From Saprospiraceae bacterium (GTDB lineage: Bacteria > Bacteroidota > Bacteroidia > Chitinophagales > Saprospiraceae): DNA of 64,000 nt. Both the position numbers and the translations under genes were made by a program. The number at the start of each line of letters is the position of its first letter. Within the stretch, counting starts at the first letter, position 1. Positions 1 through 64,000 of the stretch are shown here, in pieces. The stretch is from the NCBI GenBank assembly GCA_026986005.1, contig JALSPK010000003.1, forward strand, positions 300 through 64,299, written 5' to 3'. The notes beneath the pieces are model-generated. The model was not told where the DNA came from. It made no database searches and saw only the letters and a list, made by a program, of their open reading frames with translations.

Positions 1-1
1 A

Positions 2-397
2 AATACTATTTTCAGTAATCCGGATTTAGTAAATGTTTCATCGTTTCCACCGGATTTGCATTTGACAAGTACATCACCTGCCATAGAATCAGGAACAAAT
101 AATGGCTTAAAAACTGACCGGGATAGCATACCGAGACCTTTATTATCAACAATAGACAAAGGTGCTTATGAATACGGTATTTATTGGACGGGACAGATTA
201 GTCACGATTGGCATACAGCTGGAAATTGGTCAAACAATCTTGTTCCCGGAGTAACAGACAATGTAACAATCCCACCGCCGGGATTTTATAAATACTATCC
301 TGAAGTAAACGCTAATGCGCAAATCCATAAGATGTATATTTATAATAATGCAAAAATATTAATTAAACCCGGTATTAATTTTGGAGTAGGCAATTGA
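2..397 (+). CDS. 3' end of a larger secreted repeat protein; the 5' end lies outside the window
   Basis: Frame 2 is open from the window edge (NTIFSNPDLVNVSSFPPDLHLTSTSPAIESGTNNG...), so the TTG at 56 in the ORF track is not the real start. The stop is at 395-397. PDLHL.S.SPAI.SG-type segments are typical of beta-helix/adhesin-like surface proteins. Confidence 0.5.
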   Translation, partial: NTIFSNPDLVNVSSFPPDLHLTSTSPAIESGTNNGLKTDRDSIPRPLLSTIDKGAYEYGIYWTGQISHDWHTAGNWSNNLVPGVTDNVTIPPPGFYKYYPEVNANAQIHKMYIYNNAKILIKPGINFGVGN

Positions 398-452
398 TAT
401 TAAACAGGATTTTTTATAAATAAAAATATACAAGAAAATATCTTGGAATAAC

Positions 453-1301
453 TTATAAAAATCCGTGGTAAACCAAATATTCTGCTACTATATCAAAACT
501 TAATTTTTTAGCTCTTCCATATTTATCAGTATTTGAATAATGTAGTTCAGCATGAGCGTCTTTAACACCTGGAACAGCCATAAGAACAGAAAGACTACGA
601 ATACTAGGATTAACCACAAATCTTCCTAATAATTTTCCTAATCTGTTATAAATATTGTATGTAGTAATTCCTTTTTTTTTGCGCTTATACATAAATGCAC
701 CAACAACTTCTCCTCCATCATAAATTTTAAGACTCTCATCAAGTCTCATTATACTAAAATTAGGATCTCTTTTTACCATATCTCCAAATTTTCCTACAGT
801 AGCTTTATAATTTTCCAATCTGGTTTTATTTATTGATTCAATTTTCGATAAATCTTTTTTCAATTGTCTAATGTTAAATCTTTTGGATATTATTTCTTCA
901 AAAATAGCATCTGTCATTTGATCCGTTTTGAAAAAACCTGCCTTTTTTAATCTTTTTGTAAGGTATTTCCTAAAATTAAATGTTTTAAAATCAGGAAGTA
1001 TCGCTTTTTTATCTATCCCGGGAGCAATATATAAATAGGTATAATAGGCAATTCGTGGTTTAGTTTCATTTGGCAATTGAGTGTAGTATATAGAAGTATC
1101 CTTTATTATTAAAATATCATTTCCATCATTATCTTTCAAAACAAAGTTGCCCCTTTTAATGAAACTTCCTTTTTTAGTTCTTATAAAATCATATTTTTTA
1201 ACTTTGTCTACAAGTATTTTATCCTTTTTGTATTTTACTTTTTGAGAAAATACAGGATTAAAAACAATTAAGCCTAACAATAGAAACAATACTTTTTTCA
1301 T
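453..1301 (-). CDS. Hypothetical secreted protein or lipoprotein (282 aa)
   Basis: Long ORF with an N-terminal signal peptide (MKKVLFLLLGLIVFNPVFSQ). Lys-rich. No family recognised. Confidence 0.7.
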   Translation of the reverse strand: MKKVLFLLLGLIVFNPVFSQKVKYKKDKILVDKVKKYDFIRTKKGSFIKRGNFVLKDNDGNDILIIKDTSIYYTQLPNETKPRIAYYTYLYIAPGIDKKAILPDFKTFNFRKYLTKRLKKAGFFKTDQMTDAIFEEIISKRFNIRQLKKDLSKIESINKTRLENYKATVGKFGDMVKRDPNFSIMRLDESLKIYDGGEVVGAFMYKRKKKGITTYNIYNRLGKLLGRFVVNPSIRSLSVLMAVPGVKDAHAELHYSNTDKYGRAKKLSFDIVAEYLVYHGFL

Positions 1302-1404
1302 AAATACATAATTTGAATTAATAAAAATTTTTAAACGATTTCATTATCATGTGCAAATATATAAAAATATATAAAGAATTATAATTATTTTCTCGGTGTC
1401 TATT

Positions 1405-1451
1405 TAGTGTCTGTCTATAAAGTCGTCAAAATTGAAAAAATAATCTTTTCG
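1405..1451 (+). repeat. Partial (5' arm) copy of the MITE-like element found at 15230-15559
   Basis: tagtgtctgtctataaagtcgtcaaaattgaaaaaataatcttttcg aligns with the first ~47 nt of the 164-bp element (tagtgtctgtccacaaagtcattaaaatataaaaataatcttttcg). Similarity is lost after that point. Confidence 0.6.
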
Positions 1452-1508
1452 TTATATCATATAACTACACAGATAGGAGCATTTTGGCTGAAAAACGTTC
1501 TTTTTGCA

Positions 1509-1673
1509 TTAAAATTTATCAATACGAAAAGCCCTGTCGGTTGCTTGAGCTTCAACAGCCGGATTCCACCACAAATCGTAATGAATTACATGAACGCTAC
1601 CTTTATGATAATAGTCATTTCTAACAGCTGTTGCCAAATCAGGACAATCATTGAAAATTGCACTTAGGTCCCT
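1509..1673 (-). pseudogene. Remnant of an SNF2-family helicase C-terminal domain (motif VI region)
   Basis: The minus-strand translation reads [51 protein letters not shown]. The block [21 protein letters not shown] matches SNF2 helicase motif VI (yD.WWNPa.E.QA.DRahRIGQ). There is no start codon, a stop lies just upstream in frame, and further out-of-frame fragments (e.g. EEFFKAFKILKEIASV) lie up to about 1800. Confidence 0.5.
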
Positions 1674-1851
1674 TTAACATATTTTTTCAAAACTGTAACA
1701 CTAGCGATTTCCTTGAGGATTTTGAAGGCTTTAAAGAACTCTTCAGATTATCATGACTTCAAAGCCGGCTTCAAAATATCTCTACCAATATGTTGTTCCC
1801 AGTACAAGATCAGAGCAAGCTAATACCTCCTGACCTATTGGCCAAGATAAC

Positions 1852-4521
1852 TTAATCAATCTTTTTACCATTCAAGGCCACTAGTGAATCTTCAAGTATT
1901 TTTATTCTTTCTTCTCCATCAGATAGTTTTTTCCTTTCCATCCCAACAACCGCTTCCGGAGCATTATTTACAAATCCTTGATTGCTAAGTTTTTTATTTA
2001 TACTAGCAACAAATCCCTTTTGATATTCTATTTCTTTTTTTATTTTTTCTATTTCTGCATCCACATCTATCTCAACATTAGATTCAAGCATAAATTTCTC
2101 ATTTGCTGCCATGAAAGGGATCGTATTTTCTACCTCATCTACTTCGACTAATTCAAACTCTGAAATAAAAGCTTGCTTCAATATTGTCTCTTTTATACCT
2201 GCTAATTCATTGGAATTTAACAGAACCAAAATAGAATCTGACTTCTTAGCATATAGTTTAAGTTTATCTTTGGGTTTAAGTCCCTTCGAATTCCTTACTT
2301 CTCTGATTTTGGTTACTATTATTTTTATTTTTTCTATTTTATCAAGCAAATCCTTATCGCAACCCGAAGATTTGGGATAATCACTTACCACACAATCTTC
2401 TCCATCCTTTCTTTCCTTTATATAATGCCATATTTCCTCTGTGATAAAAGGCATAAAGGGGTGCAACAAGGTCAATGTTGTCTCAAATAGTTCAATAGTT
2501 GTATCCAAGGTATTTTTATCTATTGGTTGTCCAAACGCTGGTTTTATCACTTCCAAATACCATGAAAAAAAATCATTCCAAATGAATTTGTACAATGTCA
2601 TCAAAGCTTCTGATAGTTTGTATTTTTCATACAATTCTTCTAACTCTTCAATAACCTGATTTAAGCGATTGTTCATCCAATCCAAAGCTAGAGTATTCTC
2701 AACTGGAGTTGCTAAGGTATCATCAACTTCCCAGCCTTTAATCAATCTCATCGCATTCCAGAGTTTATTACTGAAATTCCTTCCCTGTTCGACCAGCTTT
2801 TCGTCGAAAAGCAAATCTCCCCCTGCAGGCGAACTACTAAGCATTCCAAAACGAACTCCATCAGCTCCAAAATCTTCAATCAGTTTTAATGCATCGGGAG
2901 AATTTCCAAGGGATTTGCTCATCTTTCTGCGTTTCTTATCCCTTACCATACCTGTAAAATAAACATGCTTAAAAGGCTTTTCTTTCTTCCATTCATATCC
3001 GGCCATTATCATTCTTGCTACCCATAGGAATATAATATCCCATCCTGTCACAAGTACGGTAGTTGGATAATAATAATCTATTTCTTTTTGATCAAAAAAA
3101 CCATTAAATACTGAAATCGGCCACAACCAAGAGCTAAACCATGTATCCAATGCATCTTCATCTTGTTTTAAATCGTTTGCTGTCAAATCAGGATTACCTG
3201 TCTCTTTAATAGCTATATTAAGTGCCTCATGAGCATTTTCTGCAACAAAAGTTCTAGTCTCTCCTTCAACCTCTAGATACCAAGCGGGAATCCTATGCCC
3301 CCACCACAGTTGGCGTGAAATTGTCCAAGGACGAATATTTTCAAGCCAATGCTTATATGTATTTTTTTGGTTTTTTGGAAAAAACTCAATGACATCTTCC
3401 ATCACAGATTTAAGCGCCGGCTCAGCCAATTCCTCTGTTCTCACATACCACTGCTCCGACAATCTTGGTTCGACGACTGAATTCGTCCTTTCTGATCGAC
3501 CTACACTATGATTATATTCCTCTATTTTCACTAAATGCCCTGATTTTTCCAAGTCTTCAGTTATTAACTTCCTTACTTCAAATCTATCTTTTCCTATATA
3601 AAACTGCGCTTCCTCACTCATAGTACCATCTTCATTGAAGATATCAATGGTTTCAAGATTATGCCTTTGACCGATCTCATAATCATTTGGATCGTGAGCA
3701 GGTGTTATTTTCAATGAACCTGTACCAAATTCTATATCCACATATCTGTCAAAAATAATCGGCACTACCCTATTTACCATAGGCACAATCACTTTTTTTC
3801 CTTCAAGATGTTGATACCTCTCATCCTTTGGGTTGACCGCAACAGCTGTATCGCCCAAAATTGTTTCGGGTCTAGTAGTAGCAATTGTCAGATATTCATC
3901 TTCAGAACCTTCTATTTTGTATCTTATATGATAAAGGTGACCGGGTTCATCGTTGTATATGACTTCTTCATTGGACAAAACTGTTTTAGCCTCCGGATCC
4001 CAATTTATAATTCTAAGTCCTTTATAAATACTTCCCTTGTTATACAAGTCAACAAAAGCTTTTGTCACATGTTCAGATCGTACTTCATCCATGGTAAAAG
4101 AAGTCCTTTCCCAATCACATGATGCTCCCAATTTTCGCAATTGTTGCAGAATAATACCGCCATATTCTTCTTTCCACTCCCATGCGTATTTTAAAAATTC
4201 TTCTCTTGATATTTCAGACTTTTTTATACCTTTTTCGCGAAGCATTCTTACCACTTTAGCCTCGGTAGCAATAGATGCATGATCCGTTCCAGGTACCCAA
4301 CAAGCATTTTTACCTTCAAGTCTTGCCTTCCGAATAAGGATATCTTGAATTGTATTATTCAACATATGTCCCATATGCAACTTACCTGTCACGTTTGGTG
4401 GGGGAATAACAATCGTATAAGGTTCTCTTTCATCAGGTTCCGAATGAAAATAATTGTTTTTTATCCAATAATCATACCATTTTGATTCTATCGAGGAATC
4501 ATATCTTGTAGGGATTTCCAT
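1852..4521 (-). CDS. valS: Valine--tRNA ligase
   Basis: 889 aa. Class I aaRS motifs HMGH (PPPNVTGKLHMGH) and KMSKS (RKMSKSLGN), plus a C-terminal coiled coil typical of ValRS. Confidence 0.97.
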   Translation of the reverse strand: MEIPTRYDSSIESKWYDYWIKNNYFHSEPDEREPYTIVIPPPNVTGKLHMGHMLNNTIQDILIRKARLEGKNACWVPGTDHASIATEAKVVRMLREKGIKKSEISREEFLKYAWEWKEEYGGIILQQLRKLGASCDWERTSFTMDEVRSEHVTKAFVDLYNKGSIYKGLRIINWDPEAKTVLSNEEVIYNDEPGHLYHIRYKIEGSEDEYLTIATTRPETILGDTAVAVNPKDERYQHLEGKKVIVPMVNRVVPIIFDRYVDIEFGTGSLKITPAHDPNDYEIGQRHNLETIDIFNEDGTMSEEAQFYIGKDRFEVRKLITEDLEKSGHLVKIEEYNHSVGRSERTNSVVEPRLSEQWYVRTEELAEPALKSVMEDVIEFFPKNQKNTYKHWLENIRPWTISRQLWWGHRIPAWYLEVEGETRTFVAENAHEALNIAIKETGNPDLTANDLKQDEDALDTWFSSWLWPISVFNGFFDQKEIDYYYPTTVLVTGWDIIFLWVARMIMAGYEWKKEKPFKHVYFTGMVRDKKRRKMSKSLGNSPDALKLIEDFGADGVRFGMLSSSPAGGDLLFDEKLVEQGRNFSNKLWNAMRLIKGWEVDDTLATPVENTLALDWMNNRLNQVIEELEELYEKYKLSEALMTLYKFIWNDFFSWYLEVIKPAFGQPIDKNTLDTTIELFETTLTLLHPFMPFITEEIWHYIKERKDGEDCVVSDYPKSSGCDKDLLDKIEKIKIIVTKIREVRNSKGLKPKDKLKLYAKKSDSILVLLNSNELAGIKETILKQAFISEFELVEVDEVENTIPFMAANEKFMLESNVEIDVDAEIEKIKKEIEYQKGFVASINKKLSNQGFVNNAPEAVVGMERKKLSDGEERIKILEDSLVALNGKKID

Positions 4522-4544
4522 ATCTTTTCTTTAATTTTGAAGCG

Positions 4545-4552
4545 CAAAGGTA
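4545..4552 (-). promoter_or_regulatory. Bacteroidota-type -7 promoter box (TACCTTTG) for valS
   Basis: The reverse complement of caaaggta is TACCTTTG, which fits TAnnTTTG. It lies 24 nt upstream of the valS ATG. Confidence 0.5.
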
Positions 4553-4784
4553 ATTAAATCAAAGTGTATTACCAAATTGAAACAAGATGTACGTAATAAA
4601 TATTTTTCGAATCAACCACAAAGTCTCAGACTCAATACACCCAAGACGCCAAACACTATTTTTAAATAAGGTGTAGTGTGATAAGGACTTTAAAGGGTGC
4701 ATCAATATGGTTTTAAATCCGCATTTTAGATAGATGCAAGAAAAGCACTTAATTTTAAAATTCAGTACTTTTCAAATCAATAAC

Positions 4785-6548
4785 TTACCTGAATTCTATA
4801 TCATATGGCATTCTCGCTTGAGGCTGTGCAATCAACGACTTATCATTGATAACCTCTAGCATTGGTTTAAATTCTTTTATGTATTTTGAATTCAATATCT
4901 TTGAATCAATATCCGAATTTTCCATTATTTCCTGCAATAATTCCTGCACAATATTCCTTTTGATTTTAGGATAAGTGGATAAAGAATAGTCATCCAAACC
5001 GACAACATCTGCACATATTTTTACTGCGTCATCCAAATCACCTAATACATCAACCAAACCCAGCTCTTTAGCTTTAGAGCCCAACCAAATTCGTCCCTGT
5101 GCTATTTCATGTACTTGATCTCTTGTCATATTTCTTCCCTTAGCCACCCTATTTAGAAAATCTTCATAAAACTTATCAATGTATGCTTGTATAAGCTCTT
5201 TTCCATTATCGTCCATTCCCATTGATGTCGAAAATGACAAGCCCATCTTATGAGTTTTTACAGAATCAAAATGAATTTTAAGCTTATCCTCCCATAGTTT
5301 CTTTAGTTCGGGTATGACAGCAAAAACTCCAATTGAACCTGTCAATGTATTAGGAGACGCAACAATAGTATCCGCATGACATGAAATAAAATAACCTCCT
5401 GAAGCAGCATAATCCCCCATGGAAACAACTACGGGTTTTCCAGCCTCACGTATTTTATCCAAAGCTCTTAAAATATCGTCAGAAGCAGAACCGCTACCAC
5501 CCGGAGAATTGACTCTTACTACCACTCCTTTTATTTTATCTTTTCTCAATATATCATCAAATGTTTTGGCATACTTTTCAGGTGAGATTATTCCGGGACC
5601 TTTACCTGTGTTCACTATATTACCATCCATATATACAACAGCAATCTTATTTTTAGATATCTTACTTTCTTTTTTCCTTATTGACCTTGCATACTTTGAA
5701 ATATTAATTAACTTTAGTCTTTTGCTCTTTTTCAATCCTATTTTCTCCTTCAATAAATTCACAAAATCAATATCATAAAGCAGTGAATCAACCAAATGAT
5801 ATTTTACTCCATTTGACGCAAAAAGTCCTTTAAAATCATTGACAAAAACTTCAAGACTATCTTTATTCAACAATACTCTACTTGCTAAAAGGGTGTCTCT
5901 GGTTTGTTCGTATAGTCCATTGTAAAATTCGTGCAATTGCAGTCTGTTTTGCTCGCTCATTTTATTCAATCTCAATGGCTCGGTAGCACTTTTAAATTTA
6001 CCGGCATAAAATATATTGTACTTTACACCAATGTTGTCCATAAACTCTTTTAAAAATGCTGAAGCTCTGGCAAACCCTGCTTTTTGTATCATTCCTCCCG
6101 GATTCAAGAAAACAGAATCACATGTAGATGCCATATAATACGTCAAAGGTGTGTACAGATTACTATATGCATAGACAAACTTACCGCTTGATTTGAAATC
6201 CTGTATAGCTTTTCTAAATATATCGGCGGAGGTATAACCCATTGATGGAGCAACAGGCTCAAAATAAATTCCTTTAATCTTACTATCTGTCTTTGCCGCT
6301 TTTATCGCTTTCACGATTTTGCCTAAGTCAGTAGAATTCTCATTGTAAAACAGTACCTTAAATTTATCCTCTTTCTCAACTCTCTCCTTGACTACTCCAT
6401 TTAATTTTATATGCAATATTGAATTTGAACTTACATTTGGAGCTTTATCTGAAAAAACACCAAAGAGCATAAATACTGCGATAAACAATAAAAAGAAAAG
6501 TAGTGTCCCTAGACATGACGCAAAAATTTTACCTATAAATGATTTCAT
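4785..6548 (-). CDS. sppA: Signal peptide peptidase SppA, 67K type
   Basis: 587 aa. N-terminal TM segment and duplicated ClpP/crotonase-like halves. Ser nucleophile context TGSIGVF and GDYAASGGYF. Confidence 0.9.
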   Translation of the reverse strand: MKSFIGKIFASCLGTLLFFLLFIAVFMLFGVFSDKAPNVSSNSILHIKLNGVVKERVEKEDKFKVLFYNENSTDLGKIVKAIKAAKTDSKIKGIYFEPVAPSMGYTSADIFRKAIQDFKSSGKFVYAYSNLYTPLTYYMASTCDSVFLNPGGMIQKAGFARASAFLKEFMDNIGVKYNIFYAGKFKSATEPLRLNKMSEQNRLQLHEFYNGLYEQTRDTLLASRVLLNKDSLEVFVNDFKGLFASNGVKYHLVDSLLYDIDFVNLLKEKIGLKKSKRLKLINISKYARSIRKKESKISKNKIAVVYMDGNIVNTGKGPGIISPEKYAKTFDDILRKDKIKGVVVRVNSPGGSGSASDDILRALDKIREAGKPVVVSMGDYAASGGYFISCHADTIVASPNTLTGSIGVFAVIPELKKLWEDKLKIHFDSVKTHKMGLSFSTSMGMDDNGKELIQAYIDKFYEDFLNRVAKGRNMTRDQVHEIAQGRIWLGSKAKELGLVDVLGDLDDAVKICADVVGLDDYSLSTYPKIKRNIVQELLQEIMENSDIDSKILNSKYIKEFKPMLEVINDKSLIAQPQARMPYDIEFR

Positions 6549-6697
6549 TTCACTTGTTTTTTAATTATAAGCCACAAATGTATTTATTCTATCCTGAATT
6601 AAATAATATAATAGATAAACTTGTTAAAGAATTCGATAAAACTTCTTACTATTTTGTGTGTTTGCAAAAAAAATATAATATCTTTGTTTTAGAAGCT

Positions 6698-9600
6698 ATG
6701 AAAAAATCGTTTACTATATTCGTTTTGTTCCTGTTTGCATTTTCGTTAAATGCACAAGTGAAGATAAAAGTATGCAACAATACAGACTTTACTCCTACAG
6801 ATTTAATTCTAAATGAATTTCTTGGGGATGGAGTAGAAGTCCTAGATGTTAAGTATACCGGAGAATATATCTCTTCAGGAAAATTCTCAAATATAGGTGA
6901 TGTAATCGGAATAGATAAGGGAATATTATTGACTACAGGAGAGGCGGCGATGGCTTCTTTTCCAAACAGCACTTCAAAACAATCAAGTTATAGCTCAGGT
7001 TTGGGAGATGATCAAGACCTGAGAAAAGCAGCAGAAACTTCTGAGCCACTATATGACATATGTGAATTTGAAATAACATTCAGACCTTTTTCAGACTCTC
7101 TATCATTTAGGTATGTTTTTGCTTCTAATGAATATCCCGAATTCTCTTGTGATTCATTCAATGATGTTTTTGGTTTTTTTATTTCGGGACAAAACCCCTC
7201 AGGTGGGTTTTATGATTACGAAAACATAGCCCTAATACCGGAAACGAATCTCGCTGTTTCAATTAAAAACATTCATCCGGAATACAATGAAGGGGGGAAA
7301 CCATATTGCACACCTATTCACGATGAATACTACACACCTTTAGCACCGGAATCAGCATATAAAATGTTTTATGACGGATACATAAATATATTTACAGCTG
7401 AAGCCAAAGTAGTACCTTGTGAAACTTATAAAATAAAAATAGCCATTGCAGATGTCAAAGACAAGTCCCATGATTCCGCAGTTTTTTTAGAAGCAAAGAG
7501 TTTTAGCACTAATGTATTAAAAACAGATTTGATTACAGCTAGCCACGATAGTACAATTGCCGAAGGATGTACTGACGCCTCATTAATTTTCAATTTTGAC
7601 AACCCTATATCTGATAAATACGACCTCCATCTTCGCTTATTGACAAATAGCTCAATTAGTAATTTGGCCACATACGATATAGATTATACCACAAATCTCA
7701 ATACAACCTCGTCCATAAAAAAGGGACAACAATCCGCTATTATAAACTTTACCGCTCTAGATGATAACATAATCGAAAATCAAGAAATTATCGCTCTGGA
7801 ATACCAAAAAGATCTTTGCAATAAAGATACGATATACATTAAAATTTCGGATAATGATTTAGCTAATATAATTATTACCGACTCATTAACTGTTTGCCAA
7901 GGTGACACCGTCAATATAAATGCTCAGTTATCATCAGATAGTAATTCGTCAAAAGACAAATACTTCCGCAATAATAAAAACTATACAATTCCAAAAGAAT
8001 TAAATGGAACTATTAATTCACCTATAACTGTTAGTGGAATTTTTCCTGATGATATCCAATTGTGGAAACTCAAGGAAATTTGTATCGACACACTTATAGC
8101 AACAGTGTTGACAGATTTGGACATATATCTTATATCTCCTTTACCGGATACTATAAAATTGGAATTGAGCACTGATAATGGCTACAAAAATGGAGATTTG
8201 GAAGATGTGGACACAATGATCAATACATGTTTTACTCCAACAGCTACTAAACCTATAAATAACGGCAACTATGTCCAAGGAGCTTTTGATCCTCTAAACC
8301 CCACATTTACAGGGCAGTTCAAACCGGAAGGGTATTTTGATGACCTTACGGGTAAAAAAGCAAATGGATTCTGGAATCTGCAAATAGTTAATGATGAAGA
8401 AGGTTTTGTAAGTGAATTAAAATCATGGCATATCGCTTTTAAATCAAATTATACGATTGATTACAATTGGACTCCAAGCTATAATATCAGCTGCAATAAT
8501 TGCTTGTCTCCTGATATTTACCCACAAAAAGACACTTTTTACAAAATATCCCTGACTGACTCTTATGGTTGTTCTTCATCAGATTCACTAAGAGCGGTAA
8601 TCAAAAAACTTAAAACTATCCCTTTTGTAGATTGCGACTCTATATCTACAGATTTCATCAGAATAAAATGGGGAATAAACACTCCCGGTGAAACTTATGA
8701 GATAAAAGTCAACAATGGAGAGTGGAAAGAAATAACAAAAAATAATTTTTCACAATCAGGACTAGGATTTTTAGAGACGATCAATTTCGAAATAAGGATT
8801 AAAAGCGATGATTGTATTAACACCTCGTTTTTTCATCAATGTACTACCTACCCTTGTCCCGCTCCTACTATTGACATAGTATCTGTTGTAGATAACAAAT
8901 GCTTTTCAGATGCAAATGGCGAGATAAAGTTGGAGGCTTCAGGAACTAAAGCACCGTATTCTTTCAAATATCATAACCAAGTAAATAATACAGGATATTT
9001 TAATAACTTACCGACAGGTACTGATACAATATTTATTACTGATGGTGACGCATGCTCGATTCCTTTTGTGTTTACAATAAGTTCGCCGAATCAAATAGGC
9101 GCTGACTTCACAATTGAAAAAATAAAATGTCACAATGAAAAAAATGGTACAATAACAGCCAATGGTTTTGGAGGAAAGGGGGATTTGAAGTACAAATGGC
9201 TTGAAAAGTCTAATAATAAAGTATATACATCTAAAAGCATTAGTAATTTGAAAAATGGACTATATTATATTACTATTACAGATGACAATGCTTGCTCCTA
9301 CATAGATTCAATAACCCTTGACAACCCAAGCCGCATTGTAGTAAAAGACTCAATTGTTAATATAGTTTGTAAAGGAGAAAATACAGGGGAGATCCGGCTC
9401 AAAACTTACGGTGGCACACCACCTTATGTTTATCATTGGAATACTCCTCTTGGAAATAGCACAATAAAAGACTTGACCGGTATACCGTCTGGACAATATT
9501 TTTTAACTGTTACTGATGATAATAATTGTCAAGTGATAAAATCCTACTCAATAACTGAACCTGCAGATGGCCTTGATATAAATTATAATATAAAGGATTC

Positions 9601-11290
9601 TCTTTGTTATGGTGAATCAAATGGTAGCATTGAACTACTATTGCCTCCCAACAACAACTATCAAGTCACATGGAGTAATGGAGCAACAGGAACATTTCAA
9701 GATAATCTGGCTGAAGGACACTACGAAGTTACAATTACAGATAATAATATAGGATGCCAAAAAATCATCAGTGAAGATATTATCCAACTCGATAGCCTTA
9801 CAATGATTTTGGAACAGTCCAATGCGTCATGTCATGATTATGAGGATGGCTCTGCCTGGGTATCCAAAGTCTTTTATGGAGCAAGGGAAACGGATAGCAG
9901 CTTAATGAATTTTGCATGGAGTTCTAATCCTACTCAATATGGTCAATATGCCTACAACCTCAAAGGAGGAAAAACATATTTTGCAATTGCGACCAATAGT
10001 TTTGGGTGTACCGCAAAAAAAAGTATAACTATTGGAAATCCACAGGAAATTAAGATTAAGGTAACTGATAAAAAAGATGTTTCTTGCTACGGTTACAATG
10101 ATGGATTAATAGAAGTAGAAAATACTGGTGGAAATAACGATTATACATACAATTGGAGTGCAAATGCAAACACAAATAATAAACCTTATGCCCACAAATT
10201 AAAATCAGGTATTTACAAACTTACGGTAACAGATTTAAAAGGATGTAAACAAGAAGCTTTGTATTACATAAAAGAACCTGACCCTATTTCAATCAATTTT
10301 AATAATAGCGCTGTAAGCTGTTTCAAAGGTTCAGATGGCAAGTCAAAACCTTTGATCAATGGAGGAAGTGCTCCATACTTTATAACTTGGAATAAAGATA
10401 TTAACCAAGATGTATTGAAAGATGTCAAAGCAGGAAAATATTTTATATTGGTTAGGGATATAAATGGATGTGAAAAAAATGATTCTACTGTTATTACAGA
10501 ACCAAAAGATTCAGTATTTTCAATAGTTGAATCATTCGATACAAAATGCAACAATGGTTTTGATGGTCAACTGATTTTTAGTACAACAGGAGGAACACCT
10601 CCATACTCTAATAAAGTAATAGGAGACAAATATTATTCAGGATCAAAAATAATAGGGCTAAAGAAGGGCACTTATATCTCCGTAACTAAAGATGTAAACG
10701 GTTGTACAGATACTATAAAAAACATTATCATTTCCGAGCCAAATCCTATCAGTATTGATCTAGGAAATGATACTATCGTGGATTATGGAGATAAATTGAC
10801 TTTGACTCCTGAGATTAAGAATGCTATACCTCCATTTACTTACAATTGGACTGTACCATCAGGCGTGAACATCAGATGTGTGGATTGTTACTCCCCCGAA
10901 ATAGAGGTTTTATTTAACTTTATAGCTAAACTAGAAATAACAGATAGTCTCAATTGCTCGGGAATTGGAGATAAATATATCGCTGTAAAAGTCAATAATG
11001 ATATATTTGTTCCGGATGCATTTAGACCCAATAGCAATGTCATTTCTAATAAACATCTCTTTGTTTATGGAAAAGATGGGATTACCGTTTTATCTTTTAA
11101 GGTGTACAATAGTTTGGGAGGAAAAGTTTACCAAAGAGATAATTTTATGGTCAATGATGAATCTTTGGGTTGGGACGGCACTTTCAAAGGAGTCGCATTG
11201 AATGCAGCTTCATTCATTTGGACTCTAAAAACAAAAAATAAAGCAGGTAAGTTTCAAAATTATAAAGGAATTGTTACTTTGATAAGATAA
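6698..11290 (+). CDS. Giant T9SS type B cargo: choice-of-anchor L domain, proprotein-convertase P-domain, SprB-type repeats and a gliding-motility C-terminal domain
   Basis: The start is moved to [20 protein letters not shown] (signal peptide). [28 protein letters not shown] and [22 protein letters not shown] match choice-of-anchor L. [9 protein letters not shown]...[23 protein letters not shown] matches the P-domain. There are many C.G..NG.I repeats. The C-terminus [10 protein letters not shown]...WDGTFKG matches the type B CTD. Confidence 0.9.
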   Translation: [1530 protein letters not shown]

Positions 11291-11301
11291 AAATATGAAT
11301 A

Positions 11302-12351
11302 ATGTGTAAACGGATTATCTATATATTGATTCTACAGCTTTTTATCACTACACCGTTCATAGCTCAAGATGTTGTCTTTACCAACCTCGGTAGCAATCCG
11401 CTATATACCTCAGGAGCTTTAACTGGTTCTTTTAACGGAAAATATCGGGTAGGAACGGGTATTAGGAAGCAATGGATCGGTATTTCAAAAGATGCACTTT
11501 ACAATACTAAAAGTATATTTGCCGATATGAAAATTAATACTGTAAAAAATGATTTTTTTTCTTTTGGTATCTTATTAATGGATGATATCTCAGGTTCAAA
11601 AAGAATCAAGCTTGGAATTGCTTCAGGATTGTTGAGTATGTCTTATTCAAAACACTTATACAATAATAAATATACAGGACAGAATCAATATTTGACATTT
11701 GGGTTTCAAGTTGGTTATGGGAAAAGGTATTTTGATGGTGGTTCTTATTTATTTGGCGTGCAATTTGACAAAAGCAAACAACAAGTCGATCCTGATACCC
11801 CTACAGGAGAATCACTATTAAATTCAAGACTTTATCCGGATATTAATACAGGACTTATGTACTATATCTCGGGCAAGTATAGCTCTTTTTACCTAGGAGC
11901 AAATATTAAACATATCAACAAACCGAATATTTCACTTCTTAAAGATAATATTTCTGATATTTATCAATTGTATACAGGGATAGTAGGAGGCGAATTTTCA
12001 ATAAATAGAAATATAAGTCTCCTCCCCTCTACCATTTTAAATGTGCAGGAATCGTTTTTAAATATAATTATTGGAAGTAGCCTGAGATATCAATATATTT
12101 CAAAAGAGAATAATGCATTTAGAATTGGAGTATGGGCAAGACTTCCTAATTCAATAACCGGTATTTTTTTGGAAAGCATATCTTTTTCTACAGGTTTTGA
12201 ATTTAATCAATTTGAATTAAATATAAATTATGACATAACTGTGTCAGAATTAAACAATACTATTGGTCATAGAGGAGCTTTTGAGCTTTCTCTAGCGTAT
12301 GTTTGGGGCGATATTCCAAAAAACACACCAATAAATTGTCCGAAATTTTGA
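11302..12351 (+). CDS. PorP/SprF family T9SS membrane protein
   Basis: 349 aa, 11 nt downstream of the type B cargo gene. Signal peptide, then the QD..F.N....P...... start and beta-barrel-like alternating pattern typical of PorP/SprF. Confidence 0.85.
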   Translation: MCKRIIYILILQLFITTPFIAQDVVFTNLGSNPLYTSGALTGSFNGKYRVGTGIRKQWIGISKDALYNTKSIFADMKINTVKNDFFSFGILLMDDISGSKRIKLGIASGLLSMSYSKHLYNNKYTGQNQYLTFGFQVGYGKRYFDGGSYLFGVQFDKSKQQVDPDTPTGESLLNSRLYPDINTGLMYYISGKYSSFYLGANIKHINKPNISLLKDNISDIYQLYTGIVGGEFSINRNISLLPSTILNVQESFLNIIIGSSLRYQYISKENNAFRIGVWARLPNSITGIFLESISFSTGFEFNQFELNINYDITVSELNNTIGHRGAFELSLAYVWGDIPKNTPINCPKF

Positions 12352-12424
12352 TAAATTTATCATATTATATTTTGGATTTTAAGAAAATAATAGTACTTTT
12401 ATAAAAAATAAAACCCTTTGAATT

Positions 12425-12877
12425 ATGATGAACGAAAAAGTAAAATCTATCATGACAACCGACCCCATCACGGTCAAAGCAGATGATAGTATCGAAAAAG
12501 CTACAAATATCCTAAAGAAATTTAGAATTGAGCATTTACCTGTTATCGACGATGACAATAAACTTATTGGCATTTTATCTTTCTATGACTTGTGGGAATT
12601 GGACAAATCTCGTGACGAATACAAGGAAGTCAAGGTTGGTGACGTGATGACAAAACGCGTGGCAAAGCTTAATCCCGGAGATAAAGTGGGCTCAGTAGCA
12701 GAAATATTTCTTGAAAATCTATTCGAAGCTATTCCGATCGTTGAAGATGACAATACTTTGGTAGGAATAGTGACTTTGGTTGATGTTATTTGGTATCAAT
12801 ACAAAAAAGAATACCCAAGACATTTCGGCGATTTTGTACACTTTAAAGAATACCACTTGGATAATATAAATAAATAA
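12425..12877 (+). CDS. CBS domain pair protein
   Basis: 150 aa. Two CBS motifs (IMTTDPITV...HLPVIDDDNKLIGILS and VMTKRVAKL...IPIVEDDNTLVGIVT). Confidence 0.85.
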   Translation: MMNEKVKSIMTTDPITVKADDSIEKATNILKKFRIEHLPVIDDDNKLIGILSFYDLWELDKSRDEYKEVKVGDVMTKRVAKLNPGDKVGSVAEIFLENLFEAIPIVEDDNTLVGIVTLVDVIWYQYKKEYPRHFGDFVHFKEYHLDNINK

Positions 12878-12884
12878 TATCAAT

Positions 12885-12922
12885 TGCTCATCATAGAATT
12901 AATATATGATGAGCAGTTTTAT
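12885..12922 (+). terminator. Rho-independent terminator between convergent genes
   Basis: tgctcatcat / atgatgagca form a 10-bp stem with an 11-nt loop, followed by gttttattt. Confidence 0.6.
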
Positions 12923-12953
12923 TTAAAAAAAATCAAGTATTTTATAATAGGCT

Positions 12954-13439
12954 CTAACCAAAAATCATTGGACTTAATGAATAGTACAGTGTAATCATTG
13001 CAGAAAAAACTGAACTAAATACAAAACGCCATTTCAATGATATTTTATTTTGAATAATATAGTTTCCTATCAATGAAAAAGGGAGGTTAAAAGCAAATGA
13101 TAGTATTGCAGTATGGAATAAATCACCATTTATCAAATCCGTTTTTCCCAATAGTAGATAGATAAATACAAAGTGTCTAAAAATCCAAAGCGGATTAAAA
13201 AATAAAGCTACCGCAACGGTTTTGGTCAACTTTCTTTTCATACCATCAAGTCTCCTTCTTGTAAAACGCTCCAACCATGCGAAATAATGAGGTATTTCTA
13301 CGGCATATAAGGCTGCTCCTACAATAAACATCCCCACTAATCTAATTATGGAAAAATCACCGGAAACAAAAGATGCAATCGTATCGCTCAAAACAAGAAG
13401 AAATCCTCCCCAAAAACTATCCCTCTTAGTATAAATCAT
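12954..13439 (-). CDS. Small polytopic membrane protein (possibly Mpv17/PMP22-like)
   Basis: 161 aa, about 4 hydrophobic helices, 14 nt downstream of lepB. The family call is tentative. Confidence 0.6.
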   Translation of the reverse strand: MIYTKRDSFWGGFLLVLSDTIASFVSGDFSIIRLVGMFIVGAALYAVEIPHYFAWLERFTRRRLDGMKRKLTKTVAVALFFNPLWIFRHFVFIYLLLGKTDLINGDLFHTAILSFAFNLPFSLIGNYIIQNKISLKWRFVFSSVFSAMITLYYSLSPMIFG

Positions 13440-13452
13440 AATTTAAATAATG

Positions 13453-15042
13453 CTATTTTGAAACACTCTCTGCTGATCTAAAAATCCTGTTCCAGTTAAT
13501 CCCTTCAGACATATTATTATTCTTAGTAGAAAACCAAATAAATAATGGCTTGCCTACAATATGATCTTCAGGCACAAATCCCCATGATCGTGAATCCTCA
13601 GAATTGTGTCTATTGTCCCCCATAGCCCAATAATAATTTTGCTTAAAAGTATATTTATCCGCTTTATTTCCATTTATGTAAATATCATTTCCTTTAACAT
13701 TTAGATCATTGTGCTCATATGCATCAATAACCCTACGATACAACGGCAAATTCTCTACTGTTAAATCTACGGTAACACCTTTTTTTGGTATCCAAATAGG
13801 ACCATAATCATCTAAACTCCATGAATGAAAATACTTTTTATTATTTGGAAAAAGCGAAGGATCAATTTCATTCTTAACTACCTCTATCGCATTTTCTCCA
13901 CTTAGTTCCTTTATTTTTTTCACTTGTCCATCATTTAAAAAATATATCATACCTCGCCCGTATGCACTTTTCACACCCCACTCTTCCAGTTTTTTCCTAT
14001 TAATCTTCAGAGGCCTCCTTGCTATGTATTTAAACTGTCTGTGAATAGGTGATTTTTGTGCAACTCCATTAATATATAAAACTCTATTTTTTATTTGAAG
14101 ACTATCTCCTGCTTGTGCCACACAACGCTTTATATAGTGGTCTTTTTTATCAACAGGTCGCACTATTATTTCTTTATTTTTGACTTTAGCTCTTAATTCA
14201 GGATCGTACTTCAAGTAATCTGTCAAATTCTGATGAACTTGATTATAGGAATATGATCGTCTGGATGTGAGATAAATACTATCTCCCGCAGGCCAATTAA
14301 AAACAATCAGCTTATTTCTTTCTACATTTTCAATAGCTTTAAATCTAAAATAAGGCAAACTGGGCTTTTTCAAATACGACTCTGTATTGATAAATGGAAT
14401 CCTATTGTGGAGCAATGGAAACATTGCAATAGTCATAGGAGTACGAATACCATAATGCGCCTTACTCACAAAAAGGTAATCCCCGACATCCAAAGAACCT
14501 TCCATAGAAGGTGTCGGTATTACATATGCCTCAATAAGAAACATTCTTATGAAAGCTGCAGCAAATATTGCAAAAGTCAAAGACTCAACCCACTCTCTCC
14601 ACAATGGCCTTTTAAAAGGATTATTAAGCATTAATTTGTTATACTCTCTTTTATTTCCACTTTTTTGAGCTTCAACTATTTTCTTATTAATTTCCTTTTC
14701 TTGCTTCGCCGCAGGTCCCACATAGCTTGTATTTTTATCAAATGCTATTAAGAAGAAAGCAATCGGTGCGTAAAAAAACGACAGAACACTCCATTTGAAA
14801 TCGTACTTACCAAAAGACTTCACCAAGTCAATTGCCATAGACACGAATGCAAAAAGATTAACAATAGGTACAAAAAACCAAATAACCTTCCACGTAGGTT
14901 TACCAATTATTTTAAATATTTCTATTAGATTCAAAACAGGAACAAGTCCTTTCCATGCCTCTACATTCGCCTTTGGAAAGAGAAAATACAAACTTATACT
15001 AAAAAGTATATAAAAAACAAAGATAAATACTAATAAACTCAT
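13453..15042 (-). CDS. lepB: Signal peptidase I with an N-terminal membrane extension
   Basis: Catalytic Ser box PTPSMEGSL, Lys box KRCVAQAGD, and GDNRHNSEDSRSWGFVP. About 140 aa of extra N-terminal TM region, as is common in Bacteroidota LepB. Confidence 0.9.
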   Translation of the reverse strand: MSLLVFIFVFYILFSISLYFLFPKANVEAWKGLVPVLNLIEIFKIIGKPTWKVIWFFVPIVNLFAFVSMAIDLVKSFGKYDFKWSVLSFFYAPIAFFLIAFDKNTSYVGPAAKQEKEINKKIVEAQKSGNKREYNKLMLNNPFKRPLWREWVESLTFAIFAAAFIRMFLIEAYVIPTPSMEGSLDVGDYLFVSKAHYGIRTPMTIAMFPLLHNRIPFINTESYLKKPSLPYFRFKAIENVERNKLIVFNWPAGDSIYLTSRRSYSYNQVHQNLTDYLKYDPELRAKVKNKEIIVRPVDKKDHYIKRCVAQAGDSLQIKNRVLYINGVAQKSPIHRQFKYIARRPLKINRKKLEEWGVKSAYGRGMIYFLNDGQVKKIKELSGENAIEVVKNEIDPSLFPNNKKYFHSWSLDDYGPIWIPKKGVTVDLTVENLPLYRRVIDAYEHNDLNVKGNDIYINGNKADKYTFKQNYYWAMGDNRHNSEDSRSWGFVPEDHIVGKPLFIWFSTKNNNMSEGINWNRIFRSAESVSK

Positions 15043-15229
15043 ATCACTAATAATATTTTATGGTAGATTAATGTCAAATCGTATTAAATTCGTTCAATTA
15101 AATAAATAGCTGTTTTCCCATCTAATAAATGCAAATATCAATACGAATCAATATAACAAACCGCAAAGGTAGTAAAAAATTGCAAAGACAATTAATAATT
15201 ATACAAGACTAAATATTAAATCGACAAAA

Positions 15230-15393
15230 TAGTGTCTGTCCACAAAGTCATTAAAATATAAAAATAATCTTTTCGCGGTATTTTTACTTTATTCAAATTA
15301 CTGATGCTAAGGCATCACTAATTCTCAGAAAGATTAAAATCTCATCAAAAATCTTTATTTTTCAAAAATCAAGCACTTTATAGACAGACACTA
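15230..15393. mobile_element. MITE-like 164-bp palindromic element, copy 1
   Basis: Terminal inverted repeats tagtgtctgtccacaaagt ... actttatagacagacacta. Internal hairpins tgatgc-taag-gcatca and aaagatt..aatcttt. No ORF. Confidence 0.7.
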
Positions 15394-15395
15394 AT

Positions 15396-15559
15396 TAGTG
15401 TCTGTCCATAAAGTCATTAAAATATAAAAATAATCTTTTCGCGATATTTTTACTTTATTCAAATTACTGATGCTAAGGCATCACTAATCCTCAGAAAGAT
15501 TAAAATCTCATCAAAAATCTTTATTTTTCAAAAATCAAGCACTTTATGGACAGACACTA
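15396..15559. mobile_element. MITE-like 164-bp palindromic element, copy 2 (head-to-tail with copy 1)
   Basis: Differs from copy 1 at 4 positions by hand alignment. It has a perfect 19-bp TIR (tagtgtctgtccataaagt / actttatggacagacacta) and is separated from copy 1 by 2 nt. Confidence 0.7.
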
Positions 15560-15570
15560 ACTAAAGTCAT

Positions 15571-16437
15571 TCATTTATCTACCGGTTCAATATGTATATT
15601 GATATCAATCTCTTTAAATTCATGATTGATGGCATCTTCTATCTCGTCACACAAATCATGTGCAACTTTGACCGTAGTGCTATTAGGAAATGAAAGGATG
15701 AAGTCCAAATACTTTTGAGAACCGGATTTACGTGTTCGAACCCTTCTGTAACTAATTTCAGCATCTTCCTTAAGGCTTGAGCTAATGATTTTACTAATCA
15801 TTTTTATTTCTTCCTCAGGCAACTGTGCATCTACCAAAGGAGAAAATGCATTATTCAGCAATTCAAAAGATTCATAAATGATAAGTAAAGCGACTAAAAT
15901 AGCTATTATTGAATCAAGCCAAGTGTATCCCGTTAAATATATCAACAAAAATCCTATTGCGACCCCCATTGATGTGTAAACATCAGTTTTCAAATGCAAC
16001 GCATCAGCTTTGAGAGCAATAGAATCATACTCCTCAGCTACGACATAAAGCTTTCTTGACACAAATATATTAACTACCATCGACACAAGCATTACAAAAA
16101 TACCATAATGAATATTTTTAATTATGGAGGGATGCTGAAGTCTATCTACCGCTTCATAAATAATCCACAATGCAGCTATAAAAATCAATAATGCCTCAAG
16201 TACTCCTGACACATTTTCATATTTACCATGCCCATATGGATGATCCTTGTCAGGTGGTTTTGATGCGATTTTTACCGAAAAAAAAGCGATAATCGAAGCC
16301 AATAAATCAATTCCCGAATGAATAGCCTCCGACATCATACTCACCGAACCTGTAAATATCCCCATTACCATTTTCAATACAATCAAAAACAGATTGGAAA
16401 AAATTGATAATCGAGCTGTCTTTATTTTTACATTCAT
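15571..16437 (-). CDS. Cation diffusion facilitator (CDF) family metal efflux transporter
   Basis: 288 aa, six TM segments. HSGIDLLAS...DKDHPYGHGKYE and LHLKTDVYTS match CDF signatures. C-terminal cytoplasmic domain present. Confidence 0.9.
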   Translation of the reverse strand: MNVKIKTARLSIFSNLFLIVLKMVMGIFTGSVSMMSEAIHSGIDLLASIIAFFSVKIASKPPDKDHPYGHGKYENVSGVLEALLIFIAALWIIYEAVDRLQHPSIIKNIHYGIFVMLVSMVVNIFVSRKLYVVAEEYDSIALKADALHLKTDVYTSMGVAIGFLLIYLTGYTWLDSIIAILVALLIIYESFELLNNAFSPLVDAQLPEEEIKMISKIISSSLKEDAEISYRRVRTRKSGSQKYLDFILSFPNSTTVKVAHDLCDEIEDAINHEFKEIDINIHIEPVDK

Positions 16438-16448
16438 TAACTCAATAT

Positions 16449-17351
16449 TTAATTTTTATCTTCATTCATCATCTCCCATATCATCCCCTCCTTCATCGAA
16501 TATGGAGTAACCCGTATCAAATTAGCTCCCGATATCTTTAATGCAAAATCAATAATAGCAAAAGCAAAAACAATTAATTTTTTTCTTTCCTGTGGCACCC
16601 AGTGGATTCTCTCCCTTTCCTCATCAGTAGTATAAGCAATAGATTTATAAATATTCTTAAAATAATTCAAGCTCAGTTCATTACGATTTGGTTTCTTCCT
16701 AGCACGCATATAACTGCTCAATACATCGAATGATCCTGCTGTACCTATCAGACTATCAATAGCCACTCCTTTTAATTTCTCCCTTAAAGCATTTGTGTTT
16801 ATGTACAAATACTGTTCAATTGCAGCTAAACTTTCTACCGTCTGAGCACTATTTATATCAAACCGATGATACAACTCTAAAATACCAACTTGAGATGACT
16901 GTTCAAAAATCATATCTCCTCCACGTGTCAATATAAATTCAACACTACCTCCTCCTATATCTATTATCATATTTCTGCCCTTATCTGTAATCCCTGCCAT
17001 TTTAGCTCCATAAAAAATCAACTTTGCTTCCTCACTCCCTGACAGAACTGAAATATTAATACCCGACTTATTTTTTAAAAAATCTGCATAGTCCTTCCCG
17101 TTTTTTGCAATCCTAAAAATAGAAGTACCGTATGCCCGATATTTCTTTATATTAAATCTACCCAAGGATTTTTTAAAACTTAGGATAGCATTCAATCCTC
17201 GTTGCCAACCACTTGCACCTATCTCCTCTACACTATCATATGCTAATTTTACAAAATAACGCTTTCTGTATACTACTGTGGAGCGACCATTGTGTACATC
17301 AACAATAATCATATGAAACGTATTAGTCCCTAGATCAATTGCTGCATACAT
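16449..17351 (-). CDS. Ppx/GppA family phosphatase (exopolyphosphatase-like)
   Basis: 300 aa. N-terminal ASKHA phosphate-1 motif AAIDLGTNTFHMII, and DIGGGSVEF. Confidence 0.85.
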   Translation of the reverse strand: MYAAIDLGTNTFHMIIVDVHNGRSTVVYRKRYFVKLAYDSVEEIGASGWQRGLNAILSFKKSLGRFNIKKYRAYGTSIFRIAKNGKDYADFLKNKSGINISVLSGSEEAKLIFYGAKMAGITDKGRNMIIDIGGGSVEFILTRGGDMIFEQSSQVGILELYHRFDINSAQTVESLAAIEQYLYINTNALREKLKGVAIDSLIGTAGSFDVLSSYMRARKKPNRNELSLNYFKNIYKSIAYTTDEERERIHWVPQERKKLIVFAFAIIDFALKISGANLIRVTPYSMKEGMIWEMMNEDKN

Positions 17352-17860
17352 TACTTTCTTACTTTAAAGCTTCTTGATTTTAAATTATTGAAAAATTGAA
17401 TTCCTGTTTCACTCATGCTATTGGAAAACATAGGCGGATCTCCTTCATAATAAAAAATAAAGTAGTAACATCCGGGTTCATGATAAAAATCGGCCTCGAT
17501 TATCGATTCACCATTTTTTATAAAACTAACATGACCCATTGGCTTGCAAGCTGTATTCAATGCTGCCGTCCTTTTAAGATTAATATTCTGCAAAAAGGTT
17601 CTAATAGATGCATTATTGTCTTGACTCATTGAAAAATCTAAATCCTCAAATAAGACATCCAGATAATCAGAATACTTATAAATATCATCATAAATATGTC
17701 GCGGTAAAGGAGGTAATCTATAGATCTTCCCATCTTTCTTAGACTCCGTACTTTTAGCTTGTATTTTATTTGTGTCTTTTGAATCCAAAGTTTTAGAATT
17801 TTGCTTGCAAGAAACCATCGCAAAACTTAATACCATCATTAATAAAATTACTCTTTTCAT
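17351..17860 (-). CDS. Hypothetical lipoprotein
   Basis: 169 aa. Lipobox-like MVLSFAMVSC. Its stop overlaps the ppx-like start (TAATG), suggesting translational coupling. Confidence 0.65.
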   Translation of the reverse strand: MKRVILLMMVLSFAMVSCKQNSKTLDSKDTNKIQAKSTESKKDGKIYRLPPLPRHIYDDIYKYSDYLDVLFEDLDFSMSQDNNASIRTFLQNINLKRTAALNTACKPMGHVSFIKNGESIIEADFYHEPGCYYFIFYYEGDPPMFSNSMSETGIQFFNNLKSRSFKVRK

Positions 17861-17958
17861 CTAATATATTTTTGTGATTACTTGTTTTTCTATTTGTTAA
17901 TTTGCTATATTATTTTTGACTTTCTATTCATTATTCTACATAAAAGCTCGCCATCTTC

Positions 17959-18017
17959 AGCATCTGTCCAATAAGCTATCAAAATATAAAAATAATCTTT
18001 TTGTGCTATTTTTACTT
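17959..18017 (+). repeat. Degenerate partial copy of the MITE-like element (5' arm)
   Basis: cagcatctgtccaataagctatcaaaatataaaaataatctttttgtgctatttttactt aligns with the first ~60 nt of the 164-bp element, with several mismatches. Confidence 0.45.
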
Positions 18018-18061
18018 CAAAAACTATTCCGCTATTCCAATTCAAACATAAAAAAATAGTT

Positions 18062-18069
18062 TACTTTTG
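18062..18069 (+). promoter_or_regulatory. -7 promoter box TACTTTTG upstream of mnmD
   Basis: Fits TAnnTTTG, about 38 nt upstream of the ATG at 18107. Confidence 0.45.
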
Positions 18070-18106
18070 TAAAATTACTAATTTATTTTGAAGTTCTTTA
18101 ATAATC

Positions 18107-18793
18107 ATGCAAGGAAAAAAAATAATATTGACCGATGATGGTTCCCACTCTCTATTTTCTAATAGATTTAAGACTACATATCACTCTACCCACGGAGCGA
18201 TACAGGAAAGCAATCATATATACATAAATCACGGGTTAAAGTATTACCACAACATCAACAACAAAAACTCAATTAGTATTCTTGAATACGGATTTGGTAC
18301 AGGATTGAATGCATTGCTTTCATTGAAATACGCTATTAAAAAGGATATTAATCTAGTTTATCATGCTCTGGAAGCATATCCGGTGAGCATGGAGCAAATA
18401 AAATATTTGAACTATATCTCAAAGACCGATTCAAATAACTTAAGTAGGGAATTTGAAAAAATGCATCAAAAAGATTGTATGCTACAAGAGATTATACACG
18501 ACAAATTCACTTTGTCCAGAGATAATATTGAATTTGAAAAATTTGAAACTGATATTAAATTTGATATAATCTATTTTGATGCATTTAGTCCCAACGAACA
18601 AAGTTACCTCTGGGAAAGACCTTTTCTAGATTTAGCAACTTCATTTCTAAATCATAATGGGGTACTTATAACTTACGGTGCTAAAGGCTCATTCAAAAGA
18701 GCATTAAAAAGCCTTGGACTAACTATAGAAAATCCTCCGGGACCTCCGGGAAAACGAGAAATAACAAGAGCAATAAAAAAGGTGCATCCATAA
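18107..18793 (+). CDS. mnmD: tRNA (mnm5s2U34) methyltransferase, MnmD-type
   Basis: 228 aa. TDDGSHSLFS..F..TYHSTHGAIQES and LEYGFGTGLNALL...IYFDAFSPNEQSYLW are characteristic of the stand-alone MnmC methyltransferase domain. Confidence 0.8.
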   Translation: MQGKKIILTDDGSHSLFSNRFKTTYHSTHGAIQESNHIYINHGLKYYHNINNKNSISILEYGFGTGLNALLSLKYAIKKDINLVYHALEAYPVSMEQIKYLNYISKTDSNNLSREFEKMHQKDCMLQEIIHDKFTLSRDNIEFEKFETDIKFDIIYFDAFSPNEQSYLWERPFLDLATSFLNHNGVLITYGAKGSFKRALKSLGLTIENPPGPPGKREITRAIKKVHP

Positions 18794-18829
18794 TCAGGAA
18801 GCACCTCTTTTGTTTATTTTATAGTATGT

Positions 18830-21130
18830 TTATAGCTTTACAAATCTTTTAGATATAGTGCCAATCTTATCAATGTATCTCACGATATACTGACCACATG
18901 ATAATGATGACACATCAAGATTTACAGAGTCAACCCCGTCCGGCACATCAATAGTCTTAATCGCTTTTCCTTGCATATCGAATATATTAAGAATACCATT
19001 CTCAACTTTATCACTAAATCCAACTCTAATATCATTTTCAACGCGCGTAGGTGTGATAAACATATCCTTTTTGTCCGCAACAAATACCACTTGCTGTACA
19101 CCAAAGGATTCGCTTCTACCATCCAAATCATATTGCACAAGTCTATAATAATTGACTCCGATTGAAGGGTTAGCATGTGTATAACTATACTCTATCTTTT
19201 CTCTACTACTACCTGCCCCATCTATCTTTGCTATCTCTTCAAAATTAACACCGTCTATACTCCATTCTACCACAAAATAATCGCTATTCTCCTCTGACAA
19301 AGTCGACCACTCAACAAGAGTATTATTACCGGCTTTTTTAACAGAAAAATCTAAAAGCTCGATAGGAATAGCACAACTACTACCTCTGATTACTACATCA
19401 TCCAAATACCATGTATTGAAAGCAGAAAGAAATTTAAAATGAACGTACTGTTTTGATGACAAAGCATCACCATTTGCGGTATTAATAGCTGTAAGATCTA
19501 CTGATTCTGTTTTCCCGGCAGTAGTGGCGCTAAAGCTATAAAATTGAGTCCACTCTCCTGCATCACCAATCCTATATTCTAAAGTAGCTGTTTGATTATT
19601 TCCACCACCACTAGCATCCTGATAAAACTCTAATGTCTCAGGGTAGTTGAATGACGGAGAAAAAATATCATCTCCACTTCCAATAGCTCTACAGTTGGCA
19701 GCAGCTCCTGCATGAGTACCGGTAGTTTCATTCGCTGTACCATTATTTGTCCAGCCATCAGGCACACCACCATCAAAATGCTCTTCGTGACAAATAGGTG
19801 CCGCTGCAGGTGTTACATCAAAGGCATCTGATGTTTTCGTTTGAGGAGCGGTCCAACCACCATTATCAGCAGTAATTGTCACACCCGTTCCCGTAGCTGA
19901 AAAAATCAGATTATCAAAAGTTGCAATTCCTGATACCGGTAAGACACTAGTAGTAGCAGAACCAGAAAAAGTACCCGTAGTAGTCATCGTGACATCAAAT
20001 CCCGAACCATTATAATCCACATCGACATTGCCATTGACATCAGTATATGCAACTGTTACAGCAGGAGACATTACTGTATTAACCTCAACATCAGTAGGTT
20101 GTTGTTGATATTGCATCTCTGTTGCCTCTACATCTATGGTAAAATCATTGGAATAAAAGTCTCCTCCGCTAAATACGGGTTTGAACTGTGTGCCGCTCGG
20201 ATCTGCCGTAAAACCGTGATTATCCACATCGACCATAAAAGATAATATTTTGCCATCCTCAATATTTGAAGTATTGAGATATACAGCAATATATAAGTCC
20301 CTTGTAGTATTATCAGCTACATCAAAGTCTCCACTATTAAACGCTATATCTATATAAGTATCTTGTATATCTACACTACTGGGTGTTAGAGTAACTGAGC
20401 CGTCATCCAATACCAAACCGCCTATATTGTTTGTCCAATCCGCAGTGTTGGTATTTTTAGGTTTTAATCTGACATTAGTCACATGAGTCGGCAATCCATC
20501 GGATGCCCCCCAATCATAAAAAGTCATCTCAAAAACACTAACAGGATTGTTGGAATCATCATTGCCTGTGGAGGAAATTGTTGTACCTGTAGGTTGGCTA
20601 CCAGTGTCAGCAGCTTCTGCATCAGCATCGTTGGAAGAAGAAAAACCAGTCCAACTAATGTTATCAACTATTACTTGTTTGCTTGTTATATCTCTTATTT
20701 CAATTGTAACATTACCGGAAACATTAATACCATTAACGGAAAAATTATGTACATTAGTATCATCAAAGGCTTCAGAAGTACCTTTTGAAACACCATTGAT
20801 AAAAAGTTCAACCTGCCTATTTCCAGCGCCAGTATATGCTTTTTTCAAATCACAAGAAAAATCTCCTAAACCGCCAGCCACAGCATCAGAATATACTTTA
20901 CTATTCGAGCTAGATCTTCGAAGCATTATTCCTTCATTCGTAATTTTAAATCCAGCATCATCTCTAGATTGAACATAATTCCATGTCACGCTATTATCCC
21001 CTACAAAAGAACCATCAGAATAACTACTTGGTAAATTAGCATTTTCGAACGATTCAGATCCTTGTCCATTCATCTGGACAGCAAAAAATAATGAACTCAT
21101 CACCACTAACAATGTAAATATTTTTTTCAT
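18830..21130 (-). CDS. Secreted surface protein with a T9SS type A C-terminal sorting domain
   Basis: The start is moved to MKKIFTLLVVMSSLFFAVQMNGQ (signal peptide). The C-terminus ILNIFDMQGKAIKTI...GQYIVRYIDKIGTISKRFVKL matches the type A CTD. An Ig-like module (LLDFSVKK..NTLVEWSTLSEENSDYFVVEWS) precedes it. Confidence 0.8.
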   Translation of the reverse strand: MKKIFTLLVVMSSLFFAVQMNGQGSESFENANLPSSYSDGSFVGDNSVTWNYVQSRDDAGFKITNEGIMLRRSSSNSKVYSDAVAGGLGDFSCDLKKAYTGAGNRQVELFINGVSKGTSEAFDDTNVHNFSVNGINVSGNVTIEIRDITSKQVIVDNISWTGFSSSNDADAEAADTGSQPTGTTISSTGNDDSNNPVSVFEMTFYDWGASDGLPTHVTNVRLKPKNTNTADWTNNIGGLVLDDGSVTLTPSSVDIQDTYIDIAFNSGDFDVADNTTRDLYIAVYLNTSNIEDGKILSFMVDVDNHGFTADPSGTQFKPVFSGGDFYSNDFTIDVEATEMQYQQQPTDVEVNTVMSPAVTVAYTDVNGNVDVDYNGSGFDVTMTTTGTFSGSATTSVLPVSGIATFDNLIFSATGTGVTITADNGGWTAPQTKTSDAFDVTPAAAPICHEEHFDGGVPDGWTNNGTANETTGTHAGAAANCRAIGSGDDIFSPSFNYPETLEFYQDASGGGNNQTATLEYRIGDAGEWTQFYSFSATTAGKTESVDLTAINTANGDALSSKQYVHFKFLSAFNTWYLDDVVIRGSSCAIPIELLDFSVKKAGNNTLVEWSTLSEENSDYFVVEWSIDGVNFEEIAKIDGAGSSREKIEYSYTHANPSIGVNYYRLVQYDLDGRSESFGVQQVVFVADKKDMFITPTRVENDIRVGFSDKVENGILNIFDMQGKAIKTIDVPDGVDSVNLDVSSLSCGQYIVRYIDKIGTISKRFVKL

Positions 21131-21278
21131 TTTTTTGGTTTTTGATACCAAAACAGAGCGCTTCCGAGAGTTTATATTGGGGGAGCTATAAACACTAAAA
21201 ATTTCTTTTTTGGTATAGTTAAAAATATCACCGAATTCGGAATGGTCAACCAAAATCGATAAACAAATTAATATACTG

Positions 21279-21286
21279 CAAAGGTA
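21279..21286 (-). promoter_or_regulatory. -7 promoter box TACCTTTG upstream of the 18830-21130 gene
   Basis: The reverse complement of caaaggta. It lies inside the N-terminal extension of the ORF-track call, which supports the downstream start at 21130. Confidence 0.4.
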
Positions 21287-21368
21287 AGTCATATTGAAGA
21301 CAAATTAAACTATTCAATGTGAATTTTATATTAAAATTAATATTTTAACATTTTGCTATATATTTTAT

Positions 21369-21536
21369 AGAGCAGTTTTGCTCACCCGCTTTTGCTCAGG
21401 CTCAAACTTAGCAAGCCTGTGATTTCCTTACCCACCTCCGAACAAAAGGTCTCTTGACCTCTTTGCAAATAAAACACAAACCGAGACCATAGCCTCTTTA
21501 AGTATGTTTTTAGTGTAATGCGAGCACAAAACTGAT
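21369..21536. ncRNA. Candidate structured small RNA (family and strand unknown)
   Basis: A GC-rich island in an AT-rich divergent intergenic region. The closing helix is 21373-21383 (cagttttgctc) with 21522-21534 (gagcacaaaactg, 2-nt bulge). Internal hairpins are caggct/agcctg (21397-21402 / 21414-21419) and ggtctc/gagacc (21448-21453 / 21483-21488). No ORF. Confidence 0.25.
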
Positions 21537-21604
21537 TATATTTTGAACTTCCTCAGGTTTTAATAGTTTATATTTTTTATTAGAGTAATAATTAAATTGT
21601 ATAA

Positions 21605-22207
21605 ATGAAAGAAAGGATAAAAAAATATTGGAGAACTAAATCTGCCTTTTCCAAATTCGGCGATGCTTTTTTTATTGTATTTGTCGTAGCAATGTTATTT
21701 CCGCAAGGAAGACTTGCTATTGGAGGTGCTATAAACAGGATTAAAGCTATTTTTGTACAACCCAGCCTTAAAGTTGATGGTGATATACTTTCTGACAAAG
21801 ATTTAAACTGGAAATTACAGAATAAAGAAGGAGAGAATATAGATCTCATAAAATCTAAAGGTAAAGTTATATTTATCAACCTTTGGGCTACTTGGTGTCC
21901 TCCTTGCGTAGGTGAAATGCCTGAAATTCAAAAGTTGTACGACCATTTTAAAGATAATAAAAATATTGATTTTTTTCTTATTACAAATGATAATATCAGC
22001 AAGATTAAATCATTTATCACAAAAAGAGAGTACACTTTTCCTACCTTTCATTCGGTTGGAGAAACTCCTATTCCTTTTCGAGTTAGAAGTATCCCTACGA
22101 CATTTTTAATATCTAAGGATGGAAAAATTGTATTGAAAGAAACCGGAGCAGCAAATTGGGGCGGAAAGAAAATGATTAAAATCGTAGATAATTTAATAAA
22201 TCAATAG
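21605..22207 (+). CDS. TlpA-family thiol:disulfide oxidoreductase (thioredoxin fold)
   Basis: 200 aa. N-terminal TM anchor and a WATWCPPCVGEMPE active site. Confidence 0.85.
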   Translation: MKERIKKYWRTKSAFSKFGDAFFIVFVVAMLFPQGRLAIGGAINRIKAIFVQPSLKVDGDILSDKDLNWKLQNKEGENIDLIKSKGKVIFINLWATWCPPCVGEMPEIQKLYDHFKDNKNIDFFLITNDNISKIKSFITKREYTFPTFHSVGETPIPFRVRSIPTTFLISKDGKIVLKETGAANWGGKKMIKIVDNLINQ

Positions 22208-22245
22208 AAAAAAAGCTGCTCGTGAGCACGAGCAGCTTTTTTTGT
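22208..22245. terminator. Bidirectional rho-independent terminator
   Basis: aaaaaagctgctcgtgagcacgagcagcttttttt: a GC-rich 9-10 bp stem flanked by an A-run and a T-run, between convergent genes. Confidence 0.8.
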
Positions 22246-25200
22246 TTATTTTACAAGATTCAAATTACCTTGTTGTGTGTATTTATCTGAGTCTTCACAT
22301 TCTACATTTACACGGTACGTGTAAGAGTCGGGAGGTAAAGGTTTGCCTCTAAATGTACCATCCCAATTTATATATTCATCACCACTTCCTTTAAAAACCA
22401 ATTCTCCCCACCTGTCATATATATATATATCAACTCCTCTCAAATATTTACCCCTTGCTCTGAAAGTATCATTTACTCCATCACCATTGGGTGAAAAAGC
22501 ATTTGGTATATAGATATCATCTTCATTACAAGCAGGATCTATCACGTGAATTGTGACACAATCTACATCTGTACAACCGTACTCATCTGTCACAGTTACA
22601 CAATAATCTTTATTTCCTGTGTCAGCTGAAGTAGGAGTGATTGTTATTGTCTCAACATCAGTCTCTCCGGTACTCCACAATATTGTTGAATTGTCAGGCA
22701 CATTATTAACTGTAATGTTTGTTGGATTAGTAATCACCAATTCAACAGTATCTGCTTCTACATAAATATCTATATCACTAACAATCACAGACACTATAAA
22801 CAAAGAGTCGCAACCTACATCTCCTAAATCTGTCACCAGCACTTCAAAATCAGTACTTTCAGTTACTACAACTGTAGGTGTATTTGTATCTTCGCCTGCG
22901 ATTACTTCATTTCCAGACCAATGGTAACTTAAATTATTAGATGTATTGTTTGTTATATTTAATTGCAATGTATCACCTTTGCAACGAACACCCGGATCAT
23001 CATATGTCAAATCAAATACATATTCCTGTAAAAATATTTTTGCTGTATCTGAACATCCATAAGCATCAACGGCAATTACAGAAACTTCCATATCTCCTTT
23101 GGGAAATATTTTAAGAGTATCCCCTGATCCTAAATTATTTTGTCCTTCAAACCAATTCAATTCAACTGTTTCAACATTTGTTTTAGCAATCAAAGTAATC
23201 TCATCACCTGTACAATAAATCAATGAGTCACTATTATTATCTATTGTCACATCAATTATTTCAGGAACTTCAACTTCCTTTTCCAAAATTGATTTATCAT
23301 CACAATCCCCTATTTTAACTTCCAATGTAACCAAATACTTACCGGGCTCAGCATATGTGTAACAATCTTTAATAAAATTAGAAGTATCACCTGTGATATC
23401 CAAAACTCCAAAATCCCAGTGAAAACCACTTAACACTGCAGCTGTTGGATTATTTACATCAAAGCACATCTCATAAGAACCACATTGCAAATAACTTGCT
23501 ATATCCAGTTCTGGGCCTTGTTCTGCAAAAACATGAATAGTATCTGTAAGCTCACAACCATAATCAGAAGTTGCATAAAATACCAAATAGTAATCTCCGA
23601 TTGTTTCTGTTTTAATATATATTATATTTGAATCAAGATCACTTATTATTATAGGATTTACGTCCCATTTTATATGAGTTTTTGAATCTAGACCTTTTAT
23701 CTCTATTTTAGTTTTAAAGTCTGTCAAATAGCAAATCTCTTTTTTATAATCTAATTTTAGTGTACCATTTACTACAGTAATACTATCTATATTATTAGAG
23801 CAGGCAGTCGTAGGATCTACTCTCAAGAATATCTTATTATTGATACCGGTTAATTTAATAGTAACATGTTCCCCCTCTGCTATAATATCAGAGAATGTAC
23901 TAGAAAATGACCATTGGTATACATTATCTGCACTACCATCACCAATAGCTGTAAGATCTACAGAGTCTACACAAACTGTATCTTCCCCTTCTATCTTAAC
24001 ATCAAAATAATCTTTAACGACCACTTTTACCGTACCGGAATCCGTACATATACCATCTGTCACCGTTACGGAATATTCCATGTCTCTATCTAAAACAAAA
24101 GTAGGATTAGACTTATCATTAGGGTCAGAACCAAAATCCAAGCCTTCTTCGGTACTCCATGTATATGTCCAAGCTGAATTTGGATTCTTAACTATTTTCT
24201 TAGTATCTCCTTTGCAAACTACAATAGGATCTCCCAAAAACACTATTTTTGCAAAAGTAAGAAGTACCACTTTTTCAATACTCGCCTGACATCCTTCCTC
24301 AGTATCTACATCTAAAATAATTCTAACACTATCTTCTTTAGGAATTGTAATCTGGACAATCTTTCCTGAAGCATTCAATGTCAATGATGAAAAATTGAGA
24401 GTCCATTTACTATCTTTCCATGTATACAACGGATTCAAAAGGTCAAATTTGTCATTCAAATTCAATGTGATGTCCAATGAATCCGAATAACACTCATTTA
24501 TTTCAACATCAAAATCAGCAATCAATTCATCTTTAACAGCTATTATTCTTTTAGTGGTTTCGTTTGAACAATTTGCAATCTGACTATAAGCTATTAGTGT
24601 GACATCAAATGTATCTTTACCTGAAGAAGGAAGAGTATAGACAAGATCAAATTCATCAGGATTGGCTGAAGTTATCGTTTGCCCTGTCGAATGGGTATAA
24701 ATACTCCATGTATAGCTATCAGCATATAGGCTTACATTCTTCAGTACGAGTGTATCAGTTTGTGCTGATCCGCAAATTGCGTCAACACTTTCAATAATTG
24801 CTTGTGGTGGTTCTACACATTCTCTTACATTATACTCAAAATCTCTTCTAACAACACCTATTAATTCACCTTCACGGTATTCTGAAACTTGCACTCCAAC
24901 TAGGTATTGCCCCGTATTTTCAGGAGTTCCTGTAATCAATCCTGTTTCAGAATCTATTTTCAAAGGATCTGTGCTTCCAAACACATTATTCTCACTAAAG
25001 CCATTTTTCCAAGTAACCTGTCTATTTAGATATGGCACAAAATCAGCATGAACTTCCGGTTTTGGCTTTGCAATAGTCCCTCCCAAAAATGGTGTATACA
25101 AACTATATACCAAGGAGTCTCCATCAATATCACTAGCGGAATGATCAAAATTCAAATTCTCTCCTGCACATATATATATATCAGGCCAATCATTAAATAC

Positions 25201-25722
25201 AGGTGAATTATTGCACTCGTCATAAGCATATTCATCTATTTCAATCATATAAGAATTACCTGTCTCTAAAGGATTTTCAATATTCAAAAGACTTTCATTA
25301 CGACAACATCTCTGATAATACAATCTATGCACTCTTCCCGTGAGAGGTCTAGGTAATTTTATTGTATCGATATACACCGCTTCATGTACACATACATCAT
25401 CTCCCAAAACTCCACATCTCCTGTTCAATGATTCATCCAATGTATCACTACCTGTATAGGTCAAAAGGAGAAGACCTCCTTGATTAGGCTTGAGAGGACC
25501 ATTATATTGATCAAAAATAGCAATTACCGCCTTCTCATCAAACTCAGCATCATCCGCCCCCAAATAGCAATCTCTTCTAATCGTCAACTTGATTTCAAAG
25601 TATCCATTGCCCAAGCATCTATAGGTAAAGTCTCCACCTACCATGTGTGTCGCTTTACTTTCAGTAGACAAAAGCAACAAGAATGTGGAAAACAATAAAA
25701 GTTTTAGTATTTTATTAATCAT
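22246..25722 (-). CDS. Cys-rich T9SS type B cargo protein (PKD/Ig-like repeats plus gliding-motility C-terminal domain)
   Basis: 1158 aa. Signal peptide MINKILKLLLFSTFLLLLSTESKA. The C-terminus IYIPNAFSPNGDGVNDTF...IYDRWGELVF...WDGTFRGKPLPPDSYTY matches the type B CTD. Confidence 0.9.
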   Translation of the reverse strand: MINKILKLLLFSTFLLLLSTESKATHMVGGDFTYRCLGNGYFEIKLTIRRDCYLGADDAEFDEKAVIAIFDQYNGPLKPNQGGLLLLTYTGSDTLDESLNRRCGVLGDDVCVHEAVYIDTIKLPRPLTGRVHRLYYQRCCRNESLLNIENPLETGNSYMIEIDEYAYDECNNSPVFNDWPDIYICAGENLNFDHSASDIDGDSLVYSLYTPFLGGTIAKPKPEVHADFVPYLNRQVTWKNGFSENNVFGSTDPLKIDSETGLITGTPENTGQYLVGVQVSEYREGELIGVVRRDFEYNVRECVEPPQAIIESVDAICGSAQTDTLVLKNVSLYADSYTWSIYTHSTGQTITSANPDEFDLVYTLPSSGKDTFDVTLIAYSQIANCSNETTKRIIAVKDELIADFDVEINECYSDSLDITLNLNDKFDLLNPLYTWKDSKWTLNFSSLTLNASGKIVQITIPKEDSVRIILDVDTEEGCQASIEKVVLLTFAKIVFLGDPIVVCKGDTKKIVKNPNSAWTYTWSTEEGLDFGSDPNDKSNPTFVLDRDMEYSVTVTDGICTDSGTVKVVVKDYFDVKIEGEDTVCVDSVDLTAIGDGSADNVYQWSFSSTFSDIIAEGEHVTIKLTGINNKIFLRVDPTTACSNNIDSITVVNGTLKLDYKKEICYLTDFKTKIEIKGLDSKTHIKWDVNPIIISDLDSNIIYIKTETIGDYYLVFYATSDYGCELTDTIHVFAEQGPELDIASYLQCGSYEMCFDVNNPTAAVLSGFHWDFGVLDITGDTSNFIKDCYTYAEPGKYLVTLEVKIGDCDDKSILEKEVEVPEIIDVTIDNNSDSLIYCTGDEITLIAKTNVETVELNWFEGQNNLGSGDTLKIFPKGDMEVSVIAVDAYGCSDTAKIFLQEYVFDLTYDDPGVRCKGDTLQLNITNNTSNNLSYHWSGNEVIAGEDTNTPTVVVTESTDFEVLVTDLGDVGCDSLFIVSVIVSDIDIYVEADTVELVITNPTNITVNNVPDNSTILWSTGETDVETITITPTSADTGNKDYCVTVTDEYGCTDVDCVTIHVIDPACNEDDIYIPNAFSPNGDGVNDTFRARGKYLRGVDIYIYDRWGELVFKGSGDEYINWDGTFRGKPLPPDSYTYRVNVECEDSDKYTQQGNLNLVK

Positions 25723-25739
25723 AATTGAATTATTTATAA

Positions 25740-28181
25740 TTATTTATTTTCATTTAAATCTGTATTAATCTGTATAACCTCCACTCTTCTCTCCTTGGAT
25801 GCTTTCACTCCATAGATAGAATGTTTTTCATCTTTCAAGCTATCACTTATATCTTTTGGTGCCAATGATTCACCGTAAGAAACATCCGTAATAATCAATT
25901 GGCCTGATTTCATATAAGGTAAAAATACTCCACCTTTATATTTTCTTATTTCATTGTCTAAAGAACTCACTCTACGCTGTGCTAAAATCAAATTATACTT
26001 ATAATCTGCCCTTGGACTTGCAAATCCCTTTAAGCGAATTCCAACTGTATGACCATTTTCCAATACCGCCAATAATGTACTCATGAAGAACTCAATCTTC
26101 TCTTTTCCCGCCTTAACATCATAATCAAAGAAACTTTCTATTTCATTTTTGGCCTGTTCTATAAGGTAATCTTCAGATATGTCTTTTGTATACCTCTTGA
26201 CAAATGTATCTTTTCTCTTTATATAGCTATTGTAGGTTTCTGTATATGTTTTTTTTGTATATTTCTTTCTTGATCTAATATCGGGTTTATCATTGTCAAA
26301 GTAAACAACTAATGGCAAATATGCATTGAGTAAATCAGGTAAGTATAACTTCTTGATGATTTCTACTCCTTCAAAATCATTGGTATTAATAAATGAGTTG
26401 ACACTTTGATATCCTTTCCTTTTCGCAGTTACTTTATAATTGTGACCTCGTAAAATTTCAAAATGAAAATCATTATCAGAGATATTACTTATCACAACCG
26501 GATCAACAGATTTATCCGTTAAATTTTCCAATGTTAATTCAACTCCCTTGAGTTTTAGCAAAGTTGTTTTATCAAATGTCAAAACCTTCAGATTCAGATC
26601 CATTGGTATTAAATACATTTTTTTAGTAACCGTCTCTGATTTACTTATTCCCAGTGTATTAAACCTTATCGTATCCGGTTCATACCCCAATCTAGATGCA
26701 ATAACGTAATAATTACGACCACTTAACAATTTAAAGTGGGACTCATTACTAGCCACTTCTGTTAATTCTCCAATTAATTCATTTGTATTAGCATCATAAA
26801 GTTTAACCGTTGTACCGGGTAAATCCTGCAATGTTCTTTTATTAAAAGTTAATATTTTTAAATCAATATCAATAGGTTTTATATCAACTTCAAATATATC
26901 AAAGCAACAAGCTTCTGTTTGAGGATCCAAATACAATGCACCTTCTCTATTTGAAGAAAAATACGCTTTAGAACCATCTTCTGAAAGCCAATAATAGATA
27001 TCATCATAACTACTATTTAAGGGAAATCCCTGATGCACAGGAGTTCCAAACTCTTCCTCTTCAAATGGTACAGCGTAGATATCAAAACCACCCATATTCA
27101 TATATCCTTTGGAACTAAAATAAAGTGAATTGGAATTTGTATAGTAAAAAGGTGTAATATCATCTTCCTTGGTATTGATTGAACTCAAGTTTACCGGTCT
27201 CGTATAATTACCGTTTTGGTCAATGATAGAATAATAAATATCTCTTTTACCTTTACCGCCTTTTCTGTCTGAAACAAAATATAAAATCTCTTTATTCAAA
27301 ATACTATTGTACCCGATATTGGGTTGTGTGTTGGTATAGTCAGGGTCATTAATGAAATCAGGCAATTTTACCGCCTCTCCAAATGTACCGTCTTTGTGTG
27401 CATCAACAGAATAAATATCACATCTTATTTCAGCGACGCCTTTATAATCGCAAATGGTATAATATGCCTTAGATTTGTCTTTATTGTAAGTCAAATGTGC
27501 ATTTAAATAAACACCCTTATTTATAGTGGAATCAGCAGAAACACTAACATCATTTTCAACTTTTAAAATTTTTGAAATAGGTCTGGGTGGATTATTGGAA
27601 TCCTTTTTCCGTTTGAATCTCATTGAGGTATAGTAAAACATATTCTCGTTTTCCATACCGGCAAAATCTGAATATGGTGAGTTAACGTCTCCTTCCATAT
27701 GACTTATTTTGATGCTTTCGCTCGGATTTTCTATCAGACCTAAAGCCCAATTACATGCTTCTATCTCTTTCTTTGCCCTTTTTATAAAATACTCATCCTC
27801 CCCTCCGTGTTCAGAAAGATAGATATTATATAAATCAATAGCTTCGTTGTATTTGCCAAGTCTTTGTTTTATATCAGCTAACCAGAAAGAGGTAAGAGAA
27901 TACTGATTCGTACTATCAGAATCTATAAGCTCCTGATATTTGGTCTCGGCAAGATTAAATGCATTAAACATTCTAGCTGATTCTGCACTTTTATACAATA
28001 AATCATACCTGTCGTCTTTAAACTCATTGGCAGCAAGATAATATTTGAGAGCAGAACCGAAGTTCTTATCCTCAAATGATTTTTCTGCAGCAACCAAAAA
28101 TGCTTTCAAAGACTGAGCTTTAACCAAATTATTGGCTGCTAGAAAAATCAATATTATAAAAAATATATTTTTTTTGTTCAT
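25740..28181 (-). CDS. OmpA-family protein with TPR, TolB-like PD40 and CarboxypepD_reg-like modules
   Basis: 813 aa with a signal peptide. N-terminal TPR-like repeats, PD40-like stretches (ILYFVSDRKGGKGKRDIYYS), and a C-terminal OmpA-like peptidoglycan-binding block (LKGFASPRADYKYNLILAQRRVSSL). Confidence 0.85.
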   Translation of the reverse strand: MNKKNIFFIILIFLAANNLVKAQSLKAFLVAAEKSFEDKNFGSALKYYLAANEFKDDRYDLLYKSAESARMFNAFNLAETKYQELIDSDSTNQYSLTSFWLADIKQRLGKYNEAIDLYNIYLSEHGGEDEYFIKRAKKEIEACNWALGLIENPSESIKISHMEGDVNSPYSDFAGMENENMFYYTSMRFKRKKDSNNPPRPISKILKVENDVSVSADSTINKGVYLNAHLTYNKDKSKAYYTICDYKGVAEIRCDIYSVDAHKDGTFGEAVKLPDFINDPDYTNTQPNIGYNSILNKEILYFVSDRKGGKGKRDIYYSIIDQNGNYTRPVNLSSINTKEDDITPFYYTNSNSLYFSSKGYMNMGGFDIYAVPFEEEEFGTPVHQGFPLNSSYDDIYYWLSEDGSKAYFSSNREGALYLDPQTEACCFDIFEVDIKPIDIDLKILTFNKRTLQDLPGTTVKLYDANTNELIGELTEVASNESHFKLLSGRNYYVIASRLGYEPDTIRFNTLGISKSETVTKKMYLIPMDLNLKVLTFDKTTLLKLKGVELTLENLTDKSVDPVVISNISDNDFHFEILRGHNYKVTAKRKGYQSVNSFINTNDFEGVEIIKKLYLPDLLNAYLPLVVYFDNDKPDIRSRKKYTKKTYTETYNSYIKRKDTFVKRYTKDISEDYLIEQAKNEIESFFDYDVKAGKEKIEFFMSTLLAVLENGHTVGIRLKGFASPRADYKYNLILAQRRVSSLDNEIRKYKGGVFLPYMKSGQLIITDVSYGESLAPKDISDSLKDEKHSIYGVKASKERRVEVIQINTDLNENK

Positions 28182-28210
28182 ATCAAATCTGTTTTCAAGA
28201 TTTTAAAATT

Positions 28211-29230
28211 TTAGTATATCGGGCATATTTTAAATTCGCTAAGCGGTTTTACTTTTTTAATTTTATATATAAAATGCAATTCCGGCCCCCCTCTATAGTT
28301 AGTAATCTCCGAAAGTACAGGTTTAGTAGCAATATCATAGTTCATACTTAAGTAAAACTCATTGTATTCAACCGCAATTTTGGGAGCCCAACCTTCTCCA
28401 AATCTACCTAACAATCCAAGATGCAAAGCTAATTGCTTCCCTCTTCTCTTGTTAATATAGATCTTCGCAATACCACCAATCACACTTTCTTTATAGACAT
28501 CTTGTTGTTGATACAAAAAATTAGCTTGAAAATCTAAATTATCCATTATTTTTATATTGCCAATAGCCATAAATGCAAATCTCATATCCAATTGGTCAGT
28601 TCCATATTTTATAAAATTTTGGGACGGAGTACTTATGTGAAATACAGAACCTCCTAAAACAAGACTAGTTCTTTCTGTATGTTGATACTTATAATTTAAA
28701 CCTAATCCTGTCTCTAGATAACTAAAACGATAAGACTCAAATGATTCTCCCGAATTTATAGTAGGATCATATGTACCCCTTCCAGGGTCATATTGTCTAT
28801 TCCATCTCAGATCATTTTCAGAAAAACCTCGGTTTGAAAAACCAATGAGACCTCCTCCTGATAAAAAATTCTTTCTATTAATTACCAATGTATAATTACC
28901 GGCAACATTAAAGTTAAAAACAGTAAACTTTGCATCTCCTTGCTTGTCGTAATTAAAAACAGCGCCGGCAGAAAAGTACCCGAGACTCGGCTTATTGGGT
29001 ATAAATTTCATGTCATAGCTGCCAGAAAATGTAAAATACGGGATTGGAGTAGTTCTGTATTGATCTCTTATACTAAATATTATCCTTTTATCACCGTCCA
29101 TCACACCGGCTAACGAAGGATTAAAATTTAATGGTTCATTATAAAATTGACTATAATGAAAGTCTTGTGAAAACAGTCCTGTCATAGGAATTATTAACAC
29201 AAGTATTATTGGTAAAATTTTTCTTCTCAT
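28211..29230 (-). CDS. PorP/SprF family T9SS membrane protein
   Basis: ATG start chosen at 29230 (MRRKILPIILVLIIPMTGLFSQDFHYSQFYNEPLNFNPSLAG), the canonical PorP/SprF N-terminus. First gene of the PorP - OmpA - type B cargo operon. Confidence 0.85.
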   Translation of the reverse strand: MRRKILPIILVLIIPMTGLFSQDFHYSQFYNEPLNFNPSLAGVMDGDKRIIFSIRDQYRTTPIPYFTFSGSYDMKFIPNKPSLGYFSAGAVFNYDKQGDAKFTVFNFNVAGNYTLVINRKNFLSGGGLIGFSNRGFSENDLRWNRQYDPGRGTYDPTINSGESFESYRFSYLETGLGLNYKYQHTERTSLVLGGSVFHISTPSQNFIKYGTDQLDMRFAFMAIGNIKIMDNLDFQANFLYQQQDVYKESVIGGIAKIYINKRRGKQLALHLGLLGRFGEGWAPKIAVEYNEFYLSMNYDIATKPVLSEITNYRGGPELHFIYKIKKVKPLSEFKICPIY

Positions 29231-29707
29231 AATCACCAAGGTTGATTTTAATAAACATTATTACATAACTATACAAATATCGTACTAATTTTTCAATTTA
29301 AATAATTTGAATACACTAAATAAACATAAAAAACACATAAAATAAAGTGATAATTAATGTAATAAAAATATCTCATATATTCTATACTTATTTAAACGAT
29401 ATATATATATTAACAAATTAAGCAATATATTTTAATAAATATCTAAAAAAAAATAAAAAAAAATCGTAAATTTTTCAGCCTTTCCATATAATATATAAGA
29501 AGTACTATTATTTTTTACATCATCTTATCAATTTATTCTTTAATATATAGCAAGTGATAAACTTTTTTGTATCAAATAACGTTCAGTATTCTTGATGTTA
29601 ATTATTTTAATTGTGCTGCAATAAATGATAAGTTTTTTTTTACTAAATAAATATATTTCAGCATAACTATAATTTCGTTTTTACTTGTAAACTAAAAAAA
29701 TATAACT

Positions 29708-30832
29708 ATGAGAAAAATCAACATTGTACTAATAATGCTTCTTTCAATAACCATACTGAATATTGGTTGCAAAACAAGCTCTAAAAGTGGTTTCAACATA
29801 AGGGGAGTCGTAGAAGGAGCAAGGAACAAACCCGTACTATTTGAAAAGACTAGTTTCAATTCTGTCAATGAAACGATCAAAGAAGTCAAAGCAAATAGTG
29901 GAGAATTTGATATAAATGTCGCTCAACATCCCGGTCCTGGTTTGTACAAAGTAAGAATCGGTAGAAATTCCGTTTTATTAATGCTTGATGGTAAGGAGAA
30001 TAACATTGATATAAAGGGTAAATTCACCAAATTTAATAATAGTTACGTTGATATTACCGGCTCAAAACTCACCGAGAAATATGATGGCATTTTGAAAGAC
30101 TTGAAAGACAGAAAAATCAATATAATGAGTGTCAAAGAAGTATCGAAAAAATCCAACCCATTATTAGGATCGATTCTTCTTTTTTCAACCTTCGGCGCAA
30201 AATCTAATTATGCATTTTTGCATGAGACAATGCTAAAAAAGATGAAAACTGAATATCCTGATAATTATTTAACTAAAGAATATGAAGGAATAGTTGAAAA
30301 TTTATTAAAACAATATCAAAGAGAACAAGCAAGAGCTAAAATAAAAGTAGGAGAACCCGCACCTGAAATAATTATGCCAGGCGTTGATGGCAAGACTAGA
30401 AAATTATCAGATTTGAAAGGCAAAATAGTTCTTATTGATTTTTGGGCAAGTTGGTGTGGCCCTTGTGTAAGATCTTTTCCTGAATTGACCAAAATTTATA
30501 ACAAATATAAGAACAAAGGATTTACTGTATTTAGTGTCTCATTGGATGGAATTGACCAAAGAACAGCTAAGCAGAGGTACAAGACTCCTGAGGCTCTCAA
30601 AAAGGCTATAGAAAATTCAAAATCAAGATGGATTAATGCAATTAAGAAACACAATTTAACTTGGGACAATCACGTGAGTGACTTAGATAAATGGGATTGC
30701 AAAGCAGCAGCATTATATGGTGTTAGAAGTATTCCAAGGACTTTTTTAGTGGATAAAAATGGAGTAATAGCAGCTGTTAATCCAAGATTTAACCTTGAGG
30801 AAGCTATTCAAAAAGTACTTGATAAAGAATAG
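29708..30832 (+). CDS. TlpA/AhpC-TSA-family thiol:disulfide oxidoreductase lipoprotein with an N-terminal extra domain
   Basis: 374 aa. Lipobox-like ITILNIGC, active site FWASWCGPCVRSFPE, and an N-terminal ~200 aa domain of the kind fused to such proteins in Bacteroidota. Confidence 0.85.
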   Translation: MRKINIVLIMLLSITILNIGCKTSSKSGFNIRGVVEGARNKPVLFEKTSFNSVNETIKEVKANSGEFDINVAQHPGPGLYKVRIGRNSVLLMLDGKENNIDIKGKFTKFNNSYVDITGSKLTEKYDGILKDLKDRKINIMSVKEVSKKSNPLLGSILLFSTFGAKSNYAFLHETMLKKMKTEYPDNYLTKEYEGIVENLLKQYQREQARAKIKVGEPAPEIIMPGVDGKTRKLSDLKGKIVLIDFWASWCGPCVRSFPELTKIYNKYKNKGFTVFSVSLDGIDQRTAKQRYKTPEALKKAIENSKSRWINAIKKHNLTWDNHVSDLDKWDCKAAALYGVRSIPRTFLVDKNGVIAAVNPRFNLEEAIQKVLDKE

Positions 30833-30855
30833 CTTTTGTAATTAACTATTAATTT

Positions 30856-30887
30856 GGCTTGAGTTATAGTGCTCAAGCCTTTTTTTA
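30856..30887 (+). terminator. Rho-independent terminator
   Basis: ggcttgag-ttatagtg-ctcaagcc followed by ttttttt. Confidence 0.75.
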
Positions 30888-30901
30888 TTTAACACTTTAT
30901 T

Positions 30902-32137
30902 ATGATTGCGAAGATAAATCATCATTCTTGGAGTAAAATTTCATTATTTTTTTTAATGATTACATCCATGCTAGGATTAATAATCAGAACCCTTCCTTTT
31001 CAAAATTTAATCGACAATTCATATTTTTACGGACTTCTCCAATCTCACTCACATACCGGATTTCTAGGTTGGGTTTTTATAGCTGTATACATTTTAATAT
31101 TAAAAAAATACAGTAGTCCGGATATCTTTAATATTAGGAAAACAAAGTATATTTTACTATTACTATGCTTTTTCATTGGAGGAATGACTATTAGTTTTCC
31201 CTTTTTTGGATACAATTTCATATCTATTTCTTTCTTATCTCTATTTCTTATTTTTTCTTACTATTCACTATATTATATGGTAAAATCAATAAAAACCGAT
31301 TTAAAACAAACAATTAGCTATAGATATATTAAAGCTGCATTTATTTTATACTTGCTTTCCAGTATTTCACCTTGGGCACTTGGTCCAATCATGGCATTAG
31401 GATATAAGAAAACCGCCTTATATTATAATGATATATTCTTTTATTTACATTTTTTATATAATGGTTTTATAGTATTATCGCTAATCGGACTACTTTTTTT
31501 GGATAGTGAAACAGAAAATAAATCTAATAAAATAAATGACAATTTAAAGAATGCATTTAAATATATATTAATAGGAACAATCCTTAATTATTCAGAATCT
31601 GTCCTATGGACAAAGCCACATATTAGCATTAATTACATAGCATTTATCAGCTCTATATTACTTATAGTAGGATTATATTATTTGTGGAGAGCATACAAAA
31701 GTATTAATAAAAAAAATCACAATTATGCTTTTTTACTCAGGTTTGGTTTATTTATGTTTTTATTAAAATCTATACTTCAGCTGTTCCAATCGATTCCTGT
31801 TTTTGCATCAATAAGTTATGATCTTAAATCTTATTTTATAATAGGCTACATACATCTAGTGACATTAGGATTTATAACACCTATGTTATTATCACTATAT
31901 ATAAACAATAAGTTATTTAGCACTTCATTATATCTAAAGTTGGGCATTTACACTTATTTAATAGGTTTTATTCTAACAGAATTTGTTCTATTTGGTCAAG
32001 GAATTCTATTGTGGTTTGGCAATACATATTTTATGAGAAATTTCAATTTATATATGTTGTTTTCTAGTGCTTTCCTATTTATAGGATTAAGCCTTATATA
32101 TATATCATCATATAAAAAAATAGACCTACCGGCGTAG
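30902..32137 (+). CDS. Polytopic membrane protein with conserved His motifs (family uncertain, NnrS-like?)
   Basis: 411 aa, about 12 hydrophobic helices. His-containing motifs QSHSHTGFLGW, YLHFLYNGF and GYIHLVTLGF. Confidence 0.7.
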   Translation: MIAKINHHSWSKISLFFLMITSMLGLIIRTLPFQNLIDNSYFYGLLQSHSHTGFLGWVFIAVYILILKKYSSPDIFNIRKTKYILLLLCFFIGGMTISFPFFGYNFISISFLSLFLIFSYYSLYYMVKSIKTDLKQTISYRYIKAAFILYLLSSISPWALGPIMALGYKKTALYYNDIFFYLHFLYNGFIVLSLIGLLFLDSETENKSNKINDNLKNAFKYILIGTILNYSESVLWTKPHISINYIAFISSILLIVGLYYLWRAYKSINKKNHNYAFLLRFGLFMFLLKSILQLFQSIPVFASISYDLKSYFIIGYIHLVTLGFITPMLLSLYINNKLFSTSLYLKLGIYTYLIGFILTEFVLFGQGILLWFGNTYFMRNFNLYMLFSSAFLFIGLSLIYISSYKKIDLPA

Positions 32138-32142
32138 GTCTA
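32114..32142 (-). terminator. Hairpin with a T-run on the minus strand; likely the ftsK terminator, overlapping the 3' end of the convergent gene
   Basis: tagacctac-cggc-gtaggtcta is a 9-bp stem. On the minus strand it is followed by TTTTTTT (32120-32114); on the plus strand no T-run follows. Confidence 0.55.
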
Positions 32143-32222
32143 TTCTAAAACAAAGGTCTCTAAGAAAACTAAAATTTCTGCAAAGACCCGAAAATCGGTT
32201 ATTGGGACTTCGCAAAATATAT

Positions 32223-34694
32223 TTATTTATTTTTTAATCTATTTATCATCTCAATCAATTCAGTTTCACTATAAACCAGTACTTCACGTGGTTTTGATCC
32301 GTTAGCACCACCTACTATACCAAGTGTCTCCATTTGATCCATTATTCGACCTGCTCTATTGTAGCCTATTTGCATTTTTCTTTGCAATAATGAAGTCGAA
32401 CCATATTGTTCTGTTACTACCATAGTGGCAGCTTCAATAAACAAATCGTCAAGATCCGAATAGCTTAGAGAAGAGTCAGACTTGTCATCTTCAGTTTTGT
32501 ATTCAGGCAAGTAAAATGGTTCAGGATATCCTTGTTGTTTATCTATATGGTCCACTACTCTTTCTATCTCATCCGTGTCAACAAATGCTCCCTGCAATCT
32601 CACAACGCTGGCACCACCCAAAGATAATAACATATCTCCTCTACCTACCAATTGATCAGCACCTCCTCCATCTAAAATTGTTCTTGAGTCCACTTTTGAT
32701 GTAACTTTAAATGCAATTCTCGCGGGAAAATTGGCTTTAATGACACCTGTAATAATATTTACTGATGGTCTTTGAGTAGCTAAAACCAAATGTATTCCCA
32801 CAGCTCTCGAAAGCTGTGCCAATCTTGCAATTGGCAATTCTACTTCTTTACCTGCAGTCATAATCAAATCAGCAAATTCATCAACAACAAGTACTATATA
32901 TGGTAAAAACCTATGACCTTTCTTTGGATTTAGCTTCCTACTTCTGAATTTTTTATTGTATTCTTTTAGATTTCTTGATTTGGCAGCTTTTAGTAAGTTA
33001 TACCTATCTTCCATCTCGATTATCAATGAATTCAAAGTATATACGACCTTATCAGTATCTGTAACAATTGCCTCTTCTTCATCAGGTAAAAATCCTAAAA
33101 AGTGCTTATCCATGCCATTATAAGGGAATAACTCTACCTTTTTTGGATCTATTAAAATGAATTTTACTTCAGAAGGATGTTTTTTGTATAATAAAGATAC
33201 AATTATAGAATTTATACCAACTGATTTTCCCTGTCCTGTAGCTCCTGCAACAAGTAAGTGAGGCATTTTTGCTAAATCAGCAATAAATACATCATTTGAT
33301 ATCGTTTTACCCAATGCAATGGGTAAATCCATTGTGGTTTCCTTAAATTTTTGTGATTTAATTATATCTTTCAACCCAACTGTCTGTTTATGCTTATTGG
33401 GGACTTCAATACCAATAGTCCCTTTTCCCGGGATAGGCGCGATTATTCTAATTCCCAAAGCAGATAAGCTCAAAGCTATATCATCCTCAAGATTTTTAAT
33501 CTTACTAATTTTCACTCCTGGGGCAGGTATTATTTCATATAGAGTGACAGTAGGTCCAATAGTCGCTCTTATCTTAATAATTTCAATTTTATAGTTCCTT
33601 AACGTCGTTATAATTTGATCCTTGTTAGCTTCAAGCTCTTCTCTATTTATGGTTATATTGTCAGAATTATAGTCATTTAGTAATTCCAAACCCGGTGCAA
33701 CATAAGAGGACAACTCCTTTCTTGGATCATAAGGTTCTATAAATACTTCTTCATCATTGTCAGTAATAACCTTCAATGTATCAATATCAGCATCAGGAAT
33801 CAATTTATTTTCAGTTATAACTCCTGGCATTCTTACCGTATCTTCTTGAACTTTTTGAGGTTCATTTATTTCAATTTCTAATTCTCCGGAAGTTTCAATT
33901 TTCACTTTTGGAGTATCTGAAATATTAAATTCAATCGACGAATTAGGTGCAAAACTCGAAGTTGCTTTATCTTTAGTTGATTTTTCTCTTTTCCCCTCTG
34001 TTATAGAATCAAAACCTTTATCTTCCTTTGTTGGCGTTGAAGATTTTTTAAATTTCAATCTGTTTTTAAAGAACATCACCGGCATTTTAATATCAAATAT
34101 CCCGGTACTGAAATGCAATGTTTCCAGCTTTGGATTAAGTAGCCAAATAACAAAAGTAATTATAGCAAAAATCAACAATAATAATAGGCCTATATCACCT
34201 ATAAAATTACTTAACCAAATATTTGTTGCCTCACCAAAAACTCCTCCCCAACTGAAGGAAGAATCTTTAAAAACAAATTCCAGTACAATTGAAACAAATG
34301 CTATACCGTAAAGAGCATAGATTAAAAAATTGAAAAATTTTCTCATGCTACCCTTAAACAGGATTGTAAAACCTAATTTGAAAAATATTATAACAAAAAA
34401 TATTGACGCAACCCCGAAACCCCAATAGAAAAATGCATTTGCAACCAATGCTCCTAATCGACCTAACCAATTGCTTACAACAATATCCCCGTTAAATAAT
34501 ATACTTGTACTAAATTCCAAAACTTGATCCTGATCAGTTTGCCATGTAAAAAAATAGGAAGTAAATGCAATTGTCAAATATATACTTACCAAAACGATTG
34601 ATATCCCTCCAATCTTTCTGATCCTCTCATCGGAAAAGCTGAACCCTTTTTTCTTTTTTCTGCTTCTCCTTTTTCTTTTGTTTTCTAAACCCAT
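32223..34694 (-). CDS. ftsK: DNA translocase FtsK/SpoIIIE
   Basis: 823 aa. N-terminal TM domain, Walker A VAGATGQGKSV, and a C-terminal winged-helix gamma domain (LLQRKMQIGYNRAGRIMDQME). Confidence 0.95.
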   Translation of the reverse strand: MGLENKRKRRSRKKKKGFSFSDERIRKIGGISIVLVSIYLTIAFTSYFFTWQTDQDQVLEFSTSILFNGDIVVSNWLGRLGALVANAFFYWGFGVASIFFVIIFFKLGFTILFKGSMRKFFNFLIYALYGIAFVSIVLEFVFKDSSFSWGGVFGEATNIWLSNFIGDIGLLLLLIFAIITFVIWLLNPKLETLHFSTGIFDIKMPVMFFKNRLKFKKSSTPTKEDKGFDSITEGKREKSTKDKATSSFAPNSSIEFNISDTPKVKIETSGELEIEINEPQKVQEDTVRMPGVITENKLIPDADIDTLKVITDNDEEVFIEPYDPRKELSSYVAPGLELLNDYNSDNITINREELEANKDQIITTLRNYKIEIIKIRATIGPTVTLYEIIPAPGVKISKIKNLEDDIALSLSALGIRIIAPIPGKGTIGIEVPNKHKQTVGLKDIIKSQKFKETTMDLPIALGKTISNDVFIADLAKMPHLLVAGATGQGKSVGINSIIVSLLYKKHPSEVKFILIDPKKVELFPYNGMDKHFLGFLPDEEEAIVTDTDKVVYTLNSLIIEMEDRYNLLKAAKSRNLKEYNKKFRSRKLNPKKGHRFLPYIVLVVDEFADLIMTAGKEVELPIARLAQLSRAVGIHLVLATQRPSVNIITGVIKANFPARIAFKVTSKVDSRTILDGGGADQLVGRGDMLLSLGGASVVRLQGAFVDTDEIERVVDHIDKQQGYPEPFYLPEYKTEDDKSDSSLSYSDLDDLFIEAATMVVTEQYGSTSLLQRKMQIGYNRAGRIMDQMETLGIVGGANGSKPREVLVYSETELIEMINRLKNK

Positions 34695-34729
34695 GTCCTT
34701 TGTTTTTTAAAATGCTTAACATTTCGACA

Positions 34730-34737
34730 CAAAGGTA
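34730..34737 (-). promoter_or_regulatory. -7 promoter box TACCTTTG for ftsK
   Basis: The reverse complement of caaaggta, 36 nt upstream of the ATG at 34694. Confidence 0.5.
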
Positions 34738-34946
34738 AATTATATTTTTCATATTGCAAAATGATTTAATATGTTTTTGGTGCTAAATTAACATATTAAA
34801 TATTGAAAATTTATATAATGCTAATTTACAAGTCGTTTATAAATTTAAATAAAATAATAAAAATAAAATAATTTTAGTTGTAAGATAAAAATAGATATTT
34901 TCGCAAACATTTTAAGAGGATTAATAATAAAACTAAGTATTATTAT

Positions 34947-35900
34947 ATGAATAAACTAGCAGTAATTGCACTTGGAGGAAATGCTATTTCAAGAAGTGAT
35001 CAAGAGGGAACAATAGAACAACAAGAGGAAAATATCAAAGAAACTTTACTAAATATTGTGTATTTGATTAAACAGGGCTATAATATTGTCATTACGCATG
35101 GAAATGGCCCTCAAGTTGGCAATATAATTATGAGAAATGATGCAGGTGAGCAGCTTTACGATATTACACAAATGCCTTTAGATATTTGTGTAGCTGACTC
35201 GCAGGGAGGCATTGGGTATTTGATTGAAAGAGTGCTAAGAAATCTTTTGCGTAAAGAGAATCTTCATAGAGATATTCTTACGCTTGTAACGCAAGTAGTG
35301 GTCGATAAAAATGATCCGGCATTTCTAAATCCGAAAAAAAGAATTGGTAAATACTACACAAAAGCAGAAGCTGAAGTATTAGAAAAAGAAAAAAATTGGG
35401 AATTAAGAAAAACGCCAAAAAAAGAAGGTATGTTTCGCAGAGTTGTTCCCTCTCCTACTCCTATATCTATTTTCAACAGAGAGACCATTTCAAAAATTGC
35501 TAGAAACGGTACTATTGTCATTGCTGTAGGAGGTGGAGGTATTCCTGTTTATATAGATGATAATGGAAATTTAATCGGCATAGAAGCCGTTATAGATAAA
35601 GATATGGCATCCTCCGTTTTGGCTCAAAGAATAAAAGCTGATGAACTATATATATTGACAGATGTTCCTTATATATATCTTGATTTCAATAAACCTACAC
35701 AGCGCATTGTAGAATATTTGGATTCAGCAGATGCAAATAAATATTTGAAAGAAGGGCAATTTGGAGAAGGCAGTATGGCGCCAAAGATAAAGGCAGCTGT
35801 AAGTTTTGTTGAAAAAGGAGGACAAAAAAGTATTATTACTGAAGCGACAAAATTAGAAGACAAAAGTTTTGGAAGCAAAATAACTTTAAATTATGACTAA
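34947..35900 (+). CDS. arcC: Carbamate kinase
   Basis: 317 aa. IALGGNAI and THGNGPQVG motifs of the amino-acid kinase / carbamate kinase family. Confidence 0.9.
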   Translation: MNKLAVIALGGNAISRSDQEGTIEQQEENIKETLLNIVYLIKQGYNIVITHGNGPQVGNIIMRNDAGEQLYDITQMPLDICVADSQGGIGYLIERVLRNLLRKENLHRDILTLVTQVVVDKNDPAFLNPKKRIGKYYTKAEAEVLEKEKNWELRKTPKKEGMFRRVVPSPTPISIFNRETISKIARNGTIVIAVGGGGIPVYIDDNGNLIGIEAVIDKDMASSVLAQRIKADELYILTDVPYIYLDFNKPTQRIVEYLDSADANKYLKEGQFGEGSMAPKIKAAVSFVEKGGQKSIITEATKLEDKSFGSKITLNYD

Positions 35901-35908
35901 TAATTATA

Positions 35909-35989
35909 TAGTGCCCGTCTATAAAGTGCTTAATTTTTGAAAAAATAAAGATTAGTTTTAAATTTTAATGACTTTATAGACATACACTA
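35909..35989. mobile_element. 81-bp internally deleted, inverted copy of the MITE-like element
   Basis: tagtgcccgtctataaagtgcttaatttttgaaaaaataaagatt is the reverse complement of the right arm of the 164-bp element. ttaatgactttatagacatacacta is the reverse complement of its left arm. The TIRs are retained and the middle is missing. Confidence 0.65.
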
Positions 35990-36021
35990 TTTACTAAAAT
36001 ACATTAAATAAAACAATAGAA

Positions 36022-37059
36022 ATGAATCAAAAAACAAGGAAAAAAATAGCAAAAAACTTAAAAGGCAGGAATTTTTTAAAACTTACTGATTTCTCATCTA
36101 AAGAAATCAAATATCTCCTTTGGTTGTCCGATGTATTGAAAGAGGATAAATATTTTGATGAAGAAAGAAAAAATTTAAAAAGAAAAAATATAGCCTTAAT
36201 TTTTGAAAAAACATCCACAAGGACGAGATGTGCATTTGAAGTTGCTGCGCACGATCAAGGAGCACATGTGACATATTTGGGACCATCCGGAACGCAAATA
36301 GGACATAAAGAGTCTATGGAAGACACCGCAAGAGTATTGGGTAGGATGTATGACGGTATTGAATACAGAGGATTTGGACAAGAAATAGTGGAGACCTTAG
36401 GTAATTATGCAGGTGTACCTGTTTGGAATGGACTCACCAACGAATTTCACCCGACTCAAGTATTGGCAGATGCATTGACAATGAAAGAGCATTCCGGCAA
36501 AAAGTATAAAGAAATAAGCTTTGCTTACCTTGGAGATGCCCGAAACAATATGGGTAACTCATTATTGATTATGGGTGCTAAATTGGGTATGGATGTTAGA
36601 ATCTCAGCACCAAAAAGTCTTTTGCCTGAATCCTCATTAGTAAAAACAGCTCGTGAAATAGCAAAAGAAACAGGGGCTAAAATTCAATTGACTTCAGATG
36701 TCAAAAAAGCGGTAAAAGGATGCGATTTTGTGATAACTGATGTATGGGTCTCAATGGGAGAACCAAAAGAGGTCTGGGAAGAAAGAATTAAGCTATTAAA
36801 ACCGTATCAAATCAATTCTAAAGTAATGGAAATGACAGGCAACGAACATGCATTATTCATGCATTGTCTTCCCGCATTTCACAATAAAAAAACAAAAGTA
36901 GGAGCTGATATCTTTGACAAATTTGGTTTGGATGGTCTTGAAGTGACTGAAGATGTTTTTGAATCTGACGCTTCAATTGTCTTTGACGAAGCAGAGAATA
37001 GGATGCACACTATCAAAGCGGTAATGGTAGCTACTTTAAGTGATAACTTAATATATTAA
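36022..37059 (+). CDS. argF: Ornithine carbamoyltransferase (catabolic context next to carbamate kinase)
   Basis: 345 aa. [23 protein letters not shown] and HCLPAFH motifs. Confidence 0.92.
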
Positions 37060-37072
37060 TAAAGATTGGAAT

Positions 37073-37108
37073 AGGCGGTATTGTATATTATTATAGTACT
37101 GCCTTTTG
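37073..37108 (+). terminator. Probable rho-independent terminator
   Basis: aggcggta ... tactgcct forms an 8-bp stem with one G.U pair, followed by tttt. Confidence 0.45.
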
Positions 37109-37139
37109 TAAAAAACTATATTTTTAACCTTTAATTGCT

Positions 37140-38753
37140 ATGAAAATAATTTTGTTTATTGCTATATTACCGTTAATTTTAATGAATCTATCAGCTCAGG
37201 AGTGGAAAACCTATCCATACAATCCTGAAAATAGTATAATCTCATTTCCAAAAGATGAAGGATTGCATACAAATGAAAAAACAGAATGGTGGTATACATT
37301 TGCTAAATTAAAGGGAAAGGAAACCGGAAATGATTATACTGTAATGTTCACTTTTTTTTATCGTGACACATTATTCTTTGATGGTTTGAGAATATTTAAT
37401 ATCTCAAATGAAACTACTAAAGAGTTCTTCCACGATGCTAAACCTGTAAACTACAATACCAACTCTGTTGATTACCTCAATATAGAAGCTAAAATATACG
37501 GTCAAAACAGAGTTGAGACATGGAAAACAAAAGCTGATTCTAATGGCATATTGATTCCATTTAATTACAAATTGAAAGCAAAAGCAGCTTTTGGAGCGAT
37601 AAATCTTGATTACAATGTTATTAAGAGACCTTTAATATTGGCTGATTCAGGTTTTTTATATCAAGGCTCAAAAAATTACACTTACTATTACTCATTTACA
37701 GAAATTGAAGTCAATGGCGAATTGACTCTCAACGGAATTACAGAACCGGTTGAGGGAATCGCCTGGTTTGACAAACAATATGGTAATTTTCATCCTGAGG
37801 TCGAAGAAAAATACGAATGGCTAAGTCTAAAACTTTCTAATGGTATTGACATCAATACTTGGGAAATTTTCAATAAAGACTTTCAAGTACCCCAAACCCC
37901 GGATTACAAACAATTCAACTGTTATATTGATGATAATACCTCATTAAATACTTATGATTTTAAAATAGAAAGGTTAGATTATTTTTATTCTCCTGATTCT
38001 GCAAGAGTCTATTGCAAAAAGTTTTTGCTTACTGAACCTAAATTAGATCTTAATTTAGAAGTGGAAATATCTAATCCAAATTGTGAGCCGAGTTATCCTT
38101 TTAACTTTTATGAAGGGCCATTAAAAATAAAAGGAAAAGTTGGTGACGAAAACATCACAGGATTCGGGTTTGGAGAATTATTACATACATATAACAAGCA
38201 GGCTATAGAATTTAAGTACCCTAATACAAAATGGAATCGAGATTCCCTTATTAAATGGAGTATTTCTAATCCTGACTTTGGCAGACCTGTAACTTATGAT
38301 TTATATAGCAGGACTTTCAATACTAAATACATTCTGATAGACAGTACTTTAACCGATACTTCTTATACGGTTGCTCCAAGCGATTTTTCTCAGGACAGCC
38401 TTTACCAATTTCTATTAATATCCTCGTCTCCCGGCAATTTTTTCAAAGACTCAATAAGCACCGAATTTTATATGCCGATATCTGTATTTGAAGAGAATAA
38501 TAGTGATATTAAAGTATTCCCAACAATTTTTTCAAATTCAATAATTGTAGAGAGAGAAAGTACAATACCTTCAGAAAACACTAATATAGTGATAGTCTCC
38601 GATATCAATCGAATAATATTGAAAAAAAGATTAAAAATGAATTCTAGCAGGATGAAATTGTATTTCAATAATCTTCCCGATGGTTTGTATGTGATTTATG
38701 TAAGTGACAGAGGCATTGTTTATTCAAAAAAGATAATCCATGTTAGTAACTAA
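37140..38753 (+). CDS. Secreted AttH/CrtC-like (lipocalin-like) protein with a T9SS type A CTD
   Basis: 537 aa with a signal peptide. FPKDEGLHTNEKTEWWYTFAKL and AWFDKQYGNF resemble the AttH/hydroxyneurosporene-synthase-like fold. The C-terminus VFPTIFSNSIIV...DGLYVIYVSDRGIVYSKKII matches the type A CTD. Confidence 0.75.
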   Translation: MKIILFIAILPLILMNLSAQEWKTYPYNPENSIISFPKDEGLHTNEKTEWWYTFAKLKGKETGNDYTVMFTFFYRDTLFFDGLRIFNISNETTKEFFHDAKPVNYNTNSVDYLNIEAKIYGQNRVETWKTKADSNGILIPFNYKLKAKAAFGAINLDYNVIKRPLILADSGFLYQGSKNYTYYYSFTEIEVNGELTLNGITEPVEGIAWFDKQYGNFHPEVEEKYEWLSLKLSNGIDINTWEIFNKDFQVPQTPDYKQFNCYIDDNTSLNTYDFKIERLDYFYSPDSARVYCKKFLLTEPKLDLNLEVEISNPNCEPSYPFNFYEGPLKIKGKVGDENITGFGFGELLHTYNKQAIEFKYPNTKWNRDSLIKWSISNPDFGRPVTYDLYSRTFNTKYILIDSTLTDTSYTVAPSDFSQDSLYQFLLISSSPGNFFKDSISTEFYMPISVFEENNSDIKVFPTIFSNSIIVERESTIPSENTNIVIVSDINRIILKKRLKMNSSRMKLYFNNLPDGLYVIYVSDRGIVYSKKIIHVSN

Positions 38754-39162
38754 TATTTTTACAATAGTATTTTATCTTTTATTCGGCTCAAGCACGTCAA
38801 AACCGCTTGAATCATATACTTTGACTGTTTATGTTACCGGTCTAGAATCAAGTACGGGACAAATCATTTGCAATCTTCATAATAATGAAAGTTCATTTCC
38901 GAAAAAATATATTTTTCGTAAAATATCTATTATTGAAAACAATAAATCGACAATCATTTTTTCCGGTTTAACAAGAGGGGTATATGCGATAACAGTCTTT
39001 CATGACAAAAACTCAAATGGTAAAATGGATTTTAATATATTACATATCCCTTCTGAAAAAACAGGGACTTCTAATAATGTGAAAAGTTTGTTTGGTCTCC
39101 CAAAATTTAAAGATTCAAAATTTTGGCTTAAAAAAAATACTACTATTCAAATTGAAATGTGA
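38740..39162 (+). CDS. DUF2141-like secreted protein
   Basis: 140 aa. GVYAITVFHDKNSNGKMDFNILHIPSEKTGTSNN matches the DUF2141 core. Overlaps the upstream gene by 14 nt. Confidence 0.7.
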   Translation: MLVTNIFTIVFYLLFGSSTSKPLESYTLTVYVTGLESSTGQIICNLHNNESSFPKKYIFRKISIIENNKSTIIFSGLTRGVYAITVFHDKNSNGKMDFNILHIPSEKTGTSNNVKSLFGLPKFKDSKFWLKKNTTIQIEM

Positions 39163-39168
39163 TGTTAT

Positions 39169-39528
39169 ATGAACATAGAGCAATTAAGACGGTTGTGTAT
39201 AGATAAAAAAGGAGTTGAAGAGAGTTTTCCTTTTGATGAGTCTACATTAGTTTTCAAAATTGGAAACAAAATGTTTGCATTGATGGGATTGGATGATGTT
39301 GATGCGCCAAGTGTAAATCTTAAAGGAGATCCTGAATACAATATGATTTTGAGAGAGGAATACCAAGGGATAAAACCCGGATTTCATATGAACAAAAAGC
39401 ATTGGAATACTGTAGAATTGGAGTCAGATGTGCCTGACAAAATGATAGGGGAAATGATTGAAACCTCTTATCAATTGGTGTATAAGGGACTCACAAAAAA
39501 GATTAAAGTAGAAATAGATAATTTGTAA
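39169..39528 (+). CDS. MmcQ/YjbR family DNA-binding protein
   Basis: 119 aa. FPFDESTLVFKIGNKMFAL and PGFHMNKKHWNTV motifs. Confidence 0.85.
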   Translation: MNIEQLRRLCIDKKGVEESFPFDESTLVFKIGNKMFALMGLDDVDAPSVNLKGDPEYNMILREEYQGIKPGFHMNKKHWNTVELESDVPDKMIGEMIETSYQLVYKGLTKKIKVEIDNL

Positions 39529-39529
39529 T

Positions 39530-40180
39530 ATGGAAATTATAGATTCATATAAAACAATAAAATCTCCTGCAATCGGTGAATACAAAGAAAAAGGTAGTAA
39601 ATTCATAGCTTATGCCCGTGAAATTAATTCGGAAAATGAATTTAAAAATTATTTGGAAATTATAAAAAAAGAACATTTCAAAGCTAGGCATCATTGCTAT
39701 GCATACGCAATAGGTCCTTCAAATGAGCTGTATAGATACAATGATGACGGTGAACCCGGAGGCACAGCAGGTCTTCCCATATTCAACCAAATTAAAAGTT
39801 ATAATCTAAGTAATATTGGCATTATAGTGGTAAGGTATTTTGGAGGAACAAAATTAGGAGTTCCAGGTCTGATCAGAGCTTATAAAACCTCAACTAAGGA
39901 TGCTTTAGAGAATGCTAAGATTATCACAAGATTAATTGAAGACAAAATCAGGATTGATTATGAATACATTTTTATGGGAGATATTATGCGAATTGTGAAT
40001 AATTTTGGAGTAAAAGTACTGGAAAACACTTTTGACACTCTACCCGGAATTATATTAAAAGTTCGCAAATCCAAAACAAATGAATTTGTAAAAACGATCT
40101 ACTCCGCTATCCTTAACAGAGATATCAAAGACATTAAGGAAGATGAAAAGGTAGAAGGATTAAAAATAAAAATATGCTAA
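39530..40180 (+). CDS. YigZ / IMPACT (UPF0029) family protein
   Basis: 216 aa. KGSKFIAYA, ARHHCYAY, DDGEPGGTAG and RYFGGTKLG motifs. Confidence 0.85.
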   Translation: MEIIDSYKTIKSPAIGEYKEKGSKFIAYAREINSENEFKNYLEIIKKEHFKARHHCYAYAIGPSNELYRYNDDGEPGGTAGLPIFNQIKSYNLSNIGIIVVRYFGGTKLGVPGLIRAYKTSTKDALENAKIITRLIEDKIRIDYEYIFMGDIMRIVNNFGVKVLENTFDTLPGIILKVRKSKTNEFVKTIYSAILNRDIKDIKEDEKVEGLKIKIC

Positions 40181-40767
40181 AAATAGGAGTTACCGGAGGA
40201 ATTGGTAGTGGGAAAACTACAGTTTGCAGCCTTTTTGAGTTATTAAATATACCTGTATATTATGCTGACTTAATGGCTAAGAAACTGATGGTGTCAAATG
40301 ACCGGCTTATCAAGAATATAAAAAAGCTATTAGGGAGTAATAGTTATGATTCTAATGGAAATTTAAACAAAAGCTATATAGCTGACATTATTTTCAATAA
40401 CAAAGAAAAACTAGAATCTTTAAATAAATTGGTTCATCCGGCTGTAAATATTGATTTTGAAAAATGGGCAAAAACACAAAACTCTCCATATGTATTGAAA
40501 GAAGCAGCATTATTATTTGAAAACGGTAGTTATAAAAATCTTGATTATAATTTATTGGTGACAGCTCCCTTGGAGTTGAGAATTTTCAGGGTAATCAAGA
40601 GAGACAATATAACTAGAGAAGACGTACTGTCTAGGGTCAATAATCAATTGCCGGATAGCAAAAAAATAATTCTCGCTGATTTTGTTATCAATAATGATGG
40701 GCATACGTCTTTGATTCACACAGTTATTGATCTTCACAACCGGTTCTTAAAACAACACCATGCGTAG
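40174..40767 (+). CDS. coaE: Dephospho-CoA kinase
   Basis: 197 aa. P-loop IGVTGGIGSGKTTV. Overlaps both neighbours by 7-8 nt, consistent with an operon. Confidence 0.9.
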   Translation: MLKIGVTGGIGSGKTTVCSLFELLNIPVYYADLMAKKLMVSNDRLIKNIKKLLGSNSYDSNGNLNKSYIADIIFNNKEKLESLNKLVHPAVNIDFEKWAKTQNSPYVLKEAALLFENGSYKNLDYNLLVTAPLELRIFRVIKRDNITREDVLSRVNNQLPDSKKIILADFVINNDGHTSLIHTVIDLHNRFLKQHHA

Positions 40768-41992
40768 GTACACAAATTTTGAATTTGAGACAGCTTTTAT
40801 CACAGATCCCCTACCCTCCAAGTTGGAGGTAATAATAGCCATACCTGCTTATTATGAAAAGGATATCTTATTGACATTAAATTCATTGGCAGAAAATACC
40901 GGTTACAGTTCAAATATTGAAGTGATTATTGTTATCAACGAGAATCAAAGTTGCAGTAAAAAAATCAGCAATTTTCATCATCAGCAACATCAACAACTAC
41001 TGGTTTGGTCTAAAAAAAATAAAACAAGACAATTATCGTTTTATCCGATTTACATAAAAAATATTGATGATAAAAAAGCAGGAGCAGGTATGGCAAGAAA
41101 AATAGCTATGGATGAAGCTTTCCAAAGATTCGAAAAAGCAGGCAATCTTAATGGGATAATTAGCAATTTGGACGCTGACACAATTGTAGAAAAAAACTAC
41201 TTATTCGAAATAGAAAAGGAAGCACTAAAAAGAAATAAAATAAAAGCTTATAGTATTCATTTTGAACATTTATTGTCAGATGATTTGACAAATGAGAACA
41301 AATTGGCCATAATCAGCTATGAGCTGCACCTCCGTTATTTCATCAATATGCAAAGGTTTTTAAAACTGCCATTTGCTTACCAAATAATGGGAAGTGCTAT
41401 GGCTGTGAAGGCTTTTGCTTATGCTGAAGCATTTGGAATGAATAAAAGACAAGCCGGTGAAGACTTTTATTTTCTACAAAAATTCATTAAAACAGGACAA
41501 TTTAAAAATATCAATAGTACAACGGTTTTTCCTGCTGCCAGAATATCTCAAAGAGTGCCATTCGGTACGGGGAGAGCATTATATGATATTCTCACATTAG
41601 GAAAATCACCGGATACATACAATTTCAAGTCTTTTATCGCACTAAAATCCTTTACTGACAAGATTGAAGCTTTATATACGAATTTCAATGCCGTTTTTAA
41701 CAGTTTTGACGAACCCGTAATAGAGTTTTTCACTTCAGTTGGCTTTGAAAAAAGATATTTACAAATCAAGAACAACACTAAAGATTTTAATGCATTCAAA
41801 AAGCGTCTTTTCCAATGGTTTGATGCCTTTCTACTAATGAAATACTTACATTATACCAGAGATAGATACTATCCAAATATAGGAATAGAAGAAGCAACAG
41901 ATTTTTATTTTAAAATCAGTGGCTTGCAGGAAGGTATAGACCTTGCTCAAAAGCTAAATATATTGCAAAAAATCGATAAAAAAAACACATGA
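40760..41992 (+). CDS. Glycosyltransferase family 2-like protein
   Basis: 410 aa. VIIAIPAYYEKDILLTLNSL...VIIVINEN and a DAD (DxD) motif. Confidence 0.7.
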   Translation: MRRYTNFEFETAFITDPLPSKLEVIIAIPAYYEKDILLTLNSLAENTGYSSNIEVIIVINENQSCSKKISNFHHQQHQQLLVWSKKNKTRQLSFYPIYIKNIDDKKAGAGMARKIAMDEAFQRFEKAGNLNGIISNLDADTIVEKNYLFEIEKEALKRNKIKAYSIHFEHLLSDDLTNENKLAIISYELHLRYFINMQRFLKLPFAYQIMGSAMAVKAFAYAEAFGMNKRQAGEDFYFLQKFIKTGQFKNINSTTVFPAARISQRVPFGTGRALYDILTLGKSPDTYNFKSFIALKSFTDKIEALYTNFNAVFNSFDEPVIEFFTSVGFEKRYLQIKNNTKDFNAFKKRLFQWFDAFLLMKYLHYTRDRYYPNIGIEEATDFYFKISGLQEGIDLAQKLNILQKIDKKNT

Positions 41993-42008
41993 GCAATATC
42001 CTTTGGCA

Positions 42009-42920
42009 CTAATTCCACAGTTTCTCGGGATAAACTCCTTTGCGAATTAATTCTTTGATTTTTTCCATTACAAAAGGTTTATCCTCTTGATATGTCACTC
42101 CAAACCAATCGCTATCAGAACTAAGTACTTTTATTACTGCTTTTTGCTCATTTATCAACCAATCTATCAAATCCGGGATATAGAATTCAGAAGTTTCTTC
42201 ATTTCCATGCTTTTCCAAAAATTCTTTGAACTGTGTATCAAAATAATCAAAATAACTCGGATAAAAACCCCACATATTCATAGACACCAATGTATCATCT
42301 TTCAATTCTTCATCACCTTCAGGATATCTAACCACGCCATCATTATCCCTTCTAATCTTTTTACATTCTTTAATTTTAACAAGATTGTTTCTTTCATCAG
42401 CTCGACAAACTCCTCTATTAACATCACCATGGTCAGAGAGAGTATTCTTCAGTTTGTATCCCATCACAAAATATTCATCCTTGCCATCCTTTGTTTTGCC
42501 CTCAGGATTTGACTTAAAATAATCAGCAGCTACAAAATACGCGTCTTTACCATAGTAGTCATCAGCATTTATAACCAAAAAAGGTTCGGATACTTCATCA
42601 GCAGCCATCTGTACTGCATGCCCCGTTCCCCAAGGTTTTTTCCTGTCAAATGGTCCATATCCTTCAGGTATTTTATGAAGCTCTTGTGTTACAAATTCAA
42701 CATTGATCTTATCGTCAAACTTCCCTTTAAAAAAATCTTTGAAAGAATCCAAGAAAGACTCTCTAATTATAAAAACCACCTTACCAAACCCGGCTTTAAT
42801 AGCATCATAAATTGAGTAATCAAGAATTGTCTCACCATTTGGACCAAAGGCATCCATTTGTTTCAAACCACCGTAACGGCTACCCATGCCTGCCGCCAAA
42901 ACAACTAAAGTTGGTTTCAT
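42009..42920 (-). CDS. Sugar-phosphate nucleotidyltransferase family protein
   Basis: 303 aa. N-terminal LAAGMGSRYGGLKQ signature of NTP_transferase enzymes. Confidence 0.8.
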   Translation of the reverse strand: MKPTLVVLAAGMGSRYGGLKQMDAFGPNGETILDYSIYDAIKAGFGKVVFIIRESFLDSFKDFFKGKFDDKINVEFVTQELHKIPEGYGPFDRKKPWGTGHAVQMAADEVSEPFLVINADDYYGKDAYFVAADYFKSNPEGKTKDGKDEYFVMGYKLKNTLSDHGDVNRGVCRADERNNLVKIKECKKIRRDNDGVVRYPEGDEELKDDTLVSMNMWGFYPSYFDYFDTQFKEFLEKHGNEETSEFYIPDLIDWLINEQKAVIKVLSSDSDWFGVTYQEDKPFVMEKIKELIRKGVYPEKLWN

Positions 42921-42954
42921 ATTTTATTTTTATTTGATAATGTAATAATTGTTG

Positions 42955-42962
42955 CAAAAGTA
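42955..42962 (-). promoter_or_regulatory. -7 promoter box TACTTTTG, embedded in a 10-bp-arm palindrome
   Basis: The reverse complement of caaaagta, 35 nt upstream of the ATG at 42920. It is flanked by aataattgtt (42944-42953) and aacaattatt (42962-42971). Confidence 0.45.
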
Positions 42963-43090
42963 ACAATTATTTATAAAATACATAAACCAAATCTATAAAA
43001 GATATATTTCATTTTTTCGTTTAGTGAGGTTTACTCTCCTAAAAAAGCAGAAAGCGGTGAAGTGTAAAAGTTGGACTTAAAACAAGAATT

Positions 43091-44662
43091 CTACAAATTA
43101 ATTGATTTGCTTATCCCCAATTTAAATTCTAATGAACTAATCATATCATTATTCGGACCTAAGCCTTTAAAATTATAATTATATTGCGGTTCAAAAGTAA
43201 TGGAATATCCTTTGTGCAATTTTCTTTTTAAGCCTAATCCGATATTTGCTGATACAAATAAATTGTCATTTAACTTTGCCCCATCATTTACACCTTTTCT
43301 GTATTCTTTTTTGTAATACAAAGTATTTTTAAAGTCGAAATTTTCCTGAAGATCAGAAGCAAGATGTGATAAAATATGTTTATTTCCTTCTTGATCCAAA
43401 GTATTTTCTGTAAAAACATAATTAGATTCCAACATAGTATTAACTGCTACACCCGCTATTGTATAAATATCCCATTTTTTATTTTCAACAATATGGTATT
43501 TATGTACTAGTGGTATTCTAACTTGGAGATACTCTATTTTATCCAGAAAAAATGAAGATGAGTTGTGCTTTAATATAATTTTGCGAGGAGAATATTTAAG
43601 ATTCACTACATCCAGACCTGATTCTATTTCATGCTTATTCTTTTTATAAGATATCGCCAATCCTCCTCCAACACCCTTTTCAACTTGATTATAACCCGGT
43701 ATATTGAATATAATATCATTGGGAGTTTTTATTAAGTTGGCACTAGGAAATATATGTGCATTTAAAGAAAGACCATTATCCACTTTTCTACTAGGAGAAA
43801 CAAATTGAATACTAGAATCATCATTTGCTTCACCATGAATAATATTTTTATCTATAATAATCTTCTCTGATTTACTTTGTTTTTCATCAAATGCAATTTC
43901 ATTATCTAAACTTTTAGAATTACTATTTTCAAAATAATCTGTGTTATCTTTTCTATTAACAGGAGGATTATTGTTTGAAGCAAATGCATTATTACTACTT
44001 ACACTAAGTCTAACCGAAAAAACAATACCGGAACTTAAGGTATTATAATATTTTGAACTTTCATTATGATAAATTTGTTTTGAATACAAATTATTTACTC
44101 TATCCATTGACAGTCCATAATTGTTATTAATTGATATATTGGAATAATCAGGTAATATTAAATCTCCCAAATAATTGGGTTTTGTTTTTACGGTCTCAAT
44201 TTTATTGTGTTTTTTAAAAACATAGGGTTTGGATAGTACTTCGGAGGACTTTATCTTATCAATTGTAATGGATTTTCCTTTTTTTACAAAAGATGAATCA
44301 TTTTCTTTTGAAATCGTGGCAATTGAAGACCGTTTAGGAGTATTATTGTTATTAATGAAAATCAATCCAGACACCAATAAAAATATCGCAGCAGCAATAC
44401 CGACTAATTTCTTATATTTATATGAATCACGTCTAAAAGAATCGTCGGTATCTAACTTTGATTCTAGCTTATCAAAAGAAGACATACTTACAGGTACTGC
44501 AAATGATTTTAATTTATCTGCAATAACCATATCAAAGATTGCATCCTCTCCTTCTTTCTCTTCTAATTTGCTCTCCAGTCTATCCCACGATCCTACATCA
44601 TAGGGAACTTTCATCCTCTTTAATATACCCGCCATCTCTCTATCAAAATTATTATTCGTCAT
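43091..44662 (-). CDS. Membrane-anchored protein co-transcribed with an ECF sigma factor (putative anti-sigma/sensor with a beta-rich C-terminal domain)
   Basis: 523 aa. Overlaps the sigma gene by 11 nt. One TM segment (LVGIAAAIFLLVSGLIFI) at about aa 85-105, an Asn/Ser-rich linker, and a C-terminal ~200 aa with an alternating beta-strand pattern. Confidence 0.6.
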   Translation of the reverse strand: MTNNNFDREMAGILKRMKVPYDVGSWDRLESKLEEKEGEDAIFDMVIADKLKSFAVPVSMSSFDKLESKLDTDDSFRRDSYKYKKLVGIAAAIFLLVSGLIFINNNNTPKRSSIATISKENDSSFVKKGKSITIDKIKSSEVLSKPYVFKKHNKIETVKTKPNYLGDLILPDYSNISINNNYGLSMDRVNNLYSKQIYHNESSKYYNTLSSGIVFSVRLSVSSNNAFASNNNPPVNRKDNTDYFENSNSKSLDNEIAFDEKQSKSEKIIIDKNIIHGEANDDSSIQFVSPSRKVDNGLSLNAHIFPSANLIKTPNDIIFNIPGYNQVEKGVGGGLAISYKKNKHEIESGLDVVNLKYSPRKIILKHNSSSFFLDKIEYLQVRIPLVHKYHIVENKKWDIYTIAGVAVNTMLESNYVFTENTLDQEGNKHILSHLASDLQENFDFKNTLYYKKEYRKGVNDGAKLNDNLFVSANIGLGLKRKLHKGYSITFEPQYNYNFKGLGPNNDMISSLEFKLGISKSINL

Positions 44663-45215
44663 AAAACTTATCTTTAGATAAAAGTATTTCTTTTAATTTT
44701 TTTCTTGCTTTCACCAAATTACTACGAGAAGTACTCTCACTGATCTTTAGTGTTTTTGCAATCTCTTTATGAGGATAACCCTCCACAACAAACATGTTAA
44801 ATATAGTTCTATACATATAGGATAATTGACGCATAGCCGTTATTATCTCTTCTACAGAAAGTGTTTGCAATGCATCTTCTTCTCTTGTTTTGAGATGATA
44901 TACATTATCCAACTCTACTGTTTTCTTTTTAATTCTCTTTCTGTAATGATCAATAGAGGTATTTACCACTATTCTACTCATCCATCCCTTTAAAGAAGTA
45001 CCCGGTTTATACTTATCTATACTTTTATATATTTTTATATAGCTCTCATGCAAAACATCCTCAGCTTCTTCTCTTGTCCCTGCATATCTCAAACATATAG
45101 GCATTAGCACTTCAAAGTACTCTTCGTACAACTGTTTTTGAGCCCATCTTTTCTTTTTCAAGATACCCTCTATAAGCCCTTCTTCATTTCCCCATATTTT
45201 AAAAGAATAATCCAT
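44652..45215 (-). CDS. ECF-type RNA polymerase sigma-70 family factor
   Basis: 187 aa. Region 2 (WMSRIVVNTSIDHYRK) and region 4 HTH (PHKEIAKTLKISESTSRSNLVKARKKL). Confidence 0.9.
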   Translation of the reverse strand: MDYSFKIWGNEEGLIEGILKKKRWAQKQLYEEYFEVLMPICLRYAGTREEAEDVLHESYIKIYKSIDKYKPGTSLKGWMSRIVVNTSIDHYRKRIKKKTVELDNVYHLKTREEDALQTLSVEEIITAMRQLSYMYRTIFNMFVVEGYPHKEIAKTLKISESTSRSNLVKARKKLKEILLSKDKFYDE

Positions 45216-45625
45216 GTATTTTGTTTCTCTATATATTCAAACGTAAACTTTTCAAAAATGCTGCCTAAAGCTTATATTTTTTTTACACAATTACAATATA
45301 GACAAAAATCTTTCCATAAAGCCAATGCTGAGTTTATCGAAAGCTTCCAAAACTCACAAAAAAACGTAAAAATATCCCATTATCTATTTTTTATCCAAGA
45401 AGAAAAAAAATACCGGAAAATATTTTATTTTTTTTTCAAAGATACAAAATGTATTTAATATTAAATCTCAAATCAAAACAAATTAAACAAAAACATCATA
45501 TCATAACACATTAAAATTAAAGATAATACCAATATTTTTTTGGTATGTTTATTGAAATTATTGAAGTAATGAAAGAAGAATCATAGCGTATTGCTGTGAT
45601 ATGATCTTATTATTAAAACAATAAT

Positions 45626-48600
45626 ATGAAATTAAATTTTAAGCTGATGAGAGAACCATTACAAGATGCTAGAAGGAGGTTATCTAGGGTTTACAAAAAG
45701 CCTTTTATAACCGTTTTTGCCATTATTATTATGGCAATTAATTTGTCTGCCCAAGTACCAAGCGGTACAATTGTAGAAGATTGCACATGCATGAGCAATC
45801 AAACCTATTGTGGAGATGGACAATTTGCAACACTATTGAGGATAACCAACGGAGGTGTTGGAAATACTTGGTATATTGCTTTAGATTCTATTAGAGGATT
45901 ATATAGTACTACTAGTGCTGCACCACCTGCTCCTCCAACGGATTTTGTTACCGGTCCTGCGGGAGAGACATTAACAAATACTGCTGGAGAGACTTATGAA
46001 TTGAATGCGATTCATGAAGATAGTCTTGGATTTTGGGTTAAACTGACAGATGGTACAGATACAATCGAGTTGGAAATAGCTGCTGGACATTGTGTATATC
46101 CTCGAACTAAGATAGTTGGGGATCATTTTGTTTGTGAAGGACAGGTTTCTGATTATTCTACACACACCAATGTAGGAAGCTCGTATTTGTGGACTCTTAC
46201 CAATGATGGAGCTCATGGAGGCACAATGACTACTGCCAATAATATCAATCCTATTACAATATCTTGGGATGACAATTCGGATAATAAGTTTCACAAACTG
46301 CAATTGCAAGAGACTGATGCTAATGGCTGTATAGTATCTGACTCTATATTAGTTCAGATTGAAGATACAATCACTATGGCATGTAATCATGATGTACAAA
46401 TATCATTGGATGCAAATTGTGCAGGAGCTTTGACGGCAGATATGTTTCTGGAAGGTCAACTTTATGAAGATAGTTCATATCAAATAATAATAGAAGACTC
46501 TAATGGTAATCTTGTAGATCAAGACACGCTAAGCAAAGATATGGTAAATAAAGTTTACACTATAACTGTTCAACACAAATGTAGTGGAAATATGTGTTGG
46601 TCATATATGTTGGTTTTGGATAAAAGCGCTCCTGAATTAAATTGTCACGCTGACACTATCAAGTGCTCTGAGAGCATAAAACCTGAAGATTTAACGGATG
46701 GTTTCCCACTGTTGTATTATACTTCGATACAAAAAACATCAAACCCATTTAAGTATATTGCAAAAGGCACAAGTGGATGTAGTGATATGACATTAATTTA
46801 CAGTGATGAAGTTGTTGAGGAATCATGTTCCTCTGATTTTACTTCTACTATTTATAGGACTTGGAGGGTCAATGATGCTTCATTTAATTCAAGTGTATGT
46901 ATCGATACAATCAAGATAGAAAGAACCGGACTATCAGATATTAACTATCCTACAAATTGGGATGGACTACCAGGTAACAATCCTTTTATCCAAGCATGTA
47001 GTTACTATCCTAAAGATGCTAATGGTAATCCTGACCCAAGCAAGACAGGTGCTCCGTCCGGACCTTTTTGCGGAAACCTAATGGTTAACTATTCTGATAA
47101 AAGATTATACCTTTGCGACGATATAGGAGGTCAATCATACAAAGTTTTAAGAAATTGGACGGTGATGGATATGTGTACAGGAGATGGCTTTGATACATTG
47201 CAAATAATTGCTATAATGGACACAAAAAAACCTATTATTTCAATAGGCGGATTAACAAACGGGAATACATTTGTAGTCAATACAGAGTATTACAATTGTG
47301 GAGCAAATGTTGAATTACCGGTAGCTAAAGTTAAAGATTGTAGTATTCAAGATATTCATGAGTATACGGTAGGATATCAATTAGCTGATGCTGATGGCAA
47401 TTACCCTGATCCTACATTTCCATATACGACTTTACACAAAACAGGAGGCAAATTTATTCTACCAAATATTCCGTATAGATTTGCCAGAGTAAAGTATACT
47501 GCTACAGATCCTTGTGGAAATACAAAAGAAAGAATTATTTATGTCAAAGTCATAGACAATCTTCCTCCTCAAGCTGTGTGTGATAAACATACTGCAGTAA
47601 CTTTAAGTGATTTGGGAATAGCTTACTTGAGTAAATATTCATTTGACGATGGTTCGTTTGATAATTGTTCCGAAGTTACTTTGGAAGTAAGAAGGATGAC
47701 AGGAGTCTGTAATCACGATGATTTATCTTGGGGAGAAGGTGTACACTTCTGTTGCGTGGATTCAGGACAAGACTCTGTAGCTGTAGAATTAAAAGTAACA
47801 GATAGCAGAGGATATACAAACAGTTGTATGGCATGGGTAATAGTAAGTGACAATCAAAAACCTCAAATTACTTGTCCTTCAAATGGTACAGTAAGTTGCA
47901 AATTTGATTATTCAGACTTATCGGTTTTCGGTACTGTGAGAAACTCAGAAGATGACGTTGAGAAAATATATGTCAATGACCCTGAAAACGGTGGCAATCA
48001 TCATTATTTCGGTAAAGATGGATTTGCTACTGATAATTGTGATGTTACAGCAAAAATGGTTTACAAACGAGTCAGTATTAATGATTGTGGTGTTGGAACT
48101 ATAATCAGAAGATTTCAAGCAACTGATAGCTATGGAAATAAGTCAAATACTTGTACACAAACAATTAAAGTAATAGATTTCCAACCTTTCGATGCTAACA
48201 ATATTCACGATTTAAGATGGCCAACTGATTATTCGTTTAATGGTTGTCTTGGCGATAACATACTGCCGGACAATTTACCTGAATCTCATGGTTGGCCCAA
48301 AATATTGGGTGATGACCATTGCAGTCAAATAGCAATGGACTATGACGATTTGATCTTTGAACATATTGAAGGTATGTGCTACAAAATAATAAGGACATGG
48401 AGAGTCGTTGATTGGTGCGTATACAATCAAAATCTTCCATATCAACCCGATGGCTATTGGGAACATGTACAAACGATTATGATAACCGATGATAATAATC
48501 CAACTGTAACAGATGGGTGTACTCCTATTGACATTACTCCTCTTGGAAATTGTCAATACAGATACCATTTCAAAGCAAATGGAGATGATAATTGCACAAG

Positions 48601-50374
48601 TTCTACAGATTTAATATGGTCATATAAAGTAAACATAGACAATTCACCAACGGATGTGGTAGAAGGCACTACCGATGAATTTAATATTGTCTTATCAAAA
48701 GGTACACACAAAATAACCTGGTACGTTGAAGATAATTGTGGAAATATTGGACAATGCTCTAAAGTCTTTACAGTTACTGATGAGAAAGCACCCACTCCAC
48801 AATGTATAGATGGCTTAGTTACAGTAGTATTGCCCGAAAGTGGAAATATTACTATACATGCGGCTGACTTCAACAGACACAGTACTGATGACTGTACAAG
48901 GAGCAATTATGGGTCTTGTGGTTGTTTGACAGATTTGTCATTCTCGTTCTCAAGCAATAGATTTGAAAGAGACTTGACTTTAACGTGCGCAAATATTGCT
49001 AATGGCATCATAGATACGATTCCTTTAACTATATGGGTTTGGGATGAGTCTCACAACGGTGATTTTTGCAATACATATATAGTATTACAAGATAATAATG
49101 ATGCATGTGAAGATGTTCTTCCTGTATACGACACTACTTTTTATAATCTAGCAGGAATTGTACAAAAGCCAAATGAATCTCCTATGGAAGATATCAAGGT
49201 TCTTTTGACAAATGAAAATCCTGAATACAGCGCTGAAGTCAATACTAATGAAAATGGTGAATTTGTATTTGATCATCTTGCAGATAATTTGAACTTCAAC
49301 TTGAAGGCTGAAAGAAATGGAGATTATCTAAACGGTGTTTCTACTTTGGATATCGTATACATACAAAAACATTTATTGGGAATTAAAAAATTCGATAAAC
49401 CATATAAGTACATCTCTGCTGATATCAATAAATCAAATAGCATTACAGCTTCTGATATTTTAGAGCTTAGAAAACTGATTCTTGGAAAAATAAACAAGTT
49501 TTCTAAAGCAGATTCTTGGGTATTTATAGATAAAGATCAAAAATTTGAGAATAACAACCGACCTTTTGACTATAAAAGTATAGTTAACCTTGGTCTATTA
49601 AATGAAAATACAAATAAAAATTTAATTGCAATAAAAGTCGGTGATATTAATCAGTCAGCAATAACAGGTGGTGAATTGGCTTCCAGAAGCAAAAATAAAA
49701 TAGCGTTATTGACAAATAACATATCCTACAAGCAAGGTAACGCTGTCGAAATAGAATTTGCGGTTGTTGATGATTTGTCAACTATTGGAACACAGTTTAC
49801 ATTTGAATTTGATCCGGATAAGTTATCTTTTAACAATATTGAGAGTGAATACTTCAAAACATCTGATCAAAACATAAACAAATCCAAAGTAGGTGAAGGT
49901 TTATTGATGGTTTCTTTTGACGAATCAATTGCCAAAGAAATAGAGAAAGACAATAATTTATTTACAATAAGCTTTACAGCAAAAGAAAATGGTGTATTGA
50001 GCAATTCAATAAAGATTAGTTCAAAAATCACTAAAGCGGAAATTTACACAGTGGAAAACAATGATTTTGTAGAGAATGAATTGAATTTAGAGTACAGAAA
50101 TGCAGACATTTATTCTTTCAAGGTATTCCAAAATATTCCAAATCCATTTAATTCAAAAACAGTAATTGGATTCGAATTACCACAAGAAGAAACTGTATCG
50201 CTTGAAGTATATGACATGACAGGAAAGGTGCTTTATCAAATCAATAAAGATTTTGACAAAGGGTACAACGAAATTAAACTGACAAATGATCTTCTCAATG
50301 TTACAGGACTACTGTACTACAAACTTGAAGCAGGAGAATATTCAGCAATTAGAAAAATGATTTTAATAAAATAG
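45626..50374 (+). CDS. Giant T9SS type A cargo protein with Cys-rich HYR/Ig-like repeats, a dockerin-like module and a cohesin-like module (paralog A)
   Basis: 1582 aa. Signal/anchor FITVFAIIIMAINLSAQ and recurrent ..D.CGN.. repeat ends. Dockerin-like pair LDIVYIQKHLLG / ADINKSNSITASDILELRKLILG (about nt 49331-49500). Cohesin-like AVEIEFAVVDDLSTIGTQFTFEFDPDKLSF. The C-terminus QNIPNPFNSKTVIGF...GLLYYKLEAGEYSAIRKMILIK matches the type A CTD. Confidence 0.9.
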   Translation: MKLNFKLMREPLQDARRRLSRVYKKPFITVFAIIIMAINLSAQVPSGTIVEDCTCMSNQTYCGDGQFATLLRITNGGVGNTWYIALDSIRGLYSTTSAAPPAPPTDFVTGPAGETLTNTAGETYELNAIHEDSLGFWVKLTDGTDTIELEIAAGHCVYPRTKIVGDHFVCEGQVSDYSTHTNVGSSYLWTLTNDGAHGGTMTTANNINPITISWDDNSDNKFHKLQLQETDANGCIVSDSILVQIEDTITMACNHDVQISLDANCAGALTADMFLEGQLYEDSSYQIIIEDSNGNLVDQDTLSKDMVNKVYTITVQHKCSGNMCWSYMLVLDKSAPELNCHADTIKCSESIKPEDLTDGFPLLYYTSIQKTSNPFKYIAKGTSGCSDMTLIYSDEVVEESCSSDFTSTIYRTWRVNDASFNSSVCIDTIKIERTGLSDINYPTNWDGLPGNNPFIQACSYYPKDANGNPDPSKTGAPSGPFCGNLMVNYSDKRLYLCDDIGGQSYKVLRNWTVMDMCTGDGFDTLQIIAIMDTKKPIISIGGLTNGNTFVVNTEYYNCGANVELPVAKVKDCSIQDIHEYTVGYQLADADGNYPDPTFPYTTLHKTGGKFILPNIPYRFARVKYTATDPCGNTKERIIYVKVIDNLPPQAVCDKHTAVTLSDLGIAYLSKYSFDDGSFDNCSEVTLEVRRMTGVCNHDDLSWGEGVHFCCVDSGQDSVAVELKVTDSRGYTNSCMAWVIVSDNQKPQITCPSNGTVSCKFDYSDLSVFGTVRNSEDDVEKIYVNDPENGGNHHYFGKDGFATDNCDVTAKMVYKRVSINDCGVGTIIRRFQATDSYGNKSNTCTQTIKVIDFQPFDANNIHDLRWPTDYSFNGCLGDNILPDNLPESHGWPKILGDDHCSQIAMDYDDLIFEHIEGMCYKIIRTWRVVDWCVYNQNLPYQPDGYWEHVQTIMITDDNNPTVTDGCTPIDITPLGNCQYRYHFKANGDDNCTSSTDLIWSYKVNIDNSPTDVVEGTTDEFNIVLSKGTHKITWYVEDNCGNIGQCSKVFTVTDEKAPTPQCIDGLVTVVLPESGNITIHAADFNRHSTDDCTRSNYGSCGCLTDLSFSFSSNRFERDLTLTCANIANGIIDTIPLTIWVWDESHNGDFCNTYIVLQDNNDACEDVLPVYDTTFYNLAGIVQKPNESPMEDIKVLLTNENPEYSAEVNTNENGEFVFDHLADNLNFNLKAERNGDYLNGVSTLDIVYIQKHLLGIKKFDKPYKYISADINKSNSITASDILELRKLILGKINKFSKADSWVFIDKDQKFENNNRPFDYKSIVNLGLLNENTNKNLIAIKVGDINQSAITGGELASRSKNKIALLTNNISYKQGNAVEIEFAVVDDLSTIGTQFTFEFDPDKLSFNNIESEYFKTSDQNINKSKVGEGLLMVSFDESIAKEIEKDNNLFTISFTAKENGVLSNSIKISSKITKAEIYTVENNDFVENELNLEYRNADIYSFKVFQNIPNPFNSKTVIGFELPQEETVSLEVYDMTGKVLYQINKDFDKGYNEIKLTNDLLNVTGLLYYKLEAGEYSAIRKMILIK

Positions 50375-50457
50375 AACCGATTTATAAGGAGTGTTAGCTT
50401 ATCACAAGCTAGCGCTCCTAAATCCCAATCTATTAAAATAAAATAAAATTATAAAAA

Positions 50458-53400
50458 ATGAAAAATTATTTACAAAACATAAGCAAAGTGTTTAAATCTA
50501 CACTTACTTTAATAGTATTCTCTCTGTTTGCTATTTCAATGCAAGCACAGTGTGATACTAAAATTTCCGATGCTGAAAACGATGGCAAGGATTATGTGTG
50601 CGCAGAGTCGACTACAGATTATCAAGCTATAAGATCAGCGGTAACCGGAAGCACAATCTCTTGGACATTGTGCGGCGGCGGTACTATTTTAAATACTACT
50701 GATGACAATACGACATCAAGTGTATCCATACAATGGGATAGCCTACCGGGAACAGGACCTTACTGTCTAAAGATGACTGAGACTAATGCAGGTTGTACTA
50801 ATACAGAGATTTTGGATATTTATATTGAAAAGTCGAATTTGGTTATGGCTTGCAACACGCTGGTATTGGTAGCATTGGACAATAATTGTAGAGATACAAT
50901 TGGAGCAGATCAAATTATTGAAGCTCCATTATATCCTGATCCAAGTTATGACGTAACAGTATTTAATACAAATAATACAATTAGACCTGAACCAATAGTT
51001 AACATGCAAGATTTGGGTGATACATTGATGGTGGTAGTAACCCACAGATGTTCCGGACTATCGTGCATGGGTAGAATTGCATTTCAAGACAATCTAGCTA
51101 CTATGTTATCCTGTAGAGCAGACACTATCAAGATAGAATGCGATGAAAGCATTGACCCTGAAAATACCAATGTCGGTTTTCCGCTAGTTGCTGGTTCAAC
51201 CGTTCATAAAATTGATAATAGAAGATATAGTGCAACTATTCCGGGTGATTGTGGTGGTGAATTTACCTTAGTTTATTCAGACAATGTTATTGACCAAGTC
51301 TGTGGGGTAAATGATTACCAGTACATAATCGAAAGAACCTGGACTGCAATAGATGCATCTGGAAATGGGTGGTCTTGTACTGAATTGATCGCACAAAAGT
51401 GGGGTGATTTCGATAGTATGACTTTACCACCTCACTACGATGGAATGAATGGAAGATTGTTCTTCCAATGCAATGATAATCACCCAAATGCTAATGAATC
51501 TATCTATTGGCCATATAAAGATTCAATTCCAACACCTGAAATTACTGGGTATCCTCAATATGCTTCATGTAGCAATATACAATTTCTATATGAGGACTTA
51601 ACTATTCCTGGTTGTGGTTATAACAGAAAAGTTTTGAGACATTGGATAATTCTAGATTGGTGTACAGGTAGGGATAAACAATATGATCAAGTATTATCTT
51701 TTATTGATGATACTCCTCCTATTTTTCACTTACCTCCAAATACAGCTGAATACAATGCTGATCCTGAAAGGTGCTTTGGTACAGCTTATCCTTTACCTGA
51801 ACCAATAGTGGACTGGGAATGTTCTGAATATACATGGGAAGTCATCGGCTATAGCTTTACTAGTACTGGTTTATGCGGACCAACACACTCTACCACAGAT
51901 GGATTATATGAAGATAGTAATGGCAATTGGGGAATACACAATCTTCCCGTTGATACGGTAGTATGTGTATCTTATAAAGTAACCGATGCGTGCGGTTTAT
52001 TCGAATATGGAAATATAAAAGTCGTAATAAGAGACAACCAAAAACCAACAGCTGCATGTGATGCTCATACGGTAGTGACCGTTGGTGTAAATGCAAAACT
52101 CTATGCTACTTCATTGGACAATCACAGCTGGGACAATTGCGGAATAAAAAAGCTTGAAATCAAAAGACTCACTAATAAGTGTGGAAATTCACACGATTTG
52201 CAATACGGAGAATCCGTAGATATGTGCTGCAATGATGTCGGCCATGATGTTGTTGTAAAACTAAAAGTTTACGATATTCATGGATTGACAAGTGAATGTA
52301 CAGGAATAGTACATGTACAAGATAAAGAAAAACCTGTTTTGACTTATTGTCCACCTAATTTCACAATTGACTGTGAGCAAAGCTATACAAATTTCTTTCC
52401 TGGAGGGAAACCTACAGCAACTGATAACTGTTCAATGCTTCCTCCTACTAAAACAGATAGTCCTAATTTGAATAATTGCGGTTTTGGAACGATAAGAAGG
52501 ACATGGGTACTTAAAGATAAAGCAGGATTGGAAACAATACATAAATGTGTTCAAATAATCACTGTAATCGATAAACATCCTTTGACATTTTCAGATATTC
52601 ACTGGCCTACTAACAAGACATTGAGTGGATGTTGGCCAGATGTTGATTATAGTGAAAGTGTTACAGGAATACCAACAATAGATAATACTACATGTAAAAG
52701 CTTGGGAATTGCACACACGGATAAGATTATACATAATCCCATTAATTCCAATTCCTGTGTTGTTATAGAAAGGACTTTTACTATAGGAGATTGGTGTAAT
52801 CCTAATGCAGATTATATCACATATAAACAGTTTATTTATATCAATGACGGAGGAGATCCATATTTTACTCTTTGTACACCGGATACGACAATATCAAGTG
52901 GTACAGCATGCTCAGCAAACGTAACTTTAAAAGCAAAAGCCGAAGATGATTGCACTCCTGATAATGCACTTAAATATACTTACGAAATTGATCTTGACAA
53001 TGACGGAACTATTGATTATACAGGTACTGGTAACATAATAAACCGCACCTTTGATAGCGGTAGACACAAGATAGTATTTACTGTAACAGATGGGTGTGAT
53101 AATTCGGTAACTTGTACACGATATGTAAGAGTCAAAGACACTAAACCTCCTACCCCTTTGTGTTTAAGAAAAATCACAACAACCCTAGGAGTGGATGGAA
53201 CTACAACCGTTAATGCAAAAATATTTAACCATGGTAGTATTGATAATTGTACACCAAATAACTATGGAACTTGTGGTTGTGGTACAGATTTAAGATTTTC
53301 TTTCTCTGAAAATGTTAATGATAAGACTAGAACCTACACTTGTGACAGTCTGGATAACGGAGTAGGTAAGAAATTTGATTTAGATGTATGGGTAACAGAT

Positions 53401-54720
53401 CTAGATGGAAATAAAGATTTCTGCAAAGTGATACTTAACATCATGGATAGTCAAAATGCTTGTCCGGACGCACTAAATCCATTAGTAATGGTCAAAGGTA
53501 CCATTATGGATGATAAGCTAAACGGAATAGAAGGCTTCAAAGTTAATGGCTTGACATTGAATCAAGTTGTTGAGGATGTTGCAGAAACCAATGTAGACGG
53601 ACAGTATTATCTTGAAAATTTAGGCGCATACAATAAATATCAAGTAGCTCCTGACAAAAACGATAATGTTTTGGATGGTCTTACTACTTTGGATATCGTT
53701 CTTATACAAAAGCACTTGCTAGGTATAAAGAAATTTGACGATCCTTATAAGTATATAGCTGCCGATGCCAATGACTCTAAGTCAGTGACGGCAAGTGATA
53801 TATTACAATTGAGAAAGTTAATATTGGGAAGAATGAATGAATTACCATCAAAAAAATCATGGAAATTCATCACAGCAAAGACTGAATTTGACAATCCGAC
53901 ACATCCTTGGAACTTTGAAGAAAAGTATATTACAGACAGCCTATTCTTTGAACAAGATAGCTTTGACTTTATCGCAATAAAAATTGGAGATATCAATCAC
54001 TCTTCCGATGCATACAGTTCTAGTACTGTAATTGAATCAAGATCAGAAGATAAGTTTTTAAGTACTTTAAACACTTCTTTTGAAACATCAGATTTAGTAC
54101 CTGTGGAACTTAAAGCAGAGGATATTGATATGGTTTCAGGTTTCCAATTTACTCTTGAGTATGACCAAAGCAAATTGAAATTTGTAAATATTGAGAATGG
54201 AATTATTGATTTACAATACAACAATTACAATGTAATAAATGAAAATGGCATTATAACTTTTAGTTGGAATCGAGCAAATCCTTTTAATTTGGCACAGGCG
54301 AGTAAATTATTTACAATTAATTTTATGGCAAAGTCAAATGGCTTGCTTAGTGAAAGCATAAGAATATCATCAAAAATAACCAAATCGGAAATATATTCAG
54401 ACGGACTTGATGTTTCTGAGTTGGAATTAAGGTTTGATGGTAATTCCCTCGAAAACGACGAAATATTTATTAGCCAAAACATACCGAATCCATTTTCAAA
54501 TAATACAGAAGTTATTATAAATCTACCTCAAGAAACTGATTTAGATTTCAGAATAATGGATTCAACCGGAAGAATTTTAAAAAGCACACACAGGCATTAC
54601 TCAAAAGGACAAAACTCAATCACAATTTCAGGTACAGAACTAGGAAAACCGGGATTGTACTTCTATGAAATAACAACAAAAAAATCATCAACCATTAAAA
54701 GAATGGTTTATATAAAATAA
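50458..54720 (+). CDS. Giant T9SS type A cargo protein with HYR/Ig-like repeats, a dockerin-like module and a cohesin-like module (paralog B)
   Basis: 1420 aa, collinear with paralog A. Signal peptide LIVFSLFAISMQAQ. Dockerin-like LDIVLIQKHLLG / ADANDSKSVTASDILQLRKLILG (about nt 53671-53840). Cohesin-like VELKAEDIDMVSGFQFTLEYDQSKLKF. The C-terminus QNIPNPFSNNTEVIINL...GLYFYEITTKKSSTIKRMVYIK matches the type A CTD. Confidence 0.9.
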   Translation: MKNYLQNISKVFKSTLTLIVFSLFAISMQAQCDTKISDAENDGKDYVCAESTTDYQAIRSAVTGSTISWTLCGGGTILNTTDDNTTSSVSIQWDSLPGTGPYCLKMTETNAGCTNTEILDIYIEKSNLVMACNTLVLVALDNNCRDTIGADQIIEAPLYPDPSYDVTVFNTNNTIRPEPIVNMQDLGDTLMVVVTHRCSGLSCMGRIAFQDNLATMLSCRADTIKIECDESIDPENTNVGFPLVAGSTVHKIDNRRYSATIPGDCGGEFTLVYSDNVIDQVCGVNDYQYIIERTWTAIDASGNGWSCTELIAQKWGDFDSMTLPPHYDGMNGRLFFQCNDNHPNANESIYWPYKDSIPTPEITGYPQYASCSNIQFLYEDLTIPGCGYNRKVLRHWIILDWCTGRDKQYDQVLSFIDDTPPIFHLPPNTAEYNADPERCFGTAYPLPEPIVDWECSEYTWEVIGYSFTSTGLCGPTHSTTDGLYEDSNGNWGIHNLPVDTVVCVSYKVTDACGLFEYGNIKVVIRDNQKPTAACDAHTVVTVGVNAKLYATSLDNHSWDNCGIKKLEIKRLTNKCGNSHDLQYGESVDMCCNDVGHDVVVKLKVYDIHGLTSECTGIVHVQDKEKPVLTYCPPNFTIDCEQSYTNFFPGGKPTATDNCSMLPPTKTDSPNLNNCGFGTIRRTWVLKDKAGLETIHKCVQIITVIDKHPLTFSDIHWPTNKTLSGCWPDVDYSESVTGIPTIDNTTCKSLGIAHTDKIIHNPINSNSCVVIERTFTIGDWCNPNADYITYKQFIYINDGGDPYFTLCTPDTTISSGTACSANVTLKAKAEDDCTPDNALKYTYEIDLDNDGTIDYTGTGNIINRTFDSGRHKIVFTVTDGCDNSVTCTRYVRVKDTKPPTPLCLRKITTTLGVDGTTTVNAKIFNHGSIDNCTPNNYGTCGCGTDLRFSFSENVNDKTRTYTCDSLDNGVGKKFDLDVWVTDLDGNKDFCKVILNIMDSQNACPDALNPLVMVKGTIMDDKLNGIEGFKVNGLTLNQVVEDVAETNVDGQYYLENLGAYNKYQVAPDKNDNVLDGLTTLDIVLIQKHLLGIKKFDDPYKYIAADANDSKSVTASDILQLRKLILGRMNELPSKKSWKFITAKTEFDNPTHPWNFEEKYITDSLFFEQDSFDFIAIKIGDINHSSDAYSSSTVIESRSEDKFLSTLNTSFETSDLVPVELKAEDIDMVSGFQFTLEYDQSKLKFVNIENGIIDLQYNNYNVINENGIITFSWNRANPFNLAQASKLFTINFMAKSNGLLSESIRISSKITKSEIYSDGLDVSELELRFDGNSLENDEIFISQNIPNPFSNNTEVIINLPQETDLDFRIMDSTGRILKSTHRHYSKGQNSITISGTELGKPGLYFYEITTKKSSTIKRMVYIK

Positions 54721-54747
54721 CAGCATCTTAATTTCATAGGTATTTAG

Positions 54748-54777
54748 AGCCGGGTAATTTGATTATCCGGCTTTTTG
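54748..54777 (+). terminator. Rho-independent terminator after paralog B
   Basis: agccgg-gtaatttgattat-ccggct followed by ttttt. Confidence 0.7.
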
Positions 54778-54779
54778 TT

Positions 54780-54787
54780 TATATTTG
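54780..54787 (+). promoter_or_regulatory. -7 promoter box TATATTTG for the cupin operon
   Basis: Fits TAnnTTTG, 16 nt upstream of the ATG at 54803 and directly after the terminator. Confidence 0.45.
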
Positions 54788-54802
54788 TTATAATTTTTAA
54801 CA

Positions 54803-55120
54803 ATGGATATAAAAAACATATACGATAATACAATTAAGGGTAAAGAATTTGAAGTAATTGAAGAATTATTTTCAACAAAAAGCTTTAGACTGGAAAGAAT
54901 CAAATCTTTTGGTCACATCACTCCTGTAAACCAATGGTACAATCAGGAAACAGATGAATGGGTATTATTATTGAGGGGTCAGGCCAAACTTTTATTTAAA
55001 AATAACAATAAAACAGTTTCATTAAATTCAGGTGATTATTTGCTTATTCATAAAGGAACTGTACACCGGGTTGATTTTACAAGTAAAGATGCATTGTGGT
55101 TATGTATTCACTTTAAGTAA
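54803..55120 (+). CDS. Small cupin domain protein
   Basis: 105 aa. Single cupin barrel pattern (WYNQETDEWVLLLRGQAKL...GDYLLIHKGTVHRV). Confidence 0.8.
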   Translation: MDIKNIYDNTIKGKEFEVIEELFSTKSFRLERIKSFGHITPVNQWYNQETDEWVLLLRGQAKLLFKNNNKTVSLNSGDYLLIHKGTVHRVDFTSKDALWLCIHFK

Positions 55121-55131
55121 ACTAACAAACT

Positions 55132-58092
55132 ATGTCACATAATAATAATAATAATATTGTACAATCTTTTATAAATAGAGCAAATAAACACAGAGATATT
55201 TACCATGACTTAATGCCGTTTAAAGTAAAAGAAATTCTATTGGTTTCTCATTTATACGATGCATATTTAATAGAAGGAGAGGGACGTTTCTCCGAAATTA
55301 TGTTGTATGAATATGGTCATCTTAATTTGTCATCATTACCTCGAATAACCGGGGCTTCTTTTTCTGAAGATGTTTGTAAGCATTTCAAAAAAAGAAAAAT
55401 AGATCTCATCATCTTGATGGTTGGGTTAGATAAAGATCAACCGATGGAATTGGCTAAGCAAATAAAAGAAAAGTACCCTGATAAACCAATATTTTTCCTG
55501 CTTCATGACAGAACTTATGAAAAATATTTTGTAAAAAAATTACCGACAGGATACATTGATATGATATTTGAATGGAATGGAGAGACAAAGATATTCTTTG
55601 CCATGATCAAATATCTTGAGGACAAAATGAATGCCAAGAACGACACAAAAATAGGGTCGGTAAGATTGATTCTTTTAGTTGAAGATAAACCGATCTATTA
55701 TTCTGCCTTTTTATCAAGCATATACAAAATTATATTTGACCAGACAAACAAAGTAATAGAAGAAATATCTACAGACAATGCTTTTAAGGTGCTTAAATTA
55801 AGAATCCGACCAAAAGTGATTTTAGCAAGGAATTATGAGGATGCAATAGAACTGTTCAATGAGTATAAGGACTATCTTTACTGTTTATTGACAGATGTCA
55901 GGTTTGAAAAAGACAATAAAATAAATTTGAACGCAGGGTTTGAACTTATCGAAGAGATAAAGAAACATAAAAAAGAATTGCCAACGATAGTCATCTCTTC
56001 TGAAGACAGAGCTAAAGACAAAGCAAAGGAACTAAAAGTAGAATTTATTCATAAGCATACAGAATTTTTAAATAAAGAATTGCGAAAAAAAGTTGTGCAA
56101 AATCTAAATTTCGGAGATTTTATTTTCAAAAACAAAGATGGAGAAAAAATAGGAAAGGCAAAATCAATCAAGCAGTTCAAAGCTATGATAAAATCCGTAT
56201 CAGATGAGACAATCATGTACCATGCGCACAAAGATGATTTTTCGCAATGGTTACTCGCCAGAAGCGAAATACTATTAGCAAAAATACTGAATTTAAAAAA
56301 GACATCAGATTTTACATCACCTACAGAAATAAGAGAGTTTCTTCTCAATACTATAAAAAATTATGCCGACGAAAAATCTCAGGGTAATGTTTTACCCATT
56401 GAATCTGATCAATGCAATTCAGAAGGCAATATTGTATCTTTGTTCAATGGTGCTTATGGGGGTAAAGGCAGAGGTTTAACTTTTGCAAATTCTTTATTCA
56501 ATCAATTCAAATTAGAAAATAAGTTTTCGGATATAATCATCAAACTTCCAAAGACAGCAGTAATCGGAGTTAAGGAATTTGAAGAATTTATTACTAATAT
56601 TGATTTAGATCTGACCAATAATAACATACCTTCATATGGAGAAGTTAAAGAAAAGTTTTTAGCTAATGAATTGAGTGACTTATTGAAAAGCAGATTGAAA
56701 AAACTAATAACTTGCTTCACAAAACCATTAGCAATAAGATCCTCCGGTTCCTTTGAGGATAGTCTTTCAAGACCTTTTGCCGGGATTTTCGAGACCTATG
56801 TTATTCCTAATAATCACGAAGACATTGAAGTTAGATTCATCCAAATTCAAGATGCGATAAAATTAGTGTTTGCTTCTGTTTTTTCAGAAAAAGCTTTAAA
56901 CTATGCCAAAGCATTAGACCAGAGAATTGAAGAGCAACAAATGGCAATTGTCATACAAGAATTGGTAGGAAAAAACCACAATGGATTGTATTATCCTCAT
57001 TTTAGTGGTGTAGCACAATCATACAATTTTTATCCTTTTGCCAATATGCAACCTGAAGACGGCTTTTCTGTTATCGCTTTCGGTCTGGGAATGTACGTTG
57101 TCAATGGAGAGAATGCTTATAGGTTTTCACCCATGTATCCTCAAATACAGGTCTTGTCATTTGAAGATCAAATTAAATACACACAAACATATTTTTACGC
57201 TTTAGATACGGATAAGAAAGAATATGATTTAAGCAAAGGCGCGATGGAAACTATTAAGAAAGTGGATATATATGATGCTCGAAGTCACAACACTCTTACA
57301 CATTGTGTCTCTGTTTATGATGTAAATAATCTTCGACTTTACCCCGGAGCAAATAGACAAGGTCCAATTGTTGTTAATTTCCCAAGCATTCTTAAAACAG
57401 AATATATTCCATTAGCTGATGTACTAAATTATTTGCTCGGTGTTTTCGAAAAATCGTTTGGGACTCCTGTAGAGATAGAATTTGCAGTCGACCTAGATGA
57501 AAAACCAACATTTTATTTATTACAGGTAAAACCTTTGATTAAAGCTGTCAAAGACTATTCCATTGATGCAAATAAAATCATTAAAGAAAAAACTATTCTG
57601 TATTCGGAAAAAATAATGGGAAACGGCAAGATTGATTATCTGAGAGACATTGTTTTTGTTAAACCGGATGCTTTTGACAATACCAAAACAAATGAAATGG
57701 TAAATGAAATAAGCAGTATTAACGATACTATGGTTCAACAAGGCAAACAATATGTATTGATAGGTCCGGGACGTTGGGGTACAAGAGATAGATTTTTGGG
57801 TATTCCGGTCACGTGGCCTCAAATTAGTGGGGCAAAAGTAATAGTCGAAACAGATTTGGATGGCTTTCCTCTTGATGCTTCATATGGTTCGCATTTTTTT
57901 CACAATCTAACAAGTTTAAACATTGCATACTTTTCAATCATGATAGGTGATAATAGTTATTTGAATTTAGAGCTGTTAGATAGCGTCAATATTATTCAAG
58001 AAAATAAATACTTTAAACATATACGTTTCAAAAAACCTTTTGTTATTAAAATGGATGGAAAAAAGAGATTGGCTCTTATTGAAATTGAATGA
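55132..58092 (+). CDS. PEP/pyruvate-binding (PPDK_N ATP-grasp) domain protein with N-terminal receiver-like domains
   Basis: 986 aa. REC-like block VRLILLVEDKP...CLLTDVRF...PTIVISS, preceded by a degenerate REC-like block. ATP-grasp motifs GGKGRGLTF, LAIRSSGSFEDSLSRPFAGIFETY and MAIVIQELVG. No TSHAA-type swivel-His motif is visible. Confidence 0.85.
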   Translation: MSHNNNNNIVQSFINRANKHRDIYHDLMPFKVKEILLVSHLYDAYLIEGEGRFSEIMLYEYGHLNLSSLPRITGASFSEDVCKHFKKRKIDLIILMVGLDKDQPMELAKQIKEKYPDKPIFFLLHDRTYEKYFVKKLPTGYIDMIFEWNGETKIFFAMIKYLEDKMNAKNDTKIGSVRLILLVEDKPIYYSAFLSSIYKIIFDQTNKVIEEISTDNAFKVLKLRIRPKVILARNYEDAIELFNEYKDYLYCLLTDVRFEKDNKINLNAGFELIEEIKKHKKELPTIVISSEDRAKDKAKELKVEFIHKHTEFLNKELRKKVVQNLNFGDFIFKNKDGEKIGKAKSIKQFKAMIKSVSDETIMYHAHKDDFSQWLLARSEILLAKILNLKKTSDFTSPTEIREFLLNTIKNYADEKSQGNVLPIESDQCNSEGNIVSLFNGAYGGKGRGLTFANSLFNQFKLENKFSDIIIKLPKTAVIGVKEFEEFITNIDLDLTNNNIPSYGEVKEKFLANELSDLLKSRLKKLITCFTKPLAIRSSGSFEDSLSRPFAGIFETYVIPNNHEDIEVRFIQIQDAIKLVFASVFSEKALNYAKALDQRIEEQQMAIVIQELVGKNHNGLYYPHFSGVAQSYNFYPFANMQPEDGFSVIAFGLGMYVVNGENAYRFSPMYPQIQVLSFEDQIKYTQTYFYALDTDKKEYDLSKGAMETIKKVDIYDARSHNTLTHCVSVYDVNNLRLYPGANRQGPIVVNFPSILKTEYIPLADVLNYLLGVFEKSFGTPVEIEFAVDLDEKPTFYLLQVKPLIKAVKDYSIDANKIIKEKTILYSEKIMGNGKIDYLRDIVFVKPDAFDNTKTNEMVNEISSINDTMVQQGKQYVLIGPGRWGTRDRFLGIPVTWPQISGAKVIVETDLDGFPLDASYGSHFFHNLTSLNIAYFSIMIGDNSYLNLELLDSVNIIQENKYFKHIRFKKPFVIKMDGKKRLALIEIE

Positions 58093-58104
58093 AAAACATA
58101 AAAA

Positions 58105-59067
58105 ATGAAAGCAATTATATTAAAACAGGCATATACACCACCCTCTTATGAGGAGTTTGTTTTGAAAAAGGAAGAAAACAAAGTAAAAATCAAACTGATA
58201 GCATCAGCTTTGAATCATAGAGACCTTTGGATAATAAAAGGTCAATATGCCGGAATAAAATACCCAATAGTATTAGGTTCCGATGGAATTGGAACATATA
58301 GAGGCGAAAAAGTCATTATTAATCCCGGACAAAATTGGGGTTTTAATGAAAATGTACAATCCAAAAATTTTAAAATATTAGGCTTACCAGACAATGGTAC
58401 ATTTGGAGATTTTATTTACACCGAAAGTAAATATATTCATCCTAAACCGGAGCATTTGACAGATTTTGAGGCTGCGGCTTTGCCCTTGGGGGGATTGACT
58501 GCTTATAGAGCCTTATTTTCCAGAGCAAAAATCCAGAAAAAAGAAAAAATTCTAATCTCAGGTATTGGTGGAGGTGTAGCATTGTTTGCAATGCAATTTG
58601 CTTTAGCTACCGGACTGGAGGTATATGTAAGTTCAAGTAGTAATAAAAAAATAGAAAAAGCTATTTCTTTAGGAGCTAAAGACGGAATCAATTATACTAG
58701 AGAAAATTGGCATAAAGATCTTTTAAATAGATCAGGAGGTATCGACATTATAGTTGATAGTGCTGCAGGAACTACTTTCAACAATTATCTAAAACTAATA
58801 AATCCGGGCGGTAGAATTGTTATTTACGGAGGCACGCAAGGCAATATCCAAAATCTAAGCCCCCAAATATTATTTTGGAAACAAGCCACTCTATTAGGAT
58901 CGACAATGGGGTCAGAAAAAGATTTCATAGAAATGCTTAGATTTGTGAATAAGTACAAGATAAAACCGATTTTGGATTCTTTGTACAATATAGAAGACAT
59001 AAATATCGCATTGAAAAAAATGGAAGAAGGAAAGCAGTTTGGAAAGATTGTCCTAAAAAATAATTAA
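58105..59067 (+). CDS. MDR-superfamily NAD(P)-dependent oxidoreductase (quinone oxidoreductase-like)
   Basis: 320 aa. GroES-like N-terminus and the Rossmann motif ISGIGGGVALFAMQFA. No GHE zinc-ligand motif. Confidence 0.85.
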   Translation: MKAIILKQAYTPPSYEEFVLKKEENKVKIKLIASALNHRDLWIIKGQYAGIKYPIVLGSDGIGTYRGEKVIINPGQNWGFNENVQSKNFKILGLPDNGTFGDFIYTESKYIHPKPEHLTDFEAAALPLGGLTAYRALFSRAKIQKKEKILISGIGGGVALFAMQFALATGLEVYVSSSSNKKIEKAISLGAKDGINYTRENWHKDLLNRSGGIDIIVDSAAGTTFNNYLKLINPGGRIVIYGGTQGNIQNLSPQILFWKQATLLGSTMGSEKDFIEMLRFVNKYKIKPILDSLYNIEDINIALKKMEEGKQFGKIVLKNN

Positions 59068-59825
59068 AGTGACTCCGCAATATATTTCAATCCATACAAC
59101 GTGAGATTTGGCTCTACGTAATCTATAGCCCCAATATGAGGAGCTATTACTTGGGAAAGTCCACCGGTAACAACGACTTTAAAGTCTTCCTCTAGATGAC
59201 TATTTATTACTTTAATCATATATTTAACCAATCCCACATAACCTATTAACACTCCGTTCTGAATAGCTTCTACAGTATTCGTACCAACAGGGTTCATCGG
59301 CATTATCAAATCTACTTTGGGTAGCTGTGCCGTATTCCCTACAAGAGCATTAATAGCTGTTTTCAAACCGGGAGCAATATTCACACCGATCAATAATCCG
59401 GCATTATTGATTACCGTAAAAGTCAAGGCAGTACCAAAATCAATTATAATGATATTTTCACTATATAAATAATGAGCCCCTACAGCATTTGCCACCAGAT
59501 CTGCACCTATTTCATCCTGATTTGTTATCACTATTCTTAGCTTATCAAAAACATTTTTATCCACAACAACCAATTTACTATCATTGAGATTCTCAAGCAG
59601 TTCAAAAAACAAATCTTTCAAGTCAGGTACGACAGTACTAAACACTTTCAACTCAATATCTTTCACGTCTATACCGGCCTCCCACAAAAAATTATTAATC
59701 TTATAGCTATAAAACAACAAATTTTCATTTTTCTTAGATTCAATGCGCCATGTCTCAACCCATTCTTTTCCGTCAAATAGACCAATAACAACATTTGTGT
59801 TTCCAATATCTATTGCAAGTACCAT
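59064..59825 (-). CDS. coaX: Type III pantothenate kinase
   Basis: 253 aa. LAIDIGNTNVVIG, IIIDFGTALTF and VVTGGLS motifs. Confidence 0.9.
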   Translation of the reverse strand: MVLAIDIGNTNVVIGLFDGKEWVETWRIESKKNENLLFYSYKINNFLWEAGIDVKDIELKVFSTVVPDLKDLFFELLENLNDSKLVVVDKNVFDKLRIVITNQDEIGADLVANAVGAHYLYSENIIIIDFGTALTFTVINNAGLLIGVNIAPGLKTAINALVGNTAQLPKVDLIMPMNPVGTNTVEAIQNGVLIGYVGLVKYMIKVINSHLEEDFKVVVTGGLSQVIAPHIGAIDYVEPNLTLYGLKYIAESL

Positions 59826-59851
59826 TATTTTATTATTTTTTGTTATATAAA

Positions 59852-61912
59852 TCAGACATCGACCTTATGAATCCTTTTGAAATAATAATAAGTTTCATTT
59901 TGAGATTGTATTGCAAAACTATCATTACAAACGTACTCGTTTAACAGTTTAAAGTCCAAATACCTTGCTTTAATATTATCTTTTAACTGAATATTAATTA
60001 TATCTCTAATCGTATTTTTTATTTTAATATCATATATGGGAAATACCGTCTCGACTCTTCTATAAAGATTCCTTCCCATAAAATCAGCAGAGGACAAATA
60101 CATTTTTTCATCTCCGTCATTTCCAAAAATAAATACTCTAGCGTGTTCTAAATATCTATCCAATATACTAATAGCTGCAATGTTGTCACTAACACCACTA
60201 ACGCCGGACACCAATGAACAAATACCTCTAACTATCAGATCAATCTTCACGCCTGCCCTACTAGCTTTATACAACAACTTAATCATATTCGGCTCTTGTA
60301 TACTATTCATCTTTAATATGATATAAGCATCTTTCCCTTCATTTGCATTTTGTATCTCTTGCTCAATCATCTTAACTAGTTCTTGACGCATATTGAATTG
60401 TCCAACTAGCAGATGTTTAAATCCATCTCGAGGAATAACTTTATTCTCAAGAAAGGAAAAAACCTTTACAGCTTCTTCCGTCAAGCGAGTGTCATAAGTA
60501 AAAAGACCGAAATCAGAATAAATCTTAGCTGTCCCTTCATGAAAATTTCCAGTACTCAAATAAGCGTATTTTTCTTCACCTAAATCCGTTTGCCTAATGA
60601 TAAGGGCTAACTTTACGTGGACTTTAATGCCGGGAAAGCTTGTCGTAACATGTACGCCCACTTTTTTAAGCTCTTTAGTCCAAGATAAGTTAGCCTCTTC
60701 GTCAAACCTTGCTTTCAATTCAATAAAGGCTGAAACATGTTTGCCTTTACTTACCGCTTTCTTCAAGGCGTTCATAATTCTTGATTTGCCAGCTACACGA
60801 TACTGTACAATCTTAATGTGAGTGACAGTATCATCTTCAGCAGCATCTTCAAAGAACCTAATTACAGATTCATAACTATGATACGGGACATTTAATAAAT
60901 AATCTCTATGTTTTATCTTATTGAAAATTAAATCTGTATTTTCTAGCTCCTTAATTGGTAAAGGGACTAATGCAGATAACTTCAAATACTCCTTATCAAA
61001 GTCAGGAAATTGGAATAAGTCAAAATTATTGTGATACCTTCCTTCCGGAATTATATCCAAATACCCCAATTCAAATACATTCATCAAGTACTTTAAGAAT
61101 ATTTTTGGCATCTGCCTATCGTAAACCAATCTTGCCGGAGGTCCTACCTTGCGTTTTTTAAGGCTTTTTTTAAGTTTCTCAACTAAATCTCCGGAAAACT
61201 CATCATCAATATACAAATCAGCATCACGTGTAAGTTTTATAGAGTAAGATTGGATAATATTATATCCCGGAAATATATCTTTGATACTGTGTCTGATAAT
61301 ATCATCAAGAAAAATCACATCATGCATCTCGGGATTGGATGGTGGCAAAATCACAATGCGATATATTTTATCAGAAGGAATCTGTACAAGTGCATATCTA
61401 ATTACCTTATCTTCTTTGTCCTCTAATTCAACTGCAAGATATAACGCAGCATTATTTAAAAAAGGTTTAATCTTTTTACCCACTAATAGCATTGGCTGTA
61501 CATATGGCAATAAATGATTTTTAAAATAATCCTCTATATAAACGTATTGCTTTGGACTTAACTCCAGTCTTTTCTTTATGTCAATACCATTTTGTTTTAA
61601 TTCAGGAACTATCTGATTTTCGAATATATCAGTAAACTCCAATTGCTGTTCATTCACCATTTTCAACAAATGTTCTAAAACCTTTTTTGATTCTAAATGG
61701 TGCTGTTTTTTCAGTTTTTTGCGTAGACCTATCAAGCTTTTATGATGGGCAACTCTTACTTTAAAAAACTCAGAAAGATTATTGGAATATATAGCCAAAA
61801 ACTTCAATCTCTCAAGTAATGGATTGTTTTTTTTATCTTTAGATTCTTGCAACACACGATAATTAAAGTGCAACCAGGATATATCTCTATCTACATACGG
61901 AAATCTCTTCAA
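59852..61912 (-). CDS. ppk1: Polyphosphate kinase 1
   Basis: 686 aa. N-terminal DRDISWLHFNYRVLQE and two PLD-like C-terminal domains. The apparent start is a TTG at 61912. Confidence 0.93.
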   Translation of the reverse strand: MKRFPYVDRDISWLHFNYRVLQESKDKKNNPLLERLKFLAIYSNNLSEFFKVRVAHHKSLIGLRKKLKKQHHLESKKVLEHLLKMVNEQQLEFTDIFENQIVPELKQNGIDIKKRLELSPKQYVYIEDYFKNHLLPYVQPMLLVGKKIKPFLNNAALYLAVELEDKEDKVIRYALVQIPSDKIYRIVILPPSNPEMHDVIFLDDIIRHSIKDIFPGYNIIQSYSIKLTRDADLYIDDEFSGDLVEKLKKSLKKRKVGPPARLVYDRQMPKIFLKYLMNVFELGYLDIIPEGRYHNNFDLFQFPDFDKEYLKLSALVPLPIKELENTDLIFNKIKHRDYLLNVPYHSYESVIRFFEDAAEDDTVTHIKIVQYRVAGKSRIMNALKKAVSKGKHVSAFIELKARFDEEANLSWTKELKKVGVHVTTSFPGIKVHVKLALIIRQTDLGEEKYAYLSTGNFHEGTAKIYSDFGLFTYDTRLTEEAVKVFSFLENKVIPRDGFKHLLVGQFNMRQELVKMIEQEIQNANEGKDAYIILKMNSIQEPNMIKLLYKASRAGVKIDLIVRGICSLVSGVSGVSDNIAAISILDRYLEHARVFIFGNDGDEKMYLSSADFMGRNLYRRVETVFPIYDIKIKNTIRDIINIQLKDNIKARYLDFKLLNEYVCNDSFAIQSQNETYYYFKRIHKVDV

Positions 61913-62083
61913 AATATATTATTTGTTATAATTCAAAATTTGATAGTGACAAATATAATACTTAAAGGATAAAATCGAAATAAAATTATTCAATTAACAA
62001 ATATTATTTATTATTTAGAATTGATAGAAATAAAAGATAATAATATCCTATATTCATAAAAAAGAGAATATACATAAGATAAT

Positions 62084-62110
62084 AAAAAAAGCCGGTCAAA
62101 AAACCGGCTT
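62084..62110 (-). terminator. Rho-independent terminator downstream of the tRNA
   Basis: The minus strand reads agccggt-tttttg-accggc followed by ttttttt. Confidence 0.7.
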
Positions 62111-62116
62111 GTTTTG

Positions 62117-62189
<73 letters not shown>

Positions 62190-62263
62190 ATATTAATCCC
62201 TAAAATCATAAAAAGAATTCAATATTGATTCATTAATTCAACCATTCTTTTTCTTAGGGATTG

Positions 62264-62271
62264 CAAAGGTA
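62264..62271 (-). promoter_or_regulatory. -7 promoter box TACCTTTG upstream of the tRNA
   Basis: The reverse complement of caaaggta, about 75 nt upstream of the mature tRNA 5' end. Confidence 0.45.
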
Positions 62272-62463
62272 CTATTAAAATCCATACTCTCCAAATTTTT
62301 TAATAAAATTTCATACTAAAAAGAATATTTTCTCATAAAGTTAATTTATGATATAGCCTCAATTTCACGCTAGTTCGCAAAAATTCAAACTAAGTCATCA
62401 AAGATTTTTATATTATAAACATGTTACTTATTTCAATAAAACTTAGTTATTATTCTAATTAAA

Positions 62464-62493
62464 ATAAAAAAAGGGGACATTACTGCCCCCCTT
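62464..62493 (-). terminator. Rho-independent terminator of the 62514.. gene
   Basis: The minus strand reads aagggg-ggcagtaatgt-cccctt followed by ttttttatttt. Confidence 0.7.
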
Positions 62494-62513
62494 CTCACTA
62501 TTAAAAACATTCA

Positions 62514-64000
62514 CTATTTTTTAATCATAACTTTAGAACTTACACCCTTTTCTGTATACACACTTATAATGTATGAACCTGCTACTAAATTTTTTGTATT
62601 TAATTTTTCAGAATATAAGTTTTTCACAGCATTATTAATATATGTATTTCCTAACATATCATTAACTGTAATATTGTAGATCTTATCTTCTGAAGAAATA
62701 TTTACCGTATTCTCAATTGGATTTGGATAGATATTAAAATTATTTACAATAATATCATTAACCCCAACAGATACTTTATCCCCAAGTCTAAAGTCATCCA
62801 TTTGGAATGACAGTTCATACTTGCCGGGATATTTTACTGTTTCAAACAATATCGCTTCGATGTAACTAAAGTCCCCGGGAGGTATTACACCATTCCACAT
62901 TGGTTTACCAATATTTGCATCAAAATCAAATACGTACTCGTGCCATTGCCCATCTGCAGGAACTAAGAAATTTGGACTATCTACCATTCTTACTAGGGTA
63001 TTTGTACTGTCTGAACCCCAAGGAGAGGCTAAAAATAATACAGAATCGACAGCCTCACCATCATATGTCGCACCAGTTGCAACATTTAATTTCACACTCA
63101 TCAATCCATTATCTGTTAGATTAAATGCTATTTTATCTTTATCAGCAAAGTTAAAGAATTGTCCATCCCAAAAGTTCTTTTGTTTTATTGAGTAATTCAA
63201 CTCTTCATTTTCTTGTGTCACAGTTACTATAGGACTTCCATCATCGTGTGTACCTCTATTACCCAACCATAAATCCATATTGACATCACTAGAAAAATCT
63301 TGTTCATATCCAGTCAACAATTGTGGAGGAACAGCAGATGCTCCTAACTTGAAGTTGTCCATTTGGAATGATAATTTATATTTACCCGGATACTTTACTG
63401 TTTCAAATAATATCGCTTCTATTTGGCTGAAATCTCCCGGAGGTATTTCTCCATTCCACATTGGATGTCCAATATTAGCAGCAAAATCAAATGTGTATTC
63501 ATGCCATTGACCATCAGCAGGAACTAAAAAATTTGGACTATCTACCATTCTCACTAATGTACCAGTACTGTCTTTTCCCCATGGTGAAGCGAGGAATAAT
63601 ACTGAATCTACAGCTACACTATCATAAGTCGCTCCCGGTGCTACATTTAATCTGACACTCATCAATCCATTTTCTGTCAAATCAAATACAATATTTTTAT
63701 TCTTCTTAAAATTGAAGAATTGTCCATCCCAAAATGCATTTTGATCAACTGTATAATTCAAATGTCCATCCTTTTGCTCTACTGTAAAAATTGGTGTACC
63801 GTCAGGATGTTTTCCTGTATTTCCCAACCAAAGATCCATGTCGGCGTCTTGTGAAAAATAGTTAGTATATGTAGTCAAAACAGTAGGTGGAACAGCAGCT
63901 TGCCCCAACTTAAAATCATCCATTTGAAATGATAGTTTATATTTACCCGGATACTTTACTGTTTCAAATAATATCGCTTCTATTTGGCTGAAATCTCCGG
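62514..64000 (-). CDS. T9SS type A cargo protein built from tandem ~187-aa CBM-like repeats; the 5' end lies outside the window
   Basis: The reading frame stays open to the window edge, so the ATG at 63923 is internal (it starts a repeat unit). The C-terminus NIYPNPIENTVNIS...GSYIISVYTEKGVSSKVMIKK matches the type A CTD. Confidence 0.85.
   Translation of the reverse strand, partial: GDFSQIEAILFETVKYPGKYKLSFQMDDFKLGQAAVPPTVLTTYTNYFSQDADMDLWLGNTGKHPDGTPIFTVEQKDGHLNYTVDQNAFWDGQFFNFKKNKNIVFDLTENGLMSVRLNVAPGATYDSVAVDSVLFLASPWGKDSTGTLVRMVDSPNFLVPADGQWHEYTFDFAANIGHPMWNGEIPPGDFSQIEAILFETVKYPGKYKLSFQMDNFKLGASAVPPQLLTGYEQDFSSDVNMDLWLGNRGTHDDGSPIVTVTQENEELNYSIKQKNFWDGQFFNFADKDKIAFNLTDNGLMSVKLNVATGATYDGEAVDSVLFLASPWGSDSTNTLVRMVDSPNFLVPADGQWHEYVFDFDANIGKPMWNGVIPPGDFSYIEAILFETVKYPGKYELSFQMDDFRLGDKVSVGVNDIIVNNFNIYPNPIENTVNISSEDKIYNITVNDMLGNTYINNAVKNLYSEKLNTKNLVAGSYIISVYTEKGVSSKVMIKK
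62802..64000 (-). repeat. 561-bp tandem coding repeats (two full units plus the start of a third)
   Basis: Unit boundaries fall at 62801/62802, 63362/63363 and 63923/63924 (each unit begins MD[DN]F[KR]LG). Positions 63921-64000 are almost identical to 63360-63439. Confidence 0.85.

Follow-up and report, generated by a model that had tools for sequence, protein, structure and literature searches.

Correia elements have roles in their hosts, where they provide promoters and sites of RNase III processing. Like the repeat family described here, the Correia/NEMIS elements of Neisseria, the RUP elements of Streptococcus pneumoniae and the MITEs of Porphyromonas gingivalis are small and noncoding, carry inverted repeats and lie between genes, and bacterial MITEs also resemble it in having a short duplication in a TA-containing target, hairpin transcripts and both deleted and nested forms (PMC4596501, PMC2575886). 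REP and BIME sequences are a further point of reference, being likewise abundant intergenic palindromic repeats that often sit at the 3' ends of genes. Our literature search found no description of MITEs in Saprospiraceae, and no paper with the present repeat sequence except as unrelated primers. Here, we describe a family of 164-bp repeats that are very probably MITE copies, selfish DNA dispersed over a few hundred sites of one Saprospiraceae genome, and we use the ends, target sites and relatives of these copies to place the family among known mobile elements.

The window, a stretch of 64,000 nucleotides, is contig C3 of genome G000, a Saprospiraceae MAG of 3.8 Mb in 220 contigs with 32% G+C and 96.9% completeness. 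At positions 15230-15560 Tandem Repeats Finder reports an array of period 166 with 2.0 copies and 97% matches, which comprises two elements and the bases between them, set between two genes on the same strand:

13453-15042, minus strand: signal peptidase I (Peptidase_S26 + DUF5684), lepB, downstream of the pair by transcription, its start 187 bp from copy 1
15230-15393, plus strand: MITE copy 1, 164 bp, inverted repeats TAGTGTCTGTCCACAAAGT / ACTTTATAGACAGACACTA, 97.6% identity to copy 2
15375-15414, minus strand: terminator-like hairpin to which copy 1 contributes its right end and copy 2 its left, a perfect 18-bp stem and then T-rich GCTTGATTTT (consensus match)
15394-15395, no strand: spacer AT, 2 bp, between the abutting element ends (direct reading)
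15396-15559, plus strand: MITE copy 2, 164 bp, 19-bp inverted repeats without mismatch, used as query to recover the family
15571-16437, minus strand: CDF cation-efflux protein, upstream of the pair by transcription, its stop codon 11 bp from copy 2

The original prediction, which described two 164-bp units with four differences, perfect 19-bp inverted repeats in the second unit and no ORF in either, was accurate overall, and its observation of the pair is confirmed in all details. The unit coordinates are exact and the copies differ at exactly four positions (14, 49, 94 and 153); on direct reading, the terminal inverted repeats of copy 2, TAGTGTCTGTCCATAAAGT / ACTTTATGGACAGACACTA, match perfectly over 19 bp, those of copy 1 have two mismatches, and stop-free stretches across the two copies reach 46 codons at most.

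It had also taken the units for members of a dispersed family, and copy number across the genome agrees. A BLAST search of the whole genome with copy 2 gives 281 non-overlapping matches on many contigs; allowing up to four mismatches, the 19-mer has 419 matches, where a reversed-sequence control has 27. About 49 of these copies are full-length at 164 bp, with 80-100% identity and a mean of 94% to the consensus, and the 19-bp terminal inverted repeats are conserved throughout the 49. An inverted-repeat search of the genome places paired ends in two size clusters, at 50-90 bp and around 164 bp; 41 internally deleted elements fall in the 50-99-bp bins, and beside these deleted forms of 50-90 bp the copies include tandem pairs and nested composites. 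In total the family occupies no less than 21.6 kb (0.57%) of the genome, and with 28 contig ends lying inside it the family accounts for many contig breaks of the assembly. According to crude ORF calls made for this report, on which the stop-codon counts given below are also based, 42 of 44 copies are wholly intergenic in a genome that is 88% coding. A second abundant, short and palindrome-rich repeat stands at about 20 contig ends of the same assembly (for example C100, C116, C125, C138, C171 and C17), with motifs that include GTTTCAAATAAATTTGAAAC and GGACTTGAAAGCATGCTATAGCGTGACTTCAAAGCCGGCTT; it also occurs inside one MITE copy, at C43:36314-36731.

The flanks of the full-length copies define both the target and its duplication, as had been proposed as a check on the original prediction. 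A logo of the 49 copies reads (C)-T-A-N-N / element / N-N-T-A-(G), with T and A at positions -4/-3 in 44 of 48 copies and at +3/+4 in 46 of 49. The dinucleotides adjacent to the element are identical on both sides in 34 of 48 copies, compared with 21% expected by chance, leaving 14 of the 48 without identical flanking dinucleotides. The duplication is accordingly of 2 bp within (C)TA-NN-TA(G). A 6-bp TANNTA duplication around an element counted from GTG is formally equivalent where the target is TA-NN-TA, and two cases with half-sites other than TA favour 2 bp: a copy at C14:7606 reads TC AT / MITE / AT CA, with outer half-sites that are not TA and element tips that still are, and a related insertion sequence (IS) at locus L186 reads CTA AT / IS / AT GG, with an outer half-site that is not TA and an IS tip that still is. 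Within ISNCY, the ISDol1 group is listed by ISfinder as having 6-7-bp direct repeats; these would presumably equal the MITE and IS junctions described here if counted as TA+NN(N)+TA.

Since the element starts with TAG and finishes with CTA, every junction again reads CTA-NN-TAG, and each insertion rebuilds a full target site. Two consequences follow from a rebuilt target, namely a head-to-tail pile-up of elements with 2-bp spacing and harmless landing on stop codons, with the protein unaltered. Element-to-element junctions in the genome number 20 at a spacing of 2 bp, two at 0, one at 1 and none at 3-8. A stop codon adjoins 13 of 44 copies (30%) as against 9% of permissible TANNTA sites, the neighbouring stop being the element's own terminal TAG in eight copies and the outer TA half-site in five more. 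In the mechanism that we propose, a DDE transposase encoded by an IS and supplied in trans would recognise the terminal inverted repeats of about 20 bp, TAGTGTCTGTCCATAAAGTC, and would insert the element at (C)TA-NN-TA(G) with duplication of the two central bases; the self-rebuilt target would then give head-to-tail arrays exactly two bases apart, as in the window.

The window pair itself could have formed in more than one way. Copies 1 and 2 are mutual nearest relatives and have four derived bases in common, one of them found in no other copy, which makes them either parent and daughter or the outcome of a local duplication. Local duplication of one copy together with two bases, by unequal recombination or replication slippage, is a possible though decidedly less probable origin: it agrees with the close relationship of the two copies at 97.6% identity and with flanking dinucleotides (AA / AT / AC, in which the duplication is not preserved) that lack the X-X-X pattern expected from insertion at a junction. 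A daughter landing beside its parent would, however, give the same sister relationship, and we read the AA / AT / AC flanks as favouring neither insertion nor local duplication. Moreover, other tandem pairs are not sisters, the pair on contig C65 having the pattern AC / AC / AC and members closest to copies on other contigs, and the exact 2-bp spacing of the 20 junctions is found also in full-length IS relatives elsewhere, which argues that it is a property of the transposase. For the window pair we infer that one copy inserted beside its sister, in preference to a local duplication. As the C65 pair is non-sister with an X-X-X pattern and the window pair are sisters, both routes occur.

Three other copies lie inside the window:

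1405-1524, plus strand: truncated composite of a MITE 5' arm (1405-1457) and the first 67 nt of a nested second MITE (1458-1524)
17963-18017, plus strand: solo 5'-arm fragment, MITE positions 6-60, 85% identity (BLAST)
35909-35989, minus strand: 81-bp internally deleted copy with both inverted repeats, between arcC and the OTC gene (BLAST and repeat search)

The inverted deletion copy at 35909-35989 had been predicted with both of its repeats, and is real. The two 5'-arm fragments placed at 1405-1451 and 17959-18017 are likewise real, with bounds that BLAST revises to 1405-1457 and 17963-18017. The first of them extends to 1524 as a composite, its 1405-1457 part having 85% identity to MITE positions 1-52 (BLAST) and its 1458-1524 part 92.5% identity to positions 1-67 of the second MITE. 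Elsewhere in the window, 561-bp tandem repeats of about 80% identity occupy positions 62789-64000, inside a gene that runs off the end.

The second MITE is about 165 bp long, has inverted repeats GTAACTACACAGATAGA and is nested at position 52/53 of the first. The resulting composite of 328 bp stands with the same internal junction at no fewer than four loci:

C63:8002-8330, C41:4746-5072, C24:1758-2085 and C207:5209-5535 of G000: composite loci

Multiplication of the composite with one internal junction implies that the outer ends alone suffice for spread. The second MITE is almost only found nested, with two diverged free copies at C57:1729-1890 and C93:5416-5576, and at C174:80137-80627 nesting reaches three levels, a third element, ATACCAAATCTCTATCAAGAGGGTG...CTTGATGGCGGTTTGGTAT, lying inside the second MITE inside the first.

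Filled and empty orthologous sites, the comparison of which had been suggested with the original prediction, are both found. The arcC-OTC junction that carries the 81-bp copy in G000 is a spacer of 5-26 bp in six congeners (G001-G006), and in G003 it reads ...ATAT TA TT TA TTAAAAC, a ready target, where the window has ...TA TA / element / TT TA CTAAAA. Three congeners, G002, G003 and G007, lack the 330-bp pair and have about 60 bp between lepB and the CDF gene. This second site is not perfectly clean as an empty site: in G002 (locus L042, G002:C81, positions ~727-790, orthologous to window 15215-15570) it holds a 42-bp stretch, TAGTGTCAGGTCGAAAACACATTAGTGCTACACACAAGACTA, bounded by TAGTGTCAGG...CAAGACTA with ends that resemble the inverted repeats of the family, and from its sequence this stretch may be what is left of a related element that inserted here earlier. 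The reverse case also occurs, a site that is occupied in G005 having no copy in G000.

Dispersal and absence bear directly on the suggestion of a function confined to the lepB-CDF locus, with the elements acting there as small RNA genes or as regulatory sites that bind protein. Such a reading can point to a stable predicted structure and to an intergenic position between two same-strand genes. It is nevertheless very improbable, given that a few hundred copies and fragments are dispersed beside unrelated genes, that the pair is missing at this locus in congeners, and that the elements have no Rfam match and promoter-like sites no commoner than in shuffled sequence; the sole Rfam match in the window is a tRNA at 62117-62189.

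A broader host role has more to be said for it. In this case, the elements would be, or would have become, host-serving structured repeats that terminate, insulate or stabilise mRNA in the manner of REP/BIME and Correia sequences; the idea is compatible with a MITE origin, with selection, rather than transposition alone, keeping the copies. Each unit is predicted to fold as RNA into a hairpin of its whole length, at -58 kcal/mol (folding z-score -10.1) on the gene strand and -43 kcal/mol (folding z-score -8.5) on the opposite strand. The junction of the copies scores as a terminator on the flanking-gene strand (consensus match), a simple scan of that strand finding one terminator-like site in the pair against 0.2 expected in shuffles. 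The 30% of copies that adjoin a stop codon, and the 12 of 42 copies in convergent intergenic regions against about 13% of intergenic length, could also be taken as signs of function, as could a few base pairs in which both partners differ between subfamilies (C-G has become U-A in 14 sequences, for instance). Several of these points have other explanations: the stop-codon association follows from the target, as its half-sites are TAG and TAA; the double changes do not exceed slid-partner controls (up to eight pairs) and amount to a small number of inherited events; and complementarity between the arms is needed anyway if a transposase is to bind at both ends. Furthermore, orientation relative to neighbouring genes shows no significant bias (13 opposite, 8 same), and no Rfam family matches at the gathering score. 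We regard a host-serving role as improbable, and to a similar degree the proposal that the family has been partly co-opted, with copies at stop codons, hairpins that would terminate or insulate between the CDF operon and lepB, compensatory changes in the arms and a source element freely mobile among Saprospiraceae species that live together. Most likely, the effect on the host is little or none. A read-through transcript would nonetheless hold two predicted hairpins of about -58 kcal/mol each, and some termination or insulation of read-through transcription from the CDF operon is possible on these folding predictions. On the MITE reading, several hundred short repeats, here and in related genomes, can be masked and named, and need not be mistaken for regulatory elements or small RNA genes.

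The absence of a transposase from the window, as originally predicted, holds for the whole of contig C3: profile searches of the genome with rve, DDE_Tnp_1 and DDE_3 give matches only on C217, C187 and C36. The transposase-like genes on these contigs (IS3-type on C217, a weak match on C36) have no matching ends. A 517-aa DDE_Tnp_1 transposase ORF spans the whole of C187 (1625 bp), which probably represents the copies of an IS from another family collapsed into one contig, with the ends unassembled. Pairs of inverted repeats 1-4 kb apart in G000 were rejected as candidates as well, since they enclose housekeeping genes between solo copies and no transposases, and the repeated contig ends of this genome comprise the MITE and one other short repeat, with no IS among them. 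An IS630-type partner had been suspected from the TA-rich target and Tc1-like ends; the copies in G005, G246 and G328 end differently, in CTAGTACAGCG..., and IS630-type (DDE_3) elements at G005:C150:1783-2919 and G246:C275:399-1556, with inverted repeats CTAGTACAGCGTT..., are unrelated to the MITE, although they occur in genomes that have it.

The tip TAGTGTCTGTC is common to other MITE families, of 135-147 bp, in other Saprospiraceae genera, with 350 matches in G306 and further occurrences in G120, G188, G246 and G328. All inverted-repeat pairs examined in G188 and G306 are MITEs of 135-147 bp, and these two genomes were set aside as IS sources. An IS with this tip is also present in G328 (MAG Saprospiraceae bacterium EUL_115), where 15 or more contig ends break off some 50 nt into it. 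Its two distinct ends (e.g. L056-L063) read ...CCATTTAGTAAAAACACCTACGC and ...CCATTTAGTCAAGAAAAGAATCGC; the interior of this IS is unassembled, and scans of two collections, of genome and metagenome contigs, returned only those contig ends or nothing.

A complete partner came from metagenomes. In a scan of metagenomes, the first 27 nt of the MITE match 44 loci, nearly all in JGI metagenome Ga0256833, the source of the MAG, and the exception is one short contig from another metagenome (locus L138, Ga0187867_10086167). This contig carries a complete IS of 1628 bp whose right end matches the MITE for 27 nt and whose flanks read ...gtcaCTA AT / TAGTGTCTGTCCATAAAC ... TTTATGGACAGACACTA / AT TAAgtat. 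Its single ORF encodes a protein of 449 aa that reaches 359 bits, against a cut-off of 325, with the NCBIfam model NF033593 ('ISNCY family transposase') and also matches Pfam DDE_Tnp_1; with the IS5, IS1182 and IS982 models it falls far below their cut-offs. A second IS, at L168-L171, has 85% protein identity to the first, both ends equal to the MITE over 21 nt, and flanks TTA AT / ... / AT TA. Both the ends and the target are preserved in fifteen further IS copies of 65-68% identity, found in groundwater and other metagenomes, and several of these copies stand head to tail with a 2-bp spacer. Even at 35% identity, two ISRsp17-family copies on Sinorhizobium americanum plasmids have conserved ends, TAGTGCCCGTCCATAAAC.../...GGGCACTA, and target, sitting in TTA GC / ... 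/ GC TAG and TTA GTC / ... / GTC TAG. Ends, target and short duplication kept across these relatives imply that they are properties of the whole IS family, which the window element bears.

The transposase gene with the same inverted repeats that had been sought as a check thus exists in other samples and is absent from this assembly. The search for an NF033593-family transposase in G000 (96.9% complete, 220 contigs) found none, the 300 other Saprospiraceae genomes gave only distant matches of 26-28% identity, and viral contigs held no relative of the transposase. Contigs of multi-copy ISs are commonly lost from MAGs and may have been lost here in binning, a general point that does not count as evidence for such an IS in this organism. 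Beyond about 27 nt, the arms of the MITE show weak resemblance to the recovered IS ends, so that simple deletion of the recovered copies does not account for the MITE and its direct parent is a different, unrecovered member. That this parent belongs to the ISNCY family (NF033593), with the ISRsp17 family as nearest named relative, appears highly probable, and we infer that a transposase of the L138 type would move the MITE. The element is noncoding and shorter than about 600 bp, with inverted repeats, a target duplication, dispersed and polymorphic copies, and ends in common with a transposase-bearing IS; the MITE reading of the original prediction is borne out by the copies, the duplications, the empty sites and the ISs with the same inverted repeats in other samples.

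The family is also present in G005, a congener from the same metagenome as G000. Its copies have the same target and duplication, diverged flanks and sites that are mostly other than those of G000, and in a tree the copies of the two genomes intermingle in both subfamilies, with between-genome identity of up to 97.6%. At arcC-OTC, DNA identity to G000 is 71-76% for G005 and 77-81% for G002 and G003. Vertical descent cannot explain the contrast between copies up to 97.6% identical and host DNA of 71-76% identity, and mis-binning is not the explanation because the flanks in G005 have diverged. The simplest reading of these identities is that an active source element would have been transferred recently between co-resident species, and near-identical copies in two species of one metagenome are a marker of recent DNA exchange.

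Compared with known systems, the window element fits poorly with the REP-like alternative that the original prediction had entertained, as its size, inverted repeats and duplications do not agree with it. REP and BIME sequences are imperfect palindromes of 20-40 bp that have no target duplications and depend on a Y1 (RAYT) enzyme, whereas the element is 164 bp long with inverted repeats of 19-21 bp, a 2-bp duplication and ends in common with a DDE-type IS. The Correia, RUP and P. gingivalis elements differ from it in their unrelated sequence, in having another parent IS family and in a single TA as target, in contrast to the bipartite TA-NN-TA here. With the ISNCY/ISRsp17 elements the likeness extends to the terminal pattern, TAGTG(T/C)C(T/C)GTCCATAAA as one tip and ...CACTA as the other, to the target (C/T)TA-NN(N)-TAG and to the short duplication, which is GC and GTC in the two Sinorhizobium copies and AT in L138 and L168. 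The head-to-tail layout with a 2-bp spacer is also found in ISs of the NF033593 type. The difference is one of content, these ISs being 1.63-1.68 kb long with a DDE transposase of 443-449 aa and the window element 164 bp with no ORF. The data thereby describe a little-studied (NF033593/ISRsp17-like) group of ISNCY through its ends, its bipartite TA-NN-TA target, its 2-bp duplication and a target that renews itself, a group from which separate MITE families have arisen in several genera of Saprospiraceae. Set beside the described MITEs, the present one is solidly documented and ordinary in its biology; of more interest are its self-renewing target and its exchange between species.

Follow-up and report, generated by a model that had tools for sequence, protein, structure and literature searches.

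T9SS cargo proteins commonly carry an Ig-like domain before the CTD. The locus analysed here lies in a 64-kb stretch of DNA from a Saprospiraceae-type bacterium (the window) and centres on two giant paralogs, A (45626–50374, + strand, 1582 aa) and B (50458–54720, + strand, 1420 aa). Profile searches bore out the first-pass annotation in finding on each a T9SS type A CTD together with one module of dockerin type and one of cohesin type, a non-cellulosomal cohesin–dockerin architecture as opposed to that of cellulosomes. We read A and B, adhesin-like in their make-up, as an old pair of cargo proteins of the T9SS type A kind whose order is conserved. An A-type gene followed by a B-type gene recurs in the related loci L011, L090, L091, L024 and L014, and this order persists far past close kin, down to about 35–42% identity.

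All four ORFs described earlier were re-found at the same positions, together with the 11-nt overlap, the 410-bp intergenic region and the collinear paralogs. The two proteins align over 1453 residues at 34% identity. Their genes are separated by 83 bp, and a search of this gap for a terminator-like site returned none. A terminator-like hairpin of 13 pairs plus a T run (54746–54774, + strand), a consensus match only, lies 26 nt past the B stop codon and is the probable end of the A–B transcription unit. In public gene calls A begins at Met8 (1575 aa), but the ATGAAATTAAATTTT start does not vary among three genomes. A T9SS context is encoded in the window, including PorP/SprF (86.7 bits).

Neither giant protein contains an enzyme domain. 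In A, a signal peptide (about residues 1–42) is followed by a Cys-rich Ig-like β-sandwich array to about residue 1170 and then by the C-terminal cassette; in B, the corresponding limits are about residues 1–30 and 1005. The signal peptides were read by eye as ending in ..LSA (A) and ..MQA (B), each before Q. The stalks comprise about 1000–1150 aa of disulfide-rich Ig-like beads. AlphaFold 2 (AF2) modeled residues 1–1010 of B as an all-β bead chain (pLDDT 81.6, pTM 0.33) that Foldseek matched to cadherin, contactin and titin arrays, which confirms the Ig-like part of the proposed HYR/Ig-like repeats. HYR itself is shown only in homologs; in A and B its matches were sub-threshold.

The cassette, of about 410 aa, consists of a prealbumin-like β-sandwich with an inserted dockerin, a short linker, the cohesin and the type A CTD. 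For B, AF2 returned a model with pLDDT 93.7 and pTM 0.79, in which the 17-residue linker before the cohesin had pLDDT 79–85. The N-terminal strands of the sandwich occupy residues 1175–1229 of A (49148–49312, + strand; prealbumin or CarboxypepD_reg-like, matched by the cpd HMM) and residues 1009–1066 of B (53482–53655, + strand; five strands in the AF2 model). A mid segment detected by its own HMM (SW.F ... F.AIK.GD.N.S; 49490–49687 in A, + strand) completes the sandwich around the dockerin, and its B counterpart (53833–54048, + strand) carries the invariant W, K and G-D (cassette W134, K174, G176 and D177). Direct coupling analysis (DCA) of 354 non-redundant cassettes linked the strands of the mid segment with those of the cpd part, placing the dockerin as an insertion in the sandwich. 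The CarboxypepD_reg-like segment noted previously corresponds to the N-terminal sandwich strands; its Pfam match stays below threshold in both proteins (24.4 bits in A). The CTDs span residues 1505–1579 of A (50138–50362, + strand) and 1343–1417 of B (54484–54708, + strand), scoring 29.9 and 36.6 bits on TIGR04183 against a cut-off of 23; on Pfam, with a threshold of 27, B passes at 31.1 bits and A falls below at 22.1.

The two dockerin-like modules, at residues 1230–1288 of A (49313–49489, + strand; two F-hand segments) and 1067–1125 of B (53656–53832, + strand), score 102.3 and 100.9 bits on the family dockerin HMM and are 70% identical. On Pfam Dockerin_1, both fall below the GA of 22.9 (20.9 for A and 16.2 for B), while 85 of 91 family members match that model (best E 2e-14). 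The family profile matches solved dockerins, and the B module matches the PDB dockerin 4uyp_B with E 0.009. AF2 gives the B dockerin three helices (cassette residues 76–121). Its second Ca loop is a canonical D-x-N-x-S..D, and its first has Leu at ligand position 5. The recognition-type positions of A read T-L..Q-K and A-S..R-K, with identical residues in B. Across the family, the dockerin is the most conserved module, with a mean pairwise identity of 56% versus 26% for the cohesin.

The cohesin of B (residues 1201–1329; 54058–54444, + strand) scores 40–41 bits on Pfam Cohesin against a GA of 24.1, and its AF2 model was matched by Foldseek to 1anu, 6kge and 5nrk with target-normalised TM scores of 0.6–0.67. 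The A module (residues 1355–1492; 49688–50101, + strand) is 37% identical to that of B. Pfam does not detect it; the family cohesin HMM gives it 103.9 bits, and an independent HMM made from cohesins of the scaffoldin type finds it with E 1.7e-9. Judged against Pfam, then, the proposed modules held for the cohesin and CTD of B, and both dockerins, the A cohesin and the A CTD fell short. Both dockerins and the A cohesin have their support at the family level only. DCA recovered the β3–β6–β8 pairings of the cohesin, and the most conserved polar cohesin residues (Q229 at 99%, S268, E310 and Y312) sit on strands 3, 6 and 8.

At least 10,002 representative protein clusters end in the cassette, frequently in tandem, so it is widespread and the A–B locus is not a unique system. 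A cohesin-only gene adjoins cassette genes in nine related loci, with 2–5 cohesins in seven of them, and a cohesin-only ORF starts within 1 kb downstream at 7 of the 64 loci with enough downstream sequence. Three such ORFs, when tested, scored 50–107 bits on Pfam Cohesin and also carried SprB repeats and a type B CTD (CHU_C). The family also includes small proteins made of a signal peptide, a cohesin and a CTD, as well as dockerin-only proteins, some with a thioredoxin fold, whose C-terminus is the dockerin-plus-mid unit of the cassette. Because cohesin-only and dockerin-only proteins would both need partners in trans, these predicted proteins indicate that a trans partner system exists in the cassette family.

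We therefore consider a cohesin–dockerin interaction a reasonable candidate for the function of the cassette, and assign a probability of about 0.5 to the reading that its dockerin and cohesin bind each other and link surface proteins near the base of each stalk. What the analysis shows directly is the domain anatomy, the size of the family, the neighbourhoods with tandem cassette genes or scaffoldin-like genes, and the pattern of covariation; that the proteins are secreted and anchored, that Ca is needed and that dockerin and cohesin bind at all is inferred. Following established T9SS knowledge, A and B would be exported through the T9SS and their CTDs removed or anchored, leaving the cohesin beside the cell surface and the dockerin just above it. 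Binding would use the canonical surfaces: on the dockerin, helices 1 and 3; on the cohesin, strands 8-3-6. Each A or B molecule would then act as a bivalent connector that could fasten A and B, along with further cassette or dockerin-only proteins, at their stalk bases, giving an adhesive coat with lateral links and not a fibre assembled end to end. Several observations count against this reading: the failure of the dockerins and the A cohesin to reach Pfam thresholds, the Leu in the first Ca loop, and the fact that no multi-cohesin protein is encoded within the 64-kb window. Hints of an interface, on the other side, are the strong conservation of the dockerin and the conserved polar residues on cohesin strands 3, 6 and 8. 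The covariation cuts both ways. In favor, the top dockerin–cohesin DCA pairs (R118 with S268, R118 with N270 and G123 with residue 306, at ranks 71, 79 and 102 among some 82,000 pairs; R118 and G123 are positions 17 and 22 of dockerin segment 2) map to canonical interface positions; against, the R118 signal comes from 18 sequences only and may reflect a single subclade, and dockerin–cohesin pairs are depleted overall among the top pairs (6 versus 19.6 expected).

A less probable account, though one to be taken seriously, is that the dockerin binds the cohesin of its own chain, or that the modules simply pack, forming a rigid, Ca-stabilised pedestal between stalk and CTD that serves export competence, spacing or stability. 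The pTM and linker pLDDT of the cassette model are in its favor, since such a pTM for a multi-module chain implies a fixed arrangement that, if it were a cis clasp, could leave nothing free for trans binding. The stereotyped cassette, always followed directly by the CTD, fits as well, and DCA is blind to the difference between cis and homotypic trans contacts. However, sandwich–cohesin and mid–cohesin couplings are depleted, and cassette genes are adjoined by cohesin-only and signal peptide–cohesin–CTD proteins, while dockerin-only proteins carry the same type of dockerin. We think it improbable that the dockerin-like module instead binds a conserved non-cohesin partner, such as a T9SS attachment-complex component, a surface glycan or LPS, with the cohesin-like module as an Ig-type spacer and the resemblance to cohesin–dockerin pairs reflecting ancestry rather than function. 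In metagenomes from soil, sea and freshwater alike, the dockerin is unusually uniform, with IQKH.LG and LRKLILG almost unchanged, and the cohesin is variable, as would fit one universal partner, and a spacer of this kind would match the Ig-like domain usual in T9SS cargo; the conserved polar residues on cohesin strands 3, 6 and 8, the canonical positions of the top couplings and the genomic linkage of multi-cohesin proteins to cassette genes argue otherwise. Least probable, with only a slim chance, is the geometry first proposed for this locus, a long surface fibre in which A and B alternate head to tail (A-B-A). One dockerin and one cohesin per protein and a conserved A–B pair would suit it. 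Yet some 130 residues separate the two modules, and both sit at the C-terminal end nearest the cell, so that links would join stalk bases without adding length; and A and B have identical dockerin recognition residues and similar cohesin faces, so that nothing enforces alternation.

Whether the pair is under ECF control is a separate matter. The sigma gene (44652–45215, − strand) encodes an ECF-type (group IV) sigma-70 factor of 187 aa that exceeds the Pfam GA for Sigma70_r2 and Sigma70 r4_2 (53 bits each) and scores 90.7 bits on TIGR02937 against a cut-off of 42.9; orthologs in an equal divergent position are 88% (L001) and 71% (L011) identical. It overlaps by 11 nt (44652–44662) the ORF of a 523-aa protein (43091–44662, − strand) that was rightly called single-TM: one hydrophobic helix, read from the sequence, spans about residues 86–103 (nt 44354–44407, − strand). 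About 85 cytoplasmic residues with two [SW][WF]D[RK]LESKL repeats precede it, and the last 229 aa (43094–43780, − strand) weakly resemble an outer-membrane β-barrel (OMP_b-brl_2, E 0.01; DUF3996, E 0.003). Searches of Pfam and NCBIfam assigned no family, and only five homologs were found, 32–43% identical, in genomes whose neighbouring genes are 57–89% identical. By position, this protein is a putative anti-sigma factor co-transcribed with the sigma gene.

That the two proteins form a dedicated regulator, in which an envelope signal frees the sigma factor to transcribe A–B from the divergent promoter, strikes us as possible but doubtful. L001 and L011 share the divergent arrangement of the window, whose intergenic region (45216–45625) has 410 bp and 22% GC, although downstream synteny is broken in L011. 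In all three, the sigma gene has a housekeeping-type TAnnTTTG element (TACGTTTG, 45238–45245 in the window, − strand) 29 nt from its ATG, no + strand TAnnTTTG occurs upstream of A, and a block upstream of A is conserved (TTTTTGGTATG..TATTG..GAATCAT, 45537–45584). A-like genes without the sigma gene also lack an upstream TAnnTTTG, however, and no ECF-type promoter motif was found. The sigma gene adjoins the pair only in relatives whose A and B reach at least 57% identity (L001 and L011). It is absent beside the orthologous pairs at 34–42% identity (L090–L092), and no divergent sigma gene accompanies any other cassette locus among 80 metagenome loci, leaving position as the basis for ECF control. 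On that basis, the sigma and membrane-protein pair may regulate the A–B operon in the close clade.

In other lineages, cassette-type dockerins may load onto SprB-type filaments with 3–5 N-terminal cohesins. The cassette of A and B is real and widespread, and it is an apparently undescribed form of cohesin–dockerin architecture outside cellulosomes.

The two giant paralogs lie head to tail on the + strand, A at 45626-50374 (1582 aa) and B at 50458-54720 (1420 aa), and align end to end with 34% identity. The ORF map bore out the gene layout proposed in the first-pass annotation, in which these co-directional genes are divergent from an ECF sigma gene (44652-45215, − strand) that overlaps by 11 nt an ORF for a 523-aa membrane protein (43091-44662, − strand). 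The 410 bp between the sigma gene and A have a GC content of 22%, and the GC content of the window is 29-36%. No terminator-like site was found in the 83-bp gap between A and B, a 13-pair hairpin follows 3' of B, and the two genes are probably one transcription unit. The nearest public relatives of the window are Saprospiraceae MAGs with matching gene order.

Most of each protein is a stalk. AlphaFold 2 (AF2) folded residues 1-1010 of B into an all-beta chain of approximately ten sandwich domains (pLDDT 81.6, pTM 0.33), for which Foldseek returned cadherin, contactin, titin, and S-layer arrays and no enzyme. Approximately 40 invariant cysteines are kept among orthologs, and PDB sequence searches with the N-terminal 1000-1170 aa of A and B gave no match. 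The repeats had been described as HYR/Ig-like. Their Ig-like fold agrees with the model and the Foldseek matches, whereas the HYR family (PF02494) did not reach its gathering score in either protein (A, 16.5 bits vs 21.7; B, E 0.29); PF02494 and PF23237 are present in homologs. The C-terminal sorting domain (CTD) of type IX secretion (T9SS), annotated as type A on both paralogs, exceeded the TIGR04183 cut-off of 23 bits in A (29.9) and B (36.6), while Pfam PF18962 recovered it in B (31.1 vs 27) and scored below threshold in A (22.1). Together with N-terminal signal peptides, read directly from the sequence, this classifies A and B as predicted T9SS type A cargo.

The last ~415 residues form a cassette that we divided into five parts. 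An AF2 model, built for B only from a 91-sequence alignment, was of high confidence (pLDDT 93.7, pTM 0.79) and placed, in cassette numbering, a five-stranded region (cpd, 8-65), a three-helix dockerin (76-121), a three-stranded middle region (mid, 134-174), the beta domain of the cohesin (198-326), and the CTD sandwich (348-417). Excising the dockerin in silico gave a CarboxypepD_reg Pfam match no longer than before; HMM evidence therefore does not support an insertion of the dockerin into a sandwich, whereas covariation later did.

Both modules named in the first-pass annotation found support, by different routes. The cohesin of B matched Pfam PF00963 at 40-41.3 bits (GA 24.1). That of A, 37% identical to it, gave no match to this Pfam model and was recognized instead by the family HMM (103.9 bits) and by an HMM whose sole input was cohesins from unrelated scaffoldin-like proteins (E 1.7e-9). 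The B cohesin model aligned with 1anu, 1aoh, 6kge, and 5nrk at E values of about 1e-5 and target-normalized TM scores of 0.6-0.67, and its AF2 strands, the Foldseek matches, and direct coupling analysis (DCA) agree on a nine-strand jelly-roll with an 8-3-6-5 sheet. The dockerin scored just under the PF00404 threshold (A, 20.9 bits; B, 16.2-21.1 bits; GA 22.9), while 85 of 91 family members had Dockerin_1 matches at E<=0.01, the best at 2e-14, and the family profile retrieved the solved dockerins 4uyq_B (8.4e-5) and 2vn5_B (1.9e-4). Helices at 76-86, 95-101, and 111-121 give it the two-segment F-hand arrangement. Of its two calcium loops, the second has the canonical pattern D-x-N-x-[SD]-..-D. 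The first, [ND]-D-[DN]-x-L-N-G-V-S-T-L-D, has Leu in ligand position 5, and the Asn-Gly after this Leu is nearly invariant. By mean identity, the dockerin is the most conserved module of the cassette (56%; cohesin, 26%). The dockerin recognition positions are identical in A and B (T-L..Q-K and A-S..R-K), and the cohesin faces are similar.

The cassette is not confined to this locus. A word-indexed search returned 115 relatives, mostly from MAGs of Saprospiraceae, Chitinophagales, and other Bacteroidota, named, where a name was given, "T9SS type A sorting", "cohesin", or "dockerin domain-containing protein". Exhaustive profile searching of 1.84 billion representatives recovered 10,002 proteins at E<=1e-30, so that the family comprises at least 10,002 clusters of the representative set; in each of the best 150, the cassette is complete and stands at the very C-terminus, and these proteins span 523-5918 aa. 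A metagenome scan gave at least 537 confirmed matches, and the cassette was C-terminal in all 80 loci retained from it. Two or more cassette genes stand in tandem at 18 of these 80 loci, the largest arrays being one of six genes for proteins of about 440-770 aa (L004:5529-17932, Chitinophagales GCA_017303875.1) and one of four for proteins of 1431-2104 aa (L092:1-14296, GCA_964486185.1). Local duplication expands the family.

Mutual information and mean-field DCA were applied to 354 non-redundant cassettes. The top DCA pairs were mostly intra-module, and they reproduced the cohesin strand pairings beta3-beta6 (228-267, 227-268) and beta3-beta8 (231-304/307, 227-310), indicating that the covariation signal is real. 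Pairs between cpd and mid (23-172, 16-171, 28-178, 64-153) and between dockerin and mid (117/120/103/70-128, 82-178) were enriched, which argues that the mid strands complete a prealbumin-like sandwich and that the dockerin, inserted into this sandwich, is held close to it. Dockerin-cohesin pairs were depleted in the top 200 (6 observed vs 19.6 expected). The best three of them have ranks 71, 79, and 102 among about 82,000 pairs. Two join R118, at position 17 of segment 2, to the beta6 residues S268 and N270, and the third joins G123, at position 22, to residue 306, which precedes beta8. The G123/306 coupling has several states, with Gly opposite Ile/Val/Leu and Phe/His/Asn/Gln/Tyr opposite Tyr/Phe; the R118 pattern draws on only 18 sequences. 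Among polar residues of the cohesin, conservation is highest at Q229 (99%), S268, E310, and Y312, which fall on strands 3, 6, and 8. The surfaces that covary or are conserved on the two modules are those that form the interface in type I complexes, and the combined pattern is suggestive of a dockerin-cohesin interface, in which cis contacts and homotypic trans contacts are indistinguishable by DCA.

Unpaired modules also occur in related loci. A cohesin-only ORF adjoins a cassette gene at nine loci, and its start lies <=1 kb downstream of the cassette gene in 7 of the 64 loci whose downstream sequence reaches 1.5 kb or more. These ORFs carry 2-5 cohesin modules in seven of the nine loci and one in L022, where the ORF is cut at the contig end. 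Eight scaffoldin-like proteins, all adjoining cassette genes, combine a signal peptide and 2-5 N-terminal cohesins with a type B T9SS CTD. For three of them (L012:7136-11728, L018:11664-14759, and L044:12261-16784), Pfam identified several cohesins (50-107 bits), SprB repeats, and a CHU_C type B CTD behind the signal peptide, an architecture that, on its domain order, resembles a scaffoldin on an SprB-like stalk. In the other five (L030:3133-6333, L032:11299-15378, L034:11454-14612, L038:286-3303, and L046:12363-17003), a C-terminal CTD motif is visible. At L044 and L046, small proteins of 257-270 aa, consisting of signal peptide, cohesin, and type A CTD, are encoded between the scaffoldin-like and cassette genes.

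Dockerin-only proteins end in the same dockerin-plus-mid unit that the cassette carries, with the exact terminus ..IK.GDVNGSAD. They include P0087-P0102, of about 280-340 aa, and several thioredoxin-fold proteins, of which P0108, P0111, P0112, and P0115 belong to the thioredoxin/redoxin family. The likeness of several to thiol-disulfide oxidoreductases is intriguing in view of the Cys-rich nature of the cassette proteins. No dockerin is encoded by the TlpA-like genes in the window itself (21605-22207 and 29708-30832). The occurrence of orphan cohesins and orphan dockerins argues that, in some part of the family, the modules act in trans; the window encodes no partner of this kind.

We put at roughly one in two the probability that A and B are adhesin-like T9SS cargo in which the cassette acts as a bivalent cohesin-dockerin connector. 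The first-pass annotation had pictured homo- or heterotypic chaining (A-B-A...) into a surface fibre or matrix, and the position of the modules leads away from the fibre. The cohesin sits immediately before the CTD, with the dockerin ~130 residues upstream; owing to this C-terminal placement, any links would join molecules at their cell-proximal bases, and they would yield a cross-linked coat, or hold back released copies, rather than build an elongating fibre. With identical recognition residues and similar cohesin faces in A and B, pairing is probably promiscuous (A-A, A-B, B-B) and not strictly alternating. The main rival to such linking is that dockerin and cohesin of one chain close on each other in cis, as a clasp or rigid pedestal. 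The high pTM of the cassette model makes this plausible and the couplings would accommodate it; with orphan modules elsewhere in the family pointing to trans binding, we judge it rather unlikely. More doubtful still is that the very uniform dockerin serves a partner other than a cohesin, a reading that the positions of the best dockerin-cohesin couplings speak against.

The connector reading may extend well beyond A and B, a broader proposal that we advance only tentatively. Cohesin-dockerin docking would then be general for T9SS cargo in Saprospiria, Chitinophagia, and related Bacteroidota, with more than 10,000 cargo families bearing a tail of sandwich-inserted dockerin, cohesin, and type A CTD. 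Cargo would clip together and onto SprB-like, type B-anchored filaments with 3-5 distal cohesins, dockerin-tagged accessory proteins, for instance thioredoxin-fold enzymes, would be recruited to these sites as well, and A and B would be one conserved heteromeric pair of the system. Such an assembly would amount to a cellulosome-style scaffold mounted on gliding or adhesin machinery.

The sigma gene encodes, by its profile matches, a standard group IV (ECF) sigma factor, as first annotated: TIGR02937 scored 90.7 bits vs 42.9, Sigma70_r2 and r4_2 matched, and only regions 2 and 4 are present. The overlapping 523-aa protein has one transmembrane helix, and its last 229 aa gave weak outer-membrane beta-barrel matches. 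It matched no anti-sigma family in Pfam or NCBIfam and has no HxxxCxxC motif; we regard it as a putative anti-sigma partner by position alone. A homolog search found 5 homologs, and with orthologs of 43% (L001) and 32% (L011) identity where flanking genes are 57-89% identical, this membrane protein evolves unusually fast.

Control of the giants by the sigma factor had been suggested, with co-conservation as a check. The block of 523-aa gene, sigma gene, A, and B is retained in L001, where A and B are 80% identical to those of the window, and in L011 (A, 57%; B, 60%; sigma, 71%), where downstream genes differ. No sigma gene lies near the orthologous A-type/B-type pairs at L090 (42%), L091 (about 35%), or L092 (34%), and no divergent sigma gene was found at other cassette loci; co-conservation thus holds in two loci and fails beyond them. 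A conserved TACGTTTG lies 29 nt upstream of the sigma gene start. No TAnnTTTG element was found upstream of A or of A-like genes without a sigma gene, no ECF-type motif common to the sigma gene and A was found, and a sigma-70 consensus scan was uninformative in this AT-rich Bacteroidota sequence. Regulation of A and B by the adjacent sigma factor is possible in this clade on position alone. About 85 nt upstream of A, a TTTTTGGTATG(N2-3)TATTG block (45537-45584) is kept in the window, L001, and L011, and GGTATG also precedes A-like genes of L090 and L014, both without a sigma gene. Between the sigma gene and the A ortholog, L001 carries a ~650-bp insertion (L001:4140-4790), absent from the window and L011, with several CCCTTTGTGAGGG-like inverted or direct repeats; it may be a MITE or REP-like element. 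The A-then-B order is kept across all the distances from L001 and L011 to L090-L092, a sign that the two paralogs function together.

A PorP/SprF protein (86.7 bits) and further CHU_C/CTD cargo place the pair in a T9SS context, and none of the core genes SprA, PorKLMN, and PorU/V lies within the 64-kb window. PorP/SprF (28211-29239) belongs to an apparent − strand operon (22246-29239) with an 813-aa PD40-repeat protein (25740-28181) and a 1158-aa Ig_7/PKD/CHU_C type B cargo (22246-25722), a layout like that of the anchoring clusters sprF-sprB or ghpA-C. An 820-aa protein (18830-21292, − strand) is probably further T9SS cargo, its type A CTD scoring just short of threshold (Por_Secre_tail, 25.5 bits vs 27). 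Another giant (6539-11290, + strand; 1583 aa) has SprB repeats, a P_proprotein-like segment, and a weak CHU_C type B CTD. We rejected it as a scaffoldin, as three HMMs found no cohesin in it at E<=1; it also has no dockerin. It is followed by a 349-aa ORF (11302-12351, + strand) matching no Pfam family. Beyond B, a 105-aa cupin precedes a 986-aa fusion of a response-regulator receiver with PPDK_N (PEP-utilising, ATP-binding; 55132-58092, + strand), which is syntenic in three related loci (L001, L002, and L010) and not in L011.

The biology of cohesins and dockerins is well established. Cellulosomal type I pairs (Clostridium thermocellum CipA; 1anu, 1aoh, 4dh2, 4uyp) share with A and B the two-segment, three-helix F-hand dockerin, basic residues at dockerin positions 17 and 18, and the nine-strand cohesin with an F.F.YD-type strand-3 motif. 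Unlike these pairs, A and B belong to a diderm Bacteroidota host, are predicted to be exported by the T9SS, and have both modules on one polypeptide, where the dockerin, an insertion in a beta-sandwich, has a conserved extension of 55 aa and an atypical first calcium loop. They come with no enzymes or CBMs, the cargo being an Ig-like stalk. No multi-cohesin, enzyme, or CBM protein is encoded within the 64-kb window, which thus lacks the cellulosomal combination of multi-cohesin scaffoldin, dockerin enzymes, and CBM, and for the SprB-type proteins with 2-5 cohesins in related loci the dockerin partners are adhesin-like. Non-cellulosomal modules, of unknown function, are reportedly catalogued by Peer et al. 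(2009, FEMS Microbiol Lett 291:1; cited in PMC6487960 and PMC8542988), including proteins with both, such as those of Archaeoglobus fulgidus; Bacteroidetes examples are said to be among those listed. A literature search of incomplete coverage did not turn up the fixed cassette of dockerin-bearing sandwich, cohesin, and type A CTD, nor any account of how abundant it is, of its tandem arrays, or of SprB-type multi-cohesin proteins.

A further comparison is Cloacimonadota "Ca. Stygibacter" (PMC8542988), also of the FCB group, with a cellulosome-like system, likewise inferred from MAGs only, in which a tandem-cohesin scaffoldin-like protein with CBMs and a T9SS CTD is matched by dockerins on secreted enzymes. 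Related loci of our family likewise encode tandem-cohesin proteins with T9SS CTDs, but these have SprB repeats and type B CTDs, and A and B carry both modules on non-enzymatic, adhesin-like proteins. Flavobacterium johnsoniae SprB and Aureispira GhpA (bioRxiv 10.1101/2024.01.29.577165) are comparable as giant Ig-repeat T9SS adhesins of Bacteroidota/Saprospiria, and the multi-cohesin neighbors resemble SprB in their SprB repeats and CHU_C. A and B differ from both in their type A CTD and in having no adjacent PorP/PorE genes and no SprB repeats; we rejected GhpA as their identity because CTD type and neighbors differ and GhpA has neither cohesin nor dockerin. In Chlorobium chlorochromatii, the adjacent giant BIg-repeat proteins Cag_2037 and Cag_2038 have been proposed, with an AlphaFold 3 model, to be linked by cohesin and dockerin (bioRxiv 10.64898/2026.03.19.712371). 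They match A and B as neighboring giant Ig-repeat surface proteins in a non-cellulolytic setting, but carry one module each and use a T1SS, whereas A and B each have both modules and a T9SS CTD. The top Foldseek match, the cohesin-FN3 of Clostridium perfringens GH84C (2w1n), is 14% identical and shares only the shape of a non-cellulosomal cohesin followed by another beta-sandwich; it serves to assemble secreted proteins, in a Gram-positive toxin and glycosidase complex.

As the modules are small, highly conserved, and expressible alone, the hypothesis is directly testable, and they could serve as orthogonal, calcium-dependent connectors for surface display in Gram-negative hosts. Beyond covalent A-LPS (type A) and PorP-type (type B) anchoring, the surface organization of exported T9SS cargo is, to our knowledge, poorly understood. 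A widespread non-covalent cohesin-dockerin layer, if true, would be a third organizing principle for this cargo, would explain the frequent tandem giant Ig-repeat proteins, and would link cellulosome and Bacteroidota surface biology. If binding occurs in cis only, the cassette would still be a very common, unannotated structural unit of T9SS cargo.
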